From positions 1,716-65,715 of the forward strand of contig DATKKJ010000054.1 of NCBI GenBank assembly GCA_035543055.1: 64,000 nucleotides of DNA. Direction: 5' to 3'. The notes under the pieces were generated by a model. The model searched no databases and had not been told where the DNA came from. It was given only the letters and a program-made list of their open reading frames with translations. Source of the DNA: Terriglobales bacterium. GTDB taxonomy: Bacteria > Acidobacteriota > Terriglobia > Terriglobales > Acidobacteriaceae. Shown here in pieces: positions 1 through 64,000 of this stretch. Numbering within the stretch: the first letter of the stretch is position 1; each line of letters begins with the position of its first letter. Position numbers and translations under genes: made by a program.

Positions 1-39
1 GGCAGCCACTGACCCCGGGCTCCTCGAAAGGAGGATGTC

Positions 40-606
40 ATGAACGCACTACTGGGCAAGATCACCTGGGAAATGCTGGCCTTTGTCCTGATCTCCCCCT
101 TCATCGCGCTGGGATACGACGCCCTGGGGCGCCCTGAGTTCTTCGGCGCCGCCCTCGCCGTCGCTCTGCTGTGCTACGGCATCCTCCGCCGGCTGGAAGG
201 GAAGGCGCGGCGGCTGCTGATCGCGCCCCTCGGCATGTCGGCGGTCGGCATCATCCATCAGCTCGCCAACCTGAATACCTCCGAGCGCCTGTACCTGGAG
301 AACTCCAGCAAGCTGTTTTTTGTGCCCATGTTCCTGTTCGTCTCCATGCTCGCCGCTCCCACCCTCGCCAACGTCAGCGGCAACGTCTTCAAGTACACCT
401 CGCTGGTCCTGCTGCTGACCGGTATCCTGCCCGGCGATGCGTACCTCTACTTTGTGGCAATGCTACCAGTGCTGTTGTTCATGGCCATGATCATCGCCCT
501 CCCCATCGACCTCATCACGATGGAGCAGGAGAGCAAAGCCAAGCCCGCCAACGGCGTCCGCCCCGCGCCTCCTCCGATTCCTCCTTCGCCTCAAGTCGCC
601 CATTGA
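40..606 (+). CDS. hypothetical multi-pass membrane protein with Pro-rich C-terminus
   Basis: 188-aa ORF with several hydrophobic helices. An intrinsic terminator follows. No family recognised. Confidence 0.55.
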   Translation: MNALLGKITWEMLAFVLISPFIALGYDALGRPEFFGAALAVALLCYGILRRLEGKARRLLIAPLGMSAVGIIHQLANLNTSERLYLENSSKLFFVPMFLFVSMLAAPTLANVSGNVFKYTSLVLLLTGILPGDAYLYFVAMLPVLLFMAMIIALPIDLITMEQESKAKPANGVRPAPPPIPPSPQVAH

Positions 607-623
607 ACCCGGCTGGCTTACGT

Positions 624-658
624 AGGCCGGGCGTCTCGCCCGGCCTTCTTTCTTTTGG
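624..658 (+). terminator. Rho-independent terminator
   Basis: Stem AGGCCGGGCG / CGCCCGGCCT with loop TCT, followed by TCTTTCTTTTGG. Confidence 0.65.
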
Positions 659-682
659 CGCGGCCGCCCTCGGCTGCGCCCT

Positions 683-2069
<1,387 letters not shown>

Positions 2070-2236
2070 GCTGCGCACCATGTACTGGCTCTTGATTCCG
2101 GCGATCTTGGTGCTCACGGCGGTTCACATCTTCCGCCGCGCACGCTCTCGCCCGCGCCGCCGCCGCACTCCCCACACCTACATCCCGCCCTGTATCGAGA
2201 AATAATGCTAGTGGACAGCGCTATTGCTTCCCACCT

Positions 2237-2278
2237 GTCATCCTGAGCGAGCGCGCCTCGTGCGAGTCGAAGGACCCC
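2237..2278 (+). repeat. REP/MITE-like intergenic element (GTCATCCTGAGCGAG...GAGTCGAAGGACCCC)
   Basis: The same termini occur inverted at 7481-7539. Related motifs occur at 20416-20428 and 40650-40728. Confidence 0.65.
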
Positions 2279-2323
2279 TATCGCCACGGCACGGTTCCTT
2301 CTTCATTTACAATCCTCACGCTT

Positions 2324-3970
2324 ATGGCCCGTCCAAAACCTGTCGTCCTCACCATCCTCGACGGCTGGGGATATGCCCCTCCATCGAACGCCAATGCCAT
2401 CTCGCTCGCCCGCAAGCCGAACTACGACAAGCTGCTCGCCGAATTCCCCAACACCCTCATCCACACCAGCGGACGCTACGTCGGCCTGCCCACCGGCCAG
2501 ATGGGCAACAGTGAGGTCGGACACCTCAACATCGGCGCCGGCCGCATCGTGTATATGGACATCACCCGCATCGACATGATGATCGAGAACGGCGAGTTCC
2601 TCTCTCATCCCATTCTCCTCGCGGCCATCAAGCACGCCCGCAGCGGCGGGCGCCGCCTGCATCTGTTCGGCCTGCTTTCCGACGGCGGCGTGCATTCTCA
2701 CCAGAACCATCTCTATGCGCTTCTCCGCATGGCCAAGCAGAACGGCGTGGACCGCGTCTTCGTGCACGCCTTCATGGATGGCCGCGACACCCCGCCCAAC
2801 TCCGGCGCCGGATTCCTGGAGCAGCTCCAGCAGCAGATGCGCCAGATCGGGGTCGGCAAGATCGCCAGCGTCAGCGGCCGCTATTACGCCATGGACCGCG
2901 ACAAGCGCTGGGAGCGCGAGGCCAAGGCCTTCAGTGCCATGGTGGAAGGGAAGGGCGAAGCCGGGACCTACGTCGATCCCGTCCAGGGCATGAAGGATTC
3001 CTACAACAAAGGCGTCACCGACGAGTTCGTCATCCCCTTCGTCTGCGTGGACAACCGCGGCGAGCCCCTCGCCACCATCCGCGACGACGACGCGTGCGTC
3101 ATGTACAACTTCCGCGCCGACCGCGCCCGCCAGATCACCCGCTGTCTCTGCCGCAACTCACACTTGACCGCGCAGGACGGCCGCAACCTCCCTGACAGCG
3201 AGGGCCTCGACGCCGCCATCTCCCGCCAGCGCGTCCCCAAGAACCTGCACTACGTCTGCCTGACCCAGTACGACAAGCTGTTCACGCTGCCGGTGGTCGT
3301 GCCGCCGGAATCACTCACCAACATCCTGGCCAACGTGATGGCGCAACTGAACCTGCGCAACCTGCGCGTTGCCGAGACCGAGAAGTACGCCCACGTCACC
3401 TACTTCTTCAACGGCGGCGTCGAGCAGCCTTTTCCTGGTGAGGACCGCGTCCTGGTGCAATCGCCCAAGGTCGCCACGTACGACTTGAAGCCGGAGATGT
3501 CCGCCGAAGGCATCGCCGATGCCGTGGTCAAGGCGGTGGAAGGGAACACCTTCGACGTGATTGTGATGAACTTCGCCAACGCCGACATGGTCGGCCACTC
3601 GGGCAAGATCCCGCCCACCATCAAGGCGGTGGAGACCGTGGACGCCTGCATCGGGCGCATCTACAACGCCGTCCGCCGGCGTGGCGGCGCCATGCTCATC
3701 ACCGCCGACCACGGCAACGCGGAGCTCATGATCGATCCCGCGACCGGCGGGCCGCACACCTACCACACCACCAATCCCGTTCCCTTCATCCTGGTCAGCG
3801 AAGACGCCCAGCGCGTTGCCCTTCGTCCCGACGGCGCGCTCCAGGACATCTCGCCCACTATCCTCTCCATCCTCGGCATCCCACAACCAAAAGAAATGAC
3901 GGGCCGGTCACTGGCCAGTCTGAAATCTGAGATCACAAATCGCAAATCACAAATCACAAATCAGCAATGA
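2324..3970 (+). CDS. gpmI: 2,3-bisphosphoglycerate-independent phosphoglycerate mutase
   Basis: 548-aa ORF with iPGM-like motifs ([34 protein letters not shown]). The last ~15 codons lie in a heptamer repeat. Confidence 0.95.
3924..3965. repeat. tandem heptamers (AATCTGA GATCACA AATCGCA AATCACA AATCACA AATCAGC)
   Basis: Read directly. Lies inside the gpmI 3' end and abuts the next gene's ATG. Confidence 0.75.
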
Positions 3971-4956
3971 AAGCCGTCGTTATCTCGCGCCCCGGCGATC
4001 CTGACGTCCTCGAGATTCGCGATGTCAACGCGCCCACGCCTGCGTCCGACGAGGTCCTGGTCCGCGTCCATGCCGCAGGCCTGAATCGCGCCGACCTCCT
4101 GCAGCGCCAGGGACGCTATCCCGCTCCTCCGGGCGCTCCGGCTGACATTCCGGGCCTGGAGTTTGCGGGCGAGGTGGCGCAGCTCGGCGCCAACGCTTCC
4201 CGCTGGACTTCCGGCCGGCGCGTGTTCGGCATCGTCGCCGGCGGCGCCCACGCCGAGTACCTGGCCGCGCATCAGGACACCCTCGTCGAGATTCCCTCCA
4301 ATCTCGACTGGACCTCCGCCGCGGCCATCCCCGAGGTCTTCATCACCGCCCATGACGCCATGTGCGAGCAGGCCGCACTACGCCGCGGAGAGGCCGTGCT
4401 GGTCCACGCCGTGGGCAGCGGCGTCGGCCTTGCCGCCGTGCAATTGGCGCGCGCCTTCGGCGGGATCCCTTACGGCACCGCGCGCACCGCCGACAAGATC
4501 GAGCGCGCCCGTGCACTCGGCCTTGAAGATGGCGTGGTCCTCTCAGGCTCGTTCGATTTGTTACGCGACGCCGCTAAGCGCTGGACCTCAGGCCGCGGCT
4601 TCGACGTAGTCCTCGACTTGGTTGGGGGTCCCTATGTCTCCGCCAGCGTGGACGTGCTGGCTCTTAAGGGCCGCCTCATGCTGATCGCCGCCAGCGCTGG
4701 CAGCCGCGCCGAGTTCGATCTCGCTCGCGCGCTGACACGCCGCATCACCATCCGCGGCACTGTGCTGCGCGCCCGCCCGCTGGAGGAAAAGATCACGGTT
4801 ACCCGCGCCTTCGCTGAGGAAGTGGTTCCGCTTCTTGCGAGTGGGAGGCTGCGTCCCAACATCGACAGCGTTTTCCCCTTCACCGACGTCCGCGCCGCCC
4901 ACGCCCGCCTCGAATCCAACCAGACCTTCGGCAAAGTGGTGCTGGCGTTTCCTTAG
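3967..4956 (+). CDS. NADPH:quinone oxidoreductase / zeta-crystallin-type MDR oxidoreductase
   Basis: 329-aa ORF with MDR fold features ([28 protein letters not shown]). ATGA overlap with the gpmI stop. Confidence 0.85.
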
Positions 4957-5001
4957 GGCCGGTATGGTTTTTTGTTGCCTGGATGCGGAGAAGATGTTTC
5001 C

Positions 5002-5430
5002 ATGAGCGCAATGTCCCGACTACGCTCTCTGGTTCTTATTGCGGCGATGTTCGCCTTTTCACTCCCCGCGTTCGCCCAGCAGCCGCAGGCTCCCGACGCT
5101 CCCTCGGCCGCGAAGAAACCGCCCGCGTCCCACCGCTTCTGGGACAAGACGAATGTCCTGCTCTTCGCCGGCGTGACCGGCGCGCGCTACCTCGACTACG
5201 GCTCCACCATCTGGATGCGCAACCGCGGCGTGGACGAGTGGCTGCTCTCGAACGACATCGTGGACAATCATGCCGCCTTCGCGGCCATCGAATTCGCCGG
5301 CGCGGCCGCGTCGGTAGGCATCTCCTACGCCCTTCACAAGACCGGACACCACACGCTGGAGCGCGTGGTGTCCGTCGTCCACATCGGCGTCGCCACCGGC
5401 GGAGCCATCCGCAACTTCACGCTGCCGTAA
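5002..5430 (+). CDS. hypothetical secreted/membrane protein
   Basis: ORF 4972-5430. The internal start MSAMSRL... gives a signal-peptide-like N-terminus (LIAAMFAFSLPAFAQQ). Confidence 0.5.
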   Translation: MSAMSRLRSLVLIAAMFAFSLPAFAQQPQAPDAPSAAKKPPASHRFWDKTNVLLFAGVTGARYLDYGSTIWMRNRGVDEWLLSNDIVDNHAAFAAIEFAGAAASVGISYALHKTGHHTLERVVSVVHIGVATGGAIRNFTLP

Positions 5431-5433
5431 GCA

Positions 5434-5468
5434 AGGAGTCGGTAGTCAGGAGTTGGCAGTCAGCGGCC
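5434..5468. repeat. tandem heptamers (AGGAGTC GGTAGTC AGGAGTT GGCAGTC AGCGGCC)
   Basis: Read directly. Lies immediately after the stop at 5430. Same RGGAGTC family as 12312-12339. Confidence 0.7.
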
Positions 5469-5490
5469 GTGCCGCGCAGGTCCGGTGTCC

Positions 5491-5525
5491 CTAGCTACTA
5501 ACTACCAGCTACCAGCTACTTCTAC
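5491..5525. repeat. tandem heptamers (CTAGCTA CTAACTA CCAGCTA CCAGCTA CTTCTAC)
   Basis: Read directly. Ends 3 nt before the stop codon (5529-5531) of the minus-strand gene. Confidence 0.7.
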
Positions 5526-5528
5526 GCG

Positions 5529-5852
5529 CTACACCGCGATCAATGCACCCTTGGCGATGCCGTGCATCGTCGAGGTCTCGATGTCGTAGGTGTGCACCTT
5601 CATCTCGGCGTGCACCAGGTGCTGGATCAGCTTGTGCACCTCGCCGTAGTGGGTGCGGTTGTAGCGCTCCGCGTCCTCGCGCGTCTTCCACAGGCTCAGG
5701 GCCAGGATGCCTTCCTTGTCGGAGACGAGCACCAGCTCGTCCACGAATCCGGGCTGCTGCTTCAGCACCGAGAGCACCTTCTCGTGTACCGTGTCGGCGA
5801 CTTCCTTGGCTTTGCCGGTCTTGGTCTTGATCTCCACTACTCGAGCGAACAT
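5529..5852 (-). CDS. ABM (antibiotic biosynthesis monooxygenase)-like small protein
   Basis: 107-aa ORF with a ferredoxin-like beta-alpha-beta pattern (GFVDELVLVSDKEG..ALSLWKTREDAERY). Confidence 0.55.
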   Translation of the reverse strand: MFARVVEIKTKTGKAKEVADTVHEKVLSVLKQQPGFVDELVLVSDKEGILALSLWKTREDAERYNRTHYGEVHKLIQHLVHAEMKVHTYDIETSTMHGIAKGALIAV

Positions 5853-5907
5853 AGAGGCTCCTTGATATGAACTACGTAAACGCTACGCTGGCGGAGGCCG
5901 GAGTGGC

Positions 5908-5923
5908 TGTGACGGGAATCACC
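5908..5923. promoter_or_regulatory. TGTGA-N6-TCACC inverted repeat (CRP/FNR- or Rex-like operator candidate)
   Basis: Sequence tgtgacgggaatcacc, centred ~63 bp upstream of the ABM-like gene start (5852). 9/10 match to TGTGA-N6-TCACA. Confidence 0.4.
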
Positions 5924-5961
5924 GCGGATTGGGTCATTGCGCAGTCGGGCAATCGGGCGAT

Positions 5962-6000
5962 GGATGAAAAGGGAAGCCCCACGTCTCCGCGCGGGGCTTC
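5962..6000 (-). terminator. Rho-independent terminator (minus strand)
   Basis: Stem GAAGCCCC / GGGGCTTC with inner pairs, followed on the minus strand by CCTTTTCAT. Directly downstream of the stop at 6020. Confidence 0.5.
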
Positions 6001-6019
6001 AAGTTGCACGGCCCGGCGA

Positions 6020-6682
6020 CTAGCGGCTGGGCGCCATGGCGGCTAAGCCGCTCCCGACCAGCCTGGCGCTTGCCTTCGTCTGCCACCTTCGCGCCTGGGC
6101 GATGGAGATGAAGTGGAAGATGAGCAGCAGGGGCACGGCAAAGGTGGGGATCAGGCTGAGCGGCGGCGTGGTCATGGCCTCGGTGCTCACCGGGCCCTCA
6201 AACAGGCGCAGCGGGCCGGGTGAGGAGGTCACGCCCAGGGTCACCGCCGTCGCCAGATCGGCGACGCCCAGGAGCTGCCAGGCGATGAACAGGCGTTTGC
6301 GCCCCGCCTGCTCGGTCAGATAGTTCGCGGCCAGCCAGGCGGTAGCGCCGATGAAGATGTCTCCCCAGCCGGCGGGTAGGGCGAAGGCGCCCGGCAGGAT
6401 GCCATGCGCATAGAGGACCAGGAACACGAATCCTCCCAGCCGCCAGCTCTGCACGATGGTCAGAGTGCGCACGTCGAGCGCGTACACGAATCCGCGAAAA
6501 CCCGCAGAGAGCGCGTGCCAGGCCGCGAACAGCAGGATGGGAAGCCCGAGTGCCAGCCCCAGCGGCAGCGGCGGCCTCGGTCCGGCGTGGAACACGCCCA
6601 GTGCGGACGCGGTCAGTGCAATAACAAACCAGGCGGCGACCGCGATGGCCGCCAGTCTCGCGTATTGAGCCCCAGCGTTCAT
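6020..6682 (-). CDS. hypothetical integral membrane protein
   Basis: 220-aa ORF with ~6 hydrophobic helices. Adjacent to and co-oriented with the MarR gene. Confidence 0.6.
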   Translation of the reverse strand: MNAGAQYARLAAIAVAAWFVIALTASALGVFHAGPRPPLPLGLALGLPILLFAAWHALSAGFRGFVYALDVRTLTIVQSWRLGGFVFLVLYAHGILPGAFALPAGWGDIFIGATAWLAANYLTEQAGRKRLFIAWQLLGVADLATAVTLGVTSSPGPLRLFEGPVSTEAMTTPPLSLIPTFAVPLLLIFHFISIAQARRWQTKASARLVGSGLAAMAPSR

Positions 6683-6691
6683 GGTGCCCTC

Positions 6692-7120
6692 CTAAGGGGC
6701 GACGGAAGCGACTCCGTCGGTCAATTCGGTTGAAACCTGCATCAGCTGCCGCCAGCGCTTGCTGCCAAAGCGCGCTGCCAACCGCGCCTGGACGTCCCGC
6801 CAACGCGGGGCGGCGAGCGCAAACTTGCGGCGACCGGCGGACGACAGGCTGAGCCAGCGTTGGCGCCGGTCTGTGCCACGCCGCTCGTGGATCCATCCTT
6901 CATCGGCCAGCAGGCGCAGGGTGCGGGTCAGGGTGGTGCTGTCCGTCACCAGCATGCGCCCCAGCTCGCCTTGCGAGATCTCCCCCGCAAGCGACAAGGC
7001 CTGCAGGACGGTGAACTGGGTGATTCGCAATCCGGCAGGCCGGAGCGCTTCGTCGTAGAGCTGAGTCAGCGCCCGGGAGGCCCGGCGGAAGCTGGCGCAA
7101 AGGCAGGGAAGTGTCTTCAT
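6692..7120 (-). CDS. MarR family transcriptional regulator
   Basis: ORF 6692-7156 with a winged-helix MarR pattern (ITQFTVLQALS..GEISQGELGRMLVTDSTTLTRTLRLLADEGWI). Start placed at MKTLP (7120) because upstream codons are a palindromic operator. Confidence 0.85.
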   Translation of the reverse strand: MKTLPCLCASFRRASRALTQLYDEALRPAGLRITQFTVLQALSLAGEISQGELGRMLVTDSTTLTRTLRLLADEGWIHERRGTDRRQRWLSLSSAGRRKFALAAPRWRDVQARLAARFGSKRWRQLMQVSTELTDGVASVAP

Positions 7121-7126
7121 GGAGAG

Positions 7127-7146
7127 ATAGATGTAGATACATCTAT
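7127..7146. promoter_or_regulatory. perfect 9-2-9 palindrome ATAGATGTA-GA-TACATCTAT (likely MarR operator)
   Basis: Read directly. Lies 7 bp upstream of the marR-family start. AT-rich island in GC-rich DNA. Confidence 0.55.
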
Positions 7147-7196
7147 ATTGATGCAAGAAAAGATTCGTATTTCAGCCGCGGGCGCCTGCGATTGTG

Positions 7197-7254
7197 CCGT
7201 CCCGACGGGACTCGGCACCTTTGCTGAACGGAGACCCAGCACTCCCGTGCTGGG
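7197..7254. repeat. hairpin repeat family (CGTCCCGACGGGACTCGGCACCTTTGCTGAACGG + CCCAGCAC/GTGCTGGG hairpin)
   Basis: Related copies at 31448-31477 and 20371-20415. Confidence 0.55.
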
Positions 7255-7480
7255 CTAAGGTATGCCGCGCCGAGGGCGCTGGTGTTCGCTGTGGTCGGAT
7301 CAGGTGCCCGCCTCTTGCCACCGTGCGACCGCGCGCGACCGAGGGCCGAACGGGTGAGGCCCGGAAGGAGCGCGGCGGGAGCACGGTGACTCTTCGGTGG
7401 TACAGGTGGCCCGCTAGGGGCGAGCGGCTACAACCTCGTTGGGAGAACAGCCGGGAGCGCGTGGGTGTTATCCAGGAGTA

Positions 7481-7539
7481 GGGGTCCTTCGACTCAGCGA
7501 ATCGTCCGCGGGCGGACGATTCGCCTCGCTCAGGATGAC
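7481..7539 (-). repeat. REP/MITE-like element, inverted copy of the 2237-2278 family
   Basis: The reverse complement reads GTCATCCTGAGCGAG-[13-bp-stem hairpin]-GAGTCGAAGGACCCC. Confidence 0.65.
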
Positions 7540-7540
7540 G

Positions 7541-7602
7541 ATTAGAAGAAAAGGCCCGGCGGAGTGCCGGGCCTTTGCGGGCACGGCCGACACGGCCGTG
7601 CC
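7541..7602 (-). terminator. groEL terminator, two hairpins
   Basis: 11-bp stem AAAGGCCCGGC / GCCGGGCCTTT followed on the minus strand by TTTTCTTCT. A second hairpin GGCACGGCC / GGCCGTGCC lies nearer the stop codon. Confidence 0.75.
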
Positions 7603-7614
7603 ACAAGGGTCTGC

Positions 7615-9375
<1,761 letters not shown>

Positions 9376-9708
9376 TTAGCGGCGTGCCGCTGCCTTCTCG
9401 GCTGGCTTGCCTGCGCCATGCACGATCCCGAGCACTTCCTCCTCGCGCATGATGATGAACTCTTCGCCGTCCAGCTTGATCTCAGTGCCCGAGTACTTGC
9501 CGAACAGGATGCGGTCGCCGGCCTTGACGTCGAGCGGCCGGACCTTGCCTTCCTCATTCACTTTGCCCTTGCCAACGGCGATCACTTCGCCCTCCTGCGG
9601 CTTTTCCTTGGCCGTGTCGGGGATGATGATGCCGCCGCGCACCGATTCGCCCTCCTCGATACGCCGTACCAGGATGCGATCGTGCAGGGGAGTCAACTTC
9701 GTAGCCAT
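9376..9708 (-). CDS. groES: co-chaperonin GroES
   Basis: Start trimmed to [16 protein letters not shown] with an AGGAG RBS. Typical GroES length and sequence, with a short basic C-terminal extension. Confidence 0.95.
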
Positions 9709-9814
9709 TCGTCTGCTCCTTTCGTGGTTCTTGCTAACTTGTTGTACTTGCAATGTGTTCCGGGCGATTCGCCCGCAGAATGAATCCCAATCTAGGTTGC
9801 CAGCCGGGTGGCTA

Positions 9815-9841
9815 TTAGCACTCCGGCCAAGCGAGTGCTAA
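9815..9841. promoter_or_regulatory. CIRCE operator (HrcA binding site)
   Basis: Exact consensus TTAGCACTC-N9-GAGTGCTAA, about 107 bp upstream of the groES start. Confidence 0.9.
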
Positions 9842-9892
9842 GTGTAAGTAAAGCCCGTCTTGGATGTCAAGGGGTGGGGGGTGGTCGGGCTG

Positions 9893-12220
9893 TCAGTAGA
9901 TAAGGCGGAGGATGTCGGAGTAGTCGTCGGTCCAGAGGCGAGGGGCCACGCCTCGGTATTGCACAGTGATTGGCTGCAAGCCGGGTATGTTGAGCAACTC
10001 CGGATGGCGGGTGATCAGAAACCAGGCGCTGCCGTAGACGGGTGCCTGGGGCTGGTTCCAGGTGAGCAGGTACTGGGCATGGAAGTGAGCGGCGGCACCT
10101 TGCAGCACCGGCACCAGATCCACATGTCGGCTGGTGATGTGAACGGCGATGATGCCAGTCTGGGGGTCCAACTGCTGCCAGTAGGTCTCGAAAGCCTCTT
10201 TGGTAAGAAGGTGAACCGGTACGGAGTCCCCATTGAAGGCGTCGAGGACCAGGACGTCGAAGCGCCCGCGCGCGCCGGCGGCCGCCTCGCGTTCCAGAGA
10301 GAGCCGGGCATCTCCCAAGGCCAGGGAAACGGTCGCAGGGGAATCGCGGAGGTAGGTAAACAGCGGGTGCTCACCGGAGCAGAGGCTGACCACATCGGGA
10401 TTGATCTCGTAGAAGCGGATGGAATCTCCGTGGTGGCCGTAGGCAGCAAGTGTCCCCACTCCCAGGCCGACCACGCCCATACGCAGGGTTCCGCCGGCGA
10501 CATTCCGGCTGGGATGGTTCCGCAGCAGCACGCCAATCCCGCTAATGGGGCCGTAATAAGCCGTGGGGTAGCGCTCCATGGGCGGGTCGAGTTGAGTGCC
10601 GTGGCTGGTCTGCCCGTGCACCAGTTCGTTCAAATGGGTATAGCGGAAGACGCGCACGACGCCGTAGAAGCTGCGCGCTCCCCAACGGAACGCCCCTTTG
10701 GGGAGAGAGCTGAAATACAGCGCGGCGAAGGCGAATAGGATGAGGGCGCCAACCGGGATCTGCACGGAACGGAAGCCGCGTTCGGCGGCATCAGTGCCCC
10801 GCTCCAGCATCACGGCTGCCATCACAGCCGTGATGCCGATGAACACGGCAACGGGATAGAAGCGGAGGGAGTCCAGGAGGTCGGCGATGGCGGGAAGCCA
10901 GCGGCCGGCGCCGAAGCCGGCCAGCAACGTAGCCACGACGATCACGAGTGGCAGCCAGAGGCGGCGACGGAAGAGCCAGGAGTCTGGATCGAGAAGCAGC
11001 GTGACCAGCCACAAGATAATGGCCAGCCCCAGCGACAGTTGAAATTCGAGGAAAGACCTGAATACATGGGGCGCGACGACGGCCACGAAAATGCCGCCCG
11101 CCGCGCCACCGGCGGAGATCACCAGGTAGAACGAGGTCAGGGAGCGCACGCCGGGCTTGAGCCGGACGAGCTCGCCGTGGCAGATCATGCAGGTGAAAAA
11201 CAGCAACAGGGGAAGGACCATCGTCAGGACGAGGAACTGGACAAAGGCCAGAGCGGCGAAGGTCAGAAACAGGGCGGCCGCAAACAAGGGGTGGAAGACG
11301 GCGCGCTGATACCAGCGCGGATGATCGAAGCAGAGAATGAAACTGAGCAAGTAGAGCGAGAGTGGCAGCACCCAGAGCAGGGGGACGGTGATGACCTCCT
11401 GGCAGAGCAGGTTGGTGGTGGCCAGCAGCAGGGAGGAAGCGCAAGCGGCCAGCAGGAACCATAAGCCGTAGAGGAGGGGGCGGGGGCGCGCCTCGGGGCA
11501 GTCGGCAGGCGAATCGGTCGGCTCCGCGAGCTGGCGATCGGGTGCAGGCATCGCCCGCCAGGCGCACAGGGCACAGCCGCCGGCGAACAGGCAGAAGGCG
11601 ATGGACCAAATCCTTCCCTGGAGCTTCAGATGGAGCGTGGGCTCGACCAGGAGGGGAAAGCTCAGGAGTCCGAGGAGCGAACCGAGATTGGAGAGGGAAT
11701 ACAGACGATAGGCCCGGGCTCCTCTGCCGAGGCGTGCAAACCAGCCCTGCAACAGCGGAGCCGTGGTGGACAGAACGAAGAAAGGGAGGCCGACGGAGAG
11801 CAGAACGATGGCCGCGACAGCGGCTGCCGGACTGTCGGTGGAGAGGGGTTTCCAGGAGGGGCCGGGGGTGATCGCCGAGGGCCAGAAGAAGGACAGGATG
11901 AGAACCAACAGAAAGGCGAGGGCTAGGACCAGCGAATGAAGCCGGGCCTGGGCGATGGGGGAGAGCCGCACGGAAACCACGTGGGAATAGACATATCCGG
12001 CCAGTAGCAGCAACTGAAAGACCAGCAGACTGGTAGTCCAAACGGCGGCAGAGCCGCCGAACCAAGGCAGGATGTGTTTGCTGATGATCAACTGCACCTG
12101 GAAGAGGAGGAAGGCGCTCAGGAAAGAGGTGAAGGCGAACAGGAGGGTGGTGGTCCGGGGAACGGTCTCGGCCGAGACTTGGGGTGCGGGCTGCACGGCG
12201 GCGGCGGTGTCGGAAGTCAA
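9893..12220 (-). CDS. fused polytopic membrane domain / spermidine synthase-like methyltransferase-fold protein
   Basis: 775-aa ORF with a TTG start. The N-terminal ~480 aa are strongly hydrophobic. The C-terminus has an aminopropyltransferase-like fold (GVVGLGVGTLAAY..FDVLVLDAF). Confidence 0.8.
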   Translation of the reverse strand: MTSDTAAAVQPAPQVSAETVPRTTTLLFAFTSFLSAFLLFQVQLIISKHILPWFGGSAAVWTTSLLVFQLLLLAGYVYSHVVSVRLSPIAQARLHSLVLALAFLLVLILSFFWPSAITPGPSWKPLSTDSPAAAVAAIVLLSVGLPFFVLSTTAPLLQGWFARLGRGARAYRLYSLSNLGSLLGLLSFPLLVEPTLHLKLQGRIWSIAFCLFAGGCALCAWRAMPAPDRQLAEPTDSPADCPEARPRPLLYGLWFLLAACASSLLLATTNLLCQEVITVPLLWVLPLSLYLLSFILCFDHPRWYQRAVFHPLFAAALFLTFAALAFVQFLVLTMVLPLLLFFTCMICHGELVRLKPGVRSLTSFYLVISAGGAAGGIFVAVVAPHVFRSFLEFQLSLGLAIILWLVTLLLDPDSWLFRRRLWLPLVIVVATLLAGFGAGRWLPAIADLLDSLRFYPVAVFIGITAVMAAVMLERGTDAAERGFRSVQIPVGALILFAFAALYFSSLPKGAFRWGARSFYGVVRVFRYTHLNELVHGQTSHGTQLDPPMERYPTAYYGPISGIGVLLRNHPSRNVAGGTLRMGVVGLGVGTLAAYGHHGDSIRFYEINPDVVSLCSGEHPLFTYLRDSPATVSLALGDARLSLEREAAAGARGRFDVLVLDAFNGDSVPVHLLTKEAFETYWQQLDPQTGIIAVHITSRHVDLVPVLQGAAAHFHAQYLLTWNQPQAPVYGSAWFLITRHPELLNIPGLQPITVQYRGVAPRLWTDDYSDILRLIY

Positions 12221-12275
12221 TTCTCCCCCTGCGGGATGGCCTGAGCACAGTATTCCAGAACACCCGGACAGCCGA

Positions 12276-12291
12276 TGTGAGGAAAATCACA
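12276..12291. promoter_or_regulatory. perfect TGTGA-N6-TCACA inverted repeat (CRP/FNR-type operator candidate)
   Basis: Sequence tgtgaggaaaatcaca in a divergent promoter region, centred 63.5 bp from the minus-gene start (12220) and 76.5 bp from the plus-gene start (12360). Confidence 0.55.
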
Positions 12292-12301
12292 GGCGAGAAT
12301 C

Positions 12302-12339
12302 GGAAGTAGCCGGGAGTCAGGAGTCGGGAGTCAGCGGCG
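12302..12339. repeat. tandem heptamers (..GAAGTAGCC GGGAGTC AGGAGTC GGGAGTC AGCGGCG)
   Basis: Read directly. Same RGGAGTC family as 5434-5468. Confidence 0.7.
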
Positions 12340-12359
12340 GGACGGGTTAGAATCAGGAT

Positions 12360-12725
12360 ATGAGGAGATGGGCGGCGGTACTGGTCGTGGCGGTGCTGGC
12401 GGTGTGCGCCGGGGCGCAGCAGCAGAAGACTTCGGACCTGAAGTTCCAGGTGCTGAAGGAGCGGAACGGGAAGCCGATCCGCAATGCCAGCGTGATCCTG
12501 CATACGGTGGACAAGGAAGGCAAGCAGGGGAAGGGCGGGTTGCAGACCAAGACCGACGCCGAGGGGCGGGCGACGATCCCGGGGATCCCCTACGGGAAGA
12601 TGCGGGTGCAGGTGATCGCGCACGGGTTCCAGACCTTCGGCGCGGATTACGACATCGCCCAGCCGGAGCAGGAGTTCGTGATCAAGCTGAAGCTGCCGCA
12701 GGAACAGTACACAATCTACAAGTAA
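12360..12725 (+). CDS. secreted carboxypeptidase-regulatory-like (beta-sandwich) domain protein
   Basis: 121-aa ORF with a signal peptide (VLVVAVLAVCAGAQQ) and the pattern TDAEGRATIPGIPYGKMRVQV typical of CarboxypepD_reg-like folds. Confidence 0.55.
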   Translation: MRRWAAVLVVAVLAVCAGAQQQKTSDLKFQVLKERNGKPIRNASVILHTVDKEGKQGKGGLQTKTDAEGRATIPGIPYGKMRVQVIAHGFQTFGADYDIAQPEQEFVIKLKLPQEQYTIYK

Positions 12726-12780
12726 GCACTCAGTCCTTGGTCCTCACTGGGGAGCGAGCCTTGTTGAGCAAGCTGAGAAT

Positions 12781-14694
12781 CTAATCGGCGAGGTTCATGC
12801 GGCGAAGCGCGCTCTGGAAGCGGGGATCAGCGCGCAAGGGATCCCAGGCGGGATCAACCTTGAGGAAGATGAGGCGGGCCGCCCGCTCCTCCACCGCGAC
12901 ATCCAGCCACCGGAAGGCTTCGTCGAACTCGCCGAGCTGCCCATGGATGCGGGCAATGTAGGGACTTAGGATGGCCCGCGCCTGAGGGTGAGCCTTGAGG
13001 TCCTGCAGCAGGGCGCGGGCCTTATGGGTCTTGCCGATCCCGGCATAAGCCTGAATCTTGCCAGCCAAATCACCAAGACCGGGAAGTTCTCGCGGTGCGC
13101 GCTCGAATTCGTTCAAGGCCTGCGGGTACTCGCCCATCGAAAGCAGAAAGTGCCCCCACCAGATCGGGTTGGCGCCATCCAGTTCGCGGCGGCTTTGGGC
13201 CACCGCGCGAGCCTCCTGGAAACGACGCGCATTGACGTAAACCAGCCCACGGCCGCTGGCCACGGTTCGTGAGAGGGGGTCGAGGACAGCGGCGCGCTTG
13301 ATGGCCCCGATCGCTTCCTCGTGCCGACCCACAGTCGAGAGATACAGGCCGTAGACGTGATTCGACACCGGATTGTTAGGATTCGATAGAAGCGCCTTCT
13401 TCAATTCTCGTTCGGAACCGGCCCAGTCCCATTCGTAGTTCCGCAGAATGAAACCCAAGGCCGCATGGCCCTCCGGCAGGGAATCGTCAATCTCGATCGC
13501 CCGCAGGGCGGCCGCCTTGGCCAGGGGATAGCCTTCCTTGGGGGGAACAAACTCGCCGGAGGCCAGCCGGTTATAGGCGAAGGCCAGCCAGGCGTAGGCT
13601 TCGGCGTAATCCGGCTGCAGCGCGATCGCCCGTTTGAAATGGTCAACGCTGTCGGCTGCCCCTCGCTGCCGTCCGCTGTGCCAGAGAGACAACCCGCGCA
13701 GGAACGCCTCGTAGGCCTCCGGCTGGACGATACGGGTGCGCAGCGGGGCAGGCGCGCCGCGCGTCAACTGAAGGCCGATCTCCCGGGCGACGTTCACAGC
13801 GATGTCTTTCTGGACGGGGAAGATGCCGCTCAGTTCGCGTTCATAGCTTTCCGCCCAACGATGGCTCTGGTCTTGGACCTGGATCAGTTGCGCGGTGATG
13901 CGCACTCGATTCCCATCCCGGCGAACGCTCCCTTCGAGGATGTAGTCGACGTCAAGCTCGCGACCGATCTGGGCGACCGTCTTGCGTGATCCCTTGTAAG
14001 CCATGGCCGAGGTACGGGCGATTACGGCGAGCCGGGAGGAGTCGTAGCGACTCAGGTAGGCAATCATCTCCTCGGTCATGCCGTCACTGAAGTACTCCTG
14101 CGCCGAATCGCCGCTCAGGTTGGCGAACGGCAGCACCGCCAGCCGCTGCAACCCGGGCACGGTGGTGGGCCGCGGAGAGAACTTCGAGCTGGCTAGATTG
14201 ACCAGCAGCCCCAGGAGCAAAGCCATTGCCAGGGCAGCGATGGCATGCCGAGGCCTGGTCCTGATTGGCGGCGCCGTTACCGTGGGTCGCACCTCGGCCT
14301 GGGAGGCGGGGTCTGCCAGGGGGGCAACGAAGCGGTAGCCGCGACGGGGTACAGTCTCAATGAAGCGGGGGTTCTCGGGGCTATCACCCAAAGCGGTGCG
14401 CAGTTTCTGGACGGCCTTGTTCAGGCCGTGTTCGAAATCCACAAAGGTGTCGCCCGGCCAGAGCCGTTCGCGGAGCTGCTCCCGGCTCACCATCTCCCCC
14501 GGCGTGGCCAGCAGCATGCGCAGCACCTCTAACGGCTGCTGCTGGAGGTAAATCCTTTTTCCGTTGCAGGTTAGCTCGCCTGAACGAATGTCCAGGGCAT
14601 AGCCGGCAAAGTACGCCTTGGCGGTCTCAGGAGCGGACGGGTCCTGAACCGTGCCAGAGCTTGGAGCACTCCCCAAGAGATCCTCGACCTCCAC
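12781..14694 (-). CDS. CadC-like transcriptional regulator: OmpR/PhoB-type winged helix + TM + TPR repeats
   Basis: 637-aa ORF. The N-terminus has a wHTH (VSREQLRERLWPG..VDFEHGLNKAVQKLRTAL..IETVPRRGYRF), followed by one TM helix and C-terminal TPR-like repeats. Confidence 0.8.
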   Translation of the reverse strand: MEVEDLLGSAPSSGTVQDPSAPETAKAYFAGYALDIRSGELTCNGKRIYLQQQPLEVLRMLLATPGEMVSREQLRERLWPGDTFVDFEHGLNKAVQKLRTALGDSPENPRFIETVPRRGYRFVAPLADPASQAEVRPTVTAPPIRTRPRHAIAALAMALLLGLLVNLASSKFSPRPTTVPGLQRLAVLPFANLSGDSAQEYFSDGMTEEMIAYLSRYDSSRLAVIARTSAMAYKGSRKTVAQIGRELDVDYILEGSVRRDGNRVRITAQLIQVQDQSHRWAESYERELSGIFPVQKDIAVNVAREIGLQLTRGAPAPLRTRIVQPEAYEAFLRGLSLWHSGRQRGAADSVDHFKRAIALQPDYAEAYAWLAFAYNRLASGEFVPPKEGYPLAKAAALRAIEIDDSLPEGHAALGFILRNYEWDWAGSERELKKALLSNPNNPVSNHVYGLYLSTVGRHEEAIGAIKRAAVLDPLSRTVASGRGLVYVNARRFQEARAVAQSRRELDGANPIWWGHFLLSMGEYPQALNEFERAPRELPGLGDLAGKIQAYAGIGKTHKARALLQDLKAHPQARAILSPYIARIHGQLGEFDEAFRWLDVAVEERAARLIFLKVDPAWDPLRADPRFQSALRRMNLAD

Positions 14695-14874
14695 GTGGGC
14701 AAGATTCTACACCCGTGACCTGATTGGTGGATGCCCTTGATGGGGGACGAATAAACCACCCCCAGGGGATGAATAGGGCATTGTCGGCGTTGGGCGAGCC
14801 GGGGAGACTCACCGCGCGTGCGTTCCCGCCAAACCGTCCGGCGGTCCGAATGCAGAGATGAGGGGAGAAAACCC

Positions 14875-16719
14875 ATGATTCGAATGCAAGGCCGGCATGC
14901 TTGCTTGGTTACCGGCCTAATGTTGGCGCTCTTGACTGTAGCTTGCGGCGGTAGCGGTGGTTTTACCGCGCTGGGGCCGCCCAACGGTCCTCCGCAGCCG
15001 ACGGCAACGCCACAGTCCGTCCAAATCGAGCCGAGCCAGGCGACTCTGGTTCCCTTACAGGTGGTGCAGTTCAAAGCCTCAGTAGTCCCCAACGGAGCCG
15101 ACCAGGCCGTCCAGTGGTTCCTCCCAGCCGGCTGCGATCCCGACCACTGCGGAACGGTGGACAACACCGGGAAATACACGGCCCCCAAATTCCTGCCCGG
15201 CTCGCCCACACTGATGCTGCGCGCCATCGCTGTGGCACTGCCGCAACCAGAGACGGAGGCGAGCATCAGAATCATCGCCCCTCCGGAGGAAGACAACTCC
15301 CGGAATTACAGTCTGCAGGGCCAGTATGCGGTCCTGGTTGGGACTGCATTCAATTCTGTGATCGACGAGCGGCAAGCACTCGCCGCCACGCTCTACGCCT
15401 ACGGGGACGGCACGGTTTCCGGGGTCTGCGACGATCCGGGGCACTCGCAGCTGGGAGGCGCGCTGGTCGGGCACTACGCCATCGCCGCCGATTACCGGGC
15501 GCGCCTCACGCTGCAATGCGGCGGAGGTCCGACCCGCACCCTGCGGGTCGCCTTCATCCCGCCAGTGGAGGGCGAACCTGCAAGCAAGGGACACATCATC
15601 CAGCTGGGCTATCCCTCAGAGGACCTGTCGGCGGGAATGATCGCGCGGCAGGACCCCTCGGCATTCTCGAAGGAGGCCCTGGCCGGGGACTACGCGTTCA
15701 GTCTGGGCCCGATGATTGGCCGGTTCACCCTCGGATACAGCGAGGATTTCGCTGAGACCCTTTTCCTCGGCCAGCTCGATCTGCGCTTCGGCTCCTACGA
15801 GCAGCGGAACCTTTCCTTCCTCGGCTTCTATGAGGTGGACGCCGACGGCCGTGGCCGGCTCAGCGTGGGTGGCCTGCCGCAACAGACGATGTTCAGTCCG
15901 TTCCAGCCGGTCGACCTCCGCGACCTCCTGGTTGAATTTCGGTTCTATGTGATTTCCAGCGACGAACTCGTGCTGCTGCCCACGTTCTCCAAGACCGGCT
16001 GTTGTCCGGTGGGGCCGGCGGTGTCGGTCGGACTGGCGCACCGGCAGTCCGGACTTCCACTCTCCAACGAATCGTTGACGGGCAACGCGGTCCTCCTGGA
16101 TTCGCGGGCTGACAGCGAGCAGCACGTCTACCTCGTCGGAAAGGTCGCACTCGACGGTGCGGGCGCCTTCAACGGTTCCGGAGACCGGTTCAGCGTCTGG
16201 TTCGAGTTCGAGGAAAGTAGCCTGCACGAGACAAATGTCCCCATCGCCGGTGTGTACTCGCTCGCGCCGGACGGGCTCGGCGGGGGAAGCATCACCATCA
16301 ACGGGACGGAGAACCCGCTGTACGTGGTGCGGCCCGGGCGGGCGCTTCTGGGGTTCAATAGCACGCCGACTCACTTGGAGGTCGGCGCCGCCGGTCCGTT
16401 CGACGATGGTGCGTTGACGGGCGACTATGCCGTCGGCACACCAATGCCACCGTTCTGGGGCAGAACGGCCGGGAGCTTCAAATCCGGAGGCAATGGCACC
16501 GGCCAAGCTGTCCTCGACAGCTTTGTCGTCGGGGTCTCAGGGTCCGTCGTCGAGGACAAAGCTACGGTCACATACACGACGGCGAGCGACGGCCGCACGG
16601 TATTCGTATTCACGGATGCCGACGGGAACCACTGGTCGGCTGTGTTCTATCTACTCTCGCCAAGCAAGGCAGTAGGGATCTGGACCCACGCGGCGGGGAG
16701 CGGAGTGCTGGAACGATAA
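14875..16719 (+). CDS. hypothetical lipoprotein with N-terminal Ig-like (Big_2-like) domain
   Basis: ORF 14818-16719. Start placed at MIRMQ after a GAGGGGAG RBS. Lipobox LLTVAC. Confidence 0.6.
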   Translation: MIRMQGRHACLVTGLMLALLTVACGGSGGFTALGPPNGPPQPTATPQSVQIEPSQATLVPLQVVQFKASVVPNGADQAVQWFLPAGCDPDHCGTVDNTGKYTAPKFLPGSPTLMLRAIAVALPQPETEASIRIIAPPEEDNSRNYSLQGQYAVLVGTAFNSVIDERQALAATLYAYGDGTVSGVCDDPGHSQLGGALVGHYAIAADYRARLTLQCGGGPTRTLRVAFIPPVEGEPASKGHIIQLGYPSEDLSAGMIARQDPSAFSKEALAGDYAFSLGPMIGRFTLGYSEDFAETLFLGQLDLRFGSYEQRNLSFLGFYEVDADGRGRLSVGGLPQQTMFSPFQPVDLRDLLVEFRFYVISSDELVLLPTFSKTGCCPVGPAVSVGLAHRQSGLPLSNESLTGNAVLLDSRADSEQHVYLVGKVALDGAGAFNGSGDRFSVWFEFEESSLHETNVPIAGVYSLAPDGLGGGSITINGTENPLYVVRPGRALLGFNSTPTHLEVGAAGPFDDGALTGDYAVGTPMPPFWGRTAGSFKSGGNGTGQAVLDSFVVGVSGSVVEDKATVTYTTASDGRTVFVFTDADGNHWSAVFYLLSPSKAVGIWTHAAGSGVLER

Positions 16720-16838
16720 CCACAAGGCGACGGAGGCGCGGCCAGAGCTGCGCCTCCCGCAGCGTCGAAGCAGAGATTGATTTTGAGGTTCTCCGCGGCC
16801 TAGGATGACTGGTTCATCCGTTCATACGAGGAAGGTGT

Positions 16839-18701
16839 ATGAAGGGTCGTCAGTCGTCGGTCGCCAGTCGCCTGCCTGTCCGCGGGGGCGTTCACACTTT
16901 GGCATGCGGGCCGGTCTCAGTCCTGCTATTCATCCTGGTTTTCCTCAGTTCCGGTCTCGCCCAGCAGCAGGCGAGTGCCAAGAGATACGTCGAAGATGTG
17001 AAGGTGCTGACCGCGCCACAGATGGAAGGTCGAGGGGCGGGTACCGAGGGACTGGCCCGGGCGGCGCAATACATCGAAAACGAGTTCAAGCGGCTGAAGC
17101 TGCAGCCGGCGGGGGTGAACGGCACCTACCGGCAGCCGTTCACAGTGACGACCGGCGCCAAGCTCCGGGGCAAGAACCAGCTGCTGGTCCAGGAGAACGG
17201 GAAAGACCAGGCGCTCACGCTGGAGCAGGACTACATCCCCCTGAGCTTTTCCTCAGTCGGGGAGGTGAGCGGGCCGCTGGTGTTCGCGGGCTACGGGGCG
17301 TCGGCGGACGAGTTCGGCTACGACGACTACCTGCACTTCGACGCCCAGGACAAGCTCGTGGTGGTGCTGCGCTACGAGCCGGCCAAGTTCGAGGAAAAGA
17401 GCGGGAAGCAGGGCAAGACCCACCACTCGCACCTGATCACCAAGGCGATCAACGCCAAGATGCACGGGGCCAAGGCGGTGCTGCTGGTCAACGGCAAGCT
17501 GGACCCGAAAGAAGAAGACGTGCTGGTGCGCTTCGGCAGCCAGGTCGGGCCGGAAGACGCGGGCATCCCCATCGTGCAGGTGAAGAACGCGGCAGCCGAT
17601 GAATGGTTCAAGGCGGCGGGGAAGTCGTTGAGCGAAGTGCAGGAGGCGATCGACAAGCAGGGACATCCGGAATCGTTCGCTTTCCCGGCCAGCCTGCGGG
17701 TGACGCTGGCGGTGGACATCGAGCGGACACGGGCGACGGTGAACAACATCCTGGCCTACCTGCCGGGCAAGAGCGACGAGTACGTGATCCTGGGCGCGCA
17801 CTACGACCACCTGGGCTACGGGAACGCGAGCTCGCTGGCGCCGTCGCAGATCGGGCAGATCCATCCGGGGGCGGACGACAACGCCTCGGGGACGGCGGGC
17901 GTGCTGGAGCTGGCGCGGCTGCTGGCGCCCGAGAAAGGCAAGCTGGCGCGGGGCATCCTGTTCCAGAGCTATGCCGGAGAAGAGATCGGGCTGCTGGGAT
18001 CGGCGGACTGGGTGAAGGAACCGACCCGGCCGCTGGACAAGGCGGTCGCCATGATCAACATGGACATGATCGGGCGGCCGAAGAACGGGAAGATCTACGT
18101 GGGCGGGGTGGGCACGGGCAGCACCTTCCAGCCGCTGGTGGAGAAGGCGGCCAAGGACCAGGGGCTGACGGCGGAGATCTCCAAGGGCGGCTACGCGGCC
18201 AGCGACCACACCTCGTTCCTGCCCAAGAGCATCCCGGTACTGTTCGTCTTCTCCGGGCTGCATACCGATTATCACAAGCCCTCGGACACGTGGGAGAAGA
18301 TCGACGGCGAGGCGGCAGCCAAGGTCGTCAACATGGTGGAGGAGATCGCGACCGGGCTGGACAACGCCGTGGAGCGTCCGAAGTTCGCCAAGGTGGAGAT
18401 GGAGGCAGCGCCGGGCGGCGGGGGCGGAGGTGGCTACGGGCCATGGTTCGGGTCGGTGCCGGATTTCGGCGAAGTCCCGAACGGGGTGAAGTTCGCGGAC
18501 GTGACCCCGGGGTCACCGGCAGCCAAGGCGGGATTGAAGCCGGGGGACATCCTGGTGCAGTTCGGGGAGACGCCGATCAAGAACCTTTACGACTTCACCT
18601 TCGCGCTGCGGAAACATAAGGTCGGGGACGAAGTGGAAGTCACGGTACTGCGCGACGGCAAAGAGCTGAAACAGAAAGTGACGCTGGCGCAGAGAAAGTA
18701 A
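16839..18701 (+). CDS. M28 family metallopeptidase with PA and C-terminal PDZ domains
   Basis: 620-aa ORF with M28 motifs (GAHYDHLG, GADDNASG, GEEIGLLGS, NMDMIGR, SDHTSF) and a PDZ-like C-terminus (GSPAAKAGLKPGDILVQF). Confidence 0.85.
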   Translation: MKGRQSSVASRLPVRGGVHTLACGPVSVLLFILVFLSSGLAQQQASAKRYVEDVKVLTAPQMEGRGAGTEGLARAAQYIENEFKRLKLQPAGVNGTYRQPFTVTTGAKLRGKNQLLVQENGKDQALTLEQDYIPLSFSSVGEVSGPLVFAGYGASADEFGYDDYLHFDAQDKLVVVLRYEPAKFEEKSGKQGKTHHSHLITKAINAKMHGAKAVLLVNGKLDPKEEDVLVRFGSQVGPEDAGIPIVQVKNAAADEWFKAAGKSLSEVQEAIDKQGHPESFAFPASLRVTLAVDIERTRATVNNILAYLPGKSDEYVILGAHYDHLGYGNASSLAPSQIGQIHPGADDNASGTAGVLELARLLAPEKGKLARGILFQSYAGEEIGLLGSADWVKEPTRPLDKAVAMINMDMIGRPKNGKIYVGGVGTGSTFQPLVEKAAKDQGLTAEISKGGYAASDHTSFLPKSIPVLFVFSGLHTDYHKPSDTWEKIDGEAAAKVVNMVEEIATGLDNAVERPKFAKVEMEAAPGGGGGGGYGPWFGSVPDFGEVPNGVKFADVTPGSPAAKAGLKPGDILVQFGETPIKNLYDFTFALRKHKVGDEVEVTVLRDGKELKQKVTLAQRK

Positions 18702-18749
18702 GAAGTACGATTTGAAATTTGTAAAGTTCTGAAACACTAAGGACATGGG

Positions 18750-19805
18750 ATGCGGATTGTCATAACCGCTATTTTGCTTTTGTCATCGCTGGCCGCCGTA
18801 GGGCAGGAGAAGAAGCTGACCACGCCGGAAGAGGACAAGCACCTGAAGAACGTGAAGCAGCTGACGTTCGGCGGAGAAAACGCCGAGGCGTACTTTTCGG
18901 CCGATAACCAGTGGCTGATCTTCCAGCACGCCGGGGAAGGCGTGCCGTGCGACCGCATCTACATGATGCGGGTCGCCGGGGGCGAACCCAAGATGCAGCT
19001 GGTTTTCTGGCCGGTCAGCGACGGCAAAGGCAAGACGACGTGCTCGTATTTCTTTCCTGATGGCGACCGGGTGCTGTTCTCGTCCACGGAAGGGGCGGGG
19101 GCGGGGTGCCCACCGCGTCCGGATTACTCGCACGGGTACGTGTGGCCGATCTACAGCTCGTATGACCTCTACACCGCCAAGCGCGACGGCAGCGGGCTGA
19201 AAAAGCTGACCGATTCGCCGGGCTACGACGCCGAGGCGACGATCACGCGGGATGGCAAGCACATCGTCTTCACCTCGACGCGCGACGGCGACCTCGAGAT
19301 TTACACCATGGACGCCGACGGGAAGAACGTGAAGCGGCTGACCCACGAGTTGGGCTACGACGGCGGGCCGTTCTGGTCGGCGGACGGGAACAAGATCGTG
19401 TACCGGGCGCAGCGGGCAAAGACCAAGGAAGAAGCGGAGGAATACAAGACGCTGCTGAAGCAGGGGCTGATCAAGCCGGGGAACCTGGAGATCTGGGTAA
19501 TGAACGCGGACGGCTCGGGCAAGCATCAGGTGACGCACAACGGGGCGTCGAACTTCGGGCCCTTCTGGCACCCGGACGGCAAGCGGATCATCTTCTCCTC
19601 CAATCTGGCCCAACCCGACAGCATGGAGTTTGACCTGTACCTGATCAACGAGGACGGCAGCGGGCTGGAGCGGGTGACCAGCCATCCTGGGTTCGACGGC
19701 TTCCCCATGTTCAGCTCCGACGGGAAGAGGCTGGTGTGGGCATCGAACCGGAACCAATCGCGGCCGCACGAGACCAACATCTTCATCGCGGACTGGGTGG
19801 AGTAG
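18750..19805 (+). CDS. TolB-like beta-propeller (PD40 repeat) protein
   Basis: 351-aa ORF with a signal peptide and repeated PD40-like motifs (DGKHIVFTSTRDGDLEIYTMDADG, DGKRIIFSSN, DGKRLVWASNR). Confidence 0.8.
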   Translation: MRIVITAILLLSSLAAVGQEKKLTTPEEDKHLKNVKQLTFGGENAEAYFSADNQWLIFQHAGEGVPCDRIYMMRVAGGEPKMQLVFWPVSDGKGKTTCSYFFPDGDRVLFSSTEGAGAGCPPRPDYSHGYVWPIYSSYDLYTAKRDGSGLKKLTDSPGYDAEATITRDGKHIVFTSTRDGDLEIYTMDADGKNVKRLTHELGYDGGPFWSADGNKIVYRAQRAKTKEEAEEYKTLLKQGLIKPGNLEIWVMNADGSGKHQVTHNGASNFGPFWHPDGKRIIFSSNLAQPDSMEFDLYLINEDGSGLERVTSHPGFDGFPMFSSDGKRLVWASNRNQSRPHETNIFIADWVE

Positions 19806-19888
19806 GCGAGGCGACTCACGCCCGCCTCGCCCTGGACGGGCGGGGACCCCCGTCCCCACGTGACCTTATGTCCGACCTCACAGCAGGA

Positions 19889-19904
19889 CGTGACGAACAT
19901 CACG
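19889..19904. promoter_or_regulatory. CGTGA-N6-TCACG inverted repeat (weaker member of GTGA-N6-TCAC set)
   Basis: Sequence cgtgacgaacatcacg, centred 78.5 bp upstream of the ferredoxin ATG. Confidence 0.3.
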
Positions 19905-19974
19905 GAGGGACGGCTGGGGCGGACGGTACTTTGGGGATGGCTTCATCCAAGACCCTAGAACGGAGTCATCTTTC

Positions 19975-20226
19975 ATGGCCTACGTGATCACAGATGGTTG
20001 TATCAAGGACTCGCTGTGCGTGAATGCGTGTCCGGTCGATTGCATCCACCCCAAGGAAGACGAGGAGAAGTTCGCAGCCGCGACCCAGTTGTACGTGGAC
20101 CCGGTCACCTGCATCGATTGCGGCGCCTGCGTGGGCGTATGCACGTCCGACTCGATCTTCGCCCTGGACGACGTGCCGGAAGACAAAAAGCAGTTCATCG
20201 AGCTGAACGCAAAGTACTACAACTAA
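19975..20226 (+). CDS. ferredoxin (Fe-S cluster, 7Fe/8Fe type)
   Basis: 83-aa ORF with Cys motifs CxxxxxxCxxxCP and CIDCGACVGVC. Confidence 0.85.
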   Translation: MAYVITDGCIKDSLCVNACPVDCIHPKEDEEKFAAATQLYVDPVTCIDCGACVGVCTSDSIFALDDVPEDKKQFIELNAKYYN

Positions 20227-20261
20227 GCGGGCACAAGATCCGCAGCATCAGGAGGAAAGAA

Positions 20262-20289
20262 GGGGACGCAGAGGCGTCCCCCTTTTTCT
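20262..20289 (+). terminator. Rho-independent terminator
   Basis: Stem GGGGACGC / GCGTCCCC with loop AGAG, followed by CTTTTTCTG. Confidence 0.8.
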
Positions 20290-20295
20290 GTCCGT

Positions 20296-20428
20296 CGCAG
20301 ACATCGCCCCACTGCCGTGGGGCTCGCACTACGCTGCGAGCCGCAGGTCCTCACCCCCTCGCTCCGCTCAGGGCTCGGCACTTTCGCGCCTCGGCAAAGC
20401 ATCCCTACGGGACGGCGCTCAGGATGAC
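20296..20428. repeat. composite of intergenic hairpin repeats ending in CGCTCAGGATGAC
   Basis: Contains CTCGCA..TGCGAG and TCCCTACGGGA hairpins plus the GTCATCCTGAGCG-family terminus (20416-20428). Confidence 0.5.
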
Positions 20429-20440
20429 AAAAAGCAAGGG

Positions 20441-21151
20441 TTAGGCCAGGTCGAACAACAGGATCTCGGCGGGCGGGGAATCGGCGCCGGTGAGCTCGAC
20501 GGACTGTTCGTCGCTGATGGCGGCGCCGTCGCCCTGGCGGAGCGTCTTGCCGTTCACCGTGACCGTGCCGCGGGCCACCTGGACCCAGGCGTGGCGGCCG
20601 GGGGCGAGCTGGTGGCTGACGGTCTTGCCGCTGTCCAGCACGCTGCCGTAGATGCTGGCATCCTGGTGGATGGTGACGGAGCCGTCGCGGCCGTCGCGCG
20701 AAGCGACCAGGCGCAGGCGGTTGCGTTTGTCGTCGTCGGAAAAGGTCTTCTGCTCGTAGCCGGGCTCCAGGTTCTTCTTCTCCGGGAAGATCCAGATCTG
20801 CAGCAGGTGCACCCGTTCGTCCTTGGAGTGGTTGTACTCGCTGTGCAGGACGCCGGTGCCGGCGGTCATGCGCTGCACGTCGCCGGGGCGGATGGTGGAG
20901 CCGTTGCCCATGCTGTCCTTGTGGGCCAGCCCGCCCTCCAGCACGTAGGTGACGATCTCCATGTCGCGGTGGGGGTGGGTGCCGAAGCCGCCCCCGGGCT
21001 GCACGAAATCTTCGTTGATGACGCGCAGGGAACGGAACTGGTGATGTGCCGGGTCGAAATAATCGGCGAAGGAGAACGTATGCCAGGTATTGAGCCAGCC
21101 GTGGTCGAAGTGGCCGCGCTCGGCGGCGGGGCGGATGGTAAGCATGTTCAT
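20441..21151 (-). CDS. pirin family protein (bicupin)
   Basis: ORF 20441-21301 trimmed to [20 protein letters not shown]. Pirin metal motif [15 protein letters not shown]. Confidence 0.9.
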
Positions 21152-21681
21152 AACCTCGGCCGATATAGATGCCGGACGAAGCAAGAACGAAGCGAGCGGG
21201 CACAACCGGGGGTCCTTCAGGGACTTACCGACGATGCCGCGAGGACCTATCTGGCTGTCGAATCTGCCGCCGGTTTGACCGGCTCCGGGCGGGGCTCCCA
21301 ATCATGGTCATGCAGACCATCGAGAAGCTCGTCCGGAGAGATGCGCTTGCGGCAGCGGTAGCAGATGATCACCGCGACGGATTTGTCTCCCCACCATCCC
21401 ATGCGCGCATCATCGACCAGATCGGAGCACAGGACAAGATAACGGGCGTAATGCTCCCTAGTAACCATAAAGGGGACGGGGTGGAAAACCGAGCGGCGGG
21501 TCTGAGGATGGTCGCCTGAATCAACCAGCAAGCCAGAGGCGTTGCGTTGAACGTTTGCGTGGCTTTACGCTTGCGACCCTTGCAAATCCGCCGGGCGACT
21601 TTCCACCCCGAACTTACGACCGCAGCATAACGCGTTGGCGGGGGAGTACAAGATGACGCCGGTCACCTAGGCGGTTACCGA

Positions 21682-21713
21682 TTTCCACGCGGTTGTGGAA
21701 ACTAGTGTGGAAA
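21682..21713. promoter_or_regulatory. TTTCCAC-N6-GTGGAAA inverted repeat plus extra GTGGAAA half-site
   Basis: Read directly. A fourth TTTCCAC lies at 21600-21606. Sits in a 0.7-kb poorly coding gap. Confidence 0.35.
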
Positions 21714-21810
21714 AGCCGGAGATAAATTTCTAAAGGCCGCGCAAGTTGAGGCGTTTCTACAGGTTGCACAGTTTTGAGTGCGGATTGCGGCGGCCTAAAT
21801 GCGTCGGCGA

Positions 21811-21850
21811 CAAAACCCCCACCCAGGCCAAAACCGGGGCTGGGTGGGGT
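21811..21850 (-). terminator. Rho-independent terminator (minus strand)
   Basis: Stem CCCCACCCAG / CTGGGTGGGG, followed on the minus strand by GTTTTGTCG. Lies 15 nt after the stop at 21865. Confidence 0.65.
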
Positions 21851-21864
21851 ACAACCCACGGCAT

Positions 21865-23136
21865 TCAATGGCGCGCGCGCAGGGCCGAGGCAATGCGGTC
21901 CACCGCGAGCAAGTGGGCGGCGGCGCGCAGGCCGATGTGTTCCCGGGCGCCGCAGTCGTGCACCGCCAGGTAAGCTCTCTGGATGCAGTCCTTCATATGC
22001 GCCTCGACATCACCGTTGGTGCGGCAGAGGCCACGCTGGTTGCGCGACCACTCCAGGACCGAGGCCAGCAGGCGCGTGGAGTTGGCGAGGATGTCGGGCA
22101 CGACCAGCACGCCGCGGTCGGCGAGGATGCGGTCGGCGGCGGGGGTGATGGTCTCCTGCACGGCCTCGACGACCACGCCGGCGTGGACCCTGGCGGCGTT
22201 CGCGGCCGTGATCTGGTGTTCGTCGGCGGCGGCCACCAGGAGGTCGCATGAGGTTTCGAGGACCTGCTCGTTGGTCGCGGCTTCGGCACGAGGGAATCCG
22301 AGCATGACGTGGTTGGTCTCGACGTAGGACTGGAGCTCGGCGATGTCGAGGCCATGCGGGTTGTGGAGGCCGCCGGAGAGATCGGCGATGGCGACGACAC
22401 GGGCGCCGGCGTCGTACAGCAGGCGGGCGGCGGCGCCGCCGAGCTTGCCGAATCCCTGGACGGCGACGGTGGCGCCGCGCACCAGGCCTCCGCGCTCCAG
22501 CAACACTTGCTCCAGCAGGAGAAAGAGATTGCGGGCGACCAGGGCGTCGAAGGCAGGCAGGCCCCAGAGTCCCTCGGGCTTGCCGGTGACGGCGGCGGCC
22601 TCCATGTGGCCCGCGGCGCGGATGAAGCCGTCGAACATCCAGGCGGCGGTCTGGGCGTTGCTGCCGATGCCGGGAGCGAGCACGTCGGTGGCTGGGCCGG
22701 CGATGCCGCGCAGGGCATAGACGTACTCCTTGGTGACGTCGCGGAGCTCGCGCTCGCTGAGTCTCTGGGGATCGCAGACGATGGCGCCGGCGCTGCCGCC
22801 GAAGGGCAGATCGAACAGGGCGCACTCCCAGGTCGTGGTCATGGCAGCGGCGCGGACGTGGCTAAGGCGCACGTCGGGGGAGTAGCGCACGCCTCCGAGT
22901 CCCGGTCCCTGCCAGGTGCAGTGCTGGACGCGGTAGGCGGTGACCATGAGCGGAAGTCCGTCGTTGGTGATGAGCGGCAGGTTGAGCGAGAGCTCGCGCT
23001 CGGGATGGCGGAGGCGCTGGACGATCCAGGCCTCCAGATCGAGGTGGCGGGCCGCAGTCTCGAAGTGCAGAGTGGCCTGCACGAGAGGGTCGAAGTCTTC
23101 GGTCTCGGCAGTGGGGAGCAGGGTGTCGGAGATCAT
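21865..23136 (-). CDS. Glu/Leu/Phe/Val dehydrogenase-fold protein, catalytic residues substituted
   Basis: ORF trimmed to MISDTL with a GGGGAGG RBS. Collinear with GDH. Rossmann motif VAVQGFGKLGG is retained. GPxKGG reads GPGLGG, TWKxA reads TWECA, GGxKGG reads GGSAGA, and APDV reads APGI. Confidence 0.85.
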   Translation of the reverse strand: MISDTLLPTAETEDFDPLVQATLHFETAARHLDLEAWIVQRLRHPERELSLNLPLITNDGLPLMVTAYRVQHCTWQGPGLGGVRYSPDVRLSHVRAAAMTTTWECALFDLPFGGSAGAIVCDPQRLSERELRDVTKEYVYALRGIAGPATDVLAPGIGSNAQTAAWMFDGFIRAAGHMEAAAVTGKPEGLWGLPAFDALVARNLFLLLEQVLLERGGLVRGATVAVQGFGKLGGAAARLLYDAGARVVAIADLSGGLHNPHGLDIAELQSYVETNHVMLGFPRAEAATNEQVLETSCDLLVAAADEHQITAANAARVHAGVVVEAVQETITPAADRILADRGVLVVPDILANSTRLLASVLEWSRNQRGLCRTNGDVEAHMKDCIQRAYLAVHDCGAREHIGLRAAAHLLAVDRIASALRARH

Positions 23137-23183
23137 GGGAACCTCCCCGGGGGTTCGCAGGGGCGGACCCCCGAATCCGTCGA

Positions 23184-24386
23184 TCAATCCGCACTGCCGG
23201 GCTGAGGCATGTAGCGCTCAACCACCGGCAGGCGGAAGTGAGGCAGCTCGCGCGGCGGCTCGCTGCGCGGGAAGATGCGCAGGTGGAGCACCGCCAGGCG
23301 GAAGGCCAGCACGGCGGCCGTCACCAGCATGATGGTGACCGCCATCTCCGGCCACTTGGGCACGTACCCGGCGTGCGTGGCCCGCTCCAGCGAGGTGATG
23401 GAGACGTTGATACGGTGCACAATGAAGCCGGCGACGGTAGCGGCGGCGGCCCAGTACAGCCCGATGGGCTGCTGGAAGACGGGCCGCAGGTTGAACATCA
23501 CCAGCGGCACCACCACGAACAGCGCCACCTCCAGCCAGAAGTAAGCGGTCTCCTCGACCGGCTTGAAGAGGTAGCCGAGGGCCTGCTGCCGGGCCAGGTC
23601 GCCGAAGCGGAAGAGCGCGAACAGCACCAGCAAAGGAATGATCATGCGGCGCAGGTCATCCAGCAGCTTCAGGTCGAGACGGACGTTCAGCGAGCGCACC
23701 GAGAGGTACAGGGCCATGATGATGAGGGCCATGCCGGCGGGAATGGCCGACAAGTAGAAGAGTGTCGTCTGGTAATTGCTGTACCAGAGCGGGTACATCT
23801 TGCCCTTGAAGATGATGAACAGCCCGCCCAGGAAGGACTGGTGCAGGGAGGAGAGCAGCACGCCGATCAGCACCAGGCCGATCAGGATGCGGTGCTGCCA
23901 GGCCAGGAAGAGCTCACGGGCGCGCTTCCAGGGGATCTTCTCGGCCAGCGCCGGGGAGAATTCCAGGGCCAGCACCGTGGTGTAAAGCATGATGCACCAG
24001 ACCACTTCAAAGAGGACGGAGGAGCGGTTCCACATGACGATGGGGTGCCAGAAGTTCCAGGGCAGCCCCAACTCCCAGGCGTAGCCGGCGCAGACCGAGA
24101 GATAGCCCAGGAAGGCGATCAAGACGGCGCAGCGGGCGAGTGGGCGGTAGCGCTCCATGCCCAGCAGGTAAACGCCGCCGGCGATGGCGAAGCCGCCGGC
24201 GGAGAGGCCGACGCCGCCCAGGGTGGCCAGCCCGACCCAGATGCCCCAGGGCTGAGCGTTCGACATGTTGGTGGCCACCGCGAATCCCTTCACGAAGCGG
24301 AGGTAGGTGGCCCAGAGGCCGGAGGCGAAGATCAGCGCCACCAGCACGCGCCACATCGTGATCTTGTTGGTGATGGTCTGCAACAT
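23184..24386 (-). CDS. NrfD/PsrC/HybB-type polytopic quinone-interacting membrane subunit
   Basis: 400-aa ORF with ~10 TM helices and an AAGGAG RBS. The sequence pattern resembles HybB/NrfD anchors. Confidence 0.8.
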   Translation of the reverse strand: MLQTITNKITMWRVLVALIFASGLWATYLRFVKGFAVATNMSNAQPWGIWVGLATLGGVGLSAGGFAIAGGVYLLGMERYRPLARCAVLIAFLGYLSVCAGYAWELGLPWNFWHPIVMWNRSSVLFEVVWCIMLYTTVLALEFSPALAEKIPWKRARELFLAWQHRILIGLVLIGVLLSSLHQSFLGGLFIIFKGKMYPLWYSNYQTTLFYLSAIPAGMALIIMALYLSVRSLNVRLDLKLLDDLRRMIIPLLVLFALFRFGDLARQQALGYLFKPVEETAYFWLEVALFVVVPLVMFNLRPVFQQPIGLYWAAAATVAGFIVHRINVSITSLERATHAGYVPKWPEMAVTIMLVTAAVLAFRLAVLHLRIFPRSEPPRELPHFRLPVVERYMPQPGSAD

Positions 24387-24389
24387 GGC

Positions 24390-25154
24390 TCAGCTCCTTT
24401 TCTGCGAGTCGTCGACGCGGCTTTCAGCCAGCGCGACCTCGCGCTTGCGCTGCGTGAACCAATAGAGGCCGGAGAGCAGGGAACCGCCGACCAGGACGAC
24501 GGTCGGCACTTCGCCCAGCGCGGCGGCGCTCAGCGTGGGCAGGGGCTGGTTCATGGGCGCGGTCACGAAGCCCAGGTCCTCGAAGGGGACGTCGGAGAGA
24601 TAGAAGACGGAAGTGCCGCCCACCTCGATCTCGCCGTAGATCTTGCGGACGTAGGCCGGGTTCTCCGCGATGCGCTTGTGGGCCTCGGCCAGCAGGGCCT
24701 CGCGGTCGCCGAACATGGTGGCGCCGGTGGGGCAGACCTCGGCGCAGGCCGTGGGCTTGCCGGCAAGGGTGCGCTCGGCGCACAGGTCGCACTTGGTGAC
24801 GTAGGGCGCCAGCTTGCTCCATTCGTACTTGGGGACGTCGAAGGGGCAGGCGATCATGCAGTAGCGGCAGCCGATGCACTTGCTGCCGTCGTAGCGCACG
24901 GCGCCTTCGCTGGTCTTGATGAGAGCGCCGACCGGGCAGGCCGAGGCGCAGGCCGGGCTCTGGCAGTGCATGCACTGGCGGCGGACGAACTTGCCGCCGC
25001 GCTCGCTCACCACGGTCAGCGCGGTCTCGGAGAGCGCGGTCTCGTGTTCCTTGGGAAATCCGTGGAGCTCCTTGCAGGCTTGCTCGCAGGCCTGGCAGCC
25101 GACGCACTTGGTGATGTCGATCAGTAACGCGTTCGATCTGGTTTCCATGGTCAT
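24390..25154 (-). CDS. 4x[4Fe-4S] ferredoxin-type subunit (HybA/NrfC/DmsB-like) with C-terminal TM helix, no Tat signal
   Basis: Four Cys clusters: CVGCQACEQAC, CMHCQSPACASACP, CIGCRYCMIACP, CDLC..CAEVCP. No twin-arginine in the N-terminus. The start may be the second ATG at 25148. Confidence 0.9.
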   Translation of the reverse strand: MTMETRSNALLIDITKCVGCQACEQACKELHGFPKEHETALSETALTVVSERGGKFVRRQCMHCQSPACASACPVGALIKTSEGAVRYDGSKCIGCRYCMIACPFDVPKYEWSKLAPYVTKCDLCAERTLAGKPTACAEVCPTGATMFGDREALLAEAHKRIAENPAYVRKIYGEIEVGGTSVFYLSDVPFEDLGFVTAPMNQPLPTLSAAALGEVPTVVLVGGSLLSGLYWFTQRKREVALAESRVDDSQKRS

Positions 25155-25181
25155 AACCTCCTCATGCGTTCACTGCCACAG

Positions 25182-25841
25182 CTAGGTCAAAAGGAATTCA
25201 CGGACGACGCGGCGCTGGAGGACCGGCTCCAGGCGCTTGAGCAGACCGGCGACCGGCTGCCCGCCATCCTGCATGACCGCAGCCGACTGAGCAGTCATAG
25301 CAGCCAGGCGGCTGAGCGTGCCCTGCATCCAGGGCGCGACCATCGGCCCCTGCACCAGGTTCTTGAGATTGGTGTTGATCTCGGGCGACTTGATGACGCA
25401 GATCCAGCCTTCCTTGTAGGGATCGGCGACCGCCAGTTCGGGATTGGCGAGCACACCCTGGTTGACCGAGACCAGCACGCCTTCGATGGGAGAGAGCATG
25501 TCCACGGTCTGGCCGTCGAAGCAGACGCTCCACAGCCTCTGCCCTTGACGCACCCAGCGGTTCAGGGCGGCGACTTCAATGCGCTCCGGCTTGCCGATCA
25601 GGGTGGCGGCGAAGGAGTCCAGCCCGATGCGAGCGTTCTGATTGCCTTCGTCGAGCGCCCAGGTATGTCCGGGATGGAAGAAGTAGCCGCGGGGAAGATC
25701 GAAACCCATCTCGCGGGTCATCACCGGTTGCAGAGGCGGGGCCAGGGTCCGGGCGACCGCCGTGCCGACATCCCTGCCCTTGACGAAATAGGTGATCACC
25801 ATGATGAGCAGGAAGGTGAGCAGTACAAAGAGGATCGACAT
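25182..25841 (-). CDS. membrane-anchored GcvH-like (glycine cleavage H fold) protein lacking lipoyl-lysine
   Basis: 219 aa with an AGGAGG RBS and an N-terminal TM helix. Shows a GcvH-like pattern (YFFHPGHTWA, ARIGLDSFAA, SPIEGVLVSVN, DPYKEGWICVIK). The position aligned to the lipoyl-Lys is Gly110. Confidence 0.7.
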   Translation of the reverse strand: MSILFVLLTFLLIMVITYFVKGRDVGTAVARTLAPPLQPVMTREMGFDLPRGYFFHPGHTWALDEGNQNARIGLDSFAATLIGKPERIEVAALNRWVRQGQRLWSVCFDGQTVDMLSPIEGVLVSVNQGVLANPELAVADPYKEGWICVIKSPEINTNLKNLVQGPMVAPWMQGTLSRLAAMTAQSAAVMQDGGQPVAGLLKRLEPVLQRRVVREFLLT

Positions 25842-26035
25842 ACGCGCCTCCTGACTTCCACTGTGGACAGAGCACGTTGGGGCGCAGTCGGAATGTGGTG
25901 AAGGGAAAGGGGTTGGGGGAGGTCAGGAGAGTGGGCGCTGGATTTCGCCTAGCGAAATGCGTGGAAGCGATGCGTTTTGCAGGGGCGTAGAAGCAGCCCG
26001 CCACGAATTCTCGTCGGATTGGTTATTGTGCTCCT

Positions 26036-26854
26036 CTAACGACAGAATTTTTGCAGCTCTGGAGGCGGTGGCAGTGGAATTGCGTCGAATTCGCCGGGCC
26101 ACCCTGTGCAGCCATGAGCGACCACGGCGCGGGCGAAGTCCTTCTCGAGTTTGCGGGCCTTCGTCTTGCCTTCTTCTGTGCGGACGCTGCCAAGATCCGC
26201 TTCAAGTGATTGGAGATCATCCGATCTAACGTCTGGATATCCTGCGTCAGAACTGACGAGGAACCACACATAGCCGTTGAACTTGTCGCGATCTACCCCC
26301 CGCCCCTCTTTCAACAGCGTGCCGAGCCGGTACTGAGCCTGCGGAAGGCCCTGCTCGGCGGCCTTTTGAAACGACTCCGCAGCCAGAGTGTATTCCTGCC
26401 TTTCCAGCCGGATCATACCCAGCAAATATTCGCCGAAGGGATCGCCCTGCGTGGCGGACTTCTGTAGCCATGCGGCGGCCTCAGTCACGTCGCGCGGCGG
26501 AATCAGGCCGGCGAGAATCAGTCGGCCGACGAGCCATTGCGCGAGGGGATCGTTCTGTTGTGCCGCCTTCTTATACCAAGTCAGTGCGTGCGACGCGTCC
26601 TTGGTGACGAGTAGGCCCGTCTCGTAGAGATAGCCGAGCACCACTTGTGCTGGCACGTATCCCATCTCTGCAGATCTGCGGAACAAGCTGACGGAGTTGA
26701 GGTCACTGCGGCTTTGGCTGCTTCCGATAAGGCCGTTCATCGCGCGCTCATATAATTGCGACGCACTATCAGCCTGGGAAGCCGTTTGCGCAAGAACCTG
26801 GCTGAACCCGACAGCCGATAGCGAGAGAATCAGCACAACCAAACACCACCGCAC
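26036..26854 (-). CDS. Sel1-repeat (TPR-like) secreted protein
   Basis: ORF 26036-26971. GTG start at 26854 preceded by an AAGGAG RBS gives a signal peptide. Repeated Sel1 motifs (AEMGYVPAQVVLGYLYETG, AAQQNDPLAQWLVG, ATQGDPFGEYLLG, AEQGLPQAQYRLG). Confidence 0.8.
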   Translation of the reverse strand: MRWCLVVLILSLSAVGFSQVLAQTASQADSASQLYERAMNGLIGSSQSRSDLNSVSLFRRSAEMGYVPAQVVLGYLYETGLLVTKDASHALTWYKKAAQQNDPLAQWLVGRLILAGLIPPRDVTEAAAWLQKSATQGDPFGEYLLGMIRLERQEYTLAAESFQKAAEQGLPQAQYRLGTLLKEGRGVDRDKFNGYVWFLVSSDAGYPDVRSDDLQSLEADLGSVRTEEGKTKARKLEKDFARAVVAHGCTGWPGEFDAIPLPPPPELQKFCR

Positions 26855-27054
26855 GGTCCGCTCCTTCGAAACAAGCTTATCAGGAGAGGAACAACGAAAC
26901 GGCAAGCAATCGCCCGCCGGCGCGGGTTTTTCTCTTGTGCGGTGCTCCCACTGCTTTGCAGTGGCCTTCAAATCCTCCCAGGCGGCTCGACCTTTCCTTG
27001 ACCATCCGGGAGCGGCAGAGCATAATTTCGCCGCTTTCCACAGGAGTCCTGGCC

Positions 27055-28770
27055 ATGAGTGAGTCCCCGATCAAGCGCATAGGCGATTACGAGATCCTTG
27101 GCGAGTTGGGCGCGGGCGGCATGGGCCGCGTGTACCGGGTGCGCAACGTCCTGACCGACCGGGTCGAAGCCATGAAGGTGCTGCTGCCCAACCTGCAGGG
27201 CCATGAAGAGGTGGCGGCGCGTTTCCTGCGCGAGATCAAGGTGCTGGCGGCGCTCAACCACCCCAACATCGCCGCCCTGCGCACGGCCCTGACCATCGAG
27301 AACCAGTTGGTCATGGTGATGGAATACGTGGAGGGCGAATCGCTGTCGTCGCGGCTCAATGCCGGGGCCATCCCGATCGCGGATGCGCTGAATTATCTCG
27401 ACCAGGTGCTGGACGCGCTCAGCTACGCGCACAAGAACCACGTCATCCACCGCGACATCAAGCCGGCGAACATGATGCTGACCCGCCAGGGAGTCGTGAA
27501 GTTGATGGACTTCGGCATCGCCCACACCGAGGCGGCCGAGGACGCCAAGAAGCTCACCGCAACCGGCTCGACCCTAGGATCCATCAGTTACATGTCGCCG
27601 GAGCAGGTGAAGGGCGAAAAGACCGACGAGCGTTCCGACCTCTACTCGCTGGGGATCTCGCTCTACGAGATGGTGACGGGGAAGAAGCCGTTCGATGAGG
27701 GCAGCAGCTTCTCTATCATGGCGGCGCACATCAACCAGGCGCCGACGCCGCCCATCGAGTTGCATCCCGACATCCCGCCGCTGGTCAACCAGCTGATCCT
27801 GAAGTCGATCGCCAAGCCGCCAGGCGAGCGCTACCAGACGGCGGACGCGTTCCGCGCGGCCGTGCGCCAGGCGCGCGCTCTGGTGCCGGCGGACGACCGG
27901 ACGATCGTGCGGGGCTCCAGCGACTACACCTTCGCCAATGCGCCCACGGTCGGCACCGTAGCGGCCAACGACCGGACGGTCGTGCAGGGCTCGACCGACA
28001 ACACCATCGCGGCGTCGATGGCGCCAACGGCGCCGAACCCGGCGATCCCCAGCGTGCCGGCGCCGGCTGCAAGCGCAGCTCCAACTGCTCCGGCGGCGCC
28101 CACCTACCGTCAGGCCTTCGCGACAGTCCCGGCACCTCCTCCGCGGCAGGCAGCCGCGCCGCAGTATGCAGCAGCGCCCGCTTCCCATCCGCCCGTCGCA
28201 GCCTCCGGCAGCCACCGTGGGCTTTACATCGCGCTCGGGGGGTTGCTGGTGGTCGTGGCCCTGGTCGCCGCCGGACTCTATATGCCGGGGCACAAGAAGG
28301 CTTCCGCATCCGACGCCGTGCAGCCGACCAAGGCGATCCAGGAAGCGCCGGCACCGACCCCGCCGCCAGCCGCGGCTCCAGCAGCCGCGCCCACACCAGC
28401 GGGTTCGACTGCGGACGCTGACGCTCTCGCCCGCGCCAAGGCGCAACGGCTGGCGCAAGAGAAGGCGGCCGCGGAAGCTGCTCGCGCTGCCGCCGAGCGG
28501 AAGGCGCAACTCGACGTGGTGGAGCACCAGATCGACCAACTGACCGGGCGCGCAGGTGCGGTGAACGCCAGCCTCAACACCCTGCAGCGCCAGCAGAACG
28601 CGTCCGGATATGGGCTGCGCGGCGACATGGCCTCGGCACAGAGCCGGCTGAACGTCAATCTGGCCAAAGCCCAGAACGCCATCCAACACGAGGACCTGGA
28701 GCGCGCCAAGCGCTATGCGGCGGAAGCCGAATCCGACCTCGAGACGCTGGAGAAGTTCCTGGGCAGATAA
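27055..28770 (+). CDS. Ser/Thr protein kinase with TM helix and extracytoplasmic coiled-coil region
   Basis: ORF trimmed to MSESPIKRIGDYEI. Hanks motifs GELGAGGMGRVY, HRDIKPANM, DFG, SPEQ. A/P-rich linker, one TM helix, coiled-coil tail. Confidence 0.9.
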   Translation: MSESPIKRIGDYEILGELGAGGMGRVYRVRNVLTDRVEAMKVLLPNLQGHEEVAARFLREIKVLAALNHPNIAALRTALTIENQLVMVMEYVEGESLSSRLNAGAIPIADALNYLDQVLDALSYAHKNHVIHRDIKPANMMLTRQGVVKLMDFGIAHTEAAEDAKKLTATGSTLGSISYMSPEQVKGEKTDERSDLYSLGISLYEMVTGKKPFDEGSSFSIMAAHINQAPTPPIELHPDIPPLVNQLILKSIAKPPGERYQTADAFRAAVRQARALVPADDRTIVRGSSDYTFANAPTVGTVAANDRTVVQGSTDNTIAASMAPTAPNPAIPSVPAPAASAAPTAPAAPTYRQAFATVPAPPPRQAAAPQYAAAPASHPPVAASGSHRGLYIALGGLLVVVALVAAGLYMPGHKKASASDAVQPTKAIQEAPAPTPPPAAAPAAAPTPAGSTADADALARAKAQRLAQEKAAAEAARAAAERKAQLDVVEHQIDQLTGRAGAVNASLNTLQRQQNASGYGLRGDMASAQSRLNVNLAKAQNAIQHEDLERAKRYAAEAESDLETLEKFLGR

Positions 28771-28778
28771 GCAGCGGG

Positions 28779-30227
28779 CTAGTGAAACTCGGTGCGATGG
28801 GGCAGGTACGGAACGTATCCGTACCGCTTCTTCGGCTGGGTCAGGGCTTCCACCTTGCGGAGCAGGAAGTTGAGCGGCTTCAAGGCGAGTCCGCGCCCGA
28901 TCAGCGCGATCACTGCCACCACCAGGAACATGAGATTCCAGCCGCGGACCACGGCGCGGAATGAGAAGAAGTCCTCGGCAAACTGCATCCCCGGCTCGAC
29001 CACCTGGGTGATGTACTCGAACAAGCGCGATCCGTGCACGGCGCCGGGCCGGATGACCGGGCCAACCAGGAAGTAAACGAAATAGCAGAGCGGCACGGCG
29101 AGCGTCGCCAGCGACAGGATCTTGCGCAACCCCAAGGCCGACCAGTACACCACCCGCTTCCACTCGCGGTAATGCGGGTCCCTGATCTGGCCGAGGACCA
29201 TGGTCGGCCAGACCAGCGACTTGGGCGGCACGATCTCTGCGCGGGACTCCTCGGCGATGAGCGTGCTGTGCGGAGCGGCCACGGCGCTGTCCGCGGTCTC
29301 GGCAGGGACGGGCTCTGGGGGCGGCTCGGGCGCCCGACTGGGGAGCGGTTCCCCCGGCGGCAGGAATTCGACGACCGCCTGGGAGAGGCGCTGCAGGGCC
29401 GCAATGTCGCCGAGGTCGAAGACATTCGGCTTGCTGGAAAAGACCTCGAACACGCCCTCGACCCGCCCGCCGTGCTTGACTGGCACCAGCAGCGCCGCCC
29501 GCAGACGCAGGGCCCGACAGACTTCGGCGTTCACGGTGGGATCGGATTCGGTATCGGGACAGAGCACCGGTTCGCCCGACCCCACACACCTTCCTGAAAG
29601 TCCGGCCTGGGGATCGAGCCGGGCGCCAAGCGCCGGCGCATTGCCGGCCCGGGCGCGGCAGAGGATGGCGTCATCCTTACGAAGGACGATGGCGGCGCCG
29701 TCGGCCGCAGTCATCACCATCATCTTGCGGATGAGCGCCTCCAGGCCGGGATGGTCCGCCTCCGCTTCCCATTCGGTGATGGGGCGGGGTCCCGGAGACC
29801 GAGGCAAGGCGGCGACGGCGATGGCCGGCTCGCTCCCCACAGGCGCAGGGTCATCATTTCCCGGGTGGGCTGCGGCTTGCTCGCCGCAGAGCCACTGCGC
29901 GAGTCTCGCCTGGCTGTTGTGCGAGAAGGCAAGGAAGCGCAGACCGGCGACACCGGAGGTGTGTGTCCACACCATCTCGCAGTTGACGCTGATGTCGGAG
30001 CCGTCGGGAAGAGAGAAGGAAATGGCCGAGCCGGCGGGGAGGTCCGGGGCCCTGGGAGCTGCTACCCGCATGCCGCCCTCGCTCAAGTCGAGAACGCGGG
30101 CACGGGAGGCGGCGTCGATTTCTGCGCAGATCCCCTTGCCTTCGACCGTGCGACGCGCAAAGCGGCGCCGCGCCGACCTTGGAGGGTACGCGTACGAGCC
30201 GGGAACCGGGATTCCCGCGATCGCCAT
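28779..30227 (-). CDS. PilZ - GAF - 2-TM membrane module protein
   Basis: 482 aa. PilZ motifs RRFAR (RxxxR) and DLSEGG (DxSxxG). Central GAF-like region. C-terminal pair of TM helices. Confidence 0.8.
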   Translation of the reverse strand: MAIAGIPVPGSYAYPPRSARRRFARRTVEGKGICAEIDAASRARVLDLSEGGMRVAAPRAPDLPAGSAISFSLPDGSDISVNCEMVWTHTSGVAGLRFLAFSHNSQARLAQWLCGEQAAAHPGNDDPAPVGSEPAIAVAALPRSPGPRPITEWEAEADHPGLEALIRKMMVMTAADGAAIVLRKDDAILCRARAGNAPALGARLDPQAGLSGRCVGSGEPVLCPDTESDPTVNAEVCRALRLRAALLVPVKHGGRVEGVFEVFSSKPNVFDLGDIAALQRLSQAVVEFLPPGEPLPSRAPEPPPEPVPAETADSAVAAPHSTLIAEESRAEIVPPKSLVWPTMVLGQIRDPHYREWKRVVYWSALGLRKILSLATLAVPLCYFVYFLVGPVIRPGAVHGSRLFEYITQVVEPGMQFAEDFFSFRAVVRGWNLMFLVVAVIALIGRGLALKPLNFLLRKVEALTQPKKRYGYVPYLPHRTEFH

Positions 30228-30247
30228 CCTAGCCCCTTACGGGATCC

Positions 30248-30487
30248 TCACGGGAGCTGCTTGGATCCGGCATCCCAGGCGGAGTAGCCGGGGTCCTTGG
30301 CGCCCGCCGGCCGCATCATCATGGGCGGCACCGGCATGGCGCTCAGGGAAGAGGCTCCCGCCGAAACGACGTCGCCGGATTCTTCATCGCTGAGCAGCTT
30401 GATGGTGTGGCGCAACGCCTCGATGTCGCGCTGGGTCTGCTCCAGCAGTTGTTCCTTCGCCCTCAGAACCTCATGGATGTTCTTCAT
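30248..30487 (-). CDS. small coiled-coil protein
   Basis: ATG at 30487 preceded by a GGAGGTGA RBS. Lies 20 bp upstream of the PilZ-GAF gene on the same strand. Confidence 0.55.
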   Translation of the reverse strand: MKNIHEVLRAKEQLLEQTQRDIEALRHTIKLLSDEESGDVVSAGASSLSAMPVPPMMMRPAGAKDPGYSAWDAGSKQLP

Positions 30488-30747
30488 CAATCACCTCCGG
30501 GCGTCCGCAGGACGCTCCACGATGGGCCCTCGGCCGGTTCGTGGCTGGGGCTGGAACCAAGTTAAGCAACAATATGCCTCAATTTCTGGGCAAGGTAAAC
30601 AGGTTTTTTAGGATTTCTTGGGTGAAATACTGGGTTTTGCCCTAAGCAGGCTGATTTCTGCCGTTTAGGCTGGCTTTTGTCGGGTTGCTCGGGCGGGAAC
30701 GGTTGCCATGGCGGCGGCCGTAGTCCGCTTGGCTTATCGTAAGTGCC

Positions 30748-31440
30748 ATGAAGACCGCGGGCATGATCGGCGGGCTGGGGCCCGAATCCACCATCGACTA
30801 CTACCGCTTGATCATCGCGGGCTACCGCGCGCGGCGGGGGAACGCCGGATACCCGGAGTTCATCATCTGCAGCCTTGACGTGGACAAGGGGATCGAGCTG
30901 GTGGACAGCGGGCGGCTCGCCGAGCTCACCGAGTACCTGGCGTCCGGGGTCGAGAAGGTAGCGCGGGCCGGCGCCGACTTCGGCTTCTTTGCCGCCAACA
31001 CGCCGCACATCGTCTTCGACCAGGTGCAGGCGCGGTCGCCGATCCCCCTGATCAGCATCGTTCGCGCCACCTCCGACCGCGCCAGGGCGCTGGGGATGAA
31101 GAAAGTCGGGCTCTTCGGCACCGGCTTCACCATGCGCGGGACCTTCTATCCCGAGGAGTTCCGGCGGGCGGGGATAGCACTGGCGGCGCCGAAGGAGGCG
31201 GAGATTGCTTTCATCCACGAGAAGTATCTCGGTGAGCTGCTGATCGGCAAGTTCCTGCCGGAGACGCGCGCCGAGGTGCTGCGGATCGCGCAGCGGATGA
31301 AAGCCGAAGACGGTGTCGAGGCTATCGTGCTGGCGGGGACGGAGTTGCCGCTGCTGTTACGCGAGGGCAAGTCCGACATCGAGTTCCTGGATACAACAGT
31401 GATCCACGTGGAGGCGGTGGTGGAGGAGCTGCTGCGGTGA
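30748..31440 (+). CDS. Asp/Glu racemase family protein (YgeA-like), both catalytic Cys positions substituted
   Basis: 230 aa with family motifs GGLGPEST, AANTPH (normally CNT.H) and LAGTEL (normally GCTE). Confidence 0.8.
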   Translation: MKTAGMIGGLGPESTIDYYRLIIAGYRARRGNAGYPEFIICSLDVDKGIELVDSGRLAELTEYLASGVEKVARAGADFGFFAANTPHIVFDQVQARSPIPLISIVRATSDRARALGMKKVGLFGTGFTMRGTFYPEEFRRAGIALAAPKEAEIAFIHEKYLGELLIGKFLPETRAEVLRIAQRMKAEDGVEAIVLAGTELPLLLREGKSDIEFLDTTVIHVEAVVEELLR

Positions 31441-31447
31441 CTTCAGT

Positions 31448-31477
31448 CGTCCCTACGGGACTCATTTCTTCAAACGG
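31448..31477. repeat. hairpin repeat (CGTCCCTACGGGACTCATTTCTTCAAACGG)
   Basis: Same family as 7197-7231. Confidence 0.5.
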
Positions 31478-31485
31478 CCGCTGAC

Positions 31486-31513
31486 CCGGCAGTAAACTGC
31501 CGGCCTATTTTTC
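31486..31513 (+). terminator. Rho-independent terminator
   Basis: Stem CCGGCAG / CTGCCGG with loop TAAA, followed by CCTATTTTTCATT. Confidence 0.7.
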
Positions 31514-31574
31514 ATTAAGCGCCTCCGGCGCGAGCGGGCCGGCGCGAGGGGCGTGGGCCACGTTGTCGGAATCG

Positions 31575-32447
31575 CTAGCGAGCAGATTTCTTGGTCGGTT
31601 CCCATCGGGGACAGTCGGACCGTGTTGTCGTATTGTTCCACTCTGCTTGCCCGGCAATGCCTTCGATGGCCATCTGAAATGCCCAAAGCTGAAGAGGTCC
31701 ACCGCCAGCGTATTCGACAACTTCGTGCGTCTTATCACCTGCAATCACGCGCATCGACCTGAAGTTTCCATGCGTGATGTCGCGCTCATAGTTCGACCTC
31801 AGGCTAAAGAATCCATTCCACTCCAATGAGAACCCAAGGCGTGCGAAGTCACCCGGCCAAACGCGGCCATGCCTGATCTCACAAAAGGTGCGGCGGTCCT
31901 TCGGATTCGCTGCTCGGCAGCGCTCTGTGTACTGAATGGCGCTGCCATCACTTCGAACGATGATTCTGTGCTGAGCACACAGGATGGATGTTGCGACGCT
32001 TTCGAAATCGACCTCACTCACTGCGGTAAACAGTCGGGGCTCTCCAGCAATCTGCAACTCGCCTTGAATCCAGCGCTGAAGCAAGAGCTCCGGAAATCGC
32101 CCGGAAAGGTGGTTCTGCAATACGTTCAACCATTCCAAGTGAGTCAAACCTCCTAACTCATCCGGGATCTTGCCGGTCAGGTTGTTGTCCAGAAGATCGA
32201 TGCTCGTGACCGTGCCGCCTTCGATTCCGAAGTCGCAGCGAACCCCATACCACATACACTCCGTACCGACGGGGCCGAGCCATCCGTCGTGCTTTTTCCA
32301 GTTTTCGCCCTGGCTGCTGTTGTAAAGCGCGATCAGTGCACCTCGTTCTTGTGGCGGTATTGGAACGGCCTTTCTTCCGGGGGTTTGGCCAAATACAAGC
32401 AGTGAGACGAAAACAAGTACGCAAAGAGCAAACATTAGCCAGCGCAT
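31575..32447 (-). CDS. secreted protein with plant-type LRR N-terminal cap + LRRs and unknown C-terminal domain
   Basis: 290 aa with a signal peptide. LRRNT_2-like segment (ALYNSSQGENWKKHDGWL..ECMWYGVRC) followed by LxxNxLTGKIPxELGxLxxLxxL. GC is visibly lower (43-63% per 60-nt line) than the flanks (~67%). Confidence 0.7.
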   Translation of the reverse strand: MRWLMFALCVLVFVSLLVFGQTPGRKAVPIPPQERGALIALYNSSQGENWKKHDGWLGPVGTECMWYGVRCDFGIEGGTVTSIDLLDNNLTGKIPDELGGLTHLEWLNVLQNHLSGRFPELLLQRWIQGELQIAGEPRLFTAVSEVDFESVATSILCAQHRIIVRSDGSAIQYTERCRAANPKDRRTFCEIRHGRVWPGDFARLGFSLEWNGFFSLRSNYERDITHGNFRSMRVIAGDKTHEVVEYAGGGPLQLWAFQMAIEGIAGQAEWNNTTTRSDCPRWEPTKKSAR

Positions 32448-32459
32448 GCTGCATTGTAA

Positions 32460-33848
32460 TCAGTTATCCGAGTGCGAACGCTTGAGGCGGCGGAGCAGGG
32501 AAGTGGGGTGGATGCCCAGGATGCGGGCGGCCTGGGTCTTGTTATTGCCGCTGGCGGTCAGCACTTCCTGGATGTAGCGGTCTTCCAGTTCGTCGAGGCT
32601 CAGGAACTGGTGGCCGGTGGGAGAAACGTCGAAGCCGGACGACATCGGGGGCTCCGCGGCCTTAGGCCGCACGTAGTCGCGGATCTCCTCGGGCAGGGAG
32701 GCGGCGTCGATGTCGCCTTCCGGGGCCAGGATCATGGTGCGCTCGATGACGTTGCGCAATTCACGGACGTTTCCCGGCCAGGGATAGGAAGTCAGGAGCT
32801 CGGCGGCGGCGGGCGTCAGGCCGGTAAAGTTCTTCTTTAAGTCCCGGTTGTAACGCTGCATCAGGTCTAAGGCTAACGGCACGATGTCTTCCTTGCGCTC
32901 GCGCAGAGCGTGAATTCGCAGGGGGACGACCGCCAGGCGGTAATACAGGTCCTCGCGGAACTTGCCGGCGGCGATCAGCTCCTTCAGGTCCTTGTTGGTG
33001 GCGGCGATGATGCGCACGTCCACGCTGATCACCCGGGTGCCACCGAGACGCATGAAGGTGCCTTCCTCGAGGACGCGCAGCAACTTGGCCTGGACGTTGA
33101 GCGACATGTCGCCGATCTCATCAAGGAAGAGGGTGCCGTGGTTGGCGCGCTCGATGAGGCCTTCCTTGCGGCGGCGGGCGTCGGTGAAGGCGCCCTGCTC
33201 GTAGCCGAAAAGCTCGCTCTCCAGGAGGGTCTCGGGCAGGGCGGCGCAATTCAGCTCGATGAGGGGCATGTGGGCACGGGGGCTGTGGTAGTGGATGGCC
33301 TTGGCCAGCACTTCCTTGCCGGTGCCGCTTTCGCCGGTGACGAGGATGGTGGTGCGGTCGCTCTCGGCGGCTTTGCGGCAGACCTCGAGCATCTCGCGCA
33401 CGTCGGGATTGAGGGTGACGACGCGGCCGAAATCGTAGCGTCCCTTGGCGTTCTGCACCGACTCGCTGACCCGGACGCGCAGGGCGAGCATCTCGGTGGC
33501 GCGGCGGACGGTGTTCACCATGTCGGCGAGGTGGAAGGGTTTGACCAGGAAGTCGTAAGCGCCGAGCTTCATGGCTTCGACCGCGCGGTCCACCTGGTGG
33601 TAGGCGCTCATCATGATGGCGATGGTCTGCGGAGACTGCTGCTTGATCTCGCGCAGGACCTCGACGCCATCCATGCCGGGCAGCACCACGTCGAGCAGCA
33701 CCAGGCTGGGATGGTCCTGGGCGAACCTCTCCAGGGCCTGTTCGCCACTAGTGGCGACCTCCACCTCGAAACCTTCCTCGCGGAGGGCGCGGCTGATGGT
33801 GCGCAGGGTGAGCGCCTCGTCGTCCACGACCAGGATGGAGTAGGCCAT
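32460..33848 (-). CDS. sigma54-dependent response regulator (NtrC family)
   Basis: 462 aa. REC domain, AAA+ domain (GESGTGKE, GAFTDA) and C-terminal HTH. Confidence 0.93.
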   Translation of the reverse strand: MAYSILVVDDEALTLRTISRALREEGFEVEVATSGEQALERFAQDHPSLVLLDVVLPGMDGVEVLREIKQQSPQTIAIMMSAYHQVDRAVEAMKLGAYDFLVKPFHLADMVNTVRRATEMLALRVRVSESVQNAKGRYDFGRVVTLNPDVREMLEVCRKAAESDRTTILVTGESGTGKEVLAKAIHYHSPRAHMPLIELNCAALPETLLESELFGYEQGAFTDARRRKEGLIERANHGTLFLDEIGDMSLNVQAKLLRVLEEGTFMRLGGTRVISVDVRIIAATNKDLKELIAAGKFREDLYYRLAVVPLRIHALRERKEDIVPLALDLMQRYNRDLKKNFTGLTPAAAELLTSYPWPGNVRELRNVIERTMILAPEGDIDAASLPEEIRDYVRPKAAEPPMSSGFDVSPTGHQFLSLDELEDRYIQEVLTASGNNKTQAARILGIHPTSLLRRLKRSHSDN

Positions 33849-34864
33849 CAGGTCACCACCTCTTCAAATTCCGGGGCCGGGCGGCCGACCTGGCGGATGG
33901 GCAGAGTGATGCGCACGGTCGTGCCCTGGCCGGGGTTGCTCTCGATGCGCAGATCGCCCTTGTGACTGCGCATATAGGACTGGCTGATACTCAGGCCGAG
34001 CCCCGTGCCCTTGCCGCGCTTGGTGGTGAAAAAGGGCTCGGTGACGCGGGGCAGGATGTCCGCGGGGATGCCGCAGCCGGTGTCGGAGACGGCGATCTCG
34101 ATCTGTTCCTCGAACTTCACCTTGCGGGCGGTGACCGCGATGCGCCCGCCCTCGTCGGTGGCCTGGCCGGCGTTGAGCAGCAGGTTCATCAGCACCTGGG
34201 AGAGCTGGTTGGCGTCGGCCGAGATCTGGGGCAGGTCGGGGGGGACATCTTTCACCAGCTCGATACCGTGGAACAGCGGCTGGTGGCGGAGGAAATCCAA
34301 GGTGTCTGTGACCAGGCGATCGAGATGGATCTTGCTGATCAGCAGGGGCCCGGGGCGGGCATAGTTCAGTAGGCCATGGATGGTGGCCGAGATGCGTTTT
34401 GCGCCCTCGATGCACTGCTCGAGCTCGGCGCGCTGCTCCGCGTCGCGGGCGGCGCGCAGCTCCAGCTCCAGGTGGGAGAAGATGCCGAGCAGGGGATTAT
34501 TGATCTCGTGGGCGGCGCCCATGGCGAGCTGGGCCAGGGCGGCATACTTCTCGTATTCAGCCAGCTGGGCCTGGAACTGGTGTTTTTCGCGGGCCAGTTC
34601 TCGTTGCTGGCTGAGGCGGTTGGCCAGCTCCTCCTGGGCCAGGTCGCGTTCCTGCTCGCGCTGCCGGGCCGTCTCCAGGGCACGGGCCAGGTCGGCGCAG
34701 GTTCGCTGGTAGCGCCGGCGAGTGGTCCACCACACGACCACCGCGAGAACGAGGGCGCCACCGGTGACGGCGATGATGAATTCGTGGGTCAGAAAAAACG
34801 ACGGGAGGTCAAGGACGGCGCAGCCGACCGGAATCGACGCACATCCGGGCGCGCACGGGGACAC
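33848..34864 (-). CDS. sensor histidine kinase
   Basis: 338 aa. TM helix, H-box AHEINNPL, HATPase motifs (DTGCGI, GTGLGLSIS). One-nt overlap with the regulator gene. Confidence 0.88.
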   Translation of the reverse strand: MSPCAPGCASIPVGCAVLDLPSFFLTHEFIIAVTGGALVLAVVVWWTTRRRYQRTCADLARALETARQREQERDLAQEELANRLSQQRELAREKHQFQAQLAEYEKYAALAQLAMGAAHEINNPLLGIFSHLELELRAARDAEQRAELEQCIEGAKRISATIHGLLNYARPGPLLISKIHLDRLVTDTLDFLRHQPLFHGIELVKDVPPDLPQISADANQLSQVLMNLLLNAGQATDEGGRIAVTARKVKFEEQIEIAVSDTGCGIPADILPRVTEPFFTTKRGKGTGLGLSISQSYMRSHKGDLRIESNPGQGTTVRITLPIRQVGRPAPEFEEVVT

Positions 34865-34918
34865 TTTCCGCTCCCTTCTTGCTACACCTCAACAATGGAA
34901 CGTAGAGCGGAAACCGGC

Positions 34919-34934
34919 AGTGATTCCGGTCACC
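34919..34934. promoter_or_regulatory. AGTGA-N6-TCACC inverted repeat (GTGA-N6-TCAC set)
   Basis: Sequence agtgattccggtcacc, centred 62.5 bp upstream of the annotated HK start (34864). Confidence 0.35.
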
Positions 34935-34971
34935 CGAAGACGTGACCCACGACATCGACATCGGGCCGGTC

Positions 34972-35385
34972 TCATTCGCCCATCACCTTCACCAGCACGC
35001 GCTTGCTGCGCTGGCCGTCGAATTCGGCGTAGAAGACGCGCTGCCAGGTGCCGAAATCGAGGCGGCCGGCGGTGACGGGCACGATCACCTGGTGGTGCAC
35101 CAGGATGGCCTTCAGGTGGGAGTCGCCGTTGTCCTCGCCGGTGTGATGGTGGCGGTACTCCTGGCGGAAGGGCGCCAGCTTTTCCAGCCAGTCGTCGATG
35201 TCCTGGATCAGGCCCGACTCGTCGTCGTTCACATAGACGCCGGCGGTGATGTGCATGGCGGAGACCAGCACCATGCCCTCCTTGATCCCGCTCTTGCGCA
35301 CGATGGCCTCCACCTGGGGCGTGATGTGCACGTATTCGCGATGCCTCTTGGTATGGAAGGTCAGGTACTCGGTGTGGAATGTCAT
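34972..35385 (-). CDS. YjbQ/UPF0047 family protein (secondary thiamine-phosphate synthase-like)
   Basis: ORF trimmed to [22 protein letters not shown]. The pattern [22 protein letters not shown] is typical of UPF0047. Confidence 0.8.
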
Positions 35386-35473
35386 ACGGCTAAAGAGTGT
35401 AAAGAAAAAGGCCGCTGGCGAGGGAACCAAGGCAGGTATCGCGGACAACGTCCGATAATGCGAAGATGGCCAC

Positions 35474-36427
35474 GTGTCGGGAACCGGCAAGAACCAGCAG
35501 GTGATCGCGGCTTTCAGCGACTATCTGAAAGTCGAGAAGGGACTGGCGCGGCTGACGGTCGCGGCCTACACCGCCGACCTGCTGCAATTCGCAGAGTTCC
35601 TGGAAGGGCGTCGCCGGGCGCTGCTTGCGGCCAGGCGCGACGATGTCCGTGACTTCCTGGACCGGCTGTTCGCCAACCGGCTGGACGGGCGCTCGGTGGC
35701 CCGCAAGCTCTCGACGTTGCGTCATTTCTACAAATACCTGCTGCTCGACCGGATGGTCGAACACGATCCGACCTTGAACCTGGAGACCCCGAGACAATGG
35801 AAGGTGCTGCCCAAGGCGCTTTCGCGGGAGGAGATCGGCGGCCTGCTGGGGCCGCGCGCGCGCGCCCCAAGGTCCAAGCTGGAGCAGGCGGTCGCCGCCC
35901 GGGACCGGGCGATGCTGGAGGTGCTCTACGGAGGCGCGCTGCGGGTCTCGGAGATGGTCGGAGTGAAGCTGGAAGACCTGAAGCTGGAGCTTGGTTACGT
36001 CCTGGTGCGGGGCAAGGGAGACAAGGAACGCATCGTGCCCCTGGGGAAGCCGGCGGTCGATGCGCTGGAGGACTATCTGAAGAACTGGCGGGGCGCGTTG
36101 GCGGCCGGGAAGGGAAGCCCGCTGTGCTTCATTGCGAGGGGAGCTCGGGCCCTGACGCGGCAACGGGTGTGGCAGATGGTGCGGGCAGCGTCGGCTTCGG
36201 CGGGACGAGCAGCCAGCCCGCACATGCTGCGCCATAGCTGCGCCACCCACATGGTCGAGAAAGGCGCCGACCTGCGCACGGTGCAGACCATCCTCGGCCA
36301 TGCCGACATCGCCACCACCCAGGTGTACACGCACCTGGCGCTCGACCGCCTGAAGACCGTGTACCGGGACCATCATCCGCGGGCAAAGAAAGGCCACCAC
36401 AGAGGCGCGGAGACAGGGAGCGAATGA
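35474..36427 (+). CDS. xerD: tyrosine recombinase XerD-like
   Basis: 317 aa with a GTG start. Catalytic pattern ..LRVSE.., [24 protein letters not shown]. Confidence 0.8.
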
Positions 36428-37323
36428 AGGTCGAGAAGGACATCGCGAAGTTCTTGAGATCGTTGCGCGAGAAAAACGCATCGCTGCACACCATCCGGGC
36501 GTACACCAATGACCTGGGGCGCTTCGCGGCTTTCGTGGGAGAGGGCGCAGCGTGGAAAGACGTCGACCACGTTCGCATCCGCGGCTTCCTGTCGCACCTC
36601 TACGAGAGCGGCCTGAGCAAGACGTCGGTGGCGCGGTCGCTGGCGGCGTTGCGTTCGCTCTACCGCTGGCTGGCCCAGGAAGGGGTGGTGGAGCAGAACC
36701 CGGCGTTGCTGGTGTCCACGCCTAAGCTGCCGAAGACGCTGCCGCGGGTCCCCACCATCGAGGAGATGAACGCGGTGCTGGACGGAGGGGCGCCGGAGTG
36801 CGCCGCCTGGCCGGAGCGCGACCTGATGATCCTGGAACTGCTCTATGGTTGCGGCATCCGCAACTCGGAACTGGTGGGGATCCAACTGGATGATATCCGC
36901 TGGTCCAACGGGGCCATCCTGGTGCGCGGGAAGGGCAAGAAGGAGAGATACGTGCCGTTCGGAGAGGCGGCGACCGCCGCCCTCGAGGCGTACCTTCCCA
37001 CGCGCCAACAGCTCCTGAGCGAGCAGAAGAGAAAGGGGAGCATGCGAGCGCTGCTGCTGAGCCGTCGGTGTACGCCTCTGACCACCCGCAGCGTGGGCCG
37101 CATCGTGAAGCAGATCGCGGTGGCCAAGGGGCTCTCGCCCGACGTGCATCCGCATACCCTGCGGCACGCCTTCGGGACGCACCTGCTGGAAGAGGGAGCG
37201 GACCTGCGCGCCATCCAGGAGCTGCTGGGGCATGAGCGGCTCTCGACCACCCAGCGCTACACCCAGCTGTCGATGAAACAGGTCCTGCAGGTGTACGACG
37301 CCACCCATCCGCGGGCGAAATAG
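36424..37323 (+). CDS. xerC: tyrosine recombinase XerC-like
   Basis: 299 aa with an ATGA overlap with the upstream recombinase gene. Motifs [24 protein letters not shown]. Confidence 0.8.
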
Positions 37324-37413
37324 CCGCCAGAATCGCGGGGAAGACAGGCGGTTTCGTGCTACGATTCTTTTTCCTACCGGCTCCGAACCTCCGCACGACG
37401 GGAGCGTGACGCC

Positions 37414-37788
37414 ATGAGCAAGGGCGAAAAATCATCCCCACAGGGAAGCGACAAGCGGCGGCATCCCCGGGTCCCAGTGGACGTCCGCATGATGGTGCGT
37501 GTCACCACCTCAGCGGTCACCACCCGCTTCAAGGCGAGGAGCGTGGACATCAGCGAGTCGGGGCTGGCCTGCCGCCTGCCCGAAGACCTGCTGGACGGGC
37601 AAGCTGTGCTGCTGGAGTTTGCCCTGCCGCTGTGCCCGGAGACGTTCAAGGTGCAGGCGGTAGTGCGGCACCGGCGCGGGTCGCGGCACGGATTCGAGTT
37701 CGTGAACCTGCCTCCCAAGTACCGGGAACAGATCCTGAAGGTACTCGAGTCGCTGCCCACGCTGGCCGGCGACACCCGCACCTACTAA
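37414..37788 (+). CDS. stand-alone PilZ domain protein
   Basis: 124 aa with RRHPR (RxxxR) and DISESG (DxSxxG). Confidence 0.8.
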   Translation: MSKGEKSSPQGSDKRRHPRVPVDVRMMVRVTTSAVTTRFKARSVDISESGLACRLPEDLLDGQAVLLEFALPLCPETFKVQAVVRHRRGSRHGFEFVNLPPKYREQILKVLESLPTLAGDTRTY

Positions 37789-40535
37789 TCGGCGGCGACC
37801 CGCTCTTCTTTGCCAGGGACACTCAGGGCGGTCCACATTTCCATCACCCGCGCCTTTAATCGCTGGGTGAGCTGCGCGTACGCGTTCTCATCGTGCGGCC
37901 CCAAGGACGGTGGATGGATGGGATCGCCGATGGCAATGCGCAGTCGATGGAACCCCTGAAATCCGTTGCCCCGCGGCATCACATCGAAGAAACCCTCCAC
38001 AGCCACGGGAACGATGGGCACATTGAGATGGATGCTCAGAATGGCCGCGCCTTTCTTGAAGGTGCGCGGGGTGCCGTCGATGGAACGCTCGCCCTCGGGG
38101 AAGAGCACGAGGATCTTGCCCCGGCGCAGGCCAAAGGCCCCGGCGCGCATGGCGGGCACCAAGTTGGAGTCGGGATCCACGGGGATGAGCTTGATGGTGC
38201 GTGCCAGCCGGCGCAGCAGCCCGGAGCCGAAAATCTCGCTGGTGCCGACGAAAAACAGGTCGCGATAAATGGACCAGGGCACCAGGCTGACCAGCACCGG
38301 CGCATCGATGTAGCTCTGGTGATTGGGAGAGATGATGTAAGGACCGCGGTCCGGAAGCTTCTCCAGGCCGGTGACCTTGAGGTGGAAGCGATCGCGGACG
38401 AACAGGTTCACCAGCCGGCCGAAGAGGAACCAGGCCAGAGTCGCAGAGCGATGCGGCTGGGCGATGGCCAGCACGTCCGGGTCGTCAGACTCCGTGGCAA
38501 ACACCGAATCCCAACCCGCCGCTGCTGGGCGGCCGGGAGCAGTGCCGGTGGCGGAGCGTACGGCATCGACCAGCTCGCGCACCGTGTACACCTCGGAGAC
38601 CACCGAGTCGGCCACCTTCGCGCCCAGCTCCTTCTCCAGAGCGACCAGCAACTCGACCCGCTCCATGGAGTCGAGGCCGAGGTCGAGTTCCAGATTGTCC
38701 GAGGGCAGCAGCTCGCGTCCGGGGTCCTTGGCCGCCTGGCGGATGATCGGCAGGGCGCGCTGCACCTCTGGCTCCTGGAGCCACTCGATCTCTCCGGGCG
38801 ATGCGGCGCGGATGGGCGGTGCGGTCCCCTCGGCCTTGCGGCCGCGCTGCTGCACCTGCTTCTGGATGGCGAAGCGCTTCAGCTTGCGGGTGGTGGTGCG
38901 GGGCAGGTCTTCGCGCGAGATCTCGTAGCTGAGGATCCGCTTGGTGCTGGGAAGCTGAGCGGAAAAAGTGTCGATGTCGAAGCGGATGACCTCGTTCACG
39001 TTGACGATCTTCTTCTGCTTCAGCAATTCGAAATCCGGCACCACGATGGCGTGCAGGCGCTCGGCGAAGGGTTCTCCGGGAGCGCTCTCCAGGCCCAACA
39101 CACATAGCTCTTTGATCCAGGGCGACTGCGCGTAATGGGCTTCGAGCTCCTCGGGATAGATGTTCTTGCCGGAGCTGAGGACGATGACCTCTTTCTGCCG
39201 GCCGGTGATGTGCAGGTTGTTCTGCTCGTCGAAGTAGCCGAGGTCGCCGGTGTGCAGCCAGCCGTCACGGATGGCCTGGGCGGTGGCGTCGGGACGGTTC
39301 CAGTATCCCTTCATCACCAGGCGGCTGCGGATGCAGATCTCGCCGGTGGCCGGTCCGCCGTCAGGCGAGGGCTTCGGGTCAGCGACCCTGCATTCCACGC
39401 CCCACAGCGCCTGGCCCACCGAGCCCATGACGACGTCCCCGGGAGGGGTCACAAAGGCGCCGCCACTGGTCTCGGTGAGGCCGTAAGCCTGGAGGACATC
39501 GAAGCCCATCGCCTGCAGATCGAGGCCGATGGTGGGGTCGAAGCGAGAGCCCCCGGTGATCAGGTAGCGCATGCGGGGCCCGAGGGCCTGGTGAGCACGG
39601 CGGAAGAACAGCTTGCCGGCGTTGACGCCAAGAGGATGCAACAGCCGCGAGAAGCCCATCATGAACTTGATCGCCATCCTGGCCGCGGCGCCGCGGGCCC
39701 GTACCTCTTTCATGATGCGTTCGTGGATCAGGTAGAAGAATTGCGGGACGCAGCAGAACAGGGTGGCGCCGCCCTCGCGCAAGGCGCGCATCAGGTCGGT
39801 GACGTTCAGCGATTCCAGATAGATGACCTTGGCCCCGAAGGTGAAGGGAAGCAGCAGGTTGGCCATCTGCGCCAGGGCGTGGAACAGGGGCAGCACACCC
39901 AGGATGGCGTCGCGGGGACCCACCGGGAGGGTGTGCATGACGGCGTCCACCTCGGCCATCAGGTTGTCGTGGGTGAGCACCACGCCCTTGGGATCGGCGG
40001 TGGTGCCGGAGGTGTAAAGCAGCACAGCGACATCGTCGCCATGCAACGAGGCGGGAGCAAAGGTCCCCGCGCCAGCGGCGAACATCGCTGGCAGGGTGGG
40101 AGCGCCGCGGTCGGGGACCGGTTCCAGCAGAACGACCTTGGAGCCAGTGGCGAGGGCAGCTTTCTCCGCCGCAGGCAGGTGCCGTCGATCACTGAAGATG
40201 TAGGGCGAGCCGCTGTCGCGCAGCAGCTTCTCGACCTGCTCGGCGTTGAATGCGGTGTCCAGCGGCACGGCGACGCCGCCAGCGCTCATGATCCCGAGAT
40301 AGGCGGTTACCCAGAGAGGCCCGTTGGCAGCCAGGATGGCGGCCCGCTCGCCCCGGATCGGGCCGGCCCCGGCCAGCCACGCTCCCACGCACTCTGCCAT
40401 GCGCCGCAGCTCGGCGTAGGTGATCTGCTCGACCGCCTCGCTTTCGCCAGCCGCCTGGGAATGGCGCATCTCCACCGCGATGTTCTGCGGCCAGCGGGCG
40501 ACGGCGGCCAGGAAGAGGTCGTAGAAACTCTGCAT
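37785..40535 (-). CDS. tri-domain acyl-AMP/CoA ligase - acyl carrier domain - PlsC-type lysophospholipid acyltransferase
   Basis: 916 aa. AMP-binding motifs (YTSGTTADPKGV, GWLHTGDLG). Carrier motif LGLDSMERVEL. Acyltransferase HX4D (NHQSYID) and FPEGERS. Confidence 0.85.
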   Translation of the reverse strand: MQSFYDLFLAAVARWPQNIAVEMRHSQAAGESEAVEQITYAELRRMAECVGAWLAGAGPIRGERAAILAANGPLWVTAYLGIMSAGGVAVPLDTAFNAEQVEKLLRDSGSPYIFSDRRHLPAAEKAALATGSKVVLLEPVPDRGAPTLPAMFAAGAGTFAPASLHGDDVAVLLYTSGTTADPKGVVLTHDNLMAEVDAVMHTLPVGPRDAILGVLPLFHALAQMANLLLPFTFGAKVIYLESLNVTDLMRALREGGATLFCCVPQFFYLIHERIMKEVRARGAAARMAIKFMMGFSRLLHPLGVNAGKLFFRRAHQALGPRMRYLITGGSRFDPTIGLDLQAMGFDVLQAYGLTETSGGAFVTPPGDVVMGSVGQALWGVECRVADPKPSPDGGPATGEICIRSRLVMKGYWNRPDATAQAIRDGWLHTGDLGYFDEQNNLHITGRQKEVIVLSSGKNIYPEELEAHYAQSPWIKELCVLGLESAPGEPFAERLHAIVVPDFELLKQKKIVNVNEVIRFDIDTFSAQLPSTKRILSYEISREDLPRTTTRKLKRFAIQKQVQQRGRKAEGTAPPIRAASPGEIEWLQEPEVQRALPIIRQAAKDPGRELLPSDNLELDLGLDSMERVELLVALEKELGAKVADSVVSEVYTVRELVDAVRSATGTAPGRPAAAGWDSVFATESDDPDVLAIAQPHRSATLAWFLFGRLVNLFVRDRFHLKVTGLEKLPDRGPYIISPNHQSYIDAPVLVSLVPWSIYRDLFFVGTSEIFGSGLLRRLARTIKLIPVDPDSNLVPAMRAGAFGLRRGKILVLFPEGERSIDGTPRTFKKGAAILSIHLNVPIVPVAVEGFFDVMPRGNGFQGFHRLRIAIGDPIHPPSLGPHDENAYAQLTQRLKARVMEMWTALSVPGKEERVAAD

Positions 40536-40649
40536 TCGGGAAGGTGCATCTTAACAAACCGACCGCATCCAGCAGCCACTCCGGAGAACATAGGATGGAA
40601 GGGGAGGAAAGACGAGGCCGCTCCCGCCGCATGGCGCAACCCAAATGGC

Positions 40650-40728
40650 GTCATGCTGAGGTCCTTAAGGCCCGAAGCATCTCGCGCTACACGCGAGATC
40701 CTTCACGGCTGAAGCCGCTCAGGATGAC
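40650..40728. repeat. 79-bp MITE/REP-like element with terminal inverted repeats GTCATGCTGAGG / CGCTCAGGATGAC
   Basis: Read directly. Central hairpin ATCTCGCG / CGCGAGAT. The termini match the 2237 and 7539 family. Confidence 0.65.
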
Positions 40729-40745
40729 GCCATCAATCTTGCCGT

Positions 40746-41276
40746 CTATTTCGTGACCAGGCCGCAGGCGATGCGATCGCCGGCGTTGCCCGCGGGATCG
40801 GTCTTCTCGTCGTCTGCCTTGGCGTGGATGACCAGAGCCGTGCCTCCATTGGCGAAGACCGAGTTAGGCGCGCCCTCCTCCAGGGTGATGCGCGGGCTGT
40901 TCAACGTCCCCTTGGCCACGCCCTTGTCGTTGGCCTTGATGTTGGGCAGGTCGCCGTTGTGCGGCCCTTCCGGATTCAGCAGCCCGTGCTTCTTGTGATC
41001 GGGATTGAAATGCGGCCCTGCCGACTTGAATCCGTCGGCGCCGTCGCACTTGGCGTTCTGGTGGACATGCAGGGCGTGCTCGCCCGGAGGCAGGTTCTTG
41101 AAGCTGTAAACGATGGCCACCGCCTTGCCATCCGGCTTCAAGTGGGCGGTGCCGACGTCCTGGCCCTTGGCGTCCTGGAGAGAGACGGTAAGGGAGGCCG
41201 GTTTCTTACCTTTGGCGAGCAGGGGGACCGCAAGCCCCGCCGCCACGATCAGCAACAGAATCACGCTCTTTCTCAT
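40746..41276 (-). CDS. sodC: Cu,Zn superoxide dismutase, periplasmic
   Basis: ORF trimmed to MRKSVILLL with an AGGAGG RBS. Motifs [32 protein letters not shown]. Confidence 0.92.
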
Positions 41277-41412
41277 CGACGTCCTCCTGATTTCGACGGG
41301 CTGAGTACTGCGTAGAGTCCGGCGGCCGGCGGCCGCATCCAATACAAAGAAGCGTATGTTACGCTTATTTTATGGCGAGCGGTACTCCGCCATACCAGCC
41401 TGAAGGCCGACA

Positions 41413-44394
<2,982 letters not shown>

Positions 44395-44426
44395 CTTGGG
44401 GCGCTTTGCTACTACAATGAGAGCAG

Positions 44427-44503
44427 GGCCCCGTAGCTCAGATGGATAGAGCAGCGGTTTCCTAAACCGCGTGTCGGCAGTTCGACTCTGCCCGGGGCCT
44501 CCA
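44427..44503 (+). tRNA. tRNA-Arg (anticodon CCT)
   Basis: Manual cloverleaf: acceptor GGCCCCG / CGGGGCC, D arm GCTC / GAGC, anticodon stem GCGGT / ACCGC with loop TTCCTAA, T arm GGCAG-TTCGACT-CTGCC, encoded CCA. Confidence 0.9.
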
Positions 44504-44745
44504 CTCGATTGGTGAGAGATCCTTCGCCCTTTTGGGCTCAGGATTTCGCCTGCGGGCTCCCGCTCCACTCCCTCTGGTCGCGTCGCTCACGCCCGCAAGG
44601 CGGCTCAAGTTCGACTCTGCCCGGGGCCGGCCTCCACTCGATTGGTGAGAGATCCTTCGCCCTTTTGGGCTCAGGATTTCGGCTGCGGGCTCCTGCTCCG
44701 CTCCCTCGTCGGTCGCGTCGTTCGCGCCCGCAAAGCGGCTCAAAC
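44479..44745 (+). repeat. two tandem ~129/133-bp units, each starting with tRNA-Arg positions ~53-72 (AGTTCGACTCTGCCCGGGGCC)
   Basis: The copy at 44608-44628 is identical to 44479-44499. The rest of each unit is roughly 90% identical by eye. Confidence 0.85.
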
Positions 44746-45497
44746 TACTTCTCCGGCGTGCTGCGGCCGCTTTCGCGGCGTTTGAGCCATTCCAGGAAGC
44801 GTTCGTGCTCGGCGGGCTGCTGGCGGGCGTGCACCAGGTGGCGGACGCTGTGGCCGGTGACCAACTGGCAGACCTCGCCGGCCAGGTTCTTCACGTGGTC
44901 GCCCACCCGTTCCAGGCTCTGGGTCATGTAAAGCAGGTGGAAGCTGCCGCTGCGTTCCTCGCCTTCGCGGTTCTCGATGTGGCGCAGGAAGATCAGGTTG
45001 CGCAGGCGGTCCACTTCGGCGTCGCTCTTGAGTACCGCCATGACCCGGTTCAGGTCGCGGTGGACAAAAGCGGCCTGGGCTTCGCCCAGCATGCCGGCGA
45101 GCACGCCGGCCATGGCCGACAGGTCTTCCAAGTCCTGCTTCTGCAAGCGGGCGGAGACGCTCTGCCCGCGGCTGATGACGTTGAGCAGCAGGTCGCCGAT
45201 ACGCTCCAGCTCCAACAAGAACTTCAGGCAGGTGAGCAGCTCCTGGATCTCCGTCGGATCGGCGCCGGCGAGTTCGACGGCGATGGCTTCGTTCACCGTC
45301 CGGTTCAGATGATCGAGCTCTTCCTCGCACTCGCGGATGCGGACCAGCAGCTCAGGGGGGTTGTGCGGCAGTTCGTGCGCGACCAGTTCGCAGCCGGCGC
45401 GAGCGATGTCACCGGCACGCAAAGTGAGGTCGCGGATGCGCCCGCGCGCGGGATCCGGCCGAGGATTGTGCAACGACGCCATGGATCGGTCTTCCAT
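44745..45497 (-). CDS. PhoU-domain protein
   Basis: 250 aa with two PhoU-like helical repeats (LELERIGDLL, SLERVGDHVKN). The start may be M6 at 45482. No pst genes nearby. Confidence 0.7.
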   Translation of the reverse strand: MEDRSMASLHNPRPDPARGRIRDLTLRAGDIARAGCELVAHELPHNPPELLVRIRECEEELDHLNRTVNEAIAVELAGADPTEIQELLTCLKFLLELERIGDLLLNVISRGQSVSARLQKQDLEDLSAMAGVLAGMLGEAQAAFVHRDLNRVMAVLKSDAEVDRLRNLIFLRHIENREGEERSGSFHLLYMTQSLERVGDHVKNLAGEVCQLVTGHSVRHLVHARQQPAEHERFLEWLKRRESGRSTPEK

Positions 45498-45699
45498 TAT
45501 CCCGTGTTTTCAGAGCAGGAGCGGAGAGAAGTTTGGGGCTGTAATGGACGGGTCGCAGTGATGGATGTCATGGGTGAGTGTGACTGGAGTCCTGGAGTGC
45601 CTGCTCCTGAAAGTGGTGAACCGCGCAAAATCAGGTCGTACGTAGCACTACTTCTATTGCGGGCAGGAACATCCGGGGGAGGCGGCGTAGGGGCGCCGT

Positions 45700-46080
45700 C
45701 TAGAAGACGTGCTCGACTTTGTCGCCGGCGAACACCAGCGACGTCAGGACCCGCTCCTTGGCGGAGAGCTCCGCGAAGTGCTGCTCGTCATACTTGGCTA
45801 CGGCCCGCAGCTCGCGCATCTTGCAGGTGGCGCGATATTCCTTCTTGTCGCCGCGGACACCCTTGAAGACCATGACGTGCTGGCCATTCTCCATGAGATG
45901 GGTGACGCGATAAGTAGCGGCTGCAAGGGTGACATCGCCGACGCGGGCGGGAGCGCTCAGCGTCAAGTCATACGTCTTGCCGACAGGAACGTTCTGGGCC
46001 GAAACCAGGGTCCCGAGTAGGATGATGGCGAAAATCGCCGCGCCCCAGCGTAAAACGTGAGGCGCAAACCAGGCTTTCAT
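45700..46080 (-). CDS. hypothetical secreted protein
   Basis: C-terminal 126 aa of track ORF 45700-46635, starting MKAWF.. with a signal-like helix. The upstream part of the ORF is Arg/Ser-rich and looks non-coding. Confidence 0.5.
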   Translation of the reverse strand: MKAWFAPHVLRWGAAIFAIILLGTLVSAQNVPVGKTYDLTLSAPARVGDVTLAAATYRVTHLMENGQHVMVFKGVRGDKKEYRATCKMRELRAVAKYDEQHFAELSAKERVLTSLVFAGDKVEHVF

Positions 46081-46160
46081 AAAGGGCCTCCTGCCGGTTC
46101 CGCAGAGCGTTTTCCGCGGATCCAGCTGATACAAACATACCTCGTGGCGGGAGGTTTTGC

Positions 46161-46176
46161 GGTGACGCGGGTCACA
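46161..46176. promoter_or_regulatory. GGTGA-N6-TCACA inverted repeat (GTGA-N6-TCAC set)
   Basis: Sequence ggtgacgcgggtcaca in a divergent region, centred 66.5 bp upstream of the 46235 ATG. Confidence 0.4.
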
Positions 46177-46234
46177 GAGGCGAGCATCATAGATACCGGC
46201 TTCGGAGATTTCCCCACCGCGGGATAGGGCGAAG

Positions 46235-47551
46235 ATGGCGGACGTGCTGATCGTCGGTGGCGGTCTGGCGGGCCTGCAAGTTGCAGCCCTGCTGTGCGGC
46301 GCGGGGATGAAGGTCACCCTGCTGGAGGCGCGCGAGGTCCTGGGCGGGAGGATCCGCACCCTGCATCTTCCGGATGCCGAACTGCCCCTCGAACTGGGGG
46401 CCGAGTTCGTGCATGGGCGGCCGCCGGAGGTCCTGTCAGTCGCGGAAGCGGCCGGGCTGGCCTTGCGCGAGGTCACGGGCGAACCGTGGTTCTCGCGCGA
46501 TGGGCAGCTCGAGCCCTGCGGTGAGTTCTTCCAGCAGATCGAACAGATCATGGGCAGGCTGGCCGAGCCCCGGCCACGGGACCGGTCGTTCCGCGAGTTC
46601 ATCGACGAATGCTTCCCGGCGGAGAGCGAGGCCAAGGAGCTGGCGCTGCGCTACGTGGAAGGCTTCCATGCGGCGCAGCCGGAGCGGATCGGGGTGCGCG
46701 GGCTGGCGCTGGGAGAAGAAGCGTCCGCGCAGATCGACGGCGATAAGCAGTACTGGGTACTGCGCGGCTACAACGCCCTGGTGCGCTATCTGCGGTCCCA
46801 GTCGAGCAGCGCGGAGATCTGCCTCAACACGGTGGTGCGCGAAGTGCGCTGGCGTCCGCAGCAGGTGGAGATCCGAGCCCTGCGTGGCGGGGAGGAGCAG
46901 ACGTTCCGGGCCGTGCGGGCGGTGATCACGCTTCCGCTGGGGGTCTTGCAAGCCGCTCCCGACGCGCCCGGCGCCGTCCGGTTCGAACCGGAGCTGGTCG
47001 AGAAGCGGAATGCGCTCCGGCTTCTGGAGATGGGTCCGGCGCTGCGCATCACCCTGCGCTTCCGGTACCGCTTCTGGGATCCCCTGGAGGGTGGGCGTCT
47101 GAAGAACATGGGGTTCCTGTTCTCGCGCGACCCGGAGGTCCCGACCTGGTGGGCCAAGCCGGAGGGCTGCCTGCTGACCGGCTGGGCAGGCGGCCCGAGG
47201 GGCCTGCGCATGTCGTCCTGCAGCGAGGCGGAGTTCACCAGCCGTGCGGTCGCGTCCCTGGCCCGCTTGCTGGGCGTGGGTCGAGCGACGATGGAAGAGC
47301 ACCTGGAGTCGGCGCACACCCACAACTGGGTCACCGATCCGTACTGCCGCGGCGGCTACAGCTATCTTGCGGTCGGGGGAGAGAATGCGCCGCGAGAGCT
47401 GGCCGCGCCGCTGGCCGGGACGCTGTTCTTCGCCGGAGAAGCGACGGAGTTCACCGGCCACCATGGAACGGTCAATGGGGCAATGGCCAGCGGCACCCGG
47501 GCGGCGAACGAGATCCTGGACGTGAGCGGGAGATCGCCGGAATCGCCGTGA
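46235..47551 (+). CDS. FAD-dependent amine oxidase family oxidoreductase
   Basis: 438 aa with dinucleotide motif VLIVGGGLAGLQVA..LLEAREVLGGR and a C-terminal FFAGEAT motif. Confidence 0.85.
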   Translation: MADVLIVGGGLAGLQVAALLCGAGMKVTLLEAREVLGGRIRTLHLPDAELPLELGAEFVHGRPPEVLSVAEAAGLALREVTGEPWFSRDGQLEPCGEFFQQIEQIMGRLAEPRPRDRSFREFIDECFPAESEAKELALRYVEGFHAAQPERIGVRGLALGEEASAQIDGDKQYWVLRGYNALVRYLRSQSSSAEICLNTVVREVRWRPQQVEIRALRGGEEQTFRAVRAVITLPLGVLQAAPDAPGAVRFEPELVEKRNALRLLEMGPALRITLRFRYRFWDPLEGGRLKNMGFLFSRDPEVPTWWAKPEGCLLTGWAGGPRGLRMSSCSEAEFTSRAVASLARLLGVGRATMEEHLESAHTHNWVTDPYCRGGYSYLAVGGENAPRELAAPLAGTLFFAGEATEFTGHHGTVNGAMASGTRAANEILDVSGRSPESP

Positions 47552-47574
47552 TCGCCGAGATTGCCATAATCGGC
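47530..47574. repeat. five tandem nonamers (GAGATCGCC GGAATCGCC GTGATCGCC GAGATTGCC ATAATCGGC)
   Basis: Read directly. Spans the stop codon of the amine oxidase gene. Confidence 0.75.
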
Positions 47575-47608
47575 CGCCGCAGTTAGCATCACCAACCCGG
47601 GGGTCTCG

Positions 47609-49036
47609 ATGAAATCCCTGTTCTTACCTGTCTTTGCGTTCTTCCTGACCATCGCCGCCGGGGCGGCGCTGTTCCTCCCGCTGCAAGCCAGCTCCGCGGA
47701 CCCGCGGTTGCGTGGCGCCTACCGCTTCGAGCAGAACGGCTGGATCTACGTCCACCTGCAGGGCACGCCGGAGCAGCTCGGCTACCAGCACGGCTACCTG
47801 CTGGCGCCGGAGATCGCCGACGCCATGGAGGTCTACAAGCTGCGGGCTACGCACGACACCGGGCGCGACTGGGCGTTCTTCAAGCAGAATGCGCACGACA
47901 TGCTATGGCCGCGCATCGACCCCGAATACCAGCAGGAGCTGCAAGGGATCGTCAGCGGGCTGCAGGCGCGCGGCGTGAAGCTCGACCTGGACGAGGTGGT
48001 GGCGCTCAACGCCATGGAAGAGGTCCCCGATTACTACGTCCCCTGGCTCAACTCGCAGCAGAAGTCGGAGAACGCGCCTCGGCTGGCGGCGCCAGGGAAT
48101 TGCAGCGCCCTCATCGCCACCGGGAGCTACACCCGCGACGGCAGGATCGTGATCGCCCACAGCAACTGGACCAGCTACCTGCAAGGCCAGCGCTGGACGG
48201 TGATCTTCGACATCGTGCCCCAGAAGGGCGAGCGCATCCTCATGGACGGCTACCCCGGCATCATCACCAGCGACGATGATTTCGGCGTGAACGGCGCGGG
48301 CATCGTGGTGACCGAGACCACGATCACGCAGTTCCATGGCTTCGATCCCAAAGGCACGCCGGAGTTCGCGCGCTCGCGCAAGGCGATGCAATATGCGAAG
48401 TCCATCGACGACTGGATCGCCATCATGCGCGACGGTAACAACGGCGGCTACGCCAACGACTGGCTGGTGGGCGACAACAAGACCGGGGAGATCGCCCAGG
48501 TCGAATTGGGGCTGAAGCACACGCCGGTGTGGCGCACCAGGGACGGCTATTTCCATGGTTCGAACTGGGCCCGGGACCCGAAGGTCATCGCCGAGGAGAC
48601 CAGCTTCGACGCCAAGGACCCGGCCAGTTCACCCAATGCCCGCAAGACGCGCTGGGAGCAGCTCATCGAGCAGGCGAAAGGGAAGATCGACGTGGCCTTC
48701 GCGCAGCAGGCGCTGGCCGACCATTACGACGTGATCGAGAAGAAGCAGCAGGCCAACGAACGGACTCTTTGCGGTCACGCCGACGCCAGCAGTCGCGGTA
48801 TCCCGGAGTGGATCTGGGGGCCGAATTATCCCGGCGGGGCAGTGCAGGGCAAAGCGATGGACAGCGCCATGGCCTCCTCCTTGAGCTTCTATGCCCGGGC
48901 GGGGCATCCGTGCGGCGCCGATTTCCATGCCAAGGAGTTCCTGGCGCGGTATCCGGCCTATTCCTGGCAGGCGCCCAGGCTGCAGGACATGAAGGCCGGT
49001 CCGTGGACTTTGTTCAAGGCCGGACAGCAGCGCTGA
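47609..49036 (+). CDS. secreted Ntn-hydrolase-like protein (C45 / phospholipase-B-like family)
   Basis: 475 aa with a signal peptide. Putative nucleophile context APGNCSALIATG. The family call is tentative. Confidence 0.55.
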   Translation: MKSLFLPVFAFFLTIAAGAALFLPLQASSADPRLRGAYRFEQNGWIYVHLQGTPEQLGYQHGYLLAPEIADAMEVYKLRATHDTGRDWAFFKQNAHDMLWPRIDPEYQQELQGIVSGLQARGVKLDLDEVVALNAMEEVPDYYVPWLNSQQKSENAPRLAAPGNCSALIATGSYTRDGRIVIAHSNWTSYLQGQRWTVIFDIVPQKGERILMDGYPGIITSDDDFGVNGAGIVVTETTITQFHGFDPKGTPEFARSRKAMQYAKSIDDWIAIMRDGNNGGYANDWLVGDNKTGEIAQVELGLKHTPVWRTRDGYFHGSNWARDPKVIAEETSFDAKDPASSPNARKTRWEQLIEQAKGKIDVAFAQQALADHYDVIEKKQQANERTLCGHADASSRGIPEWIWGPNYPGGAVQGKAMDSAMASSLSFYARAGHPCGADFHAKEFLARYPAYSWQAPRLQDMKAGPWTLFKAGQQR

Positions 49037-49098
49037 AGCTATGGCGCCACTGAGGGGGAGGGGGTGGGCGGAGGGGGGATCCGCCCACCAAACGAGAG

Positions 49099-49203
49099 CT
49101 ACCGCTGCTTGCGCTCTCGAGTGAAATCGCGGATCTGCAGGACGCAGAAGGTAGCGGGTACAGCCAGCAGACACAGGGCGGCGAGCGCGCTCATGATCGT
49201 CAT
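49099..49203 (-). CDS. 34-aa single-TM peptide, translationally coupled
   Basis: MTIMSALAALCLLAVPATFCVLQIRDFTRERKQR. ATGA overlap with the upstream 89-aa gene. Confidence 0.35.
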   Translation of the reverse strand: MTIMSALAALCLLAVPATFCVLQIRDFTRERKQR

Positions 49204-49469
49204 GCGTCGAACCTCTCTTCCCGGTCCTTGCGGCAGCTGAGGTCCCACCAGGCACGATGGCGTCGCACCTCCAGGCTGGCGGCGATGTAGTCGCGCCCCG
49301 CCTCGATCATGTGCTTCCACATGCCGCGGGCGCGCACCTCGTTGCGCAACAGGTCGGCGGCCTCCTCGGGCGTGATCGGCATGCCGACCTCGCTGGCCAG
49401 TTGCATGACATCGGTGGCCGAGATTTCGGCTGTGACTTTGGCGTCCCAAAACGTCTCTTCGAAGCTCAT
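49200..49469 (-). CDS. hypothetical 89-aa protein
   Basis: ORF with a GGGGAGGA RBS 9 nt upstream of the ATG. Confidence 0.5.
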   Translation of the reverse strand: MSFEETFWDAKVTAEISATDVMQLASEVGMPITPEEAADLLRNEVRARGMWKHMIEAGRDYIAASLEVRRHRAWWDLSCRKDREERFDA

Positions 49470-49564
49470 TGTTGCCGTTCCTCCCCACGAGGATGGGTCC
49501 CGACTTGCAGGGACATGAGAAATCTGGAGCGGCTACTCCAGACAGGAGAACCGTCACATATTGT

Positions 49565-49580
49565 TGTGATTTTCATCACA
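49565..49580. promoter_or_regulatory. perfect TGTGA-N6-TCACA inverted repeat, with additional upstream TCACA (49554-49558)
   Basis: Sequence tcacatattgttgtgattttcatcaca, centred ~103 bp upstream of the 89-aa gene start. Confidence 0.5.
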
Positions 49581-49666
49581 TGCTGGGGGAAGAGGGGGAG
49601 AAAGGAAAGGCGCGGCTCAAAAGGTGCCGCGCCCGTACCACCAGTGTTCATCAGGAGGGCTGTTCT

Positions 49667-49918
49667 TTATGCAGCTAGGTCGTCTTCCTTGCGCTGGTTC
49701 TGGCCGAACTTCTGAATCTCTGACTCCTCACCGCTATGCTCCGGGTTCTCGCCGGGCTCGGGGAAATCGGTATCGGCGGCCTTGATCATGGGATCCTGAT
49801 CGCGATGCGGCAACTGTCCTCTCATCGAGGTCTGGGGCTTGTCGTAGGGATTGTCTTCCTCGAATGCGCCCTTGCGGAAATCGTTGTCCCGATCGTGCAG
49901 GTGGAGGACGGTGCTCAT
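49667..49918 (-). CDS. small hydrophilic, likely disordered protein
   Basis: 83 aa with an AAGGAG RBS 9 nt upstream. Rich in D/E/K/P/Q. Confidence 0.5.
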   Translation of the reverse strand: MSTVLHLHDRDNDFRKGAFEEDNPYDKPQTSMRGQLPHRDQDPMIKAADTDFPEPGENPEHSGEESEIQKFGQNQRKEDDLAA

Positions 49919-49929
49919 GGCTTCGCGCT

Positions 49930-50286
49930 CCTTTTGCCCAGGCAGGCCGAACCCCCCAGCGCCTACAGATGTCGCCGTGCAGCCCGCTGTTGCCCCGATG
50001 GTAGGAATCCAGCCGGGAGCTTGTCAGTGTCGGCGGTCACCAAGGCGTGTGCGCAGCACAACCTTTGTCCGCATCGCGGGTTTGCAGGGGTGTCAGGAAG
50101 GCCGGTTCGAACCGGCGCCTATCCTGGTCGTGCCGCAGCATCGGCCCGGAGGGGACCGCGCAAGCGGTCGGGTGGATGCAGGGGGCGCCCGTCAAAGAGG
50201 GGATCGGATGGGCGCCCGACGGCTCCTCAAGCTCTCTCTCACGACTGAATACTCGCCTCCCGCTATGCGGGAGGCGCTTTTTGTTT
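49930..50286 (+). ncRNA. candidate structured leader (riboswitch/attenuator) or sRNA ending in an intrinsic terminator
   Basis: No credible CDS on the plus strand. Several strong hairpins, including a GNRA-capped GACCGC-GCAA-GCGGTC. A terminator lies at 50254-50286, 38 nt before the next ATG. Confidence 0.3.
50254..50286 (+). terminator. Rho-independent terminator
   Basis: 10-bp stem CGCCTCCCGC / GCGGGAGGCG, followed by CTTTTTGTTT. Confidence 0.8.
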
Positions 50287-50323
50287 ACCGGTCCGGCGCA
50301 GCTGGTTAGAATCCACCCAGCCT

Positions 50324-50650
50324 ATGAGCACCCCGGGCCCAGTCTTCCGTCCCTACGAACGGCTGATCAAGATCACCGTCAAGGGCAAGGAGTACGAGGT
50401 GCCGGACGGTAACATGCTGCTGCGGGCGCTGCAGTATCTGGCCCCGGAAACTATCCCCTACGGCCGTTTCTGCTGGAACGAAGAATGCCAGTATTGCCGG
50501 GTGACCTACGACCAGGGCGAGGGCACACCGCAGCACGTCGCCTTGGCCTGCAAGCTGATGGTCCAACCCGGAATGCGGGTAGTGGACTGCGCCCCGGAGG
50601 TGAAGTACTGCCTGCGCACGCTCCCGTCCGCGGAGCAAGCTTCCGGCTGA
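50324..50650 (+). CDS. small 2Fe-2S ferredoxin-like (Fer2_4-like) protein
   Basis: 108 aa with C-x4-C-x2-C...C spacing (FCWNEECQYC ... ALAC). No obvious SD sequence. Confidence 0.5.
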   Translation: MSTPGPVFRPYERLIKITVKGKEYEVPDGNMLLRALQYLAPETIPYGRFCWNEECQYCRVTYDQGEGTPQHVALACKLMVQPGMRVVDCAPEVKYCLRTLPSAEQASG

Positions 50651-50657
50651 GGATCGG

Positions 50658-51488
50658 CTAGCGTTTGCTCGGTGACGGCTTGCGTGTCGCCCCCAACTGG
50701 CGCAGGCGGTCGCGCGCCTGGGTGGCCTCGACCGAGCGGGGATAACGGCTGATGAGATTGTTCAGCTCCTGCACGCCTTCTTTCTTCTGCCCCAGTTCCA
50801 GCAGGGCATAGCCTTTCTTGAGCTGTGCCGCAGCCGCCTTGTTGCCCCCGGGATACTGCTGCAGGACGATGTCGTAATCCTTGACCGCCTGCTCGAAATT
50901 CTGCTGCCGATAGTTGATCTCGCCGATGTAGAACTGGGCATTGCCGGCCAGGTCGGTGCCCCCGTAATACTTCAAGTAATCCTCGAACTCCTGCACGGCA
51001 AGTTGATACTTGGCAGCGTTGTAGTCGCGCAGCGCATTGTTGTACAGGACGTCGGGCGGAGGAGCCTGGCCGGAGGTGGGGCTGGTGGCTCCCGGCGGCA
51101 GGTTCTGACCTTGGTTGGTCACGGTGTCAAGCTGCTTGCCGATGGTCGCCAGGCGGGCCTTCATCTCGTCCAGCGAGTCGTGCAGCGCCTGCACTTGCGC
51201 CGACAACTGGTCGATCTTGGCGGCGTTATCGGTGTTCTGCTGCTGCAAGGTCTTTTGCAGGTCGGTGACCGCCCGGGTGGCCTTGTTGACGTTGTCGGTG
51301 CTCTGCTCGATGAGGTTGCGCATCACCCCCATGCGCTCGTCGAACGACTGTTGCATCTTCGACATCTGGTCCTGCAAGAGCTGGACCTGGGTCTGAAGCT
51401 GGATGATCTCCTTGGAGACGCCAAAGGCGGGTGCGGCCGGCAGCAGGCCGAGAGCCAATAGGACGATCAGTAGTTTCTCGCGGGTCAT
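50658..51488 (-). CDS. cpoB: Tol-Pal system protein CpoB/YbgF (coiled coil + TPR)
   Basis: C-terminal 276 aa of the chimeric track ORF, starting MTREKLL with a signal peptide. Gln-rich coiled coil followed by TPRs. Confidence 0.85.
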   Translation of the reverse strand: MTREKLLIVLLALGLLPAAPAFGVSKEIIQLQTQVQLLQDQMSKMQQSFDERMGVMRNLIEQSTDNVNKATRAVTDLQKTLQQQNTDNAAKIDQLSAQVQALHDSLDEMKARLATIGKQLDTVTNQGQNLPPGATSPTSGQAPPPDVLYNNALRDYNAAKYQLAVQEFEDYLKYYGGTDLAGNAQFYIGEINYRQQNFEQAVKDYDIVLQQYPGGNKAAAAQLKKGYALLELGQKKEGVQELNNLISRYPRSVEATQARDRLRQLGATRKPSPSKR

Positions 51489-51586
51489 AGGTATCCCTTT
51501 AGATGCAGAACGGCTGCGCATCGTCGGTAGACAGCATAGGGCCGGGATCGAGGGGCGGGCCTGGCCCCGCCCCTCATGACTGCCAG

Positions 51587-52324
51587 CTACTTCTGGTAGA
51601 CCAAGTGAGCGCGCCGGTTCTGCTGCCAGCAGGTCTCGTTGCTCTCGGTGCAGAACGGCTTCTCCTTGCCGTAGCTGATGGTCTTGATGCGGTCGGCGCT
51701 GACGCCATTCTGCACCAGGAAGTTCTTGGCGGCGCTGGCGCGGTTGTCGCCCAGGCCCAAGTTGTATTCGGTGGAGCCGCGCTCGTCGCAGTGCCCCTCG
51801 ATGGTGAAGCGGATGCTGGGGTGCTGCGCCAGGAACTGAGCGTCGGCCTGCAGGGCCTGCTGCGCGTCGGGCCGGACGTCGTACTTGTCGTAATCGAAGT
51901 AGGCGTCGCGGATGTTCTGCGCGAACAGTTGCTCGTCGCTGGGTCCGGCTTGGACGGGCGGCGGAGGCACGGTGACGGTCACCCGGGCGGTTGCATCCTT
52001 CGTGCCGCCGGGTCCCTTCGCGGTCAACCGGTAGGTGGTGGAATCGGCCGGAGTCACTTGGCGGGAGCCGCTGGGCTCCACCCCGCCGATGCCCTCTAGG
52101 GTCACGTCGGTGGCATTCTGCGTCTGCCAGCTCAGGGTGGTGGACTGGCCCCGCTCGATGGCGCTGGGATTCGCGGAAAGCGAAGCCGTCGGCGCCGGCG
52201 GTGGGGGCGGCGGCGGAGGAGGCGGTGTCTCCTTCTTCTTGCAGCCGCTGACAGTCATCAATATCGCGAATGATGCGATCACGATCAACCACTTCAGTCT
52301 GTTTTCTTTCACCTCATCCTCCAA
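51587..52324 (-). CDS. pal: peptidoglycan-associated lipoprotein Pal (OmpA-like) with extra Ig-like domain
   Basis: Lipobox MTVSGC, poly-Pro linker, a ~90-aa beta-rich insert, then the OmpA_C motif (TIEGHCDERGSTEYNLGLGDNRA). Confidence 0.9.
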   Translation of the reverse strand: MEDEVKENRLKWLIVIASFAILMTVSGCKKKETPPPPPPPPPPAPTASLSANPSAIERGQSTTLSWQTQNATDVTLEGIGGVEPSGSRQVTPADSTTYRLTAKGPGGTKDATARVTVTVPPPPVQAGPSDEQLFAQNIRDAYFDYDKYDVRPDAQQALQADAQFLAQHPSIRFTIEGHCDERGSTEYNLGLGDNRASAAKNFLVQNGVSADRIKTISYGKEKPFCTESNETCWQQNRRAHLVYQK

Positions 52325-52413
52325 TGCGAGCGAGTCTCGCCATGCCGACGGTCTGTGCCGCCGTCCGAATCACCCATCACTGCGAACTGCGGGTTGCACA
52401 AAGTGCGCAGAGT

Positions 52414-53745
52414 CTATCGAAAACTCCAGTTGGGCATCGTATTCCTGCCCTGGGTCGTGAGCTGGTGGAGATTGGTTCCGTCCGCCAGCATGGTCCAGAT
52501 CTGATCGGAGCCCGAACGGTTAGACTGAAAGACAATGTGCCGCCCATCGGGCGACCACGATGGGAAATCGTTGCGGCCAGCGCCGGTGGTCAACTGCACC
52601 CACTGCTTGCTGGCGACGTCCATTATATAGATGTCCTGCGCTCCCGGTTCCCCGGGGCCGTACTTGCGGAACCAGGCGAAAAGCAGGAACTGGCCGTTGG
52701 GCGACCAGGCAGGGGAGACCGCGTAGCCCCCGTCGGTCATGCGCTGCAGGTTGGCGCCGTCGGCGTCCATGACGTAGATCTGCGGCAGGCCGGTGCGCCC
52801 GCTGACGAACGCGATCTGCGCCCCGCTCTTGGGATTGAAGCAGGGCGAGATATCGGTGCCGCGGTAGTTGGTCAGCCGCTTCAGGCCGGCGCCCGAAGCC
52901 GAATCGGCGACATAGAGTTCCGGATCGCCGCTCCGGGACGAGGAGAATGCGATCAGCTTGCCGTCGGGCGACCAGGCGGGCGAGGCATTGGTGCCGCCAA
53001 ACCTGGGGAAGGTCACCAGCCGGTTCAGTTCCAACGACCACATCAGGATGTTCGAGCCCCCGCTCCCGATGGCGCTGAAGGCCACGCGCGAGCCGTCGGG
53101 AGAAACGCGCGGGGACAGGGAGATCTCGCCCAGGCGCGTCACCTGCTTCTGGTTGGCCCCGTCGTAATCCATCTCCCAGACTTCCTTGTGGCCGCTGCGG
53201 TCGCTGATGAAAAAGATCTTGCTCTCGGCGACACCCTGGATGCCGCCCCCCAGGCGGAAGATGATCTCGTTGGCGAAGCGGTGGGCGATGAGGCGGGCGT
53301 TCTCCGTGGTGGCGGCTTCGCGATACTGCTTGCCCAGCACCTGCGGCGACTGCGCGTTCTTCACGTCGAACAGCCATCCCTGGACGCTGACTTGGCCGGC
53401 GGCGGCCCCCAGGTTGCCGAAAGCGACCATGCTGGCGTTGGGCGGCGGGTTGGACCACGCCCCCAGGTTCATCTCCGCCGGCGTGCCCGGCACCTGCAGC
53501 GGGTAGAAGCTCTTGGAGACCATGTCGAAGATGCCGGCGTTCTCCAGGTCGGCGAATAGGGTATCGTTGAAGACCTTCAGTAGTTCCGGGGCAGGCGGCT
53601 CGGTGGTGGTGGGCTTGAAGTCGGCGGCCGCCAGCCGCACCTTCTCGACCCCCAGCCCGGTGCCGGTGCGGATCCAATCCTGCTGGGCCGCGGCGGCGGA
53701 GGCGCAAAGCGACGACGCGAGCAGGACCGCGAAGAGTCGTTTCAT
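52414..53745 (-). CDS. tolB: Tol-Pal system beta-propeller protein TolB
   Basis: ORF trimmed to MKRLFAVLL. TolB N-domain plus PD40 repeats. Confidence 0.93.
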   Translation of the reverse strand: MKRLFAVLLASSLCASAAAAQQDWIRTGTGLGVEKVRLAAADFKPTTTEPPAPELLKVFNDTLFADLENAGIFDMVSKSFYPLQVPGTPAEMNLGAWSNPPPNASMVAFGNLGAAAGQVSVQGWLFDVKNAQSPQVLGKQYREAATTENARLIAHRFANEIIFRLGGGIQGVAESKIFFISDRSGHKEVWEMDYDGANQKQVTRLGEISLSPRVSPDGSRVAFSAIGSGGSNILMWSLELNRLVTFPRFGGTNASPAWSPDGKLIAFSSSRSGDPELYVADSASGAGLKRLTNYRGTDISPCFNPKSGAQIAFVSGRTGLPQIYVMDADGANLQRMTDGGYAVSPAWSPNGQFLLFAWFRKYGPGEPGAQDIYIMDVASKQWVQLTTGAGRNDFPSWSPDGRHIVFQSNRSGSDQIWTMLADGTNLHQLTTQGRNTMPNWSFR

Positions 53746-53793
53746 CGATAAGTATCGCTGGACGATATTATAGACTTTCATCGGGGCCCTCAA

Positions 53794-54573
53794 TCATCTC
53801 CGGTAGTCGAACCAGAATTCGACCGAGACCCGCTGGCCCGGGTAGCCGGGCGGGAGCGGGCCGAAGGTGTCAATGCGCTGCAAGGCGCGCACCGCCGACT
53901 GGTCGAGCGAGGGCACGCCGCTGGACTGCTCGAGCTGGATGTCGGTGGGGGAACCGTCGCGCAGGATGTCGAAGGTGATGTACACCCGGCGGGCGGCGCT
54001 GATGCCGGGGTCGATCTCGTATTTCAGCCAGTTTTCCGAGACCTTGCGCCGCACCGCGTCCACGTACCAGGCATAGCGGCTGCCGAAGTCGCCGCCCCCG
54101 CCGGTGAACCCGAACCCGCCCTTGGCGCCGCCCGACTGGAAGACGCCGTACGGTCCGCTGACCGGCCCTCCCTGTCCGAAGGGGGCGATGTTCTCCCGCG
54201 GCGGCTCGATCTTCCGGGCGATCGTGCTGCGCTGCGGCCCGGGCTTGGGCTTGGTCTCGCGTTCGGGAATGGCGACCGCTTCCGGCTTCGGCTCCTCCTT
54301 GACCTGAGGCTGGGACTGGGAGAGGCCGGTGGACTCGTGGGCCACGATGTTCTCGGTCTGGGTGGCGCTGGCCGGCAGGGGAATGGTGTTCACCAGGGTG
54401 GCGCTGATGGCGCCGCCCCCTCCGGTGCCGCCCCAGACCTCCGCGTGGCGCGCGCCGACCACGGCGGCATAGATCAGCATGCTGCCGAACAGTGCGGCGT
54501 GCAGGCCCACCGACCAGGCCAGCGGCCGGCCGATGTCCTCGCGTTCCAGGTAGATCTCAGCGCTGACCGGCAC
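53794..54573 (-). CDS. TolA/TonB-family energy transducer (C-terminal TonB_C-like domain)
   Basis: 259 aa. N-terminal TM helix, Pro/Lys-rich linker, C-terminal domain. Its position in the tol cluster implies TolA. Confidence 0.75.
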   Translation of the reverse strand: MPVSAEIYLEREDIGRPLAWSVGLHAALFGSMLIYAAVVGARHAEVWGGTGGGGAISATLVNTIPLPASATQTENIVAHESTGLSQSQPQVKEEPKPEAVAIPERETKPKPGPQRSTIARKIEPPRENIAPFGQGGPVSGPYGVFQSGGAKGGFGFTGGGGDFGSRYAWYVDAVRRKVSENWLKYEIDPGISAARRVYITFDILRDGSPTDIQLEQSSGVPSLDQSAVRALQRIDTFGPLPPGYPGQRVSVEFWFDYRR

Positions 54574-54982
54574 GCTTGCTCTCCAGCGGCTGGGTAACGA
54601 TGCTGACGTTCACGATGCCCGCCTGCTTCACCGCATCCATGACGGTGGCGAAAGCGCCAAAAGGCACGTTTTCGTCGGCCCGCACGTAGATGGACTGGTG
54701 TTCGGGATCGCGGACCTTCTGCCGCAACTTGGCCCCGATCTCGTTGATGTTGACCGGGTCATTCCCCAGGAAGACCCGCTGCGAACGGTCGATGGAGATG
54801 ACCACCCGCTCCTCGGTGACTTCCTTCACGGTCTTGGTCTTGGGCACTGCTACCTCGATGCCGGATTGCAGCACGGGCGCGGTGATCATGAAGATGATGA
54901 GCAACACCAGCACCACGTCCACGAAGGGGGTGACGTTGATCTCGGAAAGGGTGCGGCCGCGGGGAATCAGTCCCATCGCCAT
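54557..54982 (-). CDS. tolR: TolR/ExbD biopolymer transport protein
   Basis: 141 aa with ExbD-like sequence (EINVTPFVDVVLVLLIIFM). Confidence 0.9.
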   Translation of the reverse strand: MAMGLIPRGRTLSEINVTPFVDVVLVLLIIFMITAPVLQSGIEVAVPKTKTVKEVTEERVVISIDRSQRVFLGNDPVNINEIGAKLRQKVRDPEHQSIYVRADENVPFGAFATVMDAVKQAGIVNVSIVTQPLESKRAGQR

Positions 54983-54985
54983 GGC

Positions 54986-55708
54986 TCAACCCCGGGGCTC
55001 CGGGCGCTCGATGGCGTTCAGGAATTCGAGCGCGAAATCGTCCATCCGGGCGCTGAACTCGCGCAGGGAATGAGTGAACAGGTTGTAGGCAATGACCGCC
55101 GGGATGGCGGCGAACAAGCCGGCCGCGGTGGTGATGAGCGCCTCCGAGATGCCGGGAGCGACCGCGCGCAGGGTGGCGGCGCCGGCGGTCCCCAGGCCGT
55201 GAAAGGCGTCGATGATGCCCCACACCGTCCCGAACAAGCCGATGAAAGGAGTGACCGCGCCGGTGGTGGCCAGCCAGGGCAGGCGGCGCTCCAGACGCGT
55301 CAGCTCCTCGGAAGCGGCGATCTGCAAAGCGCGCTGCACGGAGGCGGCGCTGCGCAGTGCGCCCGAGGGATTGCCGGCCTGCCGGCGGTACTCCTCGAAG
55401 CCGCTCTCGAAGACCGAGACCAGCGGGCTGGGCCGGAACTGGTCGGCGACCGTCGCCATGTCCTGCAGCCGTGTGGCCTTGCGGAAGGCGCGCACGAAGC
55501 GGCCGCTCTGGGACCGGGCGCGGCTGACCGTGGACCACTTTCCCAGGATGATGGCCCAGGAAAAAACGCTGAAGAACAGGAGAATCGCGAGAACGATCTT
55601 GGCGACCGGTCCGCTCTGCAGGACCAGATTCACGATCGCGCCGCCGATGTACAGACCGGGGAGTGTGGTCACGAACATTGCCGATTTCGACCGTAGCACC
55701 AGCGGCAC
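54986..55708 (-). CDS. tolQ: TolQ/ExbB (MotA/TolQ/ExbB proton channel)
   Basis: 240 aa with the conserved C-terminal channel region (GLFGTVWGII..ALITTAAGL). The start may be at 55678. Confidence 0.9.
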   Translation of the reverse strand: MPLVLRSKSAMFVTTLPGLYIGGAIVNLVLQSGPVAKIVLAILLFFSVFSWAIILGKWSTVSRARSQSGRFVRAFRKATRLQDMATVADQFRPSPLVSVFESGFEEYRRQAGNPSGALRSAASVQRALQIAASEELTRLERRLPWLATTGAVTPFIGLFGTVWGIIDAFHGLGTAGAATLRAVAPGISEALITTAAGLFAAIPAVIAYNLFTHSLREFSARMDDFALEFLNAIERPEPRG

Positions 55709-55784
55709 GGCTCCGTCAATGAACCGGGCCGGAGCGGACCGCCGTCTGTGCTATGCTGCGCAAAACTCCCGACCCGAGAATCCG

Positions 55785-57461
55785 GTGCTGCTGGAACTGC
55801 GCGTCGAAAACTATGCGGTGATCGACAACGTGGCGGTGGAGTTCGGCCCGGGGCTGAACCTGCTGACCGGCGAGACCGGCGCCGGCAAGTCCATCCTCAT
55901 TGACGCCCTGGCGTTGCTGCTGGGAGAGAAAGCCTCGACCGACGTGGTCCGGCACGGCGCGGACAAGGCGGTGATCTCGGCCGTCATCGAGTTCGAGGGC
56001 ACGCGCATCCCCTCCGTCCTGCAGGAACACGGCATCGATTGCGACGGCACGGAGCTCATCCTGCGGCGGGAGATCGGGGCTAAAGGCCGCGTCTTCCTCA
56101 ACAACCAGCCGGCCACGGTGGCATTGCTCAAGGAACTGGCTCCGGAACTGGCGTCGGTGCATGCGCAGAGCGAGTCCATCGTTGGCTTCGATGCCGCCGC
56201 CCGCCTGGAACTGCTGGATCTCTACGCCGGGGTCGATACCGCGGATGCTGCGGAGGCCTTCCGCAGGTGGCGCGCTATCCGTGAGCGCATCGCCGACCTG
56301 GAGCGCAGCGAGCAGGACCGCATGCGCCTGGTGGACCTGTGGAGTTTCCAGAAGAAGGAGATCGAGTCGGCGAAGCTCGAGATCGGCGAAGACGAGCGCC
56401 TGGAGAGCGAGAAGCGCGTCCTGGCCAATGCGGAGAAGATCCACGCCGCCGCCATGGGCGCCTACGAATCGCTGTATGAGTCGGACGCCTCGGCGGCGAC
56501 GCTGATGCGGTCGGCGGTGCGGCAGATCGAAGAGCTGGCCCGCTACGACGGCAAGTTCCAGGAGATTGTGTCGTCGCTGGAGTCGGCGCGGGCGACGGTG
56601 GAGGACGTTAGCGTCACCCTCCGGGATTACGCCGGCGGGATCGACGCCTCGCCGGAGCGCCTGGCGGAGATCGAGGACCGTTTGGCGTTGCTCGACCGGC
56701 TGAAACGCAAGTACGGACAGTCGCTGGAAGAGGTCCTCGCGTTCGGCGCCGAAGCGGCGCGCAAGTTGAACGAGGTCGAGAACCGCGATCAGGTGCTCGC
56801 CGAATTGCGGCGCGAGCTGGCCGAAGCTGCCCGTCATTACCTGACGACAGCGCGTAGCATCTCGAGGAAGCGTTACGAGGCCGCCCGCAAGTTGGAGAAA
56901 CTGGTGGAGACCGCGGCCAACGAGCTGGCTATGAAGGCCAGGTTCCGGATCGAGGTCTCCGGCTCCGACGAGGAAGGGAACTGGTCGGCGAGCGGCTTCG
57001 ACCAGGTCGCCTACCTCATCTCCACGAATCCCGGGGAGCCCCTGCAGCCCATCGAACGGATCGCATCCGGCGGGGAGCTGTCGCGGGTGCTGCTGGCGCT
57101 GAAGGCGACGGTGGAGACCGCGACTGTGGGCAAGCGCCGCGGCAAGGTGCAGCGCACATTGGTCTTCGACGAGATCGACAACGGCATCGGAGGGCGGGCG
57201 GCGGAGGCCGTCGGCAAGAAGCTGAAATCGCTGGCCCGCTCCAACCAGGTGCTCTGCATCACCCACCTGCCGCAGATCGCCGCCTTCGCCGACCTGCACC
57301 TGCTGATCCAGAAGAAGGAGGCTCAAGGGCGGGTGAGGACCAGCGTCCGGCGCCTCACTGCCGAAGAGCGCACCGACGAGCTGGCGCGCATGCTGAGCGG
57401 CGCGAAGCTGACCGAAACCTCGCGCAAGCACGCCGAGCAGCTGCTGAAGGCGAATGCATGA
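55785..57461 (+). CDS. recN: DNA repair protein RecN
   Basis: Track ORF trimmed to a GTG start (VLLELRVENYAVID). Walker A motif GETGAGKS. 558 aa, typical RecN length. Confidence 0.92.
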   Translation: MLLELRVENYAVIDNVAVEFGPGLNLLTGETGAGKSILIDALALLLGEKASTDVVRHGADKAVISAVIEFEGTRIPSVLQEHGIDCDGTELILRREIGAKGRVFLNNQPATVALLKELAPELASVHAQSESIVGFDAAARLELLDLYAGVDTADAAEAFRRWRAIRERIADLERSEQDRMRLVDLWSFQKKEIESAKLEIGEDERLESEKRVLANAEKIHAAAMGAYESLYESDASAATLMRSAVRQIEELARYDGKFQEIVSSLESARATVEDVSVTLRDYAGGIDASPERLAEIEDRLALLDRLKRKYGQSLEEVLAFGAEAARKLNEVENRDQVLAELRRELAEAARHYLTTARSISRKRYEAARKLEKLVETAANELAMKARFRIEVSGSDEEGNWSASGFDQVAYLISTNPGEPLQPIERIASGGELSRVLLALKATVETATVGKRRGKVQRTLVFDEIDNGIGGRAAEAVGKKLKSLARSNQVLCITHLPQIAAFADLHLLIQKKEAQGRVRTSVRRLTAEERTDELARMLSGAKLTETSRKHAEQLLKANA

Positions 57462-57598
57462 CCCATACCTGATTCGGGGCACCTAACCACCGGTGCTAAT
57501 CCTTGCAGTTTCTACGGCTTAGGCTCCGGAAGAATCCAAAGTGATACAACTTTGCATCTGTAGGTCAAGAAGGTTCCGGTATACTGAAGTGGAATCAG

Positions 57599-58573
57599 AT
57601 GAGTCCTTCCCAAAGAGGTAAGGAGTTACTGCTGCTAAAGCCCCGGGGCTTCTGTGCGGGGGTGGTGCGCGCGATCGACATTGTGCGCATAGCCCTGGAA
57701 ACCTTCGGTCCGCCCATCTACGTTCGCAAAGAGATCGTCCATAACCGCTACGTGGTCGAGGAGTTAACGGCCAAGGGCGCCATCTTCGTGGACAGCGTGG
57801 AAGAGGTTCCGGAGGGCGAACGCGTGATCTACAGCGCCCATGGCGTATCCCCCGAGGTTCGGGATGGCAGCAAGCTCCGGGGTCTGCGTGTGGTTGACGC
57901 CACCTGCCCGCTCGTCACCAAGGTGCACGTGGAGGCGGTCAAGTACGCCCGGGAAGGCTATAGCATCATCCTCATCGGCCACCGCGACCACGATGAGGTC
58001 ATCGGCACGTTGGGTGAGGCGCCCGAGGTCACCCAGGTGGTGGGTTCGCCGGAACAGGTGGAGACGCTGGTGGTTCCCGATCCAAGCCGGGTCGCCTACC
58101 TGACCCAGACCACCCTCAGCCTGGACGAGACCGCCGACATCATCGCGGCGCTGAAGAAGAAGTTCCCCGCCATCGAGGGCCCGGCAGCTTCCGACATCTG
58201 CTACGCCACCCAGAACCGCCAGACGGCGGTCAAAGAAGTGGCCCACCAGACCAGGCTGCTGCTGGTGGTCGGATCCGACAACAGCTCGAATTCCAACCGC
58301 CTCGTGGAAGTGGCGCGGAACGAGGGAACACCCTCGTACCTGATCGAGAACTACAAGGCGATCGACCCCAGGTGGCTGGAAGGGATTGAGACGGTGACGC
58401 TAACGGCGGGAGCTTCGGCCCCCGAATGCCTGGTCGAGGAGGTCGTGTCCTACCTCGCGCAAGCCGGGTTCGATAACGTCCGCGAGATCGAGGTCATGCC
58501 GGAGAACGTGCGCTTCGGCCTGCCTCCTGAGATCGTGGAAGCCATTGCCCCGGCGGCGGCGAGCACGGAGTAA
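57599..58573 (+). CDS. ispH: 4-hydroxy-3-methylbut-2-enyl diphosphate reductase
   Basis: 324 aa with full-length IspH/LytB similarity (PRGFCAGV, VHN, SSNSNRL). Confidence 0.95.
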   Translation: MSPSQRGKELLLLKPRGFCAGVVRAIDIVRIALETFGPPIYVRKEIVHNRYVVEELTAKGAIFVDSVEEVPEGERVIYSAHGVSPEVRDGSKLRGLRVVDATCPLVTKVHVEAVKYAREGYSIILIGHRDHDEVIGTLGEAPEVTQVVGSPEQVETLVVPDPSRVAYLTQTTLSLDETADIIAALKKKFPAIEGPAASDICYATQNRQTAVKEVAHQTRLLLVVGSDNSSNSNRLVEVARNEGTPSYLIENYKAIDPRWLEGIETVTLTAGASAPECLVEEVVSYLAQAGFDNVREIEVMPENVRFGLPPEIVEAIAPAAASTE

Positions 58574-58581
58574 GAGTTCGC

Positions 58582-60576
58582 ATGCAAAACTCCCCCGGCG
58601 GGCCGCCACGGTCCGCTCCCATGATCTTCGGCAAGATCGACGGCCTGATGTCGCGCGTCGCCGCCGCCCTGGACGCTGTACGCGGGCATTTCTTCCGCCA
58701 GCAGCACGAGGAAGGCTACTGGTGCGGCGAGCTGGAAGCCGATACCACCCTTGAGTCCGATTACATCCTGCTGCACGCGCTCTTGGGCACGGGCGATCCC
58801 CGGCGCATCGAGAAGGCCGCCAATCAAATCCTGAAGCACCAGAATGAGGATGGCGGCTGGGGTATCTACCACGGGGCGCCTTCCAGCGTGAGCGCCTCGG
58901 TCAAAGCGTACTTCGGGTTGAAGCTGGCGGGGTACACGGCAGACCATCCGGCGTTGGCGCGTGCCCGGCACAAGATCCTGGAGCTGGGCGGCGTCACCGA
59001 GGTCAACACCTTCACCAAGATCTACCTCTGCTTCTTCGGGCAGTACGACTACGACGCGGTGCCGGCGGTGCCCCCGGAGATCGTGCTGTTCCCCAACTGG
59101 TTCTGGTTCAACCTCTACGAGATTTCCTCCTGGTCGCGGGGCATCCTGGTGCCGCTGGCCATCGCCTACGCCAAGAAGCCGTTCAAGAAGGTCCCGCCGG
59201 AGATGGGCGTCGCCGAGCTGTTCGTCGGCGGCCGCAGCCGCAAGAACATGCGCCTCCACTGGGACAAGAAGCTGGTGAGCTGGCGGAATTTCTTCCTGGT
59301 GTTGGACCGCATCACCCACTGGTTCGAGATGGTGCACGTGCGCCCGCTGCGCTCCATGGCCATCCGCAAGGCGGAAAAGTGGCTGCTGGAACGCTTCGAG
59401 ATGAGCGACGGCCTGGGCGCCATCTACCCGGCGATGATGAACTCCATCATCGCCCTGCGCTGCCTGGGGTACTCGCTCGACGACCCCCAGCTCATCCGCG
59501 CCATGGACGAATTCGAGAAGCTGGGTATCGAGGAGGAGGACACCTTCCGCATGCAGCCTTGCATGTCGCCGGTCTGGGACACCGCCTACGGCGCCTTTGC
59601 CCTGGCCGAGAGCGGCGTCTCGCGCGACGATCCCCGCCTGGTGAAGGCCATCGATTGGCTGCTCAAGAAGCAGGTGACGCAGCGCGGCGACTGGTATGTC
59701 AAGAACAAGAACACCTCCCCGGGCGGCTGGTACTTCGAATTCAACAACGAATATTACCCGGATGTCGACGACACCGCGCAAGTGCTGCTGGCGCTTTCGC
59801 GCGTAGACCATCCCGACGAGAGCTACCAGCTGAAGTCCACCAAGCGTGCCATGGACTGGCTGCTTGCGATGCAGTGCAAGAAGGGCGGATGGGCGTCGTT
59901 CGACCGCGACAACGAAAAAATGGTCTTCCAGTACATCCCCTTCGCCGACCACAATGCCATGCTCGATCCACCCACGGTGGACATCACCGGCCGCGTGCTG
60001 GAGATGCTGGCGGCGTATGGCTACACCCGGCAGGATGCGGTAGTGCACCGGGGCATCGAGTTCATCAAGCGCGAGCAGGAGCCTGACGGCTCCTGGTTCG
60101 GGCGCTGGGGCGTCAATTATCTCTACGGCACCATGCAGGTGCTGCGCGGCCTGGAGGCCATCGGCGAGGACACCCACGAGGCCTACATCCAGCAGGCGGC
60201 GGAGTGGATCCGCTCCGTCCAGAATCCCGACGGCGGCTGGGGCGAGACCTGCGGATCGTACGACGATCCCGCCACCAAGGGCGTGGGACCCAGCACGCCC
60301 TCGCAGACGGCATGGGCCATCCTCGGGCTGCTGGCGGCCGACGACACGCGCAGCGACTCGCTGACCCGCGGTATCGCTTATCTGCTTCGCACCCAGCAGA
60401 AGGACGGGTCGTGGCATGTTCCCGACTATACGGGCACGGGCTTCCCCCGGGTCTTCTACCTCAAGTATCACCTTTACGAGATCTACTTCCCGCTGCTGGC
60501 CCTGACCACCTATCACCGGGTCTTTTCCGCCCTGCAGGAGAACGGGACCAGCGCGCGGCCGTTGAACGAGGAGTAA
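58582..60576 (+). CDS. shc: squalene-hopene cyclase
   Basis: 664 aa with the DVDDTA (DxDD) motif and multiple QW repeats (QNEDGGWG, QNPDGGWG, QQKDGSW). Confidence 0.96.
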   Translation: MQNSPGGPPRSAPMIFGKIDGLMSRVAAALDAVRGHFFRQQHEEGYWCGELEADTTLESDYILLHALLGTGDPRRIEKAANQILKHQNEDGGWGIYHGAPSSVSASVKAYFGLKLAGYTADHPALARARHKILELGGVTEVNTFTKIYLCFFGQYDYDAVPAVPPEIVLFPNWFWFNLYEISSWSRGILVPLAIAYAKKPFKKVPPEMGVAELFVGGRSRKNMRLHWDKKLVSWRNFFLVLDRITHWFEMVHVRPLRSMAIRKAEKWLLERFEMSDGLGAIYPAMMNSIIALRCLGYSLDDPQLIRAMDEFEKLGIEEEDTFRMQPCMSPVWDTAYGAFALAESGVSRDDPRLVKAIDWLLKKQVTQRGDWYVKNKNTSPGGWYFEFNNEYYPDVDDTAQVLLALSRVDHPDESYQLKSTKRAMDWLLAMQCKKGGWASFDRDNEKMVFQYIPFADHNAMLDPPTVDITGRVLEMLAAYGYTRQDAVVHRGIEFIKREQEPDGSWFGRWGVNYLYGTMQVLRGLEAIGEDTHEAYIQQAAEWIRSVQNPDGGWGETCGSYDDPATKGVGPSTPSQTAWAILGLLAADDTRSDSLTRGIAYLLRTQQKDGSWHVPDYTGTGFPRVFYLKYHLYEIYFPLLALTTYHRVFSALQENGTSARPLNEE

Positions 60577-60579
60577 GGA

Positions 60580-61701
60580 TTGCCGGTACCCATTTCCCAG
60601 ATGTGGACGGTTGCCAGCTATGTGCTGCGGCAGAAGCTGCAGGGCCGCACGCGCTACCCGCTGGTGTTGATGCTGGAGCCCCTGTTCCGCTGCAACCTGG
60701 CATGCGCCGGCTGCGGCAAGATCCAGTATCCCAGCCACGTCCTGCGGATGCAGCTGACTCCCGAGGAATGCTTCCGGGCGGTGGAGGAATGCGGCGCCCC
60801 GACCGTGGCGGTTCCGGGCGGAGAACCCCTGCTCCATCCCCAGATCGGCGAGATCATTGAAGGCCTGGTGGCCCGCAAGAAGTACGTCTATCTCTGCACC
60901 AACGCGCTGCTGCTGAAGCAGAAGATCCACCTGTTCACGCCCAGCAAGTACCTGACTTTCTCGGTCCACCTCGACGGGGAGCGCGAGAACCACGACTTCT
61001 CGGTCTGCCTGGAGGGCGGTTACGACAAGGCTATCGAGGGGATCAAGGAGGCCCTGGCCCGCGGCTTCCGCGTCACCACCAACACGACCTTGTTCGACGG
61101 CGCCGACCCCAAGAGCGTGCGCCAGTTCTTCGACCAGATGATGGAGCTGGGCATCGAGGGCATGATGCTCTCGCCCGGCTATTCGTACGAGAAGGCCCCC
61201 GACCAGCATCACTTCCTGGGCCGGGCGCGGACCCGGCGGTTGTTCCGCGCCATCCTCTCGAACCGCAAGCCGGACTGGCGCTTCAACATGTCGCCCCTGT
61301 TCCTGGAATTCCTGATGGGCAAGCGGGATTACGCCTGCACCCCCTGGGGCATGCCGACCTATAACGTCTTCGGCTGGCAAAAGCCGTGCTACCTGATGCA
61401 GGACGGCTATGCCGAATCCTTCGCTGAGCTCCTGGAAACGACCGAGTGGGAGCACTACGGGACCGAGTCGGGCAATTCGAAGTGCGCCAATTGCATGGTG
61501 CACAGCGGATACGAAGCTTCGGCGGTCAACGACACCTTCGGCTCGCTGCGCGGGTTCTGGGCGACGGTGAAAGCCACTTTTTCCCATGACTATGGCGATC
61601 CCGAGGCGCTCGAACTACTGAAGCAGCCGGTAAAACCGGTGCACTCGTTCAACCCGCTGGTGCAGATCGAGGAGCCGGTGGCCCAGGAGACGCGGCTGTG
61701 A
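60580..61701 (+). CDS. hpnH: adenosyl-hopene transferase HpnH (radical SAM)
   Basis: 373 aa with a TTG start. Radical-SAM motif CNLACAGCG. Lies in a hopanoid context. Confidence 0.92.
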   Translation: MPVPISQMWTVASYVLRQKLQGRTRYPLVLMLEPLFRCNLACAGCGKIQYPSHVLRMQLTPEECFRAVEECGAPTVAVPGGEPLLHPQIGEIIEGLVARKKYVYLCTNALLLKQKIHLFTPSKYLTFSVHLDGERENHDFSVCLEGGYDKAIEGIKEALARGFRVTTNTTLFDGADPKSVRQFFDQMMELGIEGMMLSPGYSYEKAPDQHHFLGRARTRRLFRAILSNRKPDWRFNMSPLFLEFLMGKRDYACTPWGMPTYNVFGWQKPCYLMQDGYAESFAELLETTEWEHYGTESGNSKCANCMVHSGYEASAVNDTFGSLRGFWATVKATFSHDYGDPEALELLKQPVKPVHSFNPLVQIEEPVAQETRL

Positions 61702-62123
61702 GCGGCAGGGAATCAGGACGCGAACTGGATCCTCAGATGCTGGAAGTTGTGCCCGGCTCCCAGCGCCAGGCCATCGAAGGCTGGGTCCCGGAACTGGCTT
61801 CGGACCAGGACCTTCGGTCCGCCCTGGAGCAGGCCTTCAGTTATCGCGGCGACGTCAAGATCACGCGCAAAGACGGCTCGGAGATCGAAGGCTATGTTTT
61901 CGATCGGCGGATGGGCCGCACTCTGGCAGCGTCCAGCGTTCGTCTGATCGCCAGAGCCGATGGCAGCAAGGTTTCCGTGTCCTTCGCCGATGTCGCGCGG
62001 CTGGTCTTTTCCGGCCGCGACATGGCCGCCGGCAAGAGCTGGGAATCCTGGGTCAAACAGTACTGGGAGCGGCGGGAGGCGGGGGAGAAGAACATCTCCC
62101 TGCAGCCCCAGGAGATCGACTAG
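61698..62123 (+). CDS. hypothetical protein embedded in hopanoid operon
   Basis: 141 aa with a GTGA overlap with the hpnH stop. High GC3 by inspection. No family recognised. Confidence 0.55.
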   Translation: MSGRESGRELDPQMLEVVPGSQRQAIEGWVPELASDQDLRSALEQAFSYRGDVKITRKDGSEIEGYVFDRRMGRTLAASSVRLIARADGSKVSVSFADVARLVFSGRDMAAGKSWESWVKQYWERREAGEKNISLQPQEID

Positions 62124-62138
62124 CGCCGTTGTGCGCTT

Positions 62139-63125
62139 ATGAAGGTCTTTGTCACAGGAGCGACCGGCTTCGTAGGAAGCCACGTCGCGCGCGCTCTTTC
62201 TCAACAAGGGGCAGAGCTTCGCCTGCTGGTACGCAAGACCAGCCGCTGCGATCTCATCGACTCGCTGCCGGCGGAGCGGGTCATCGGTGACCTGCGGCAG
62301 CCGGAGACGCTCCGCGCGGCGATCGAGGGCTGCGAGATGGCCTTCCACGTGGCGGCGGACTACCGCCTGTGGGTGCCGGACGCGGACGAGATGTATCGCT
62401 CCAACGTGGAGGGGACCCGGGCCCTGATCCAGATGGCGCGGGCCGCCGGGGTGCGGCGTATCGTGTACACCTCGACGGTGGCGACCATGGGCTTCACCAC
62501 CAACGGGCGCCCGGCGGACGAAGAGTCGCCGGTCGCGCTGGCCGACATGATCGGCCACTACAAGCGGTCCAAGTTCATGGCCGAGCAGGTCGCGCTGGAA
62601 GCCGGGCGCAGCGGAGTGGACGTGGTCGTGGTGAATCCGACGGCGCCGATCGGGGAGCAGGACATCAAGCCCACGCCCACCGGCCGGATCGTGGTCGATT
62701 TCTTGAAAAAGAAGTTCCCGGCCTATGTCGACACCGGGATGAATCTGGTGGACGTGGCCGAGGTCGCGAAGGGACATGTGCTGGCGGCGGAAAAGGCGCG
62801 CCCCGGAGAACGCTACATCCTGGGCGGCGAGAACCTGACGCTCAAGCAGATCCTGGACAAGCTGGCCGGCATCACCGGCTTGCCCTCGCCCAAGGTGAAG
62901 CTGCCGTATGCGATGGCGCTGGCCACGGGTGCGGTCGATACCCTGGTCACCGGTCGATTGTTGAGGCGCGAGCCGCGAGTGACCCTGGACGCGGTGCGCA
63001 TGGGCCGCAAGAGGATGTTCGCCTCTTCCGCGAAAGCGGAGCGCGAGCTAGGTTGGAAAGTCACGCCGGTGGGCGATGCCCTGCGGCGTGCCGTCGAGTG
63101 GTTCCGGAAGAATGGCTATGCCTAA
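62139..63125 (+). CDS. hpnA: hopanoid-associated sugar epimerase HpnA (SDR family)
   Basis: 328 aa with motifs VTGATGFVGSHV and YKRSK. Confidence 0.85.
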   Translation: MKVFVTGATGFVGSHVARALSQQGAELRLLVRKTSRCDLIDSLPAERVIGDLRQPETLRAAIEGCEMAFHVAADYRLWVPDADEMYRSNVEGTRALIQMARAAGVRRIVYTSTVATMGFTTNGRPADEESPVALADMIGHYKRSKFMAEQVALEAGRSGVDVVVVNPTAPIGEQDIKPTPTGRIVVDFLKKKFPAYVDTGMNLVDVAEVAKGHVLAAEKARPGERYILGGENLTLKQILDKLAGITGLPSPKVKLPYAMALATGAVDTLVTGRLLRREPRVTLDAVRMGRKRMFASSAKAERELGWKVTPVGDALRRAVEWFRKNGYA

Positions 63126-63834
63126 GGTCGGCATCATCGCCGCCATGGAGCGGGAGGTTGCGGGGCTGGTCAGGCCCTGGCACAGCGGCCTGGTCGAATC
63201 GCGGGGCAGGCGCTGGAAGGCATTCCAGACGCATCGCGCGGTGCTGGTGTGCTCGGGCATCGGCGCGCTGGCCGCGGGGCGCGCAGCCGAGGCGGTCGCC
63301 GGCATGGGCGTGGAGGTGCTCATCTCCGCCGGCTTTGCCGGGGCCCTGGTGCCGGGCATGCGGGCAGGCGGTCCGCTCACTCCGGAGGTCGTGGTTGACG
63401 CCGAAACCGGCGCGCGCTTCCGCGCCATCTTCGGCGGAGGGACGCTGGTCAGCGCCGGCCGCGTGGCTGGCGAGCAAGAGAAATTGGAACTGGCCCACCG
63501 CTACGACGCCCAGGGCGTGGACATGGAGGCGGCGACGGTGGCGGGCGTGGCGGAACGGCACGGGTGCAGTTTCTTGGCAGTGAAGGCGATTTCCGACACG
63601 CTGGAGGCCGTCTTGCCGCCGGTCGAGCCGTTCATTGACGACGAGGGCCAGTTCCGTGCCGCGCCGTTCTTGGCTCACGTCGCTGTCCGGCCGCATTTGT
63701 GGCGCAGCGTGGCCCGCCTGGCCGCCAACCAGCGCAGGGCCGCACAGACCATTTGCGGCGTGCTGGATGCCATCCTGCAGGTCGAAGACCTGCGCAGCGT
63801 GCGCAAGCTGAAGCCGAGTTTCAGGGTGTTCTAG
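63118..63834 (+). CDS. hpnG: hopanoid-associated phosphorylase HpnG (PNP/MTAN-like)
   Basis: Track ORF trimmed to MPKVGIIAAMEREV. PNP_UDP-like fold. Overlaps the hpnA stop. Confidence 0.8.
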   Translation: MPKVGIIAAMEREVAGLVRPWHSGLVESRGRRWKAFQTHRAVLVCSGIGALAAGRAAEAVAGMGVEVLISAGFAGALVPGMRAGGPLTPEVVVDAETGARFRAIFGGGTLVSAGRVAGEQEKLELAHRYDAQGVDMEAATVAGVAERHGCSFLAVKAISDTLEAVLPPVEPFIDDEGQFRAAPFLAHVAVRPHLWRSVARLAANQRRAAQTICGVLDAILQVEDLRSVRKLKPSFRVF

Positions 63835-64000
63835 ATGCCCGTCGCTCTCCAATCCGGCAAAAGCACCGGCCAGAAGGCGGTGCCCGCGACCATGCTGGCC
63901 GCGGTGTATCGCGGCAAGGACGAAGTGCGCATGGAGACCGTCCCGGTCCCGGAGATCGGGGCTGGCGAACTGCTCATCCGCGTCCACACCTGCGGCATCT
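63835..64000 (+). CDS. zinc-type alcohol dehydrogenase family protein (5' fragment, runs off window)
   Basis: The ATG directly follows the hpnG stop. Manual translation: MPVALQSGKSTGQKAVPATMLAAVYRGKDEVRMETVPVPEIGAGELLIRVHTCGI. Confidence 0.6.
   Translation, partial: MPVALQSGKSTGQKAVPATMLAAVYRGKDEVRMETVPVPEIGAGELLIRVHTCGI

Follow-up and report, generated by a model that had tools for sequence, protein, structure and literature searches.

The window analysed here is a stretch of 64,000 nucleotides from a Terriglobales bacterium, in which four co-oriented genes (G1 to G4) are tightly packed on the minus strand. These genes and the other features of the locus are as follows.

25182..25841, minus strand: G1, 219 aa, GcvH-fold membrane subunit
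24390..25154, minus strand: G2, 254 aa, four-cluster Fe-S protein
23184..24386, minus strand: G3, 400 aa, NrfD-family membrane subunit
21865..23136, minus strand: G4, 423 aa counted from the ATG after GGGAGG, glutamate dehydrogenase (GDH) paralogue
21811..21850, minus strand: probable intrinsic terminator at the end of the operon, read from the sequence as a GC-rich hairpin and then GUUUUGU
25870..25878, minus strand: AACGTGCTC, remnant of the conserved upstream element CTCCACGTGCAC, from motif comparison with relatives
32460..33848, minus strand: sigma-54-dependent response regulator, from Pfam domains
33848..34864, minus strand: histidine kinase, from Pfam domains

The intergenic gaps are exactly 27 bp (G1-G2), 3 bp (G2-G3) and 47 bp (G3-G4), and the Shine-Dalgarno sequences of G1 to G4 are AGGAGG, GAGGAGG, AAGGAG and GGGAGG in turn, which reproduces the layout given in the initial annotation. 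The alternative start of G4 is TTG at 23187, which gives the longest ORF. Neither reading of the sequence nor the consensus scan reveals a terminator between G3 and G4. The operon end had been placed at 21811-21850, and the hairpin and GUUUUGU read there agree with this placement; the folding energy of the hairpin, computed over a 67-nt stretch, is -31.7 kcal/mol (z = -1.7). It is not among the matches of the consensus terminator scan, which gave two weak matches, both intragenic, and a total not above shuffles (6 found vs 3.4 ± 1.8 expected). Purifying selection acts on all four genes.

First of all, G1 matches Pfam GCV_H (E 4.6e-14, 52.8 bits vs a cut-off of 22.2) and scores 48.7 bits against the GcvH equivalog TIGR00527, below its cut-off of 115.85. 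Its AlphaFold2 model (pLDDT 93) fits T. thermophilus GcvH 1onl with a TM-score of 0.92 and an rmsd of 1.5 Å (Foldseek), and has an N-terminal helix at residues 2-24, starting MSILFVLLTFLL and followed by K/R residues, while a C-terminal helical extension carries the motif QDGGxPV...EF(F/L)LT. The lipoyl-lysine position aligns to Gly110, a glycine nearly invariant across the family, and distant members have no conserved lysine. Profile, alignment and model thus bear out the description of G1 as a membrane-anchored GcvH-fold protein without the lipoyl-lysine. Since this lysine is absent family-wide, G1 is not a swinging-arm carrier, and that role was ruled out. In the relative P0399, a tetrahaem cytochrome c domain (four CxxCH motifs) lies N-terminal to the helix of G1B; because it sits on the N-terminal side of the helix, the GcvH domain is cytoplasmic. 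That is to say, G1 is a single-pass membrane protein with its GcvH-fold domain in the cytoplasm.

G3 meets the Pfam NrfD profile (PF03916; E 2.2e-14, 54.2 bits vs a cut-off of 25.8), while NCBIfam HmcC (250.9 bits vs 550) and HybB (217.5 bits vs 450) both stay below their cut-offs. It has ten hydrophobic segments, and its K+R counts, 14.5 on the 'in' regions vs 6.3 on the 'out' loops, give the canonical N-in bias, which is common to the Tat-bearing and Tat-less forms of the module; the periplasmic-side loops are also conserved across both forms. As had been proposed, G3 is a membrane subunit of the NrfD family; it is of HybB/HmcC type, spans the membrane with 10 helices, has its N- and C-termini in the cytoplasm, and presumably holds the quinone site. 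In NrfD proteins, both the docking of the Fe-S partner and the quinone site are on the periplasmic side. In the Tat-less relative L168, a periplasmic cytochrome c7 (three CxxCH motifs) is fused to G3 through an 11th helix.

G2 matches Pfam Fer4_11 (E 2.6e-22), its best PDB match is FdnH (8e-32), and its NCBIfam scores, 245.9 bits for HmcB (cut-off 420) and 210.4 bits for HybA (cut-off 263), are both below the cut-offs. Its 16 Cys form four cluster motifs, and among its orthologues the 16 Cys are kept in 65/74 and the four motifs in 73/74. G2 is a HybA/HmcB/FdnH-type protein with 4x[4Fe-4S]. It had been annotated as HybA/NrfC-like with a C-terminal transmembrane helix; the first part stands, and the C-terminal segment proves only marginally hydrophobic, its best 19-residue Kyte-Doolittle mean being 1.30 ± 0.18 vs 2.09 ± 0.13 in Tat-bearing relatives. 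Positive charge comes after this segment, not before it, in a conserved tail TQRKRE...KRS. A signal peptide is impossible here because the maximal ORF begins only 16 residues ahead of the first Cys. The maximal ORFs of 64 of the 77 orthologues leave just 12-14 residues before that Cys, the rest have no hydrophobic h-region at the N-terminus, and none of the 77 has a Tat signal, which confirms the reported lack of one. No Tat candidate is present in the operon, and the 64-kb window has one weak RR-type candidate only. In the lineages L166 and L168, G2 is likewise without a Tat signal and without a Tat-bearing partner nearby.

In distant relatives, a canonical Tat signal is found on G2 in 36/37 orthologues, and G2 is exported to the periplasm by Tat. 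In the Terriglobia clade the Tat signal was lost, the anchor at the C-terminus became weaker, and an RR(R) motif arose behind this anchor. Since G2 of distant relatives bears a Tat signal and cytochrome c is fused to their G1-like proteins and G3, a periplasm-facing Fe-S wire combined with a cytoplasmic GcvH-fold domain is shown for them. G2 is probably still periplasmic in the Tat-less Terriglobia clade, although folded Fe-S proteins are not known to be exported by any route unless they bear a Tat signal themselves or have a partner that does.

The trio G1-G2-G3 occurs in at least 263 species genomes, of which 80, nearly all Terriglobia, were inspected. It is present in all 83 Terriglobia loci where the contig permits, with differing flanks, and is associated likewise in the loci L165, L166 and L168. 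Moreover, distant metagenomic relatives, whose G1 is 33-40% identical, carry it in the order G1A-G2-G3-G1B. Recurrence in more than 150 independent loci puts the arrangement beyond chance. The initial annotation had proposed to check whether the four-gene neighbourhood is conserved: the trio is the conserved and functional unit, and G4 is not part of it, since about 40% of Terriglobia loci and every distant relative lack it. No catalytic subunit was found in about 165 related loci, nor does any catalytic subunit family recur in either the Terriglobia or the distant set, so its absence, noted initially at this locus, is not a loss restricted to it. The quinone-linked NrfCD-type module with non-canonical subunits is real: it is a widely conserved and previously undescribed membrane redox module without a catalytic subunit.

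G4 matches ELFV_dehydrog_N (E 2.3e-36, 124.8 bits) and ELFV_dehydrog (E 2.5e-44, 152.2 bits) and lies below the cut-offs of the NCBIfam GDH models (303 bits vs 620 and 297 bits vs 750). Aligned with T. maritima GDH 1b3b (E = 3e-84), it has L, E, A and G in place of K89, K113, K125 and D165, with GFGKLG intact. The three lysines are missing in 34/34 orthologues, among which no new conserved Cys/His/Lys constellation was seen, and GxGxxG is degraded in about a quarter. The reported replacement of the key catalytic residues beside an intact Rossmann motif is confirmed, and proper alignment restores the missing residues neither here nor at Gly110 of G1. Of 63 assessable loci, about 37 have G4 after G3; because only about 55-60% of the Terriglobia loci contain it and no locus outside them does, it is accessory. 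It may even be an unrelated gene that shares the transcript, for example a regulatory subunit of the true GDH of the cell, which is possible though somewhat doubtful. Its patchy presence and its divergence, the fastest of the four (23-61% identity vs 53-85% for G2 and G3; dN/dS 0.32-0.47), fit such a passenger, as does Thermus GdhA, a non-catalytic, regulatory GDH paralogue whose chain 3aoe_E is one of the PDB matches of G4. On the other side, G4 where present always has the same position and strand after G3, the G3-G4 interval here carries no terminator, and G4 orthologues hardly ever occur outside this context (contig sizes in common with G1 matches). The preferred reading is that G4 is a catalytically dead, probably dinucleotide-binding GDH paralogue, co-transcribed in a subset of Terriglobia, and most likely a cytoplasmic regulatory or scaffolding partner, not an electron-input enzyme.

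The histidine kinase and sigma-54-dependent regulator lie 6.6 kb upstream of the module. In 50-54 of 81 Terriglobia loci, members of the same two families immediately precede G1, and a two-component system also adjoins the module in distant relatives; this synteny makes the pair here a candidate regulator of the module. In relatives, the element CTCCACGTGCAC comes after a sigma-54-type GG-N10-GC promoter, and the composite of promoter and element occurs in 42/78 Terriglobia loci vs 0.15 expected in shuffles. The sigma-54 promoter motif is absent from the window, where only the ACGTGC part is retained.

The best explanation of the whole, held with middling confidence, is that the locus codes for a respiratory-type module in the membrane that is of the NrfCD/HybAB/HmcBC kind and complete in itself. 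As to the direction and partners of electron flow and the roles of G1 and G4, we infer the following. G3 would bind quinone or quinol, and the four [4Fe-4S] clusters of G2 would wire it to redox partners at the periplasmic side of the membrane. Instead of a fixed catalytic subunit, these partners would most likely be c-type cytochromes, either soluble or fused. G1 would be a single-pass subunit dedicated to the module. Its transmembrane helix, which is invariant, would pack in the membrane, and its lipoate-less domain would act on the cytoplasmic side as an adaptor, structural or regulatory. The module would be inducible, in most relatives from a sigma-54 promoter driven by the adjacent two-component system. 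Against this explanation count the Tat-less G2, which has no Tat-bearing partner nearby and hence no known export route, its weak C-terminal segment, an operon in the window without cytochrome c, and a window without the sigma-54 motif.

The Tat-less G2 could instead be the beta subunit of a Tat-bearing catalytic subunit encoded elsewhere, such as a molybdopterin enzyme or [NiFe] hydrogenase, and be co-exported with it, as FdnH, PsrB and DmsB are with theirs, the trio then being the membrane anchor of that enzyme. G2 begins right at its first cluster motif, as PsrB and DmsB do, and its best solved relative is FdnH; the topology of G3 and its conserved periplasmic-side loops argue that G2 must get to the periplasm, and an FdhE-like gene adjoins the Tat-less module in L168. 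Even so, this is unlikely: the ±8-10 kb around about 85 Tat-less loci from three lineages contain no such partner, the Tat-bearing ancestral form is likewise without one, and an obligate alpha subunit encoded apart in at least 263 species would be unusual.

The initial annotation had suggested a cytoplasm-facing G2, with electrons from NAD(P)H via G4, or from a carrier protein via G1, passing to quinone in G3. The lack of a Tat signal in all 77 orthologues, the cytoplasmic position of the G1 domain and G4, the C-terminal segment of G2, too weakly hydrophobic for a confident transmembrane helix, and the GxGxxG of G4 with an acidic residue at the end of beta-2 would all accord with it. However, it is improbable and fares poorly, since G3 is not inverted and NrfD docks its Fe-S partner on the periplasmic side, the cytochrome c7 fused to G3 of L168 is periplasmic in a Tat-less relative, the positive charges come after the hydrophobic segment of G2, and distant G2 carries the Tat signal. 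NAD(P)H input via G4 is mechanistically weak as well: no flavin-binding protein for splitting hydride into single electrons is present, the catalytic residues are gone, GxGxxG is partly degraded, and many loci and all other lineages do without G4; input through G1 fails on the lysine missing from its whole family.

Least probable, and very improbable in itself, is a module that senses the redox state of the quinone pool or periplasm and relays it via the cytoplasmic domain of G1 to the kinase and sigma-54 regulator, or to G4, with no bulk respiratory flux: the two-component system does co-localise with it across very distant lineages, the Terriglobia kinase is short (338 aa, only HisKA and HATPase recognised) and the G1 domain has no cofactor-binding features, but the kinases of distant relatives own HAMP or Cache sensor domains, and a four-cluster wire with an NrfD protein is a costly sensor.

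Compared with known systems, G4 shares both ELFV domains and the Rossmann motif with glutamate dehydrogenase, and differs from it in the four replaced residues in the whole orthologue group. G1 has the same fold as GcvH and the lipoate-binding LbpA of sHdr systems and keeps the HxW, SP.xG and PY..GW motifs; unlike them, it has glycine for the lipoyl lysine, an N-terminal transmembrane helix and a C-terminal extension of about 55 aa, and in the genome it accompanies an NrfCD pair instead of gcvPT or hdr genes. The architecture of an Fe-S wire and a quinone site is that of NrfCD, PsrBC, DsrOP-type systems and FdnH, and G2 resembles FdnH and PsrB in having no signal peptide of its own, whereas in those systems the same operon also encodes an alpha subunit with a Tat signal, or cytochrome partners, and none was found here. 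The best NCBIfam matches of G2 and G3 are the HybA/HybB (E. coli hydrogenase-2) and HmcB/HmcC (also NhcB/NhcC; Desulfovibrio) families, from which the module differs in falling below every equivalog cut-off, in having no hydrogenase or large multihaem cytochrome gene (the multihaem subunit typical of Hmc, Nhc and Qrc is absent from the operon in the window, and cytochrome c occurs only as the P0399 and L168 fusions in relatives), in its extra GcvH-fold membrane subunit and in the Tat-less Terriglobia clade. With these pairs it shares a four-cluster Fe-S protein, whose C-terminal anchor is only putative here, beside a 10-helix NrfD protein, and as in these systems the G2 of its relatives bears a Tat signal of its own and is partnered by a c-type cytochrome.

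The locus carries four minus-strand genes (G1 to G4), which lie where the initial annotation had placed them:

25841..25182, minus strand, G1, GcvH-fold protein (GCV_H profile match)
25154..24390, minus strand, G2, Fe-S protein of the HybA/HmcB/FdnH type (Fer4_11 profile match)
24386..23184, minus strand, G3, NrfD-type protein (NrfD profile match)
23136..21865, minus strand, G4, GDH-fold protein (both ELFV dehydrogenase domains by profile)

Profile searches with GCV_H, Fer4_11, NrfD and both ELFV dehydrogenase domains recovered all of these families. The intergenic gaps of 27, 3 and 47 bp proved exact, and the ribosome-binding sites claimed for the four genes are seen as AGGAGG, GAGGAGG, AAGGAG and GGGAGG in the order G1–G4. 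Among curated families, G2 matches HmcB/HybA best and G3 matches HmcC/HybB best, and none of these scores reaches its equivalog cut-off. The G4 of the window is 100% identical to a protein of a Terriglobales MAG. A probable terminator is also present, as a GC-rich hairpin followed by GUUUUGU at 21850-21811; a consensus terminator scan missed this hairpin and gave only two weak intragenic matches, with no excess over shuffles. Just past the terminator lie a small 2x[4Fe-4S] ferredoxin gene (19975-20226, plus strand) and a pirin gene (20441-21301, minus strand), neither of which has a conserved linkage to the module.

A G1 relative was found in 263 of the 185,579 species genomes scanned, and the best 80 of these 263, from which the taxonomy was taken, are labelled Terriglobia or Acidobacteriota MAGs, except for one Verrucomicrobiia. 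Of the neighbourhood first proposed as a four-gene unit, G1, G2 and G3 are present and keep their order at all loci whose contig extends far enough, between flanks that vary, but the GDH-like gene is not always there; judged by gene order, the conserved unit is the trio G1-G2-G3. A metagenome scan with the distant subgroup A3 as query (G1 33-40% identical) yielded 80 loci in which a G1-like gene again stands beside G2-like (40-52%) and G3-like (28-35%) genes. The usual order there is G1A-G2-G3-G1B, with two GcvH-fold paralogues (G1A and G1B), and a GDH gene is present in none of the 80 loci. One member of the distant subgroup belongs to a Melioribacteraceae MAG. Genes that recur next to the module in these loci encode a histidine kinase, a sigma-54 response regulator and an M54 peptidase. 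None of the recurring families is a catalytic subunit; the absence of such a subunit here had already been remarked in the initial annotation. In about 25 distant loci, the small M54 (archaemetzincin-like) peptidase gene directly follows the kinase/regulator pair (e.g., L088:9827-10351, L166:13046-13582). Some contigs from MAGs or long reads have a split G2, or one without the first cluster motif (L002/L003, 10700-11467; L165, 5850-6683), which is probably due to assembly frameshifts and not to biology. The protein search for a cultured host of G1 returned MAG and metagenome proteins only. The dN/dS values are 0.15-0.28 for G2 and G3, 0.33-0.44 for G1 and 0.32-0.47 for G4; with all four genes under purifying selection and the clusters of G2 kept, a non-functional relic is rejected.

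As for G4, the Rossmann motif is retained (GFGKLG), and the loss of catalytic residues is borne out, the equivalents of K89, K113, K125 and D165 of T. maritima GDH being L, E, A and G. The three lysines are missing in 34 of 34 orthologues, about a quarter of these orthologues have a degraded glycine motif, and no new conserved Cys/His/Lys set appears among them. Of the 63 Terriglobia loci that could be assessed, only about 37 have a GDH-like gene after G3, and its identity to the G4 of the window is 23-61%, versus 53-85% for G2 and G3. G4 is best read as a dead enzyme and an accessory member of the operon. The cytoplasm-facing NAD(P)H- or carrier-linked oxidoreductase that the initial annotation had suggested is poorly supported, since flavin, lipoyl arm and catalytic residues are all missing and G4 is not conserved.

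G1, annotated at source merely as "glycine cleavage system H protein", indeed lacks the lipoyl-lysine: in the alignment to Thermus GcvH this position is Gly110, which is a near-invariant Gly in 29 relatives, and the distant members have no conserved lysine. The AlphaFold2 model built from a 103-sequence alignment (pLDDT 93; an earlier shallow alignment gave an uninformative pLDDT of 50) predicts a helix spanning residues 2-24 and then a linker, the GcvH fold and a helical C-terminal extension, and superposes on 1onl with a TM-score of 0.92 and an rmsd of 1.5 Å. Two or three positive residues directly follow the helix, and an N-terminal extension is ruled out by the ORF limits. Clustered at 90% identity, the family amounts to some 2,500 protein clusters; among clusters made at 50% identity, the G1 profile matched 148 with E below 1e-30, and many of these share the architecture of G1. 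In soluble relatives (P0359, P0378 and P0384; loci L169 and L170), the membrane helix is replaced by an N-terminal domain with two C-x12-13-C-x5-C-x2-C repeats, and their genes adjoin a second GCV_H gene or radical-SAM/B12 genes; the contexts of these Cys-rich proteins are unrelated and give no clue to function. The reading best supported for G1 is that of an obligatory subunit of a new kind, which crosses the membrane once and has a non-catalytic GcvH-fold domain in the cytoplasm.

The orientation of the module can be deduced from its distant relatives. A textbook Tat signal stands at the N-terminus of 36 of 37 distant G2 orthologues (e.g., MTISRRNFLKAAGAAGG), which shows that the Fe-S subunit was ancestrally periplasmic. 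At locus L165, the order is Fer4_11, NrfD and P0399 (L165:8001-9242). P0399 has a signal peptide and a tetrahaem domain with four CxxCH motifs, followed by a G1B-type helix and a GcvH-like domain; because the haem domain, which is periplasmic, precedes the helix, the GcvH-like domain lies in the cytoplasm. In L168, G3 carries an 11th helix after helix 10, joined to a periplasmic trihaem cytochrome c7 domain (L168:10206-11837); the 10-helix core therefore has its C-terminus on the cytoplasmic side. G3 has the same K+R charge bias in both groups (inner versus outer side: 14.5 versus 6.3 in the window clade, 24.3 versus 4.8 in the Tat-bearing group), and an inverted topology is rejected on this bias and on the L168 fusion. 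The periplasmic-side loops are the best-conserved part of G3 across groups. A PDB sequence search with G3 gave no match, and the Thermus Nrc complex was set aside as a cytoplasm-facing precedent, since its paper does not call NrcE NrfD-like.

The G2 of the window clade has 16 Cys in four motifs, with FdnH as the best solved relative, and a signal peptide is absent from all 77 Terriglobia orthologues. In 64 of the 77, the first Cys comes after only 12-14 residues, and the others have no hydrophobic h-region; an N-terminal extension is ruled out by the ORF limits and by the few residues before the first Cys. Lineages L166 and L168 are likewise Tat-less. Tat-less forms have G1A as sole paralogue, versus G1A and G1B in Tat-bearing forms, and the C-terminal hydrophobic segment of their G2 is much weaker (KD 1.30 ± 0.18 versus 2.09 ± 0.13) and directly followed by an RR(R) motif (TQRRRE, TNRRAE, INRRIK) that Tat-bearing forms do not have at this place.

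Either G2 is still exported, as a hitchhiker on an unlinked Tat-signal partner or by a novel route, or it has been shifted to the cytoplasmic side. A periplasmic G2 is somewhat the likelier outcome in the Tat-less clade, because the c7 fusion occurs in Tat-less L168 and the periplasmic-side face of G3 is conserved. No Tat-bearing partner is encoded near the Tat-less loci. An FdhE-like gene (L168:12021-12923, minus strand) adjoins the Tat-less module; its family is known for formate dehydrogenase assembly factors, and the gene may be relevant to G2 export. If relocated, G2 would work together with G1, through the GcvH-fold domain of the latter, and with the dead GDH in those loci that have it.

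With regard to regulation, the window also contains the following pair, the putative regulator of the module:

32460-34864, minus strand, histidine kinase and sigma-54-dependent response regulator, 6.6 kb upstream of the module

The kinase (338 aa) shows only recognised HisKA and HATPase domains, and in 50-54 of 81 Terriglobia loci a pair from these two families stands immediately upstream of G1. In the window, about 6.6 kb of unrelated genes, among them those for a PilZ+GAF protein (28779-30227, minus strand), a Ser/Thr protein kinase (26935-28770, plus strand) and a Sel1-repeat protein (26036-26971, minus strand), separate the pair from the module; none of the three is conserved with it. By k-mer analysis, a sigma-54-type GG-N10-GC promoter followed by CTCCACGTGCAC, an element holding overlapping CACGTG and GTGCAC palindromes, was found upstream of G1 in 42 of 78 loci (0.15 expected by chance), about 45-170 nt from the gene (L004-L083); a strict sigma-54 consensus search had missed it. 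The window keeps a remnant of the upstream element at 25870-25878, with the ACGTGC part only. An inducible module is the best-supported reading.

In many anaerobic respiratory chains, contact with quinone is made by NrfD-type modules. The Terriglobia of peat and soil, in which this module is common, dominate carbon turnover in those habitats. On the best-supported reading, the module is an inducible, self-contained system of the NrfCD/HybAB/HmcBC type that links the quinone pool to periplasmic carriers. It may thereby give this pool an overlooked connection with acceptors in the periplasm or outside the cell. Literature searches for NrfD or HybA/HybB with GcvH or glycine cleavage found no linking paper in the searchable literature, where a widespread NrfD-type version with a dedicated GcvH-fold partner and without a catalytic subunit is undescribed. 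We also entertain, as an improbable proposal, that the Tat-less form represents a new placement of an NrfC-type Fe-S subunit, either exported and anchored by the C-terminal segment and the adjacent RR(R) with neither an N-terminal Tat signal nor an alpha subunit, or relocated to the cytoplasmic face, together with the membrane-anchored, lipoate-less G1 as a new class of obligatory subunit in quinone-interacting complexes. The clade-wide loss of Tat with all clusters kept makes this clade a concrete case in which to study how Fe-S proteins, once folded, get to the periplasmic face or away from it. In G1 and G4, a carrier fold and an enzyme fold have clearly been recruited as non-catalytic parts, and either placement of G2, if true, would lack precedent among NrfD complexes.

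Follow-up and report, generated by a model that had tools for sequence, protein, structure and literature searches.

To our knowledge, catalytically dead paralogs of glutamate dehydrogenase (GDH) are known from one system, GdhA of Thermus. In Thermus thermophilus, this inactive paralog is used as a regulator and forms the regulatory subunit of a GdhA-GdhB hetero-hexamer (PMC9570180). The same species has an AlaDH-like pseudoenzyme, ADLP, which has lost its catalytic lysine, for which binding of NAD(H) has been measured, and which regulates an unrelated enzyme (bioRxiv 10.1101/2025.10.31.685773). Published membrane modules that combine a ferredoxin with a HybB-like subunit have c-type cytochromes (bioRxiv 10.1101/2023.11.02.564894), and R89, Y99, E148, and H184 have been described as functional residues of HybB (PMC8076601). 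In this study, we analyzed a GDH-like protein, here called pseudo-GDH, encoded in the window—the whole 64,000-nucleotide stretch of Terriglobales DNA under analysis—and its relatives. The comparison suggests that a whole, diverse GDH-like clade has been recruited to a setting different from that of Thermus GdhA, namely, a membrane iron-sulfur/NrfD module. We found no published description of this gene cassette in the literature on NrfD, GcvH, GDH, Acidobacteria, Koribacter, or HybA/HmcB, and the module is absent from the catalogue of NrfD complexes (PMC8076601) and from a survey of tail-anchored ferredoxin modules.

A GDH-family protein with a replaced active site

The pseudo-GDH gene (21865 to 23136, minus strand) encodes 423 amino acids and has an ATG start and a TGA stop. 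This start is favored over a TTG at 23187 by a Shine-Dalgarno-like GGGGAGG (23142 to 23148, minus strand) lying 5 nucleotides 5′ of the ATG at 23136, and homologs start at the equivalent methionine. By its Pfam domains and two-domain fold, the protein is a member of the ELFV (Glu/Leu/Phe/Val) dehydrogenase superfamily: both ELFV_dehydrog_N (PF02812, the N-terminal/dimerization domain; E = 2e-36, 124.9 bits against a gathering score of 25.3) and ELFV_dehydrog (PF00208, the NAD(P)-binding domain; E = 2e-44, 152.4 bits against 23.4) are detected, and an AlphaFold2 model (pLDDT 93.2, pTM 0.90) matched solved GDHs in Foldseek with TM-scores of 0.91 to 0.92. The NCBIfam equivalog cutoffs for GDHs are missed by about half (303 bits versus 620 for GdhB_Halo and 297 versus 750 for GdhA_Arch).

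Against the GDH of Thermotoga maritima (1b3b; E = 3e-84, 38% identity), phmmer gives an almost gapless alignment with high posterior throughout. This alignment pairs GPAKGG of the T. maritima enzyme with GPGLGG, TWKTA with TWECA, GGGKGG with GGSAGA, APDVNT with APGIGS, GSKGREEATGRG with GLPAFDALVARN, GANGPTT with AVQETIT, and ANAGGV with ANSTRL. L80 (codon CTC, 22897 to 22899), E104 (GAG, 22825 to 22827), A116 (GCC, 22789 to 22791), and G156 (GGC, 22669 to 22671) replace the equivalents of K89, K113, K125, and D165, so that translation and alignment bear out, to the codon, the four substituted key residues listed in the original prediction, which was also right in describing GANGPTT and ANAGGV as diverged and VAVQGFGKLGG as preserved. 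The latter occupies residues 223 to 233 and includes an intact GxGxxG (GFGKLG, residues 228 to 233). The same high-confidence alignment puts neither lysine nor aspartate at the catalytic positions of the pseudo-GDH; together with MAFFT alignments built from 120 and from 150 sequences, it rules out that these residues were misaligned. A pseudogene or sequencing artifact was ruled out as well: the reading frame is intact, a 100% identical protein is present in public data, and the substitutions are common to the clade.

We compared 39 unique relatives encoded beside the same neighbors with 52 canonical relatives. In the canonical set, the three lysine positions are 100% K/K/K, and entropy averages 0.03 bits over 19 pocket positions; because these positions are nearly invariant there, the substitutions lie far beyond chance. 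Whether a clade shares them had been raised as a check on the original prediction, and loss of all three lysines is indeed common to every cassette-linked relative, none of the 39 having lysine at any of the three sites, while the catalytic aspartate is retained in 14. Lysine-less GDH lineages were also seen outside this clade. The substrate and nicotinamide pocket has an entropy of 1.57 bits in the clade and varies as much as the remainder of the protein, and the nicotinamide-site Asn/Pro of GANGPTT are lost. These data strongly support the earlier claim that the protein is not an amino acid dehydrogenase. That claim had left the choice between a neofunctionalized and a noncatalytic protein, and the latter fits better, because in the clade alignment the cleft has gained neither conserved polar nor conserved catalytic residues. 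Several replacements in the clade are conserved and hydrophobic (L80, 88%; A116, 91%; A118, 97%; and L193, 90%).

Other parts of the protein are under clear constraint. The motif D252-x-S-G, whose D252 is the acidic residue at the end of β2, is kept in the window protein and invariant in all 39 cassette homologs, and residues 13 to 45 are more constrained than in real GDHs (1.32 versus 2.00 bits). At the level of motifs, GxGxxG plus D252 suggest that the window protein is an NAD(P)-binding Rossmann protein, in line with the original prediction; however, GxGxx[G/A] is kept in 29 of the 39 homologs and lost in the other 10, so that binding of a dinucleotide cannot be what all members of the clade do.

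Selection on the pseudo-GDH is purifying but relaxed. dN/dS is well below 1 in all pairs with usable dS (median, 0.20 in 21 pairs; 0.10 to 0.34 in seven further pairs), and a full-length, intact reading frame is found in 35 of 39 unique lineages, down to ∼32% identity, the remaining four sequences being shorter (245 to 376 amino acids) and derived from short contigs. Its dN is 2 to 9 times that of its partners, and the pseudo-GDH retains 49% identity where the neighboring NrfD subunit retains 81%. Moreover, the pseudo-GDH is dispensable in some lineages: a quarter of the cassettes (13 of 52 unique ones) lack the gene through clean deletions of 1.2 to 1.4 kb with syntenic flanks, implying at least four independent deletions. 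In the partner proteins of these gene-lacking cassettes, we found no specific relaxed region; differences follow phylogeny, with a weak signal in the C-terminal tail of NrfD. The family offers a natural series for the recruitment, relaxation, and discard of a pseudoenzyme, from a fold with the dinucleotide motif, through loss of the motif, to deletion of the gene.

The membrane cassette and its regulatory genes

In every case, the pseudo-GDH gene closes a four-gene cassette, in which it is preceded by genes for an H-protein look-alike, a HybA/HmcB-like ferredoxin, and a HybB/HmcC-like NrfD subunit. This order is identical at every locus carrying the pseudo-GDH, whereas the flanking genes differ. 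The cassette is specific to Terriglobia, a dominant group in soil and peat, and is abundant in this group; the pseudo-GDH clade comprises dozens of 50%-identity clusters, and the associated cassette occurs in hundreds of copies in metagenomes. Current annotation calls these genes “glutamate dehydrogenase” and “glycine cleavage H protein,” which misleads reconstructions of nitrogen and one-carbon metabolism from metagenome-assembled genomes (MAGs) of Acidobacteriota.

The product of the gene at 23184 to 24386 (minus strand; 400 amino acids) has the features of an NrfD/HybB-family membrane subunit, namely, a Pfam NrfD match (PF03916; 54 bits against 25.8), 10 predicted transmembrane helices in an N-in/C-in arrangement, and the proton-pathway residues, with R89, Y99, E148, and H184 of HybB all conserved. 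Next to it, a HybA/HmcB/FdnH-like ferredoxin of 254 amino acids (24390 to 25154, minus strand) carries four [4Fe-4S] motifs, whose 16 cysteines do not vary among the 17 sequences compared, followed by a conserved C-terminal transmembrane helix and a positively charged tail. No homolog has a Tat signal, with neither an RR motif nor a hydrophobic N-terminal region, and the first cysteine lies 16 residues after the start. A HybA homolog devoid of a Tat signal raises a question of topology for NrfD-type complexes.

The first cassette gene (25182 to 25841, minus strand) encodes a membrane-anchored GcvH (H-protein) look-alike of 219 amino acids, in which a highly conserved N-terminal transmembrane helix with invariant residues is joined through a disordered linker to an H-protein fold that is followed by C-terminal helices. 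The fold is recognized by Pfam GCV_H (5e-14) and by similarity to the T. thermophilus H-protein 1ONL (3e-13), and its strands span residues 53 to 151 of the model. The lipoyl-lysine site of the V-E-S-V-K hairpin aligns to the glycine in CFDGQT and is glycine or aspartate in all 17 aligned homologs; lipoate swinging-arm chemistry was ruled out on the grounds that no lysine lies at or near the hairpin tip. Judging from the invariant ferredoxin cysteines, the HybB residues, and the invariant residues of the transmembrane helix, the partner proteins look functional.

An orthologous histidine kinase and σ54 regulator are usually found near the cassette. In the window, these are a σ54-dependent response regulator (32460 to 33848, minus strand), 66 to 80% identical to cassette-adjacent regulators at other loci, and its paired HisKA/HATPase_c histidine kinase (33848 to 34864, minus strand), which is likewise conserved near the cassette. 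Upstream of the first cassette gene, at a distance of 53 to 172 nucleotides, 34 of 53 unique loci share an element, TTGC[CA]-N5-6-CGTGCAC, that may serve as a promoter or operator. Its copy in the window, CTGCGCCCCAACGTGCTC (25870 to 25887, minus strand), matches imperfectly and was missed by the regular expression. We found no good match to the σ54 promoter TGGCAC-N5-TTGC 5′ of the window cassette, and matches to GG-N10-GC overlap the conserved TTGC element at some loci. Scans for σ70 promoters and terminators and an Rfam search at E ≤ 1 over positions 20000 to 27500 returned nothing relevant.

Possible roles of the pseudo-GDH

Our preferred reading, to which we give about an even chance, is that the pseudo-GDH is a noncatalytic, probably nucleotide-binding, accessory protein of a quinone-linked Fe-S membrane module. 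Judging from the structural model, it would retain the full two-domain GDH fold; having lost the lysines for carboxylate binding and catalysis, the aspartate, and most of the residues of the pocket and nicotinamide site, it would be unable to deaminate amino acids. It would be cotranscribed, as a fourth, accessory member, with a three-protein module comprising a HybB-type NrfD quinone/proton subunit, a HybA-type electron transfer protein with four [4Fe-4S] clusters, and a transmembrane-anchored, lipoyl-less H domain. We infer a cytoplasmic location, physical association with the module, nucleotide binding, and a regulatory role: the module may tether or recruit the protein, with the cytoplasmic H-like domain as a candidate tether and the newly constrained N-terminal helices of the pseudo-GDH as a candidate interface, and the protein could serve as a scaffold or ligand sensor that modulates the module instead of catalyzing a reaction. 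Since GxGxxG and D-x-S-G are intact in this lineage, the ligand here is probably an adenine dinucleotide. The case for contact with the module comes from gene linkage, which could mean coregulation only. The homology to HybA/HybB predicts a periplasmic Fe-S domain, that is, a compartment other than that of the pseudo-GDH, and counts against the proposed role, as do the loss of GxGxx[G/A] in 10 of 39 homologs and the dispensability of the gene in a quarter of the cassettes.

The cleft, remodeled and more hydrophobic, might instead bind a new, non-amino-acid substrate, in which case the protein would be a neofunctionalized oxidoreductase acting as the catalytic “A subunit” in an NrfD complex of the ABC type, through which reducing equivalents would move between NAD(P)(H) and the Fe-S/quinone module. 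The position of the gene in the operon matches the usual site of catalytic subunits in NrfC/NrfD-type systems (PMC8076601), the window protein keeps GxGxxG and the acidic residue, and an Fe-S protein lacking a Tat signal might be cytoplasmic. The clade-wide conservation of the hydrophobic replacements also fits, but the pocket as a whole is no less variable than other parts of the protein and has neither new polar or catalytic residues nor the Asn/Pro of the nicotinamide site. Such enzymes need a flavin or another cofactor to turn hydride into single electrons, and none is found here for this conversion. With GxGxxG lost in 10 of 39 homologs, and with 13 of 52 cassettes keeping the Fe-S/NrfD pair after deletion of the gene, we regard this oxidoreductase as unlikely. 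It is also quite improbable, in our judgment, that the protein joins a canonical GDH, encoded at another locus, in GdhA-type hetero-hexamers and that its linkage to the cassette reflects shared σ54 (nitrogen/carbon) regulation only. T. thermophilus GdhA, an inactive GDH homolog that regulates GdhB, provides a precedent, and the pseudo-GDH has kept domain I and the general GDH fold, but tblastn detected no second GDH in the 64-kb window, and a canonical GDH lies nearby, just 3′ of the cassette, in only two inspected loci (L020 and L024). In WOR-3 and Eubacteriales MAGs, kinase and σ54 genes 51 to 54% identical to the window pair do lie directly 5′ of canonical GDH genes; against this, the pseudo-GDH always adjoins the membrane genes, and the regulator pair stays with the cassette after deletion of the GDH-like gene at 11 of the 14 such loci with enough upstream sequence. 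Finally, the faster evolution of the gene compared to its neighbors, the progressive loss of the dinucleotide motif, and the repeated deletions would suit a functionless, slowly eroding relic of an ancestral GDH gene, a possibility made very improbable by the intact reading frames, the low dN/dS in every usable pair, the strong Shine-Dalgarno sequence 5′ of the start codon, and the clade-specific constraint gained at the N terminus and at D-x-S-G.

We also tentatively propose a bolder picture, in which we have considerably less confidence. The cassette may encode a new quinone-coupled complex of Terriglobia in which a HybA/HybB-type electron/proton module is combined with a cytoplasmic “fossil” lipoyl-less H protein and a lysine-less GDH hexamer as sensors of metabolite or redox state that gate or cluster the module, or else the ferredoxin without a Tat signal faces the cytoplasm and uses the GDH shell as a new type of subunit for docking a substrate or NAD(P). 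In both versions, the complex would be under a dedicated σ54 two-component regulator.

Comparison with known systems

Canonical hexameric GDHs (T. maritima 1B26/1B3B and Arabidopsis GDH2 8OWM) share with the pseudo-GDH the same two Pfam domains, a fold matching at TM 0.91 to 0.92, and the GxGxxG with the following aspartate, whereas the three lysines, the catalytic aspartate, the GS.GR..ATG.G loop, GANGPTT, and ANAGGV are replaced in the pseudo-GDH. Thermus GdhA is likewise a GDH-fold paralog, and the chains of its structure (PDB 3AOE) match the pseudo-GDH model at TM 0.88 to 0.92. In contrast to GdhA, which is described as having a catalytic GDH partner, the pseudo-GDH is linked to membrane redox genes, with no catalytic GDH in the window. 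By analogy, we favor ADLP as the functional model for the pseudo-GDH, even though ADLP belongs to the AlaDH fold family instead of ELFV, has a soluble CoA transferase as its partner, and has its NAD binding measured, where that of the pseudo-GDH is deduced from motifs.

The first cassette gene product has the H-protein fold of GcvH and of the lipoate-binding LbpA; unlike these, it has no lipoyl-lysine, carries an N-terminal transmembrane helix and a C-terminal extension of ∼60 amino acids, and scores 55 bits against the GcvH cutoff of 117. In NCBIfam, the two middle genes best match HybA/HybB of Escherichia coli Hyd-2 and HmcB/HmcC of Desulfovibrio, with scores below all equivalog cutoffs. Over its 10 transmembrane helices, the membrane protein aligns collinearly with HybB and keeps the four functional residues, and the ferredoxin resembles HybA in its four cluster motifs and HybA-type C-terminal tail but, unlike HybA and HmcB, is made without a Tat signal. 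The cassette has neither a hydrogenase nor a cytochrome c partner, and the partners here are instead two dead-enzyme homologs.

The gene and its altered active site

The minus-strand ORF at 21865-23136 is genuine, with an ATG start preceded by GGGGAGG, a TGA stop, and a GC3 of 0.88, and its 423-aa product (pseudo-GDH) contains both ELFV dehydrogenase Pfam domains and is 100% identical to a database protein from a Terriglobales (Acidobacteriota) MAG. Phmmer aligned it to Thermotoga maritima GDH (E = 3e-84) nearly without gaps and with high confidence across all motifs, pairing GPAKGG with GPGLGG, TWKTA with TWECA, GGGKGG with GGSAGA, and APDVNT with APGIGS; the GS.GR.EATGRG loop, GANGPTT, and ANAGGV are likewise substituted, and VAVQGFGKLGG is intact. 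This confirms in full the original prediction that four key active-site residues are replaced and GANGPTT and ANAGGV diverged in a protein with a preserved dinucleotide fold, and translation of the four codons it named agrees exactly. The prediction had also raised the question of whether a clade shares the substitutions: 68 of the 120 best homologs lack the catalytic Lys and have a common signature (GP.LGG.R, TWQCA, GG[AS]AGA), which rules out an isolated decay product.

We compared entropies between redundancy-reduced subsets (<70% identity) of 25 Lys-less and 28 canonical sequences. The 19 positions of the substrate and nicotinamide pocket, almost without variation in real GDHs (0.03 bits), vary in the Lys-less clade as much as the protein on average (1.57 versus 1.55 bits), with conserved hydrophobic replacements at several of them (L80, A116, A118, and L193). 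Conservation remains good at the Rossmann glycines and the Asp after them (0.29 bits), and the N-terminal helices (residues 13 to 45) vary less than those of real GDHs (1.32 versus 2.00 bits). In the 39 unique GDH-like proteins linked to the cassette described below, Lys is absent throughout from all three positions; 14 retain the catalytic Asp, 29 retain GxGxx[G/A], and all 39 retain D-x-S-G. AlphaFold2 modeled the protein with confidence (pLDDT 93.2, pTM 0.90), and the model superposes on solved GDHs with TM scores of 0.91 to 0.92. Since dN/dS is ∼0.2 across 21 pairs of one subclade and 0.10 to 0.34 in another seven pairs whose dS was usable, the protein has been kept by selection and its catalytic pocket has not, which is the definition of a pseudo-enzyme. 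These data show that pseudo-GDH keeps the GDH fold but is dead as an enzyme, and that purifying selection on it is relaxed, with constraint gained on the N-terminal helices and the D-x-S-G motif.

When 1.84 billion cluster representatives were searched with a profile, the top-ranking ones were all of this Lys-less type, and the clade comprises about 25 or more clusters at 50% identity. In other GDH homologs the catalytic Lys has been replaced differently (by Q, M, S, or H), so its loss recurs in the GDH family. The catalytic Lys is missing from 48 of the best 150 representatives, and those whose pattern differs (Q, M, S, H, or C in place of K125, often with K113 kept) do not carry the cassette signature; judging from these sequences, such proteins may represent independent pseudo-GDH lineages (examples of Lys-less representatives are P0285, P0286, P0291-P0294, P0305, P0313, P0316, P0339, and P0354, among others).

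Linkage to a membrane module

Four minus-strand genes lie close together, with pseudo-GDH at the end. The first (25841-25182) encodes a 219-aa GcvH-family protein, modeled as an N-terminal TM helix, a disordered linker, the H-fold, and C-terminal helices, in which the lipoyl-lysine position is Gly (G or D in 17 of 17 aligned homologs). Its TM helix is unusually conserved, its C-terminal extension ends in EFFLT, and public annotations call this H-like protein GcvH or lipoate-binding protein. The second gene (25154-24390) encodes a 254-aa ferredoxin, best matched by HmcB, HybA, and FdnH, with 16 invariant Cys forming four [4Fe-4S] motifs and a C-terminal HybA-type TM helix with a basic tail. The third (24386-23184) encodes a 400-aa NrfD-family protein, best matched by HmcC and HybB, which is collinear with Escherichia coli HybB across 10 TM helices, with an N-in charge bias, and keeps HybB residues R89, Y99, E148, and H184, whose replacement impairs Hyd-2 (as cited in PMC8076601). 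The membrane module thus appears to be functional.

The four-gene order recurs in every locus with such a GDH-like protein, whether reached via that protein or via the H-like protein, amid unrelated flanking genes, and all sources are Terriglobia or Acidobacteriota MAGs or soil/peat metagenome contigs. The GDH genes of L015 and L016, and a second copy in each of L020 and L024, lie outside the cassette and are canonical. These findings show that pseudo-GDH is strictly linked to the membrane module. The second copies, at 6001-7230 of L020 and 11565-12962 of L024, have all catalytic residues and lie 0.5 to 2 kb downstream of the cassette pseudo-GDH. In the window, a pirin/quercetinase-like cupin gene (20441-21301, minus strand) lies ∼560 nt downstream of pseudo-GDH on the same strand and is not conserved beside the cassette in other loci. 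Two further window ORFs with coding-like GC3 had no Pfam match, one of 633 aa (14818-16719, plus strand; E ≤ 1e-3) and one of 775 aa (9893-12220, minus strand; E ≤ 1e-5).

Divergence, loss, and regulation

Between the window and the related locus L001, pseudo-GDH is 49% identical, compared to 81% for NrfD and 84% for the ferredoxin; relative to its cassette neighbors, its dN is 2 to 9 times higher and, in most pairs, its omega 2 to 5 times higher. Moreover, of 52 unique cassettes with sufficient sequence downstream, 13 had no GDH-like gene that profile or tblastn searches could detect (e.g., L063, L100, L075, L072, L105, L092, L057, L065, and L071, among others). On a neighbor-joining tree of the NrfD proteins (without support values), these GDH-less cassettes are interspersed with carriers, a distribution that implies four losses or more. 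Pairwise DNA comparison with close carriers (L079 and L067) revealed clean deletions of 1.2 to 1.4 kb with conserved syntenic flanks, as for L079 versus L063 and L100. Given this fast divergence and repeated deletion, the three-gene core is the stable unit, to which pseudo-GDH is ancestral but dispensable. Identities are discordant between cassette genes in L001, L006, L007, and L010-L013 (L001 and L010 share 98% in the ferredoxin and 87% in the GDH-like protein; L001 and L006, 81% and 92%), a sequence pattern suggestive of intra-cassette recombination between related genomes.

The window has a paired histidine kinase and sigma-54 response regulator (32460-34864, minus strand), orthologous (66 to 80% identity) to pairs that lie a short way upstream of the cassette at many loci (L002, L005, L018, L023-L025, L028, L057, L063, L072, and L075, among others). 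The pair is a conserved neighbor of the cassette whether or not the GDH-like gene is present, being upstream in 11 of the 14 GDH-less cassettes whose upstream sequence is long enough. In WOR-3 (L015) and Eubacteriales (L016) MAGs, canonical GDH genes are directly preceded by homologs of 51 to 54% identity. A conserved element, TTGC[CA]-N5-6-CGTGCAC, is found 53 to 172 nt upstream of the first cassette start codon in 34 of 53 unique loci, preceded in some by GG at sigma-54 -24/-12 spacing (CGGGAAG-N4-TTGC), and may be a promoter or operator. The window copy (25870-25887, minus strand) is degenerate, lacks the GG, and falls outside the matches of the search pattern itself.

Possible roles and comparison with known systems

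Pseudo-GDH has neither a signal peptide nor a TM segment. We see an about even chance that it is a cytoplasmic accessory protein of the Fe-S/NrfD membrane module, where it would work as a scaffold or ligand sensor, the ligand in the window lineage probably being an adenine dinucleotide. Thermus GdhA and the NAD-sensing AlaDH-like protein ADLP offer analogies for such a role. It is unlikely that pseudo-GDH is instead a neofunctionalised oxidoreductase feeding the Fe-S chain, as the catalytic pocket of the clade is unconstrained, there is no flavin, and the gene has been lost repeatedly. We consider a GdhA-like role in regulating a canonical GDH quite unlikely, and a functionless relic seems highly improbable.

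For the accessory role, the membrane side of the partners matters. From the charge flanking its TM helix, we infer that the H-like domain is cytoplasmic. The Fe-S domain of the ferredoxin should be periplasmic, according to HybA/HybB homology and C-tail charge. HybA and HmcB are known to be tail-anchored proteins that depend on Tat (bioRxiv 10.1101/2023.11.02.564894), and neither a Tat signal nor a Tat-bearing partner was found for the ferredoxin in more than 50 cassette copies. This Tat-less ferredoxin either hitchhikes with a protein whose gene lies elsewhere or has a cytoplasmic orientation, in which case contact with pseudo-GDH would be possible. The NrfD partner of the ferredoxin has the HybB topology.

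A review of NrfD-containing complexes lists none with GcvH-like or GDH-like subunits (PMC8076601), and our full-text literature search on this gene combination returned nothing; we therefore rate the cassette, with the GDH pseudo-enzyme paralog in it, as undescribed. In a survey of tail-anchored Tat ferredoxins, ferredoxin/HybB-like pairs are accompanied by c-type cytochromes (bioRxiv 10.1101/2023.11.02.564894), whereas the cassette pair is accompanied by GcvH-like and GDH-like proteins instead.
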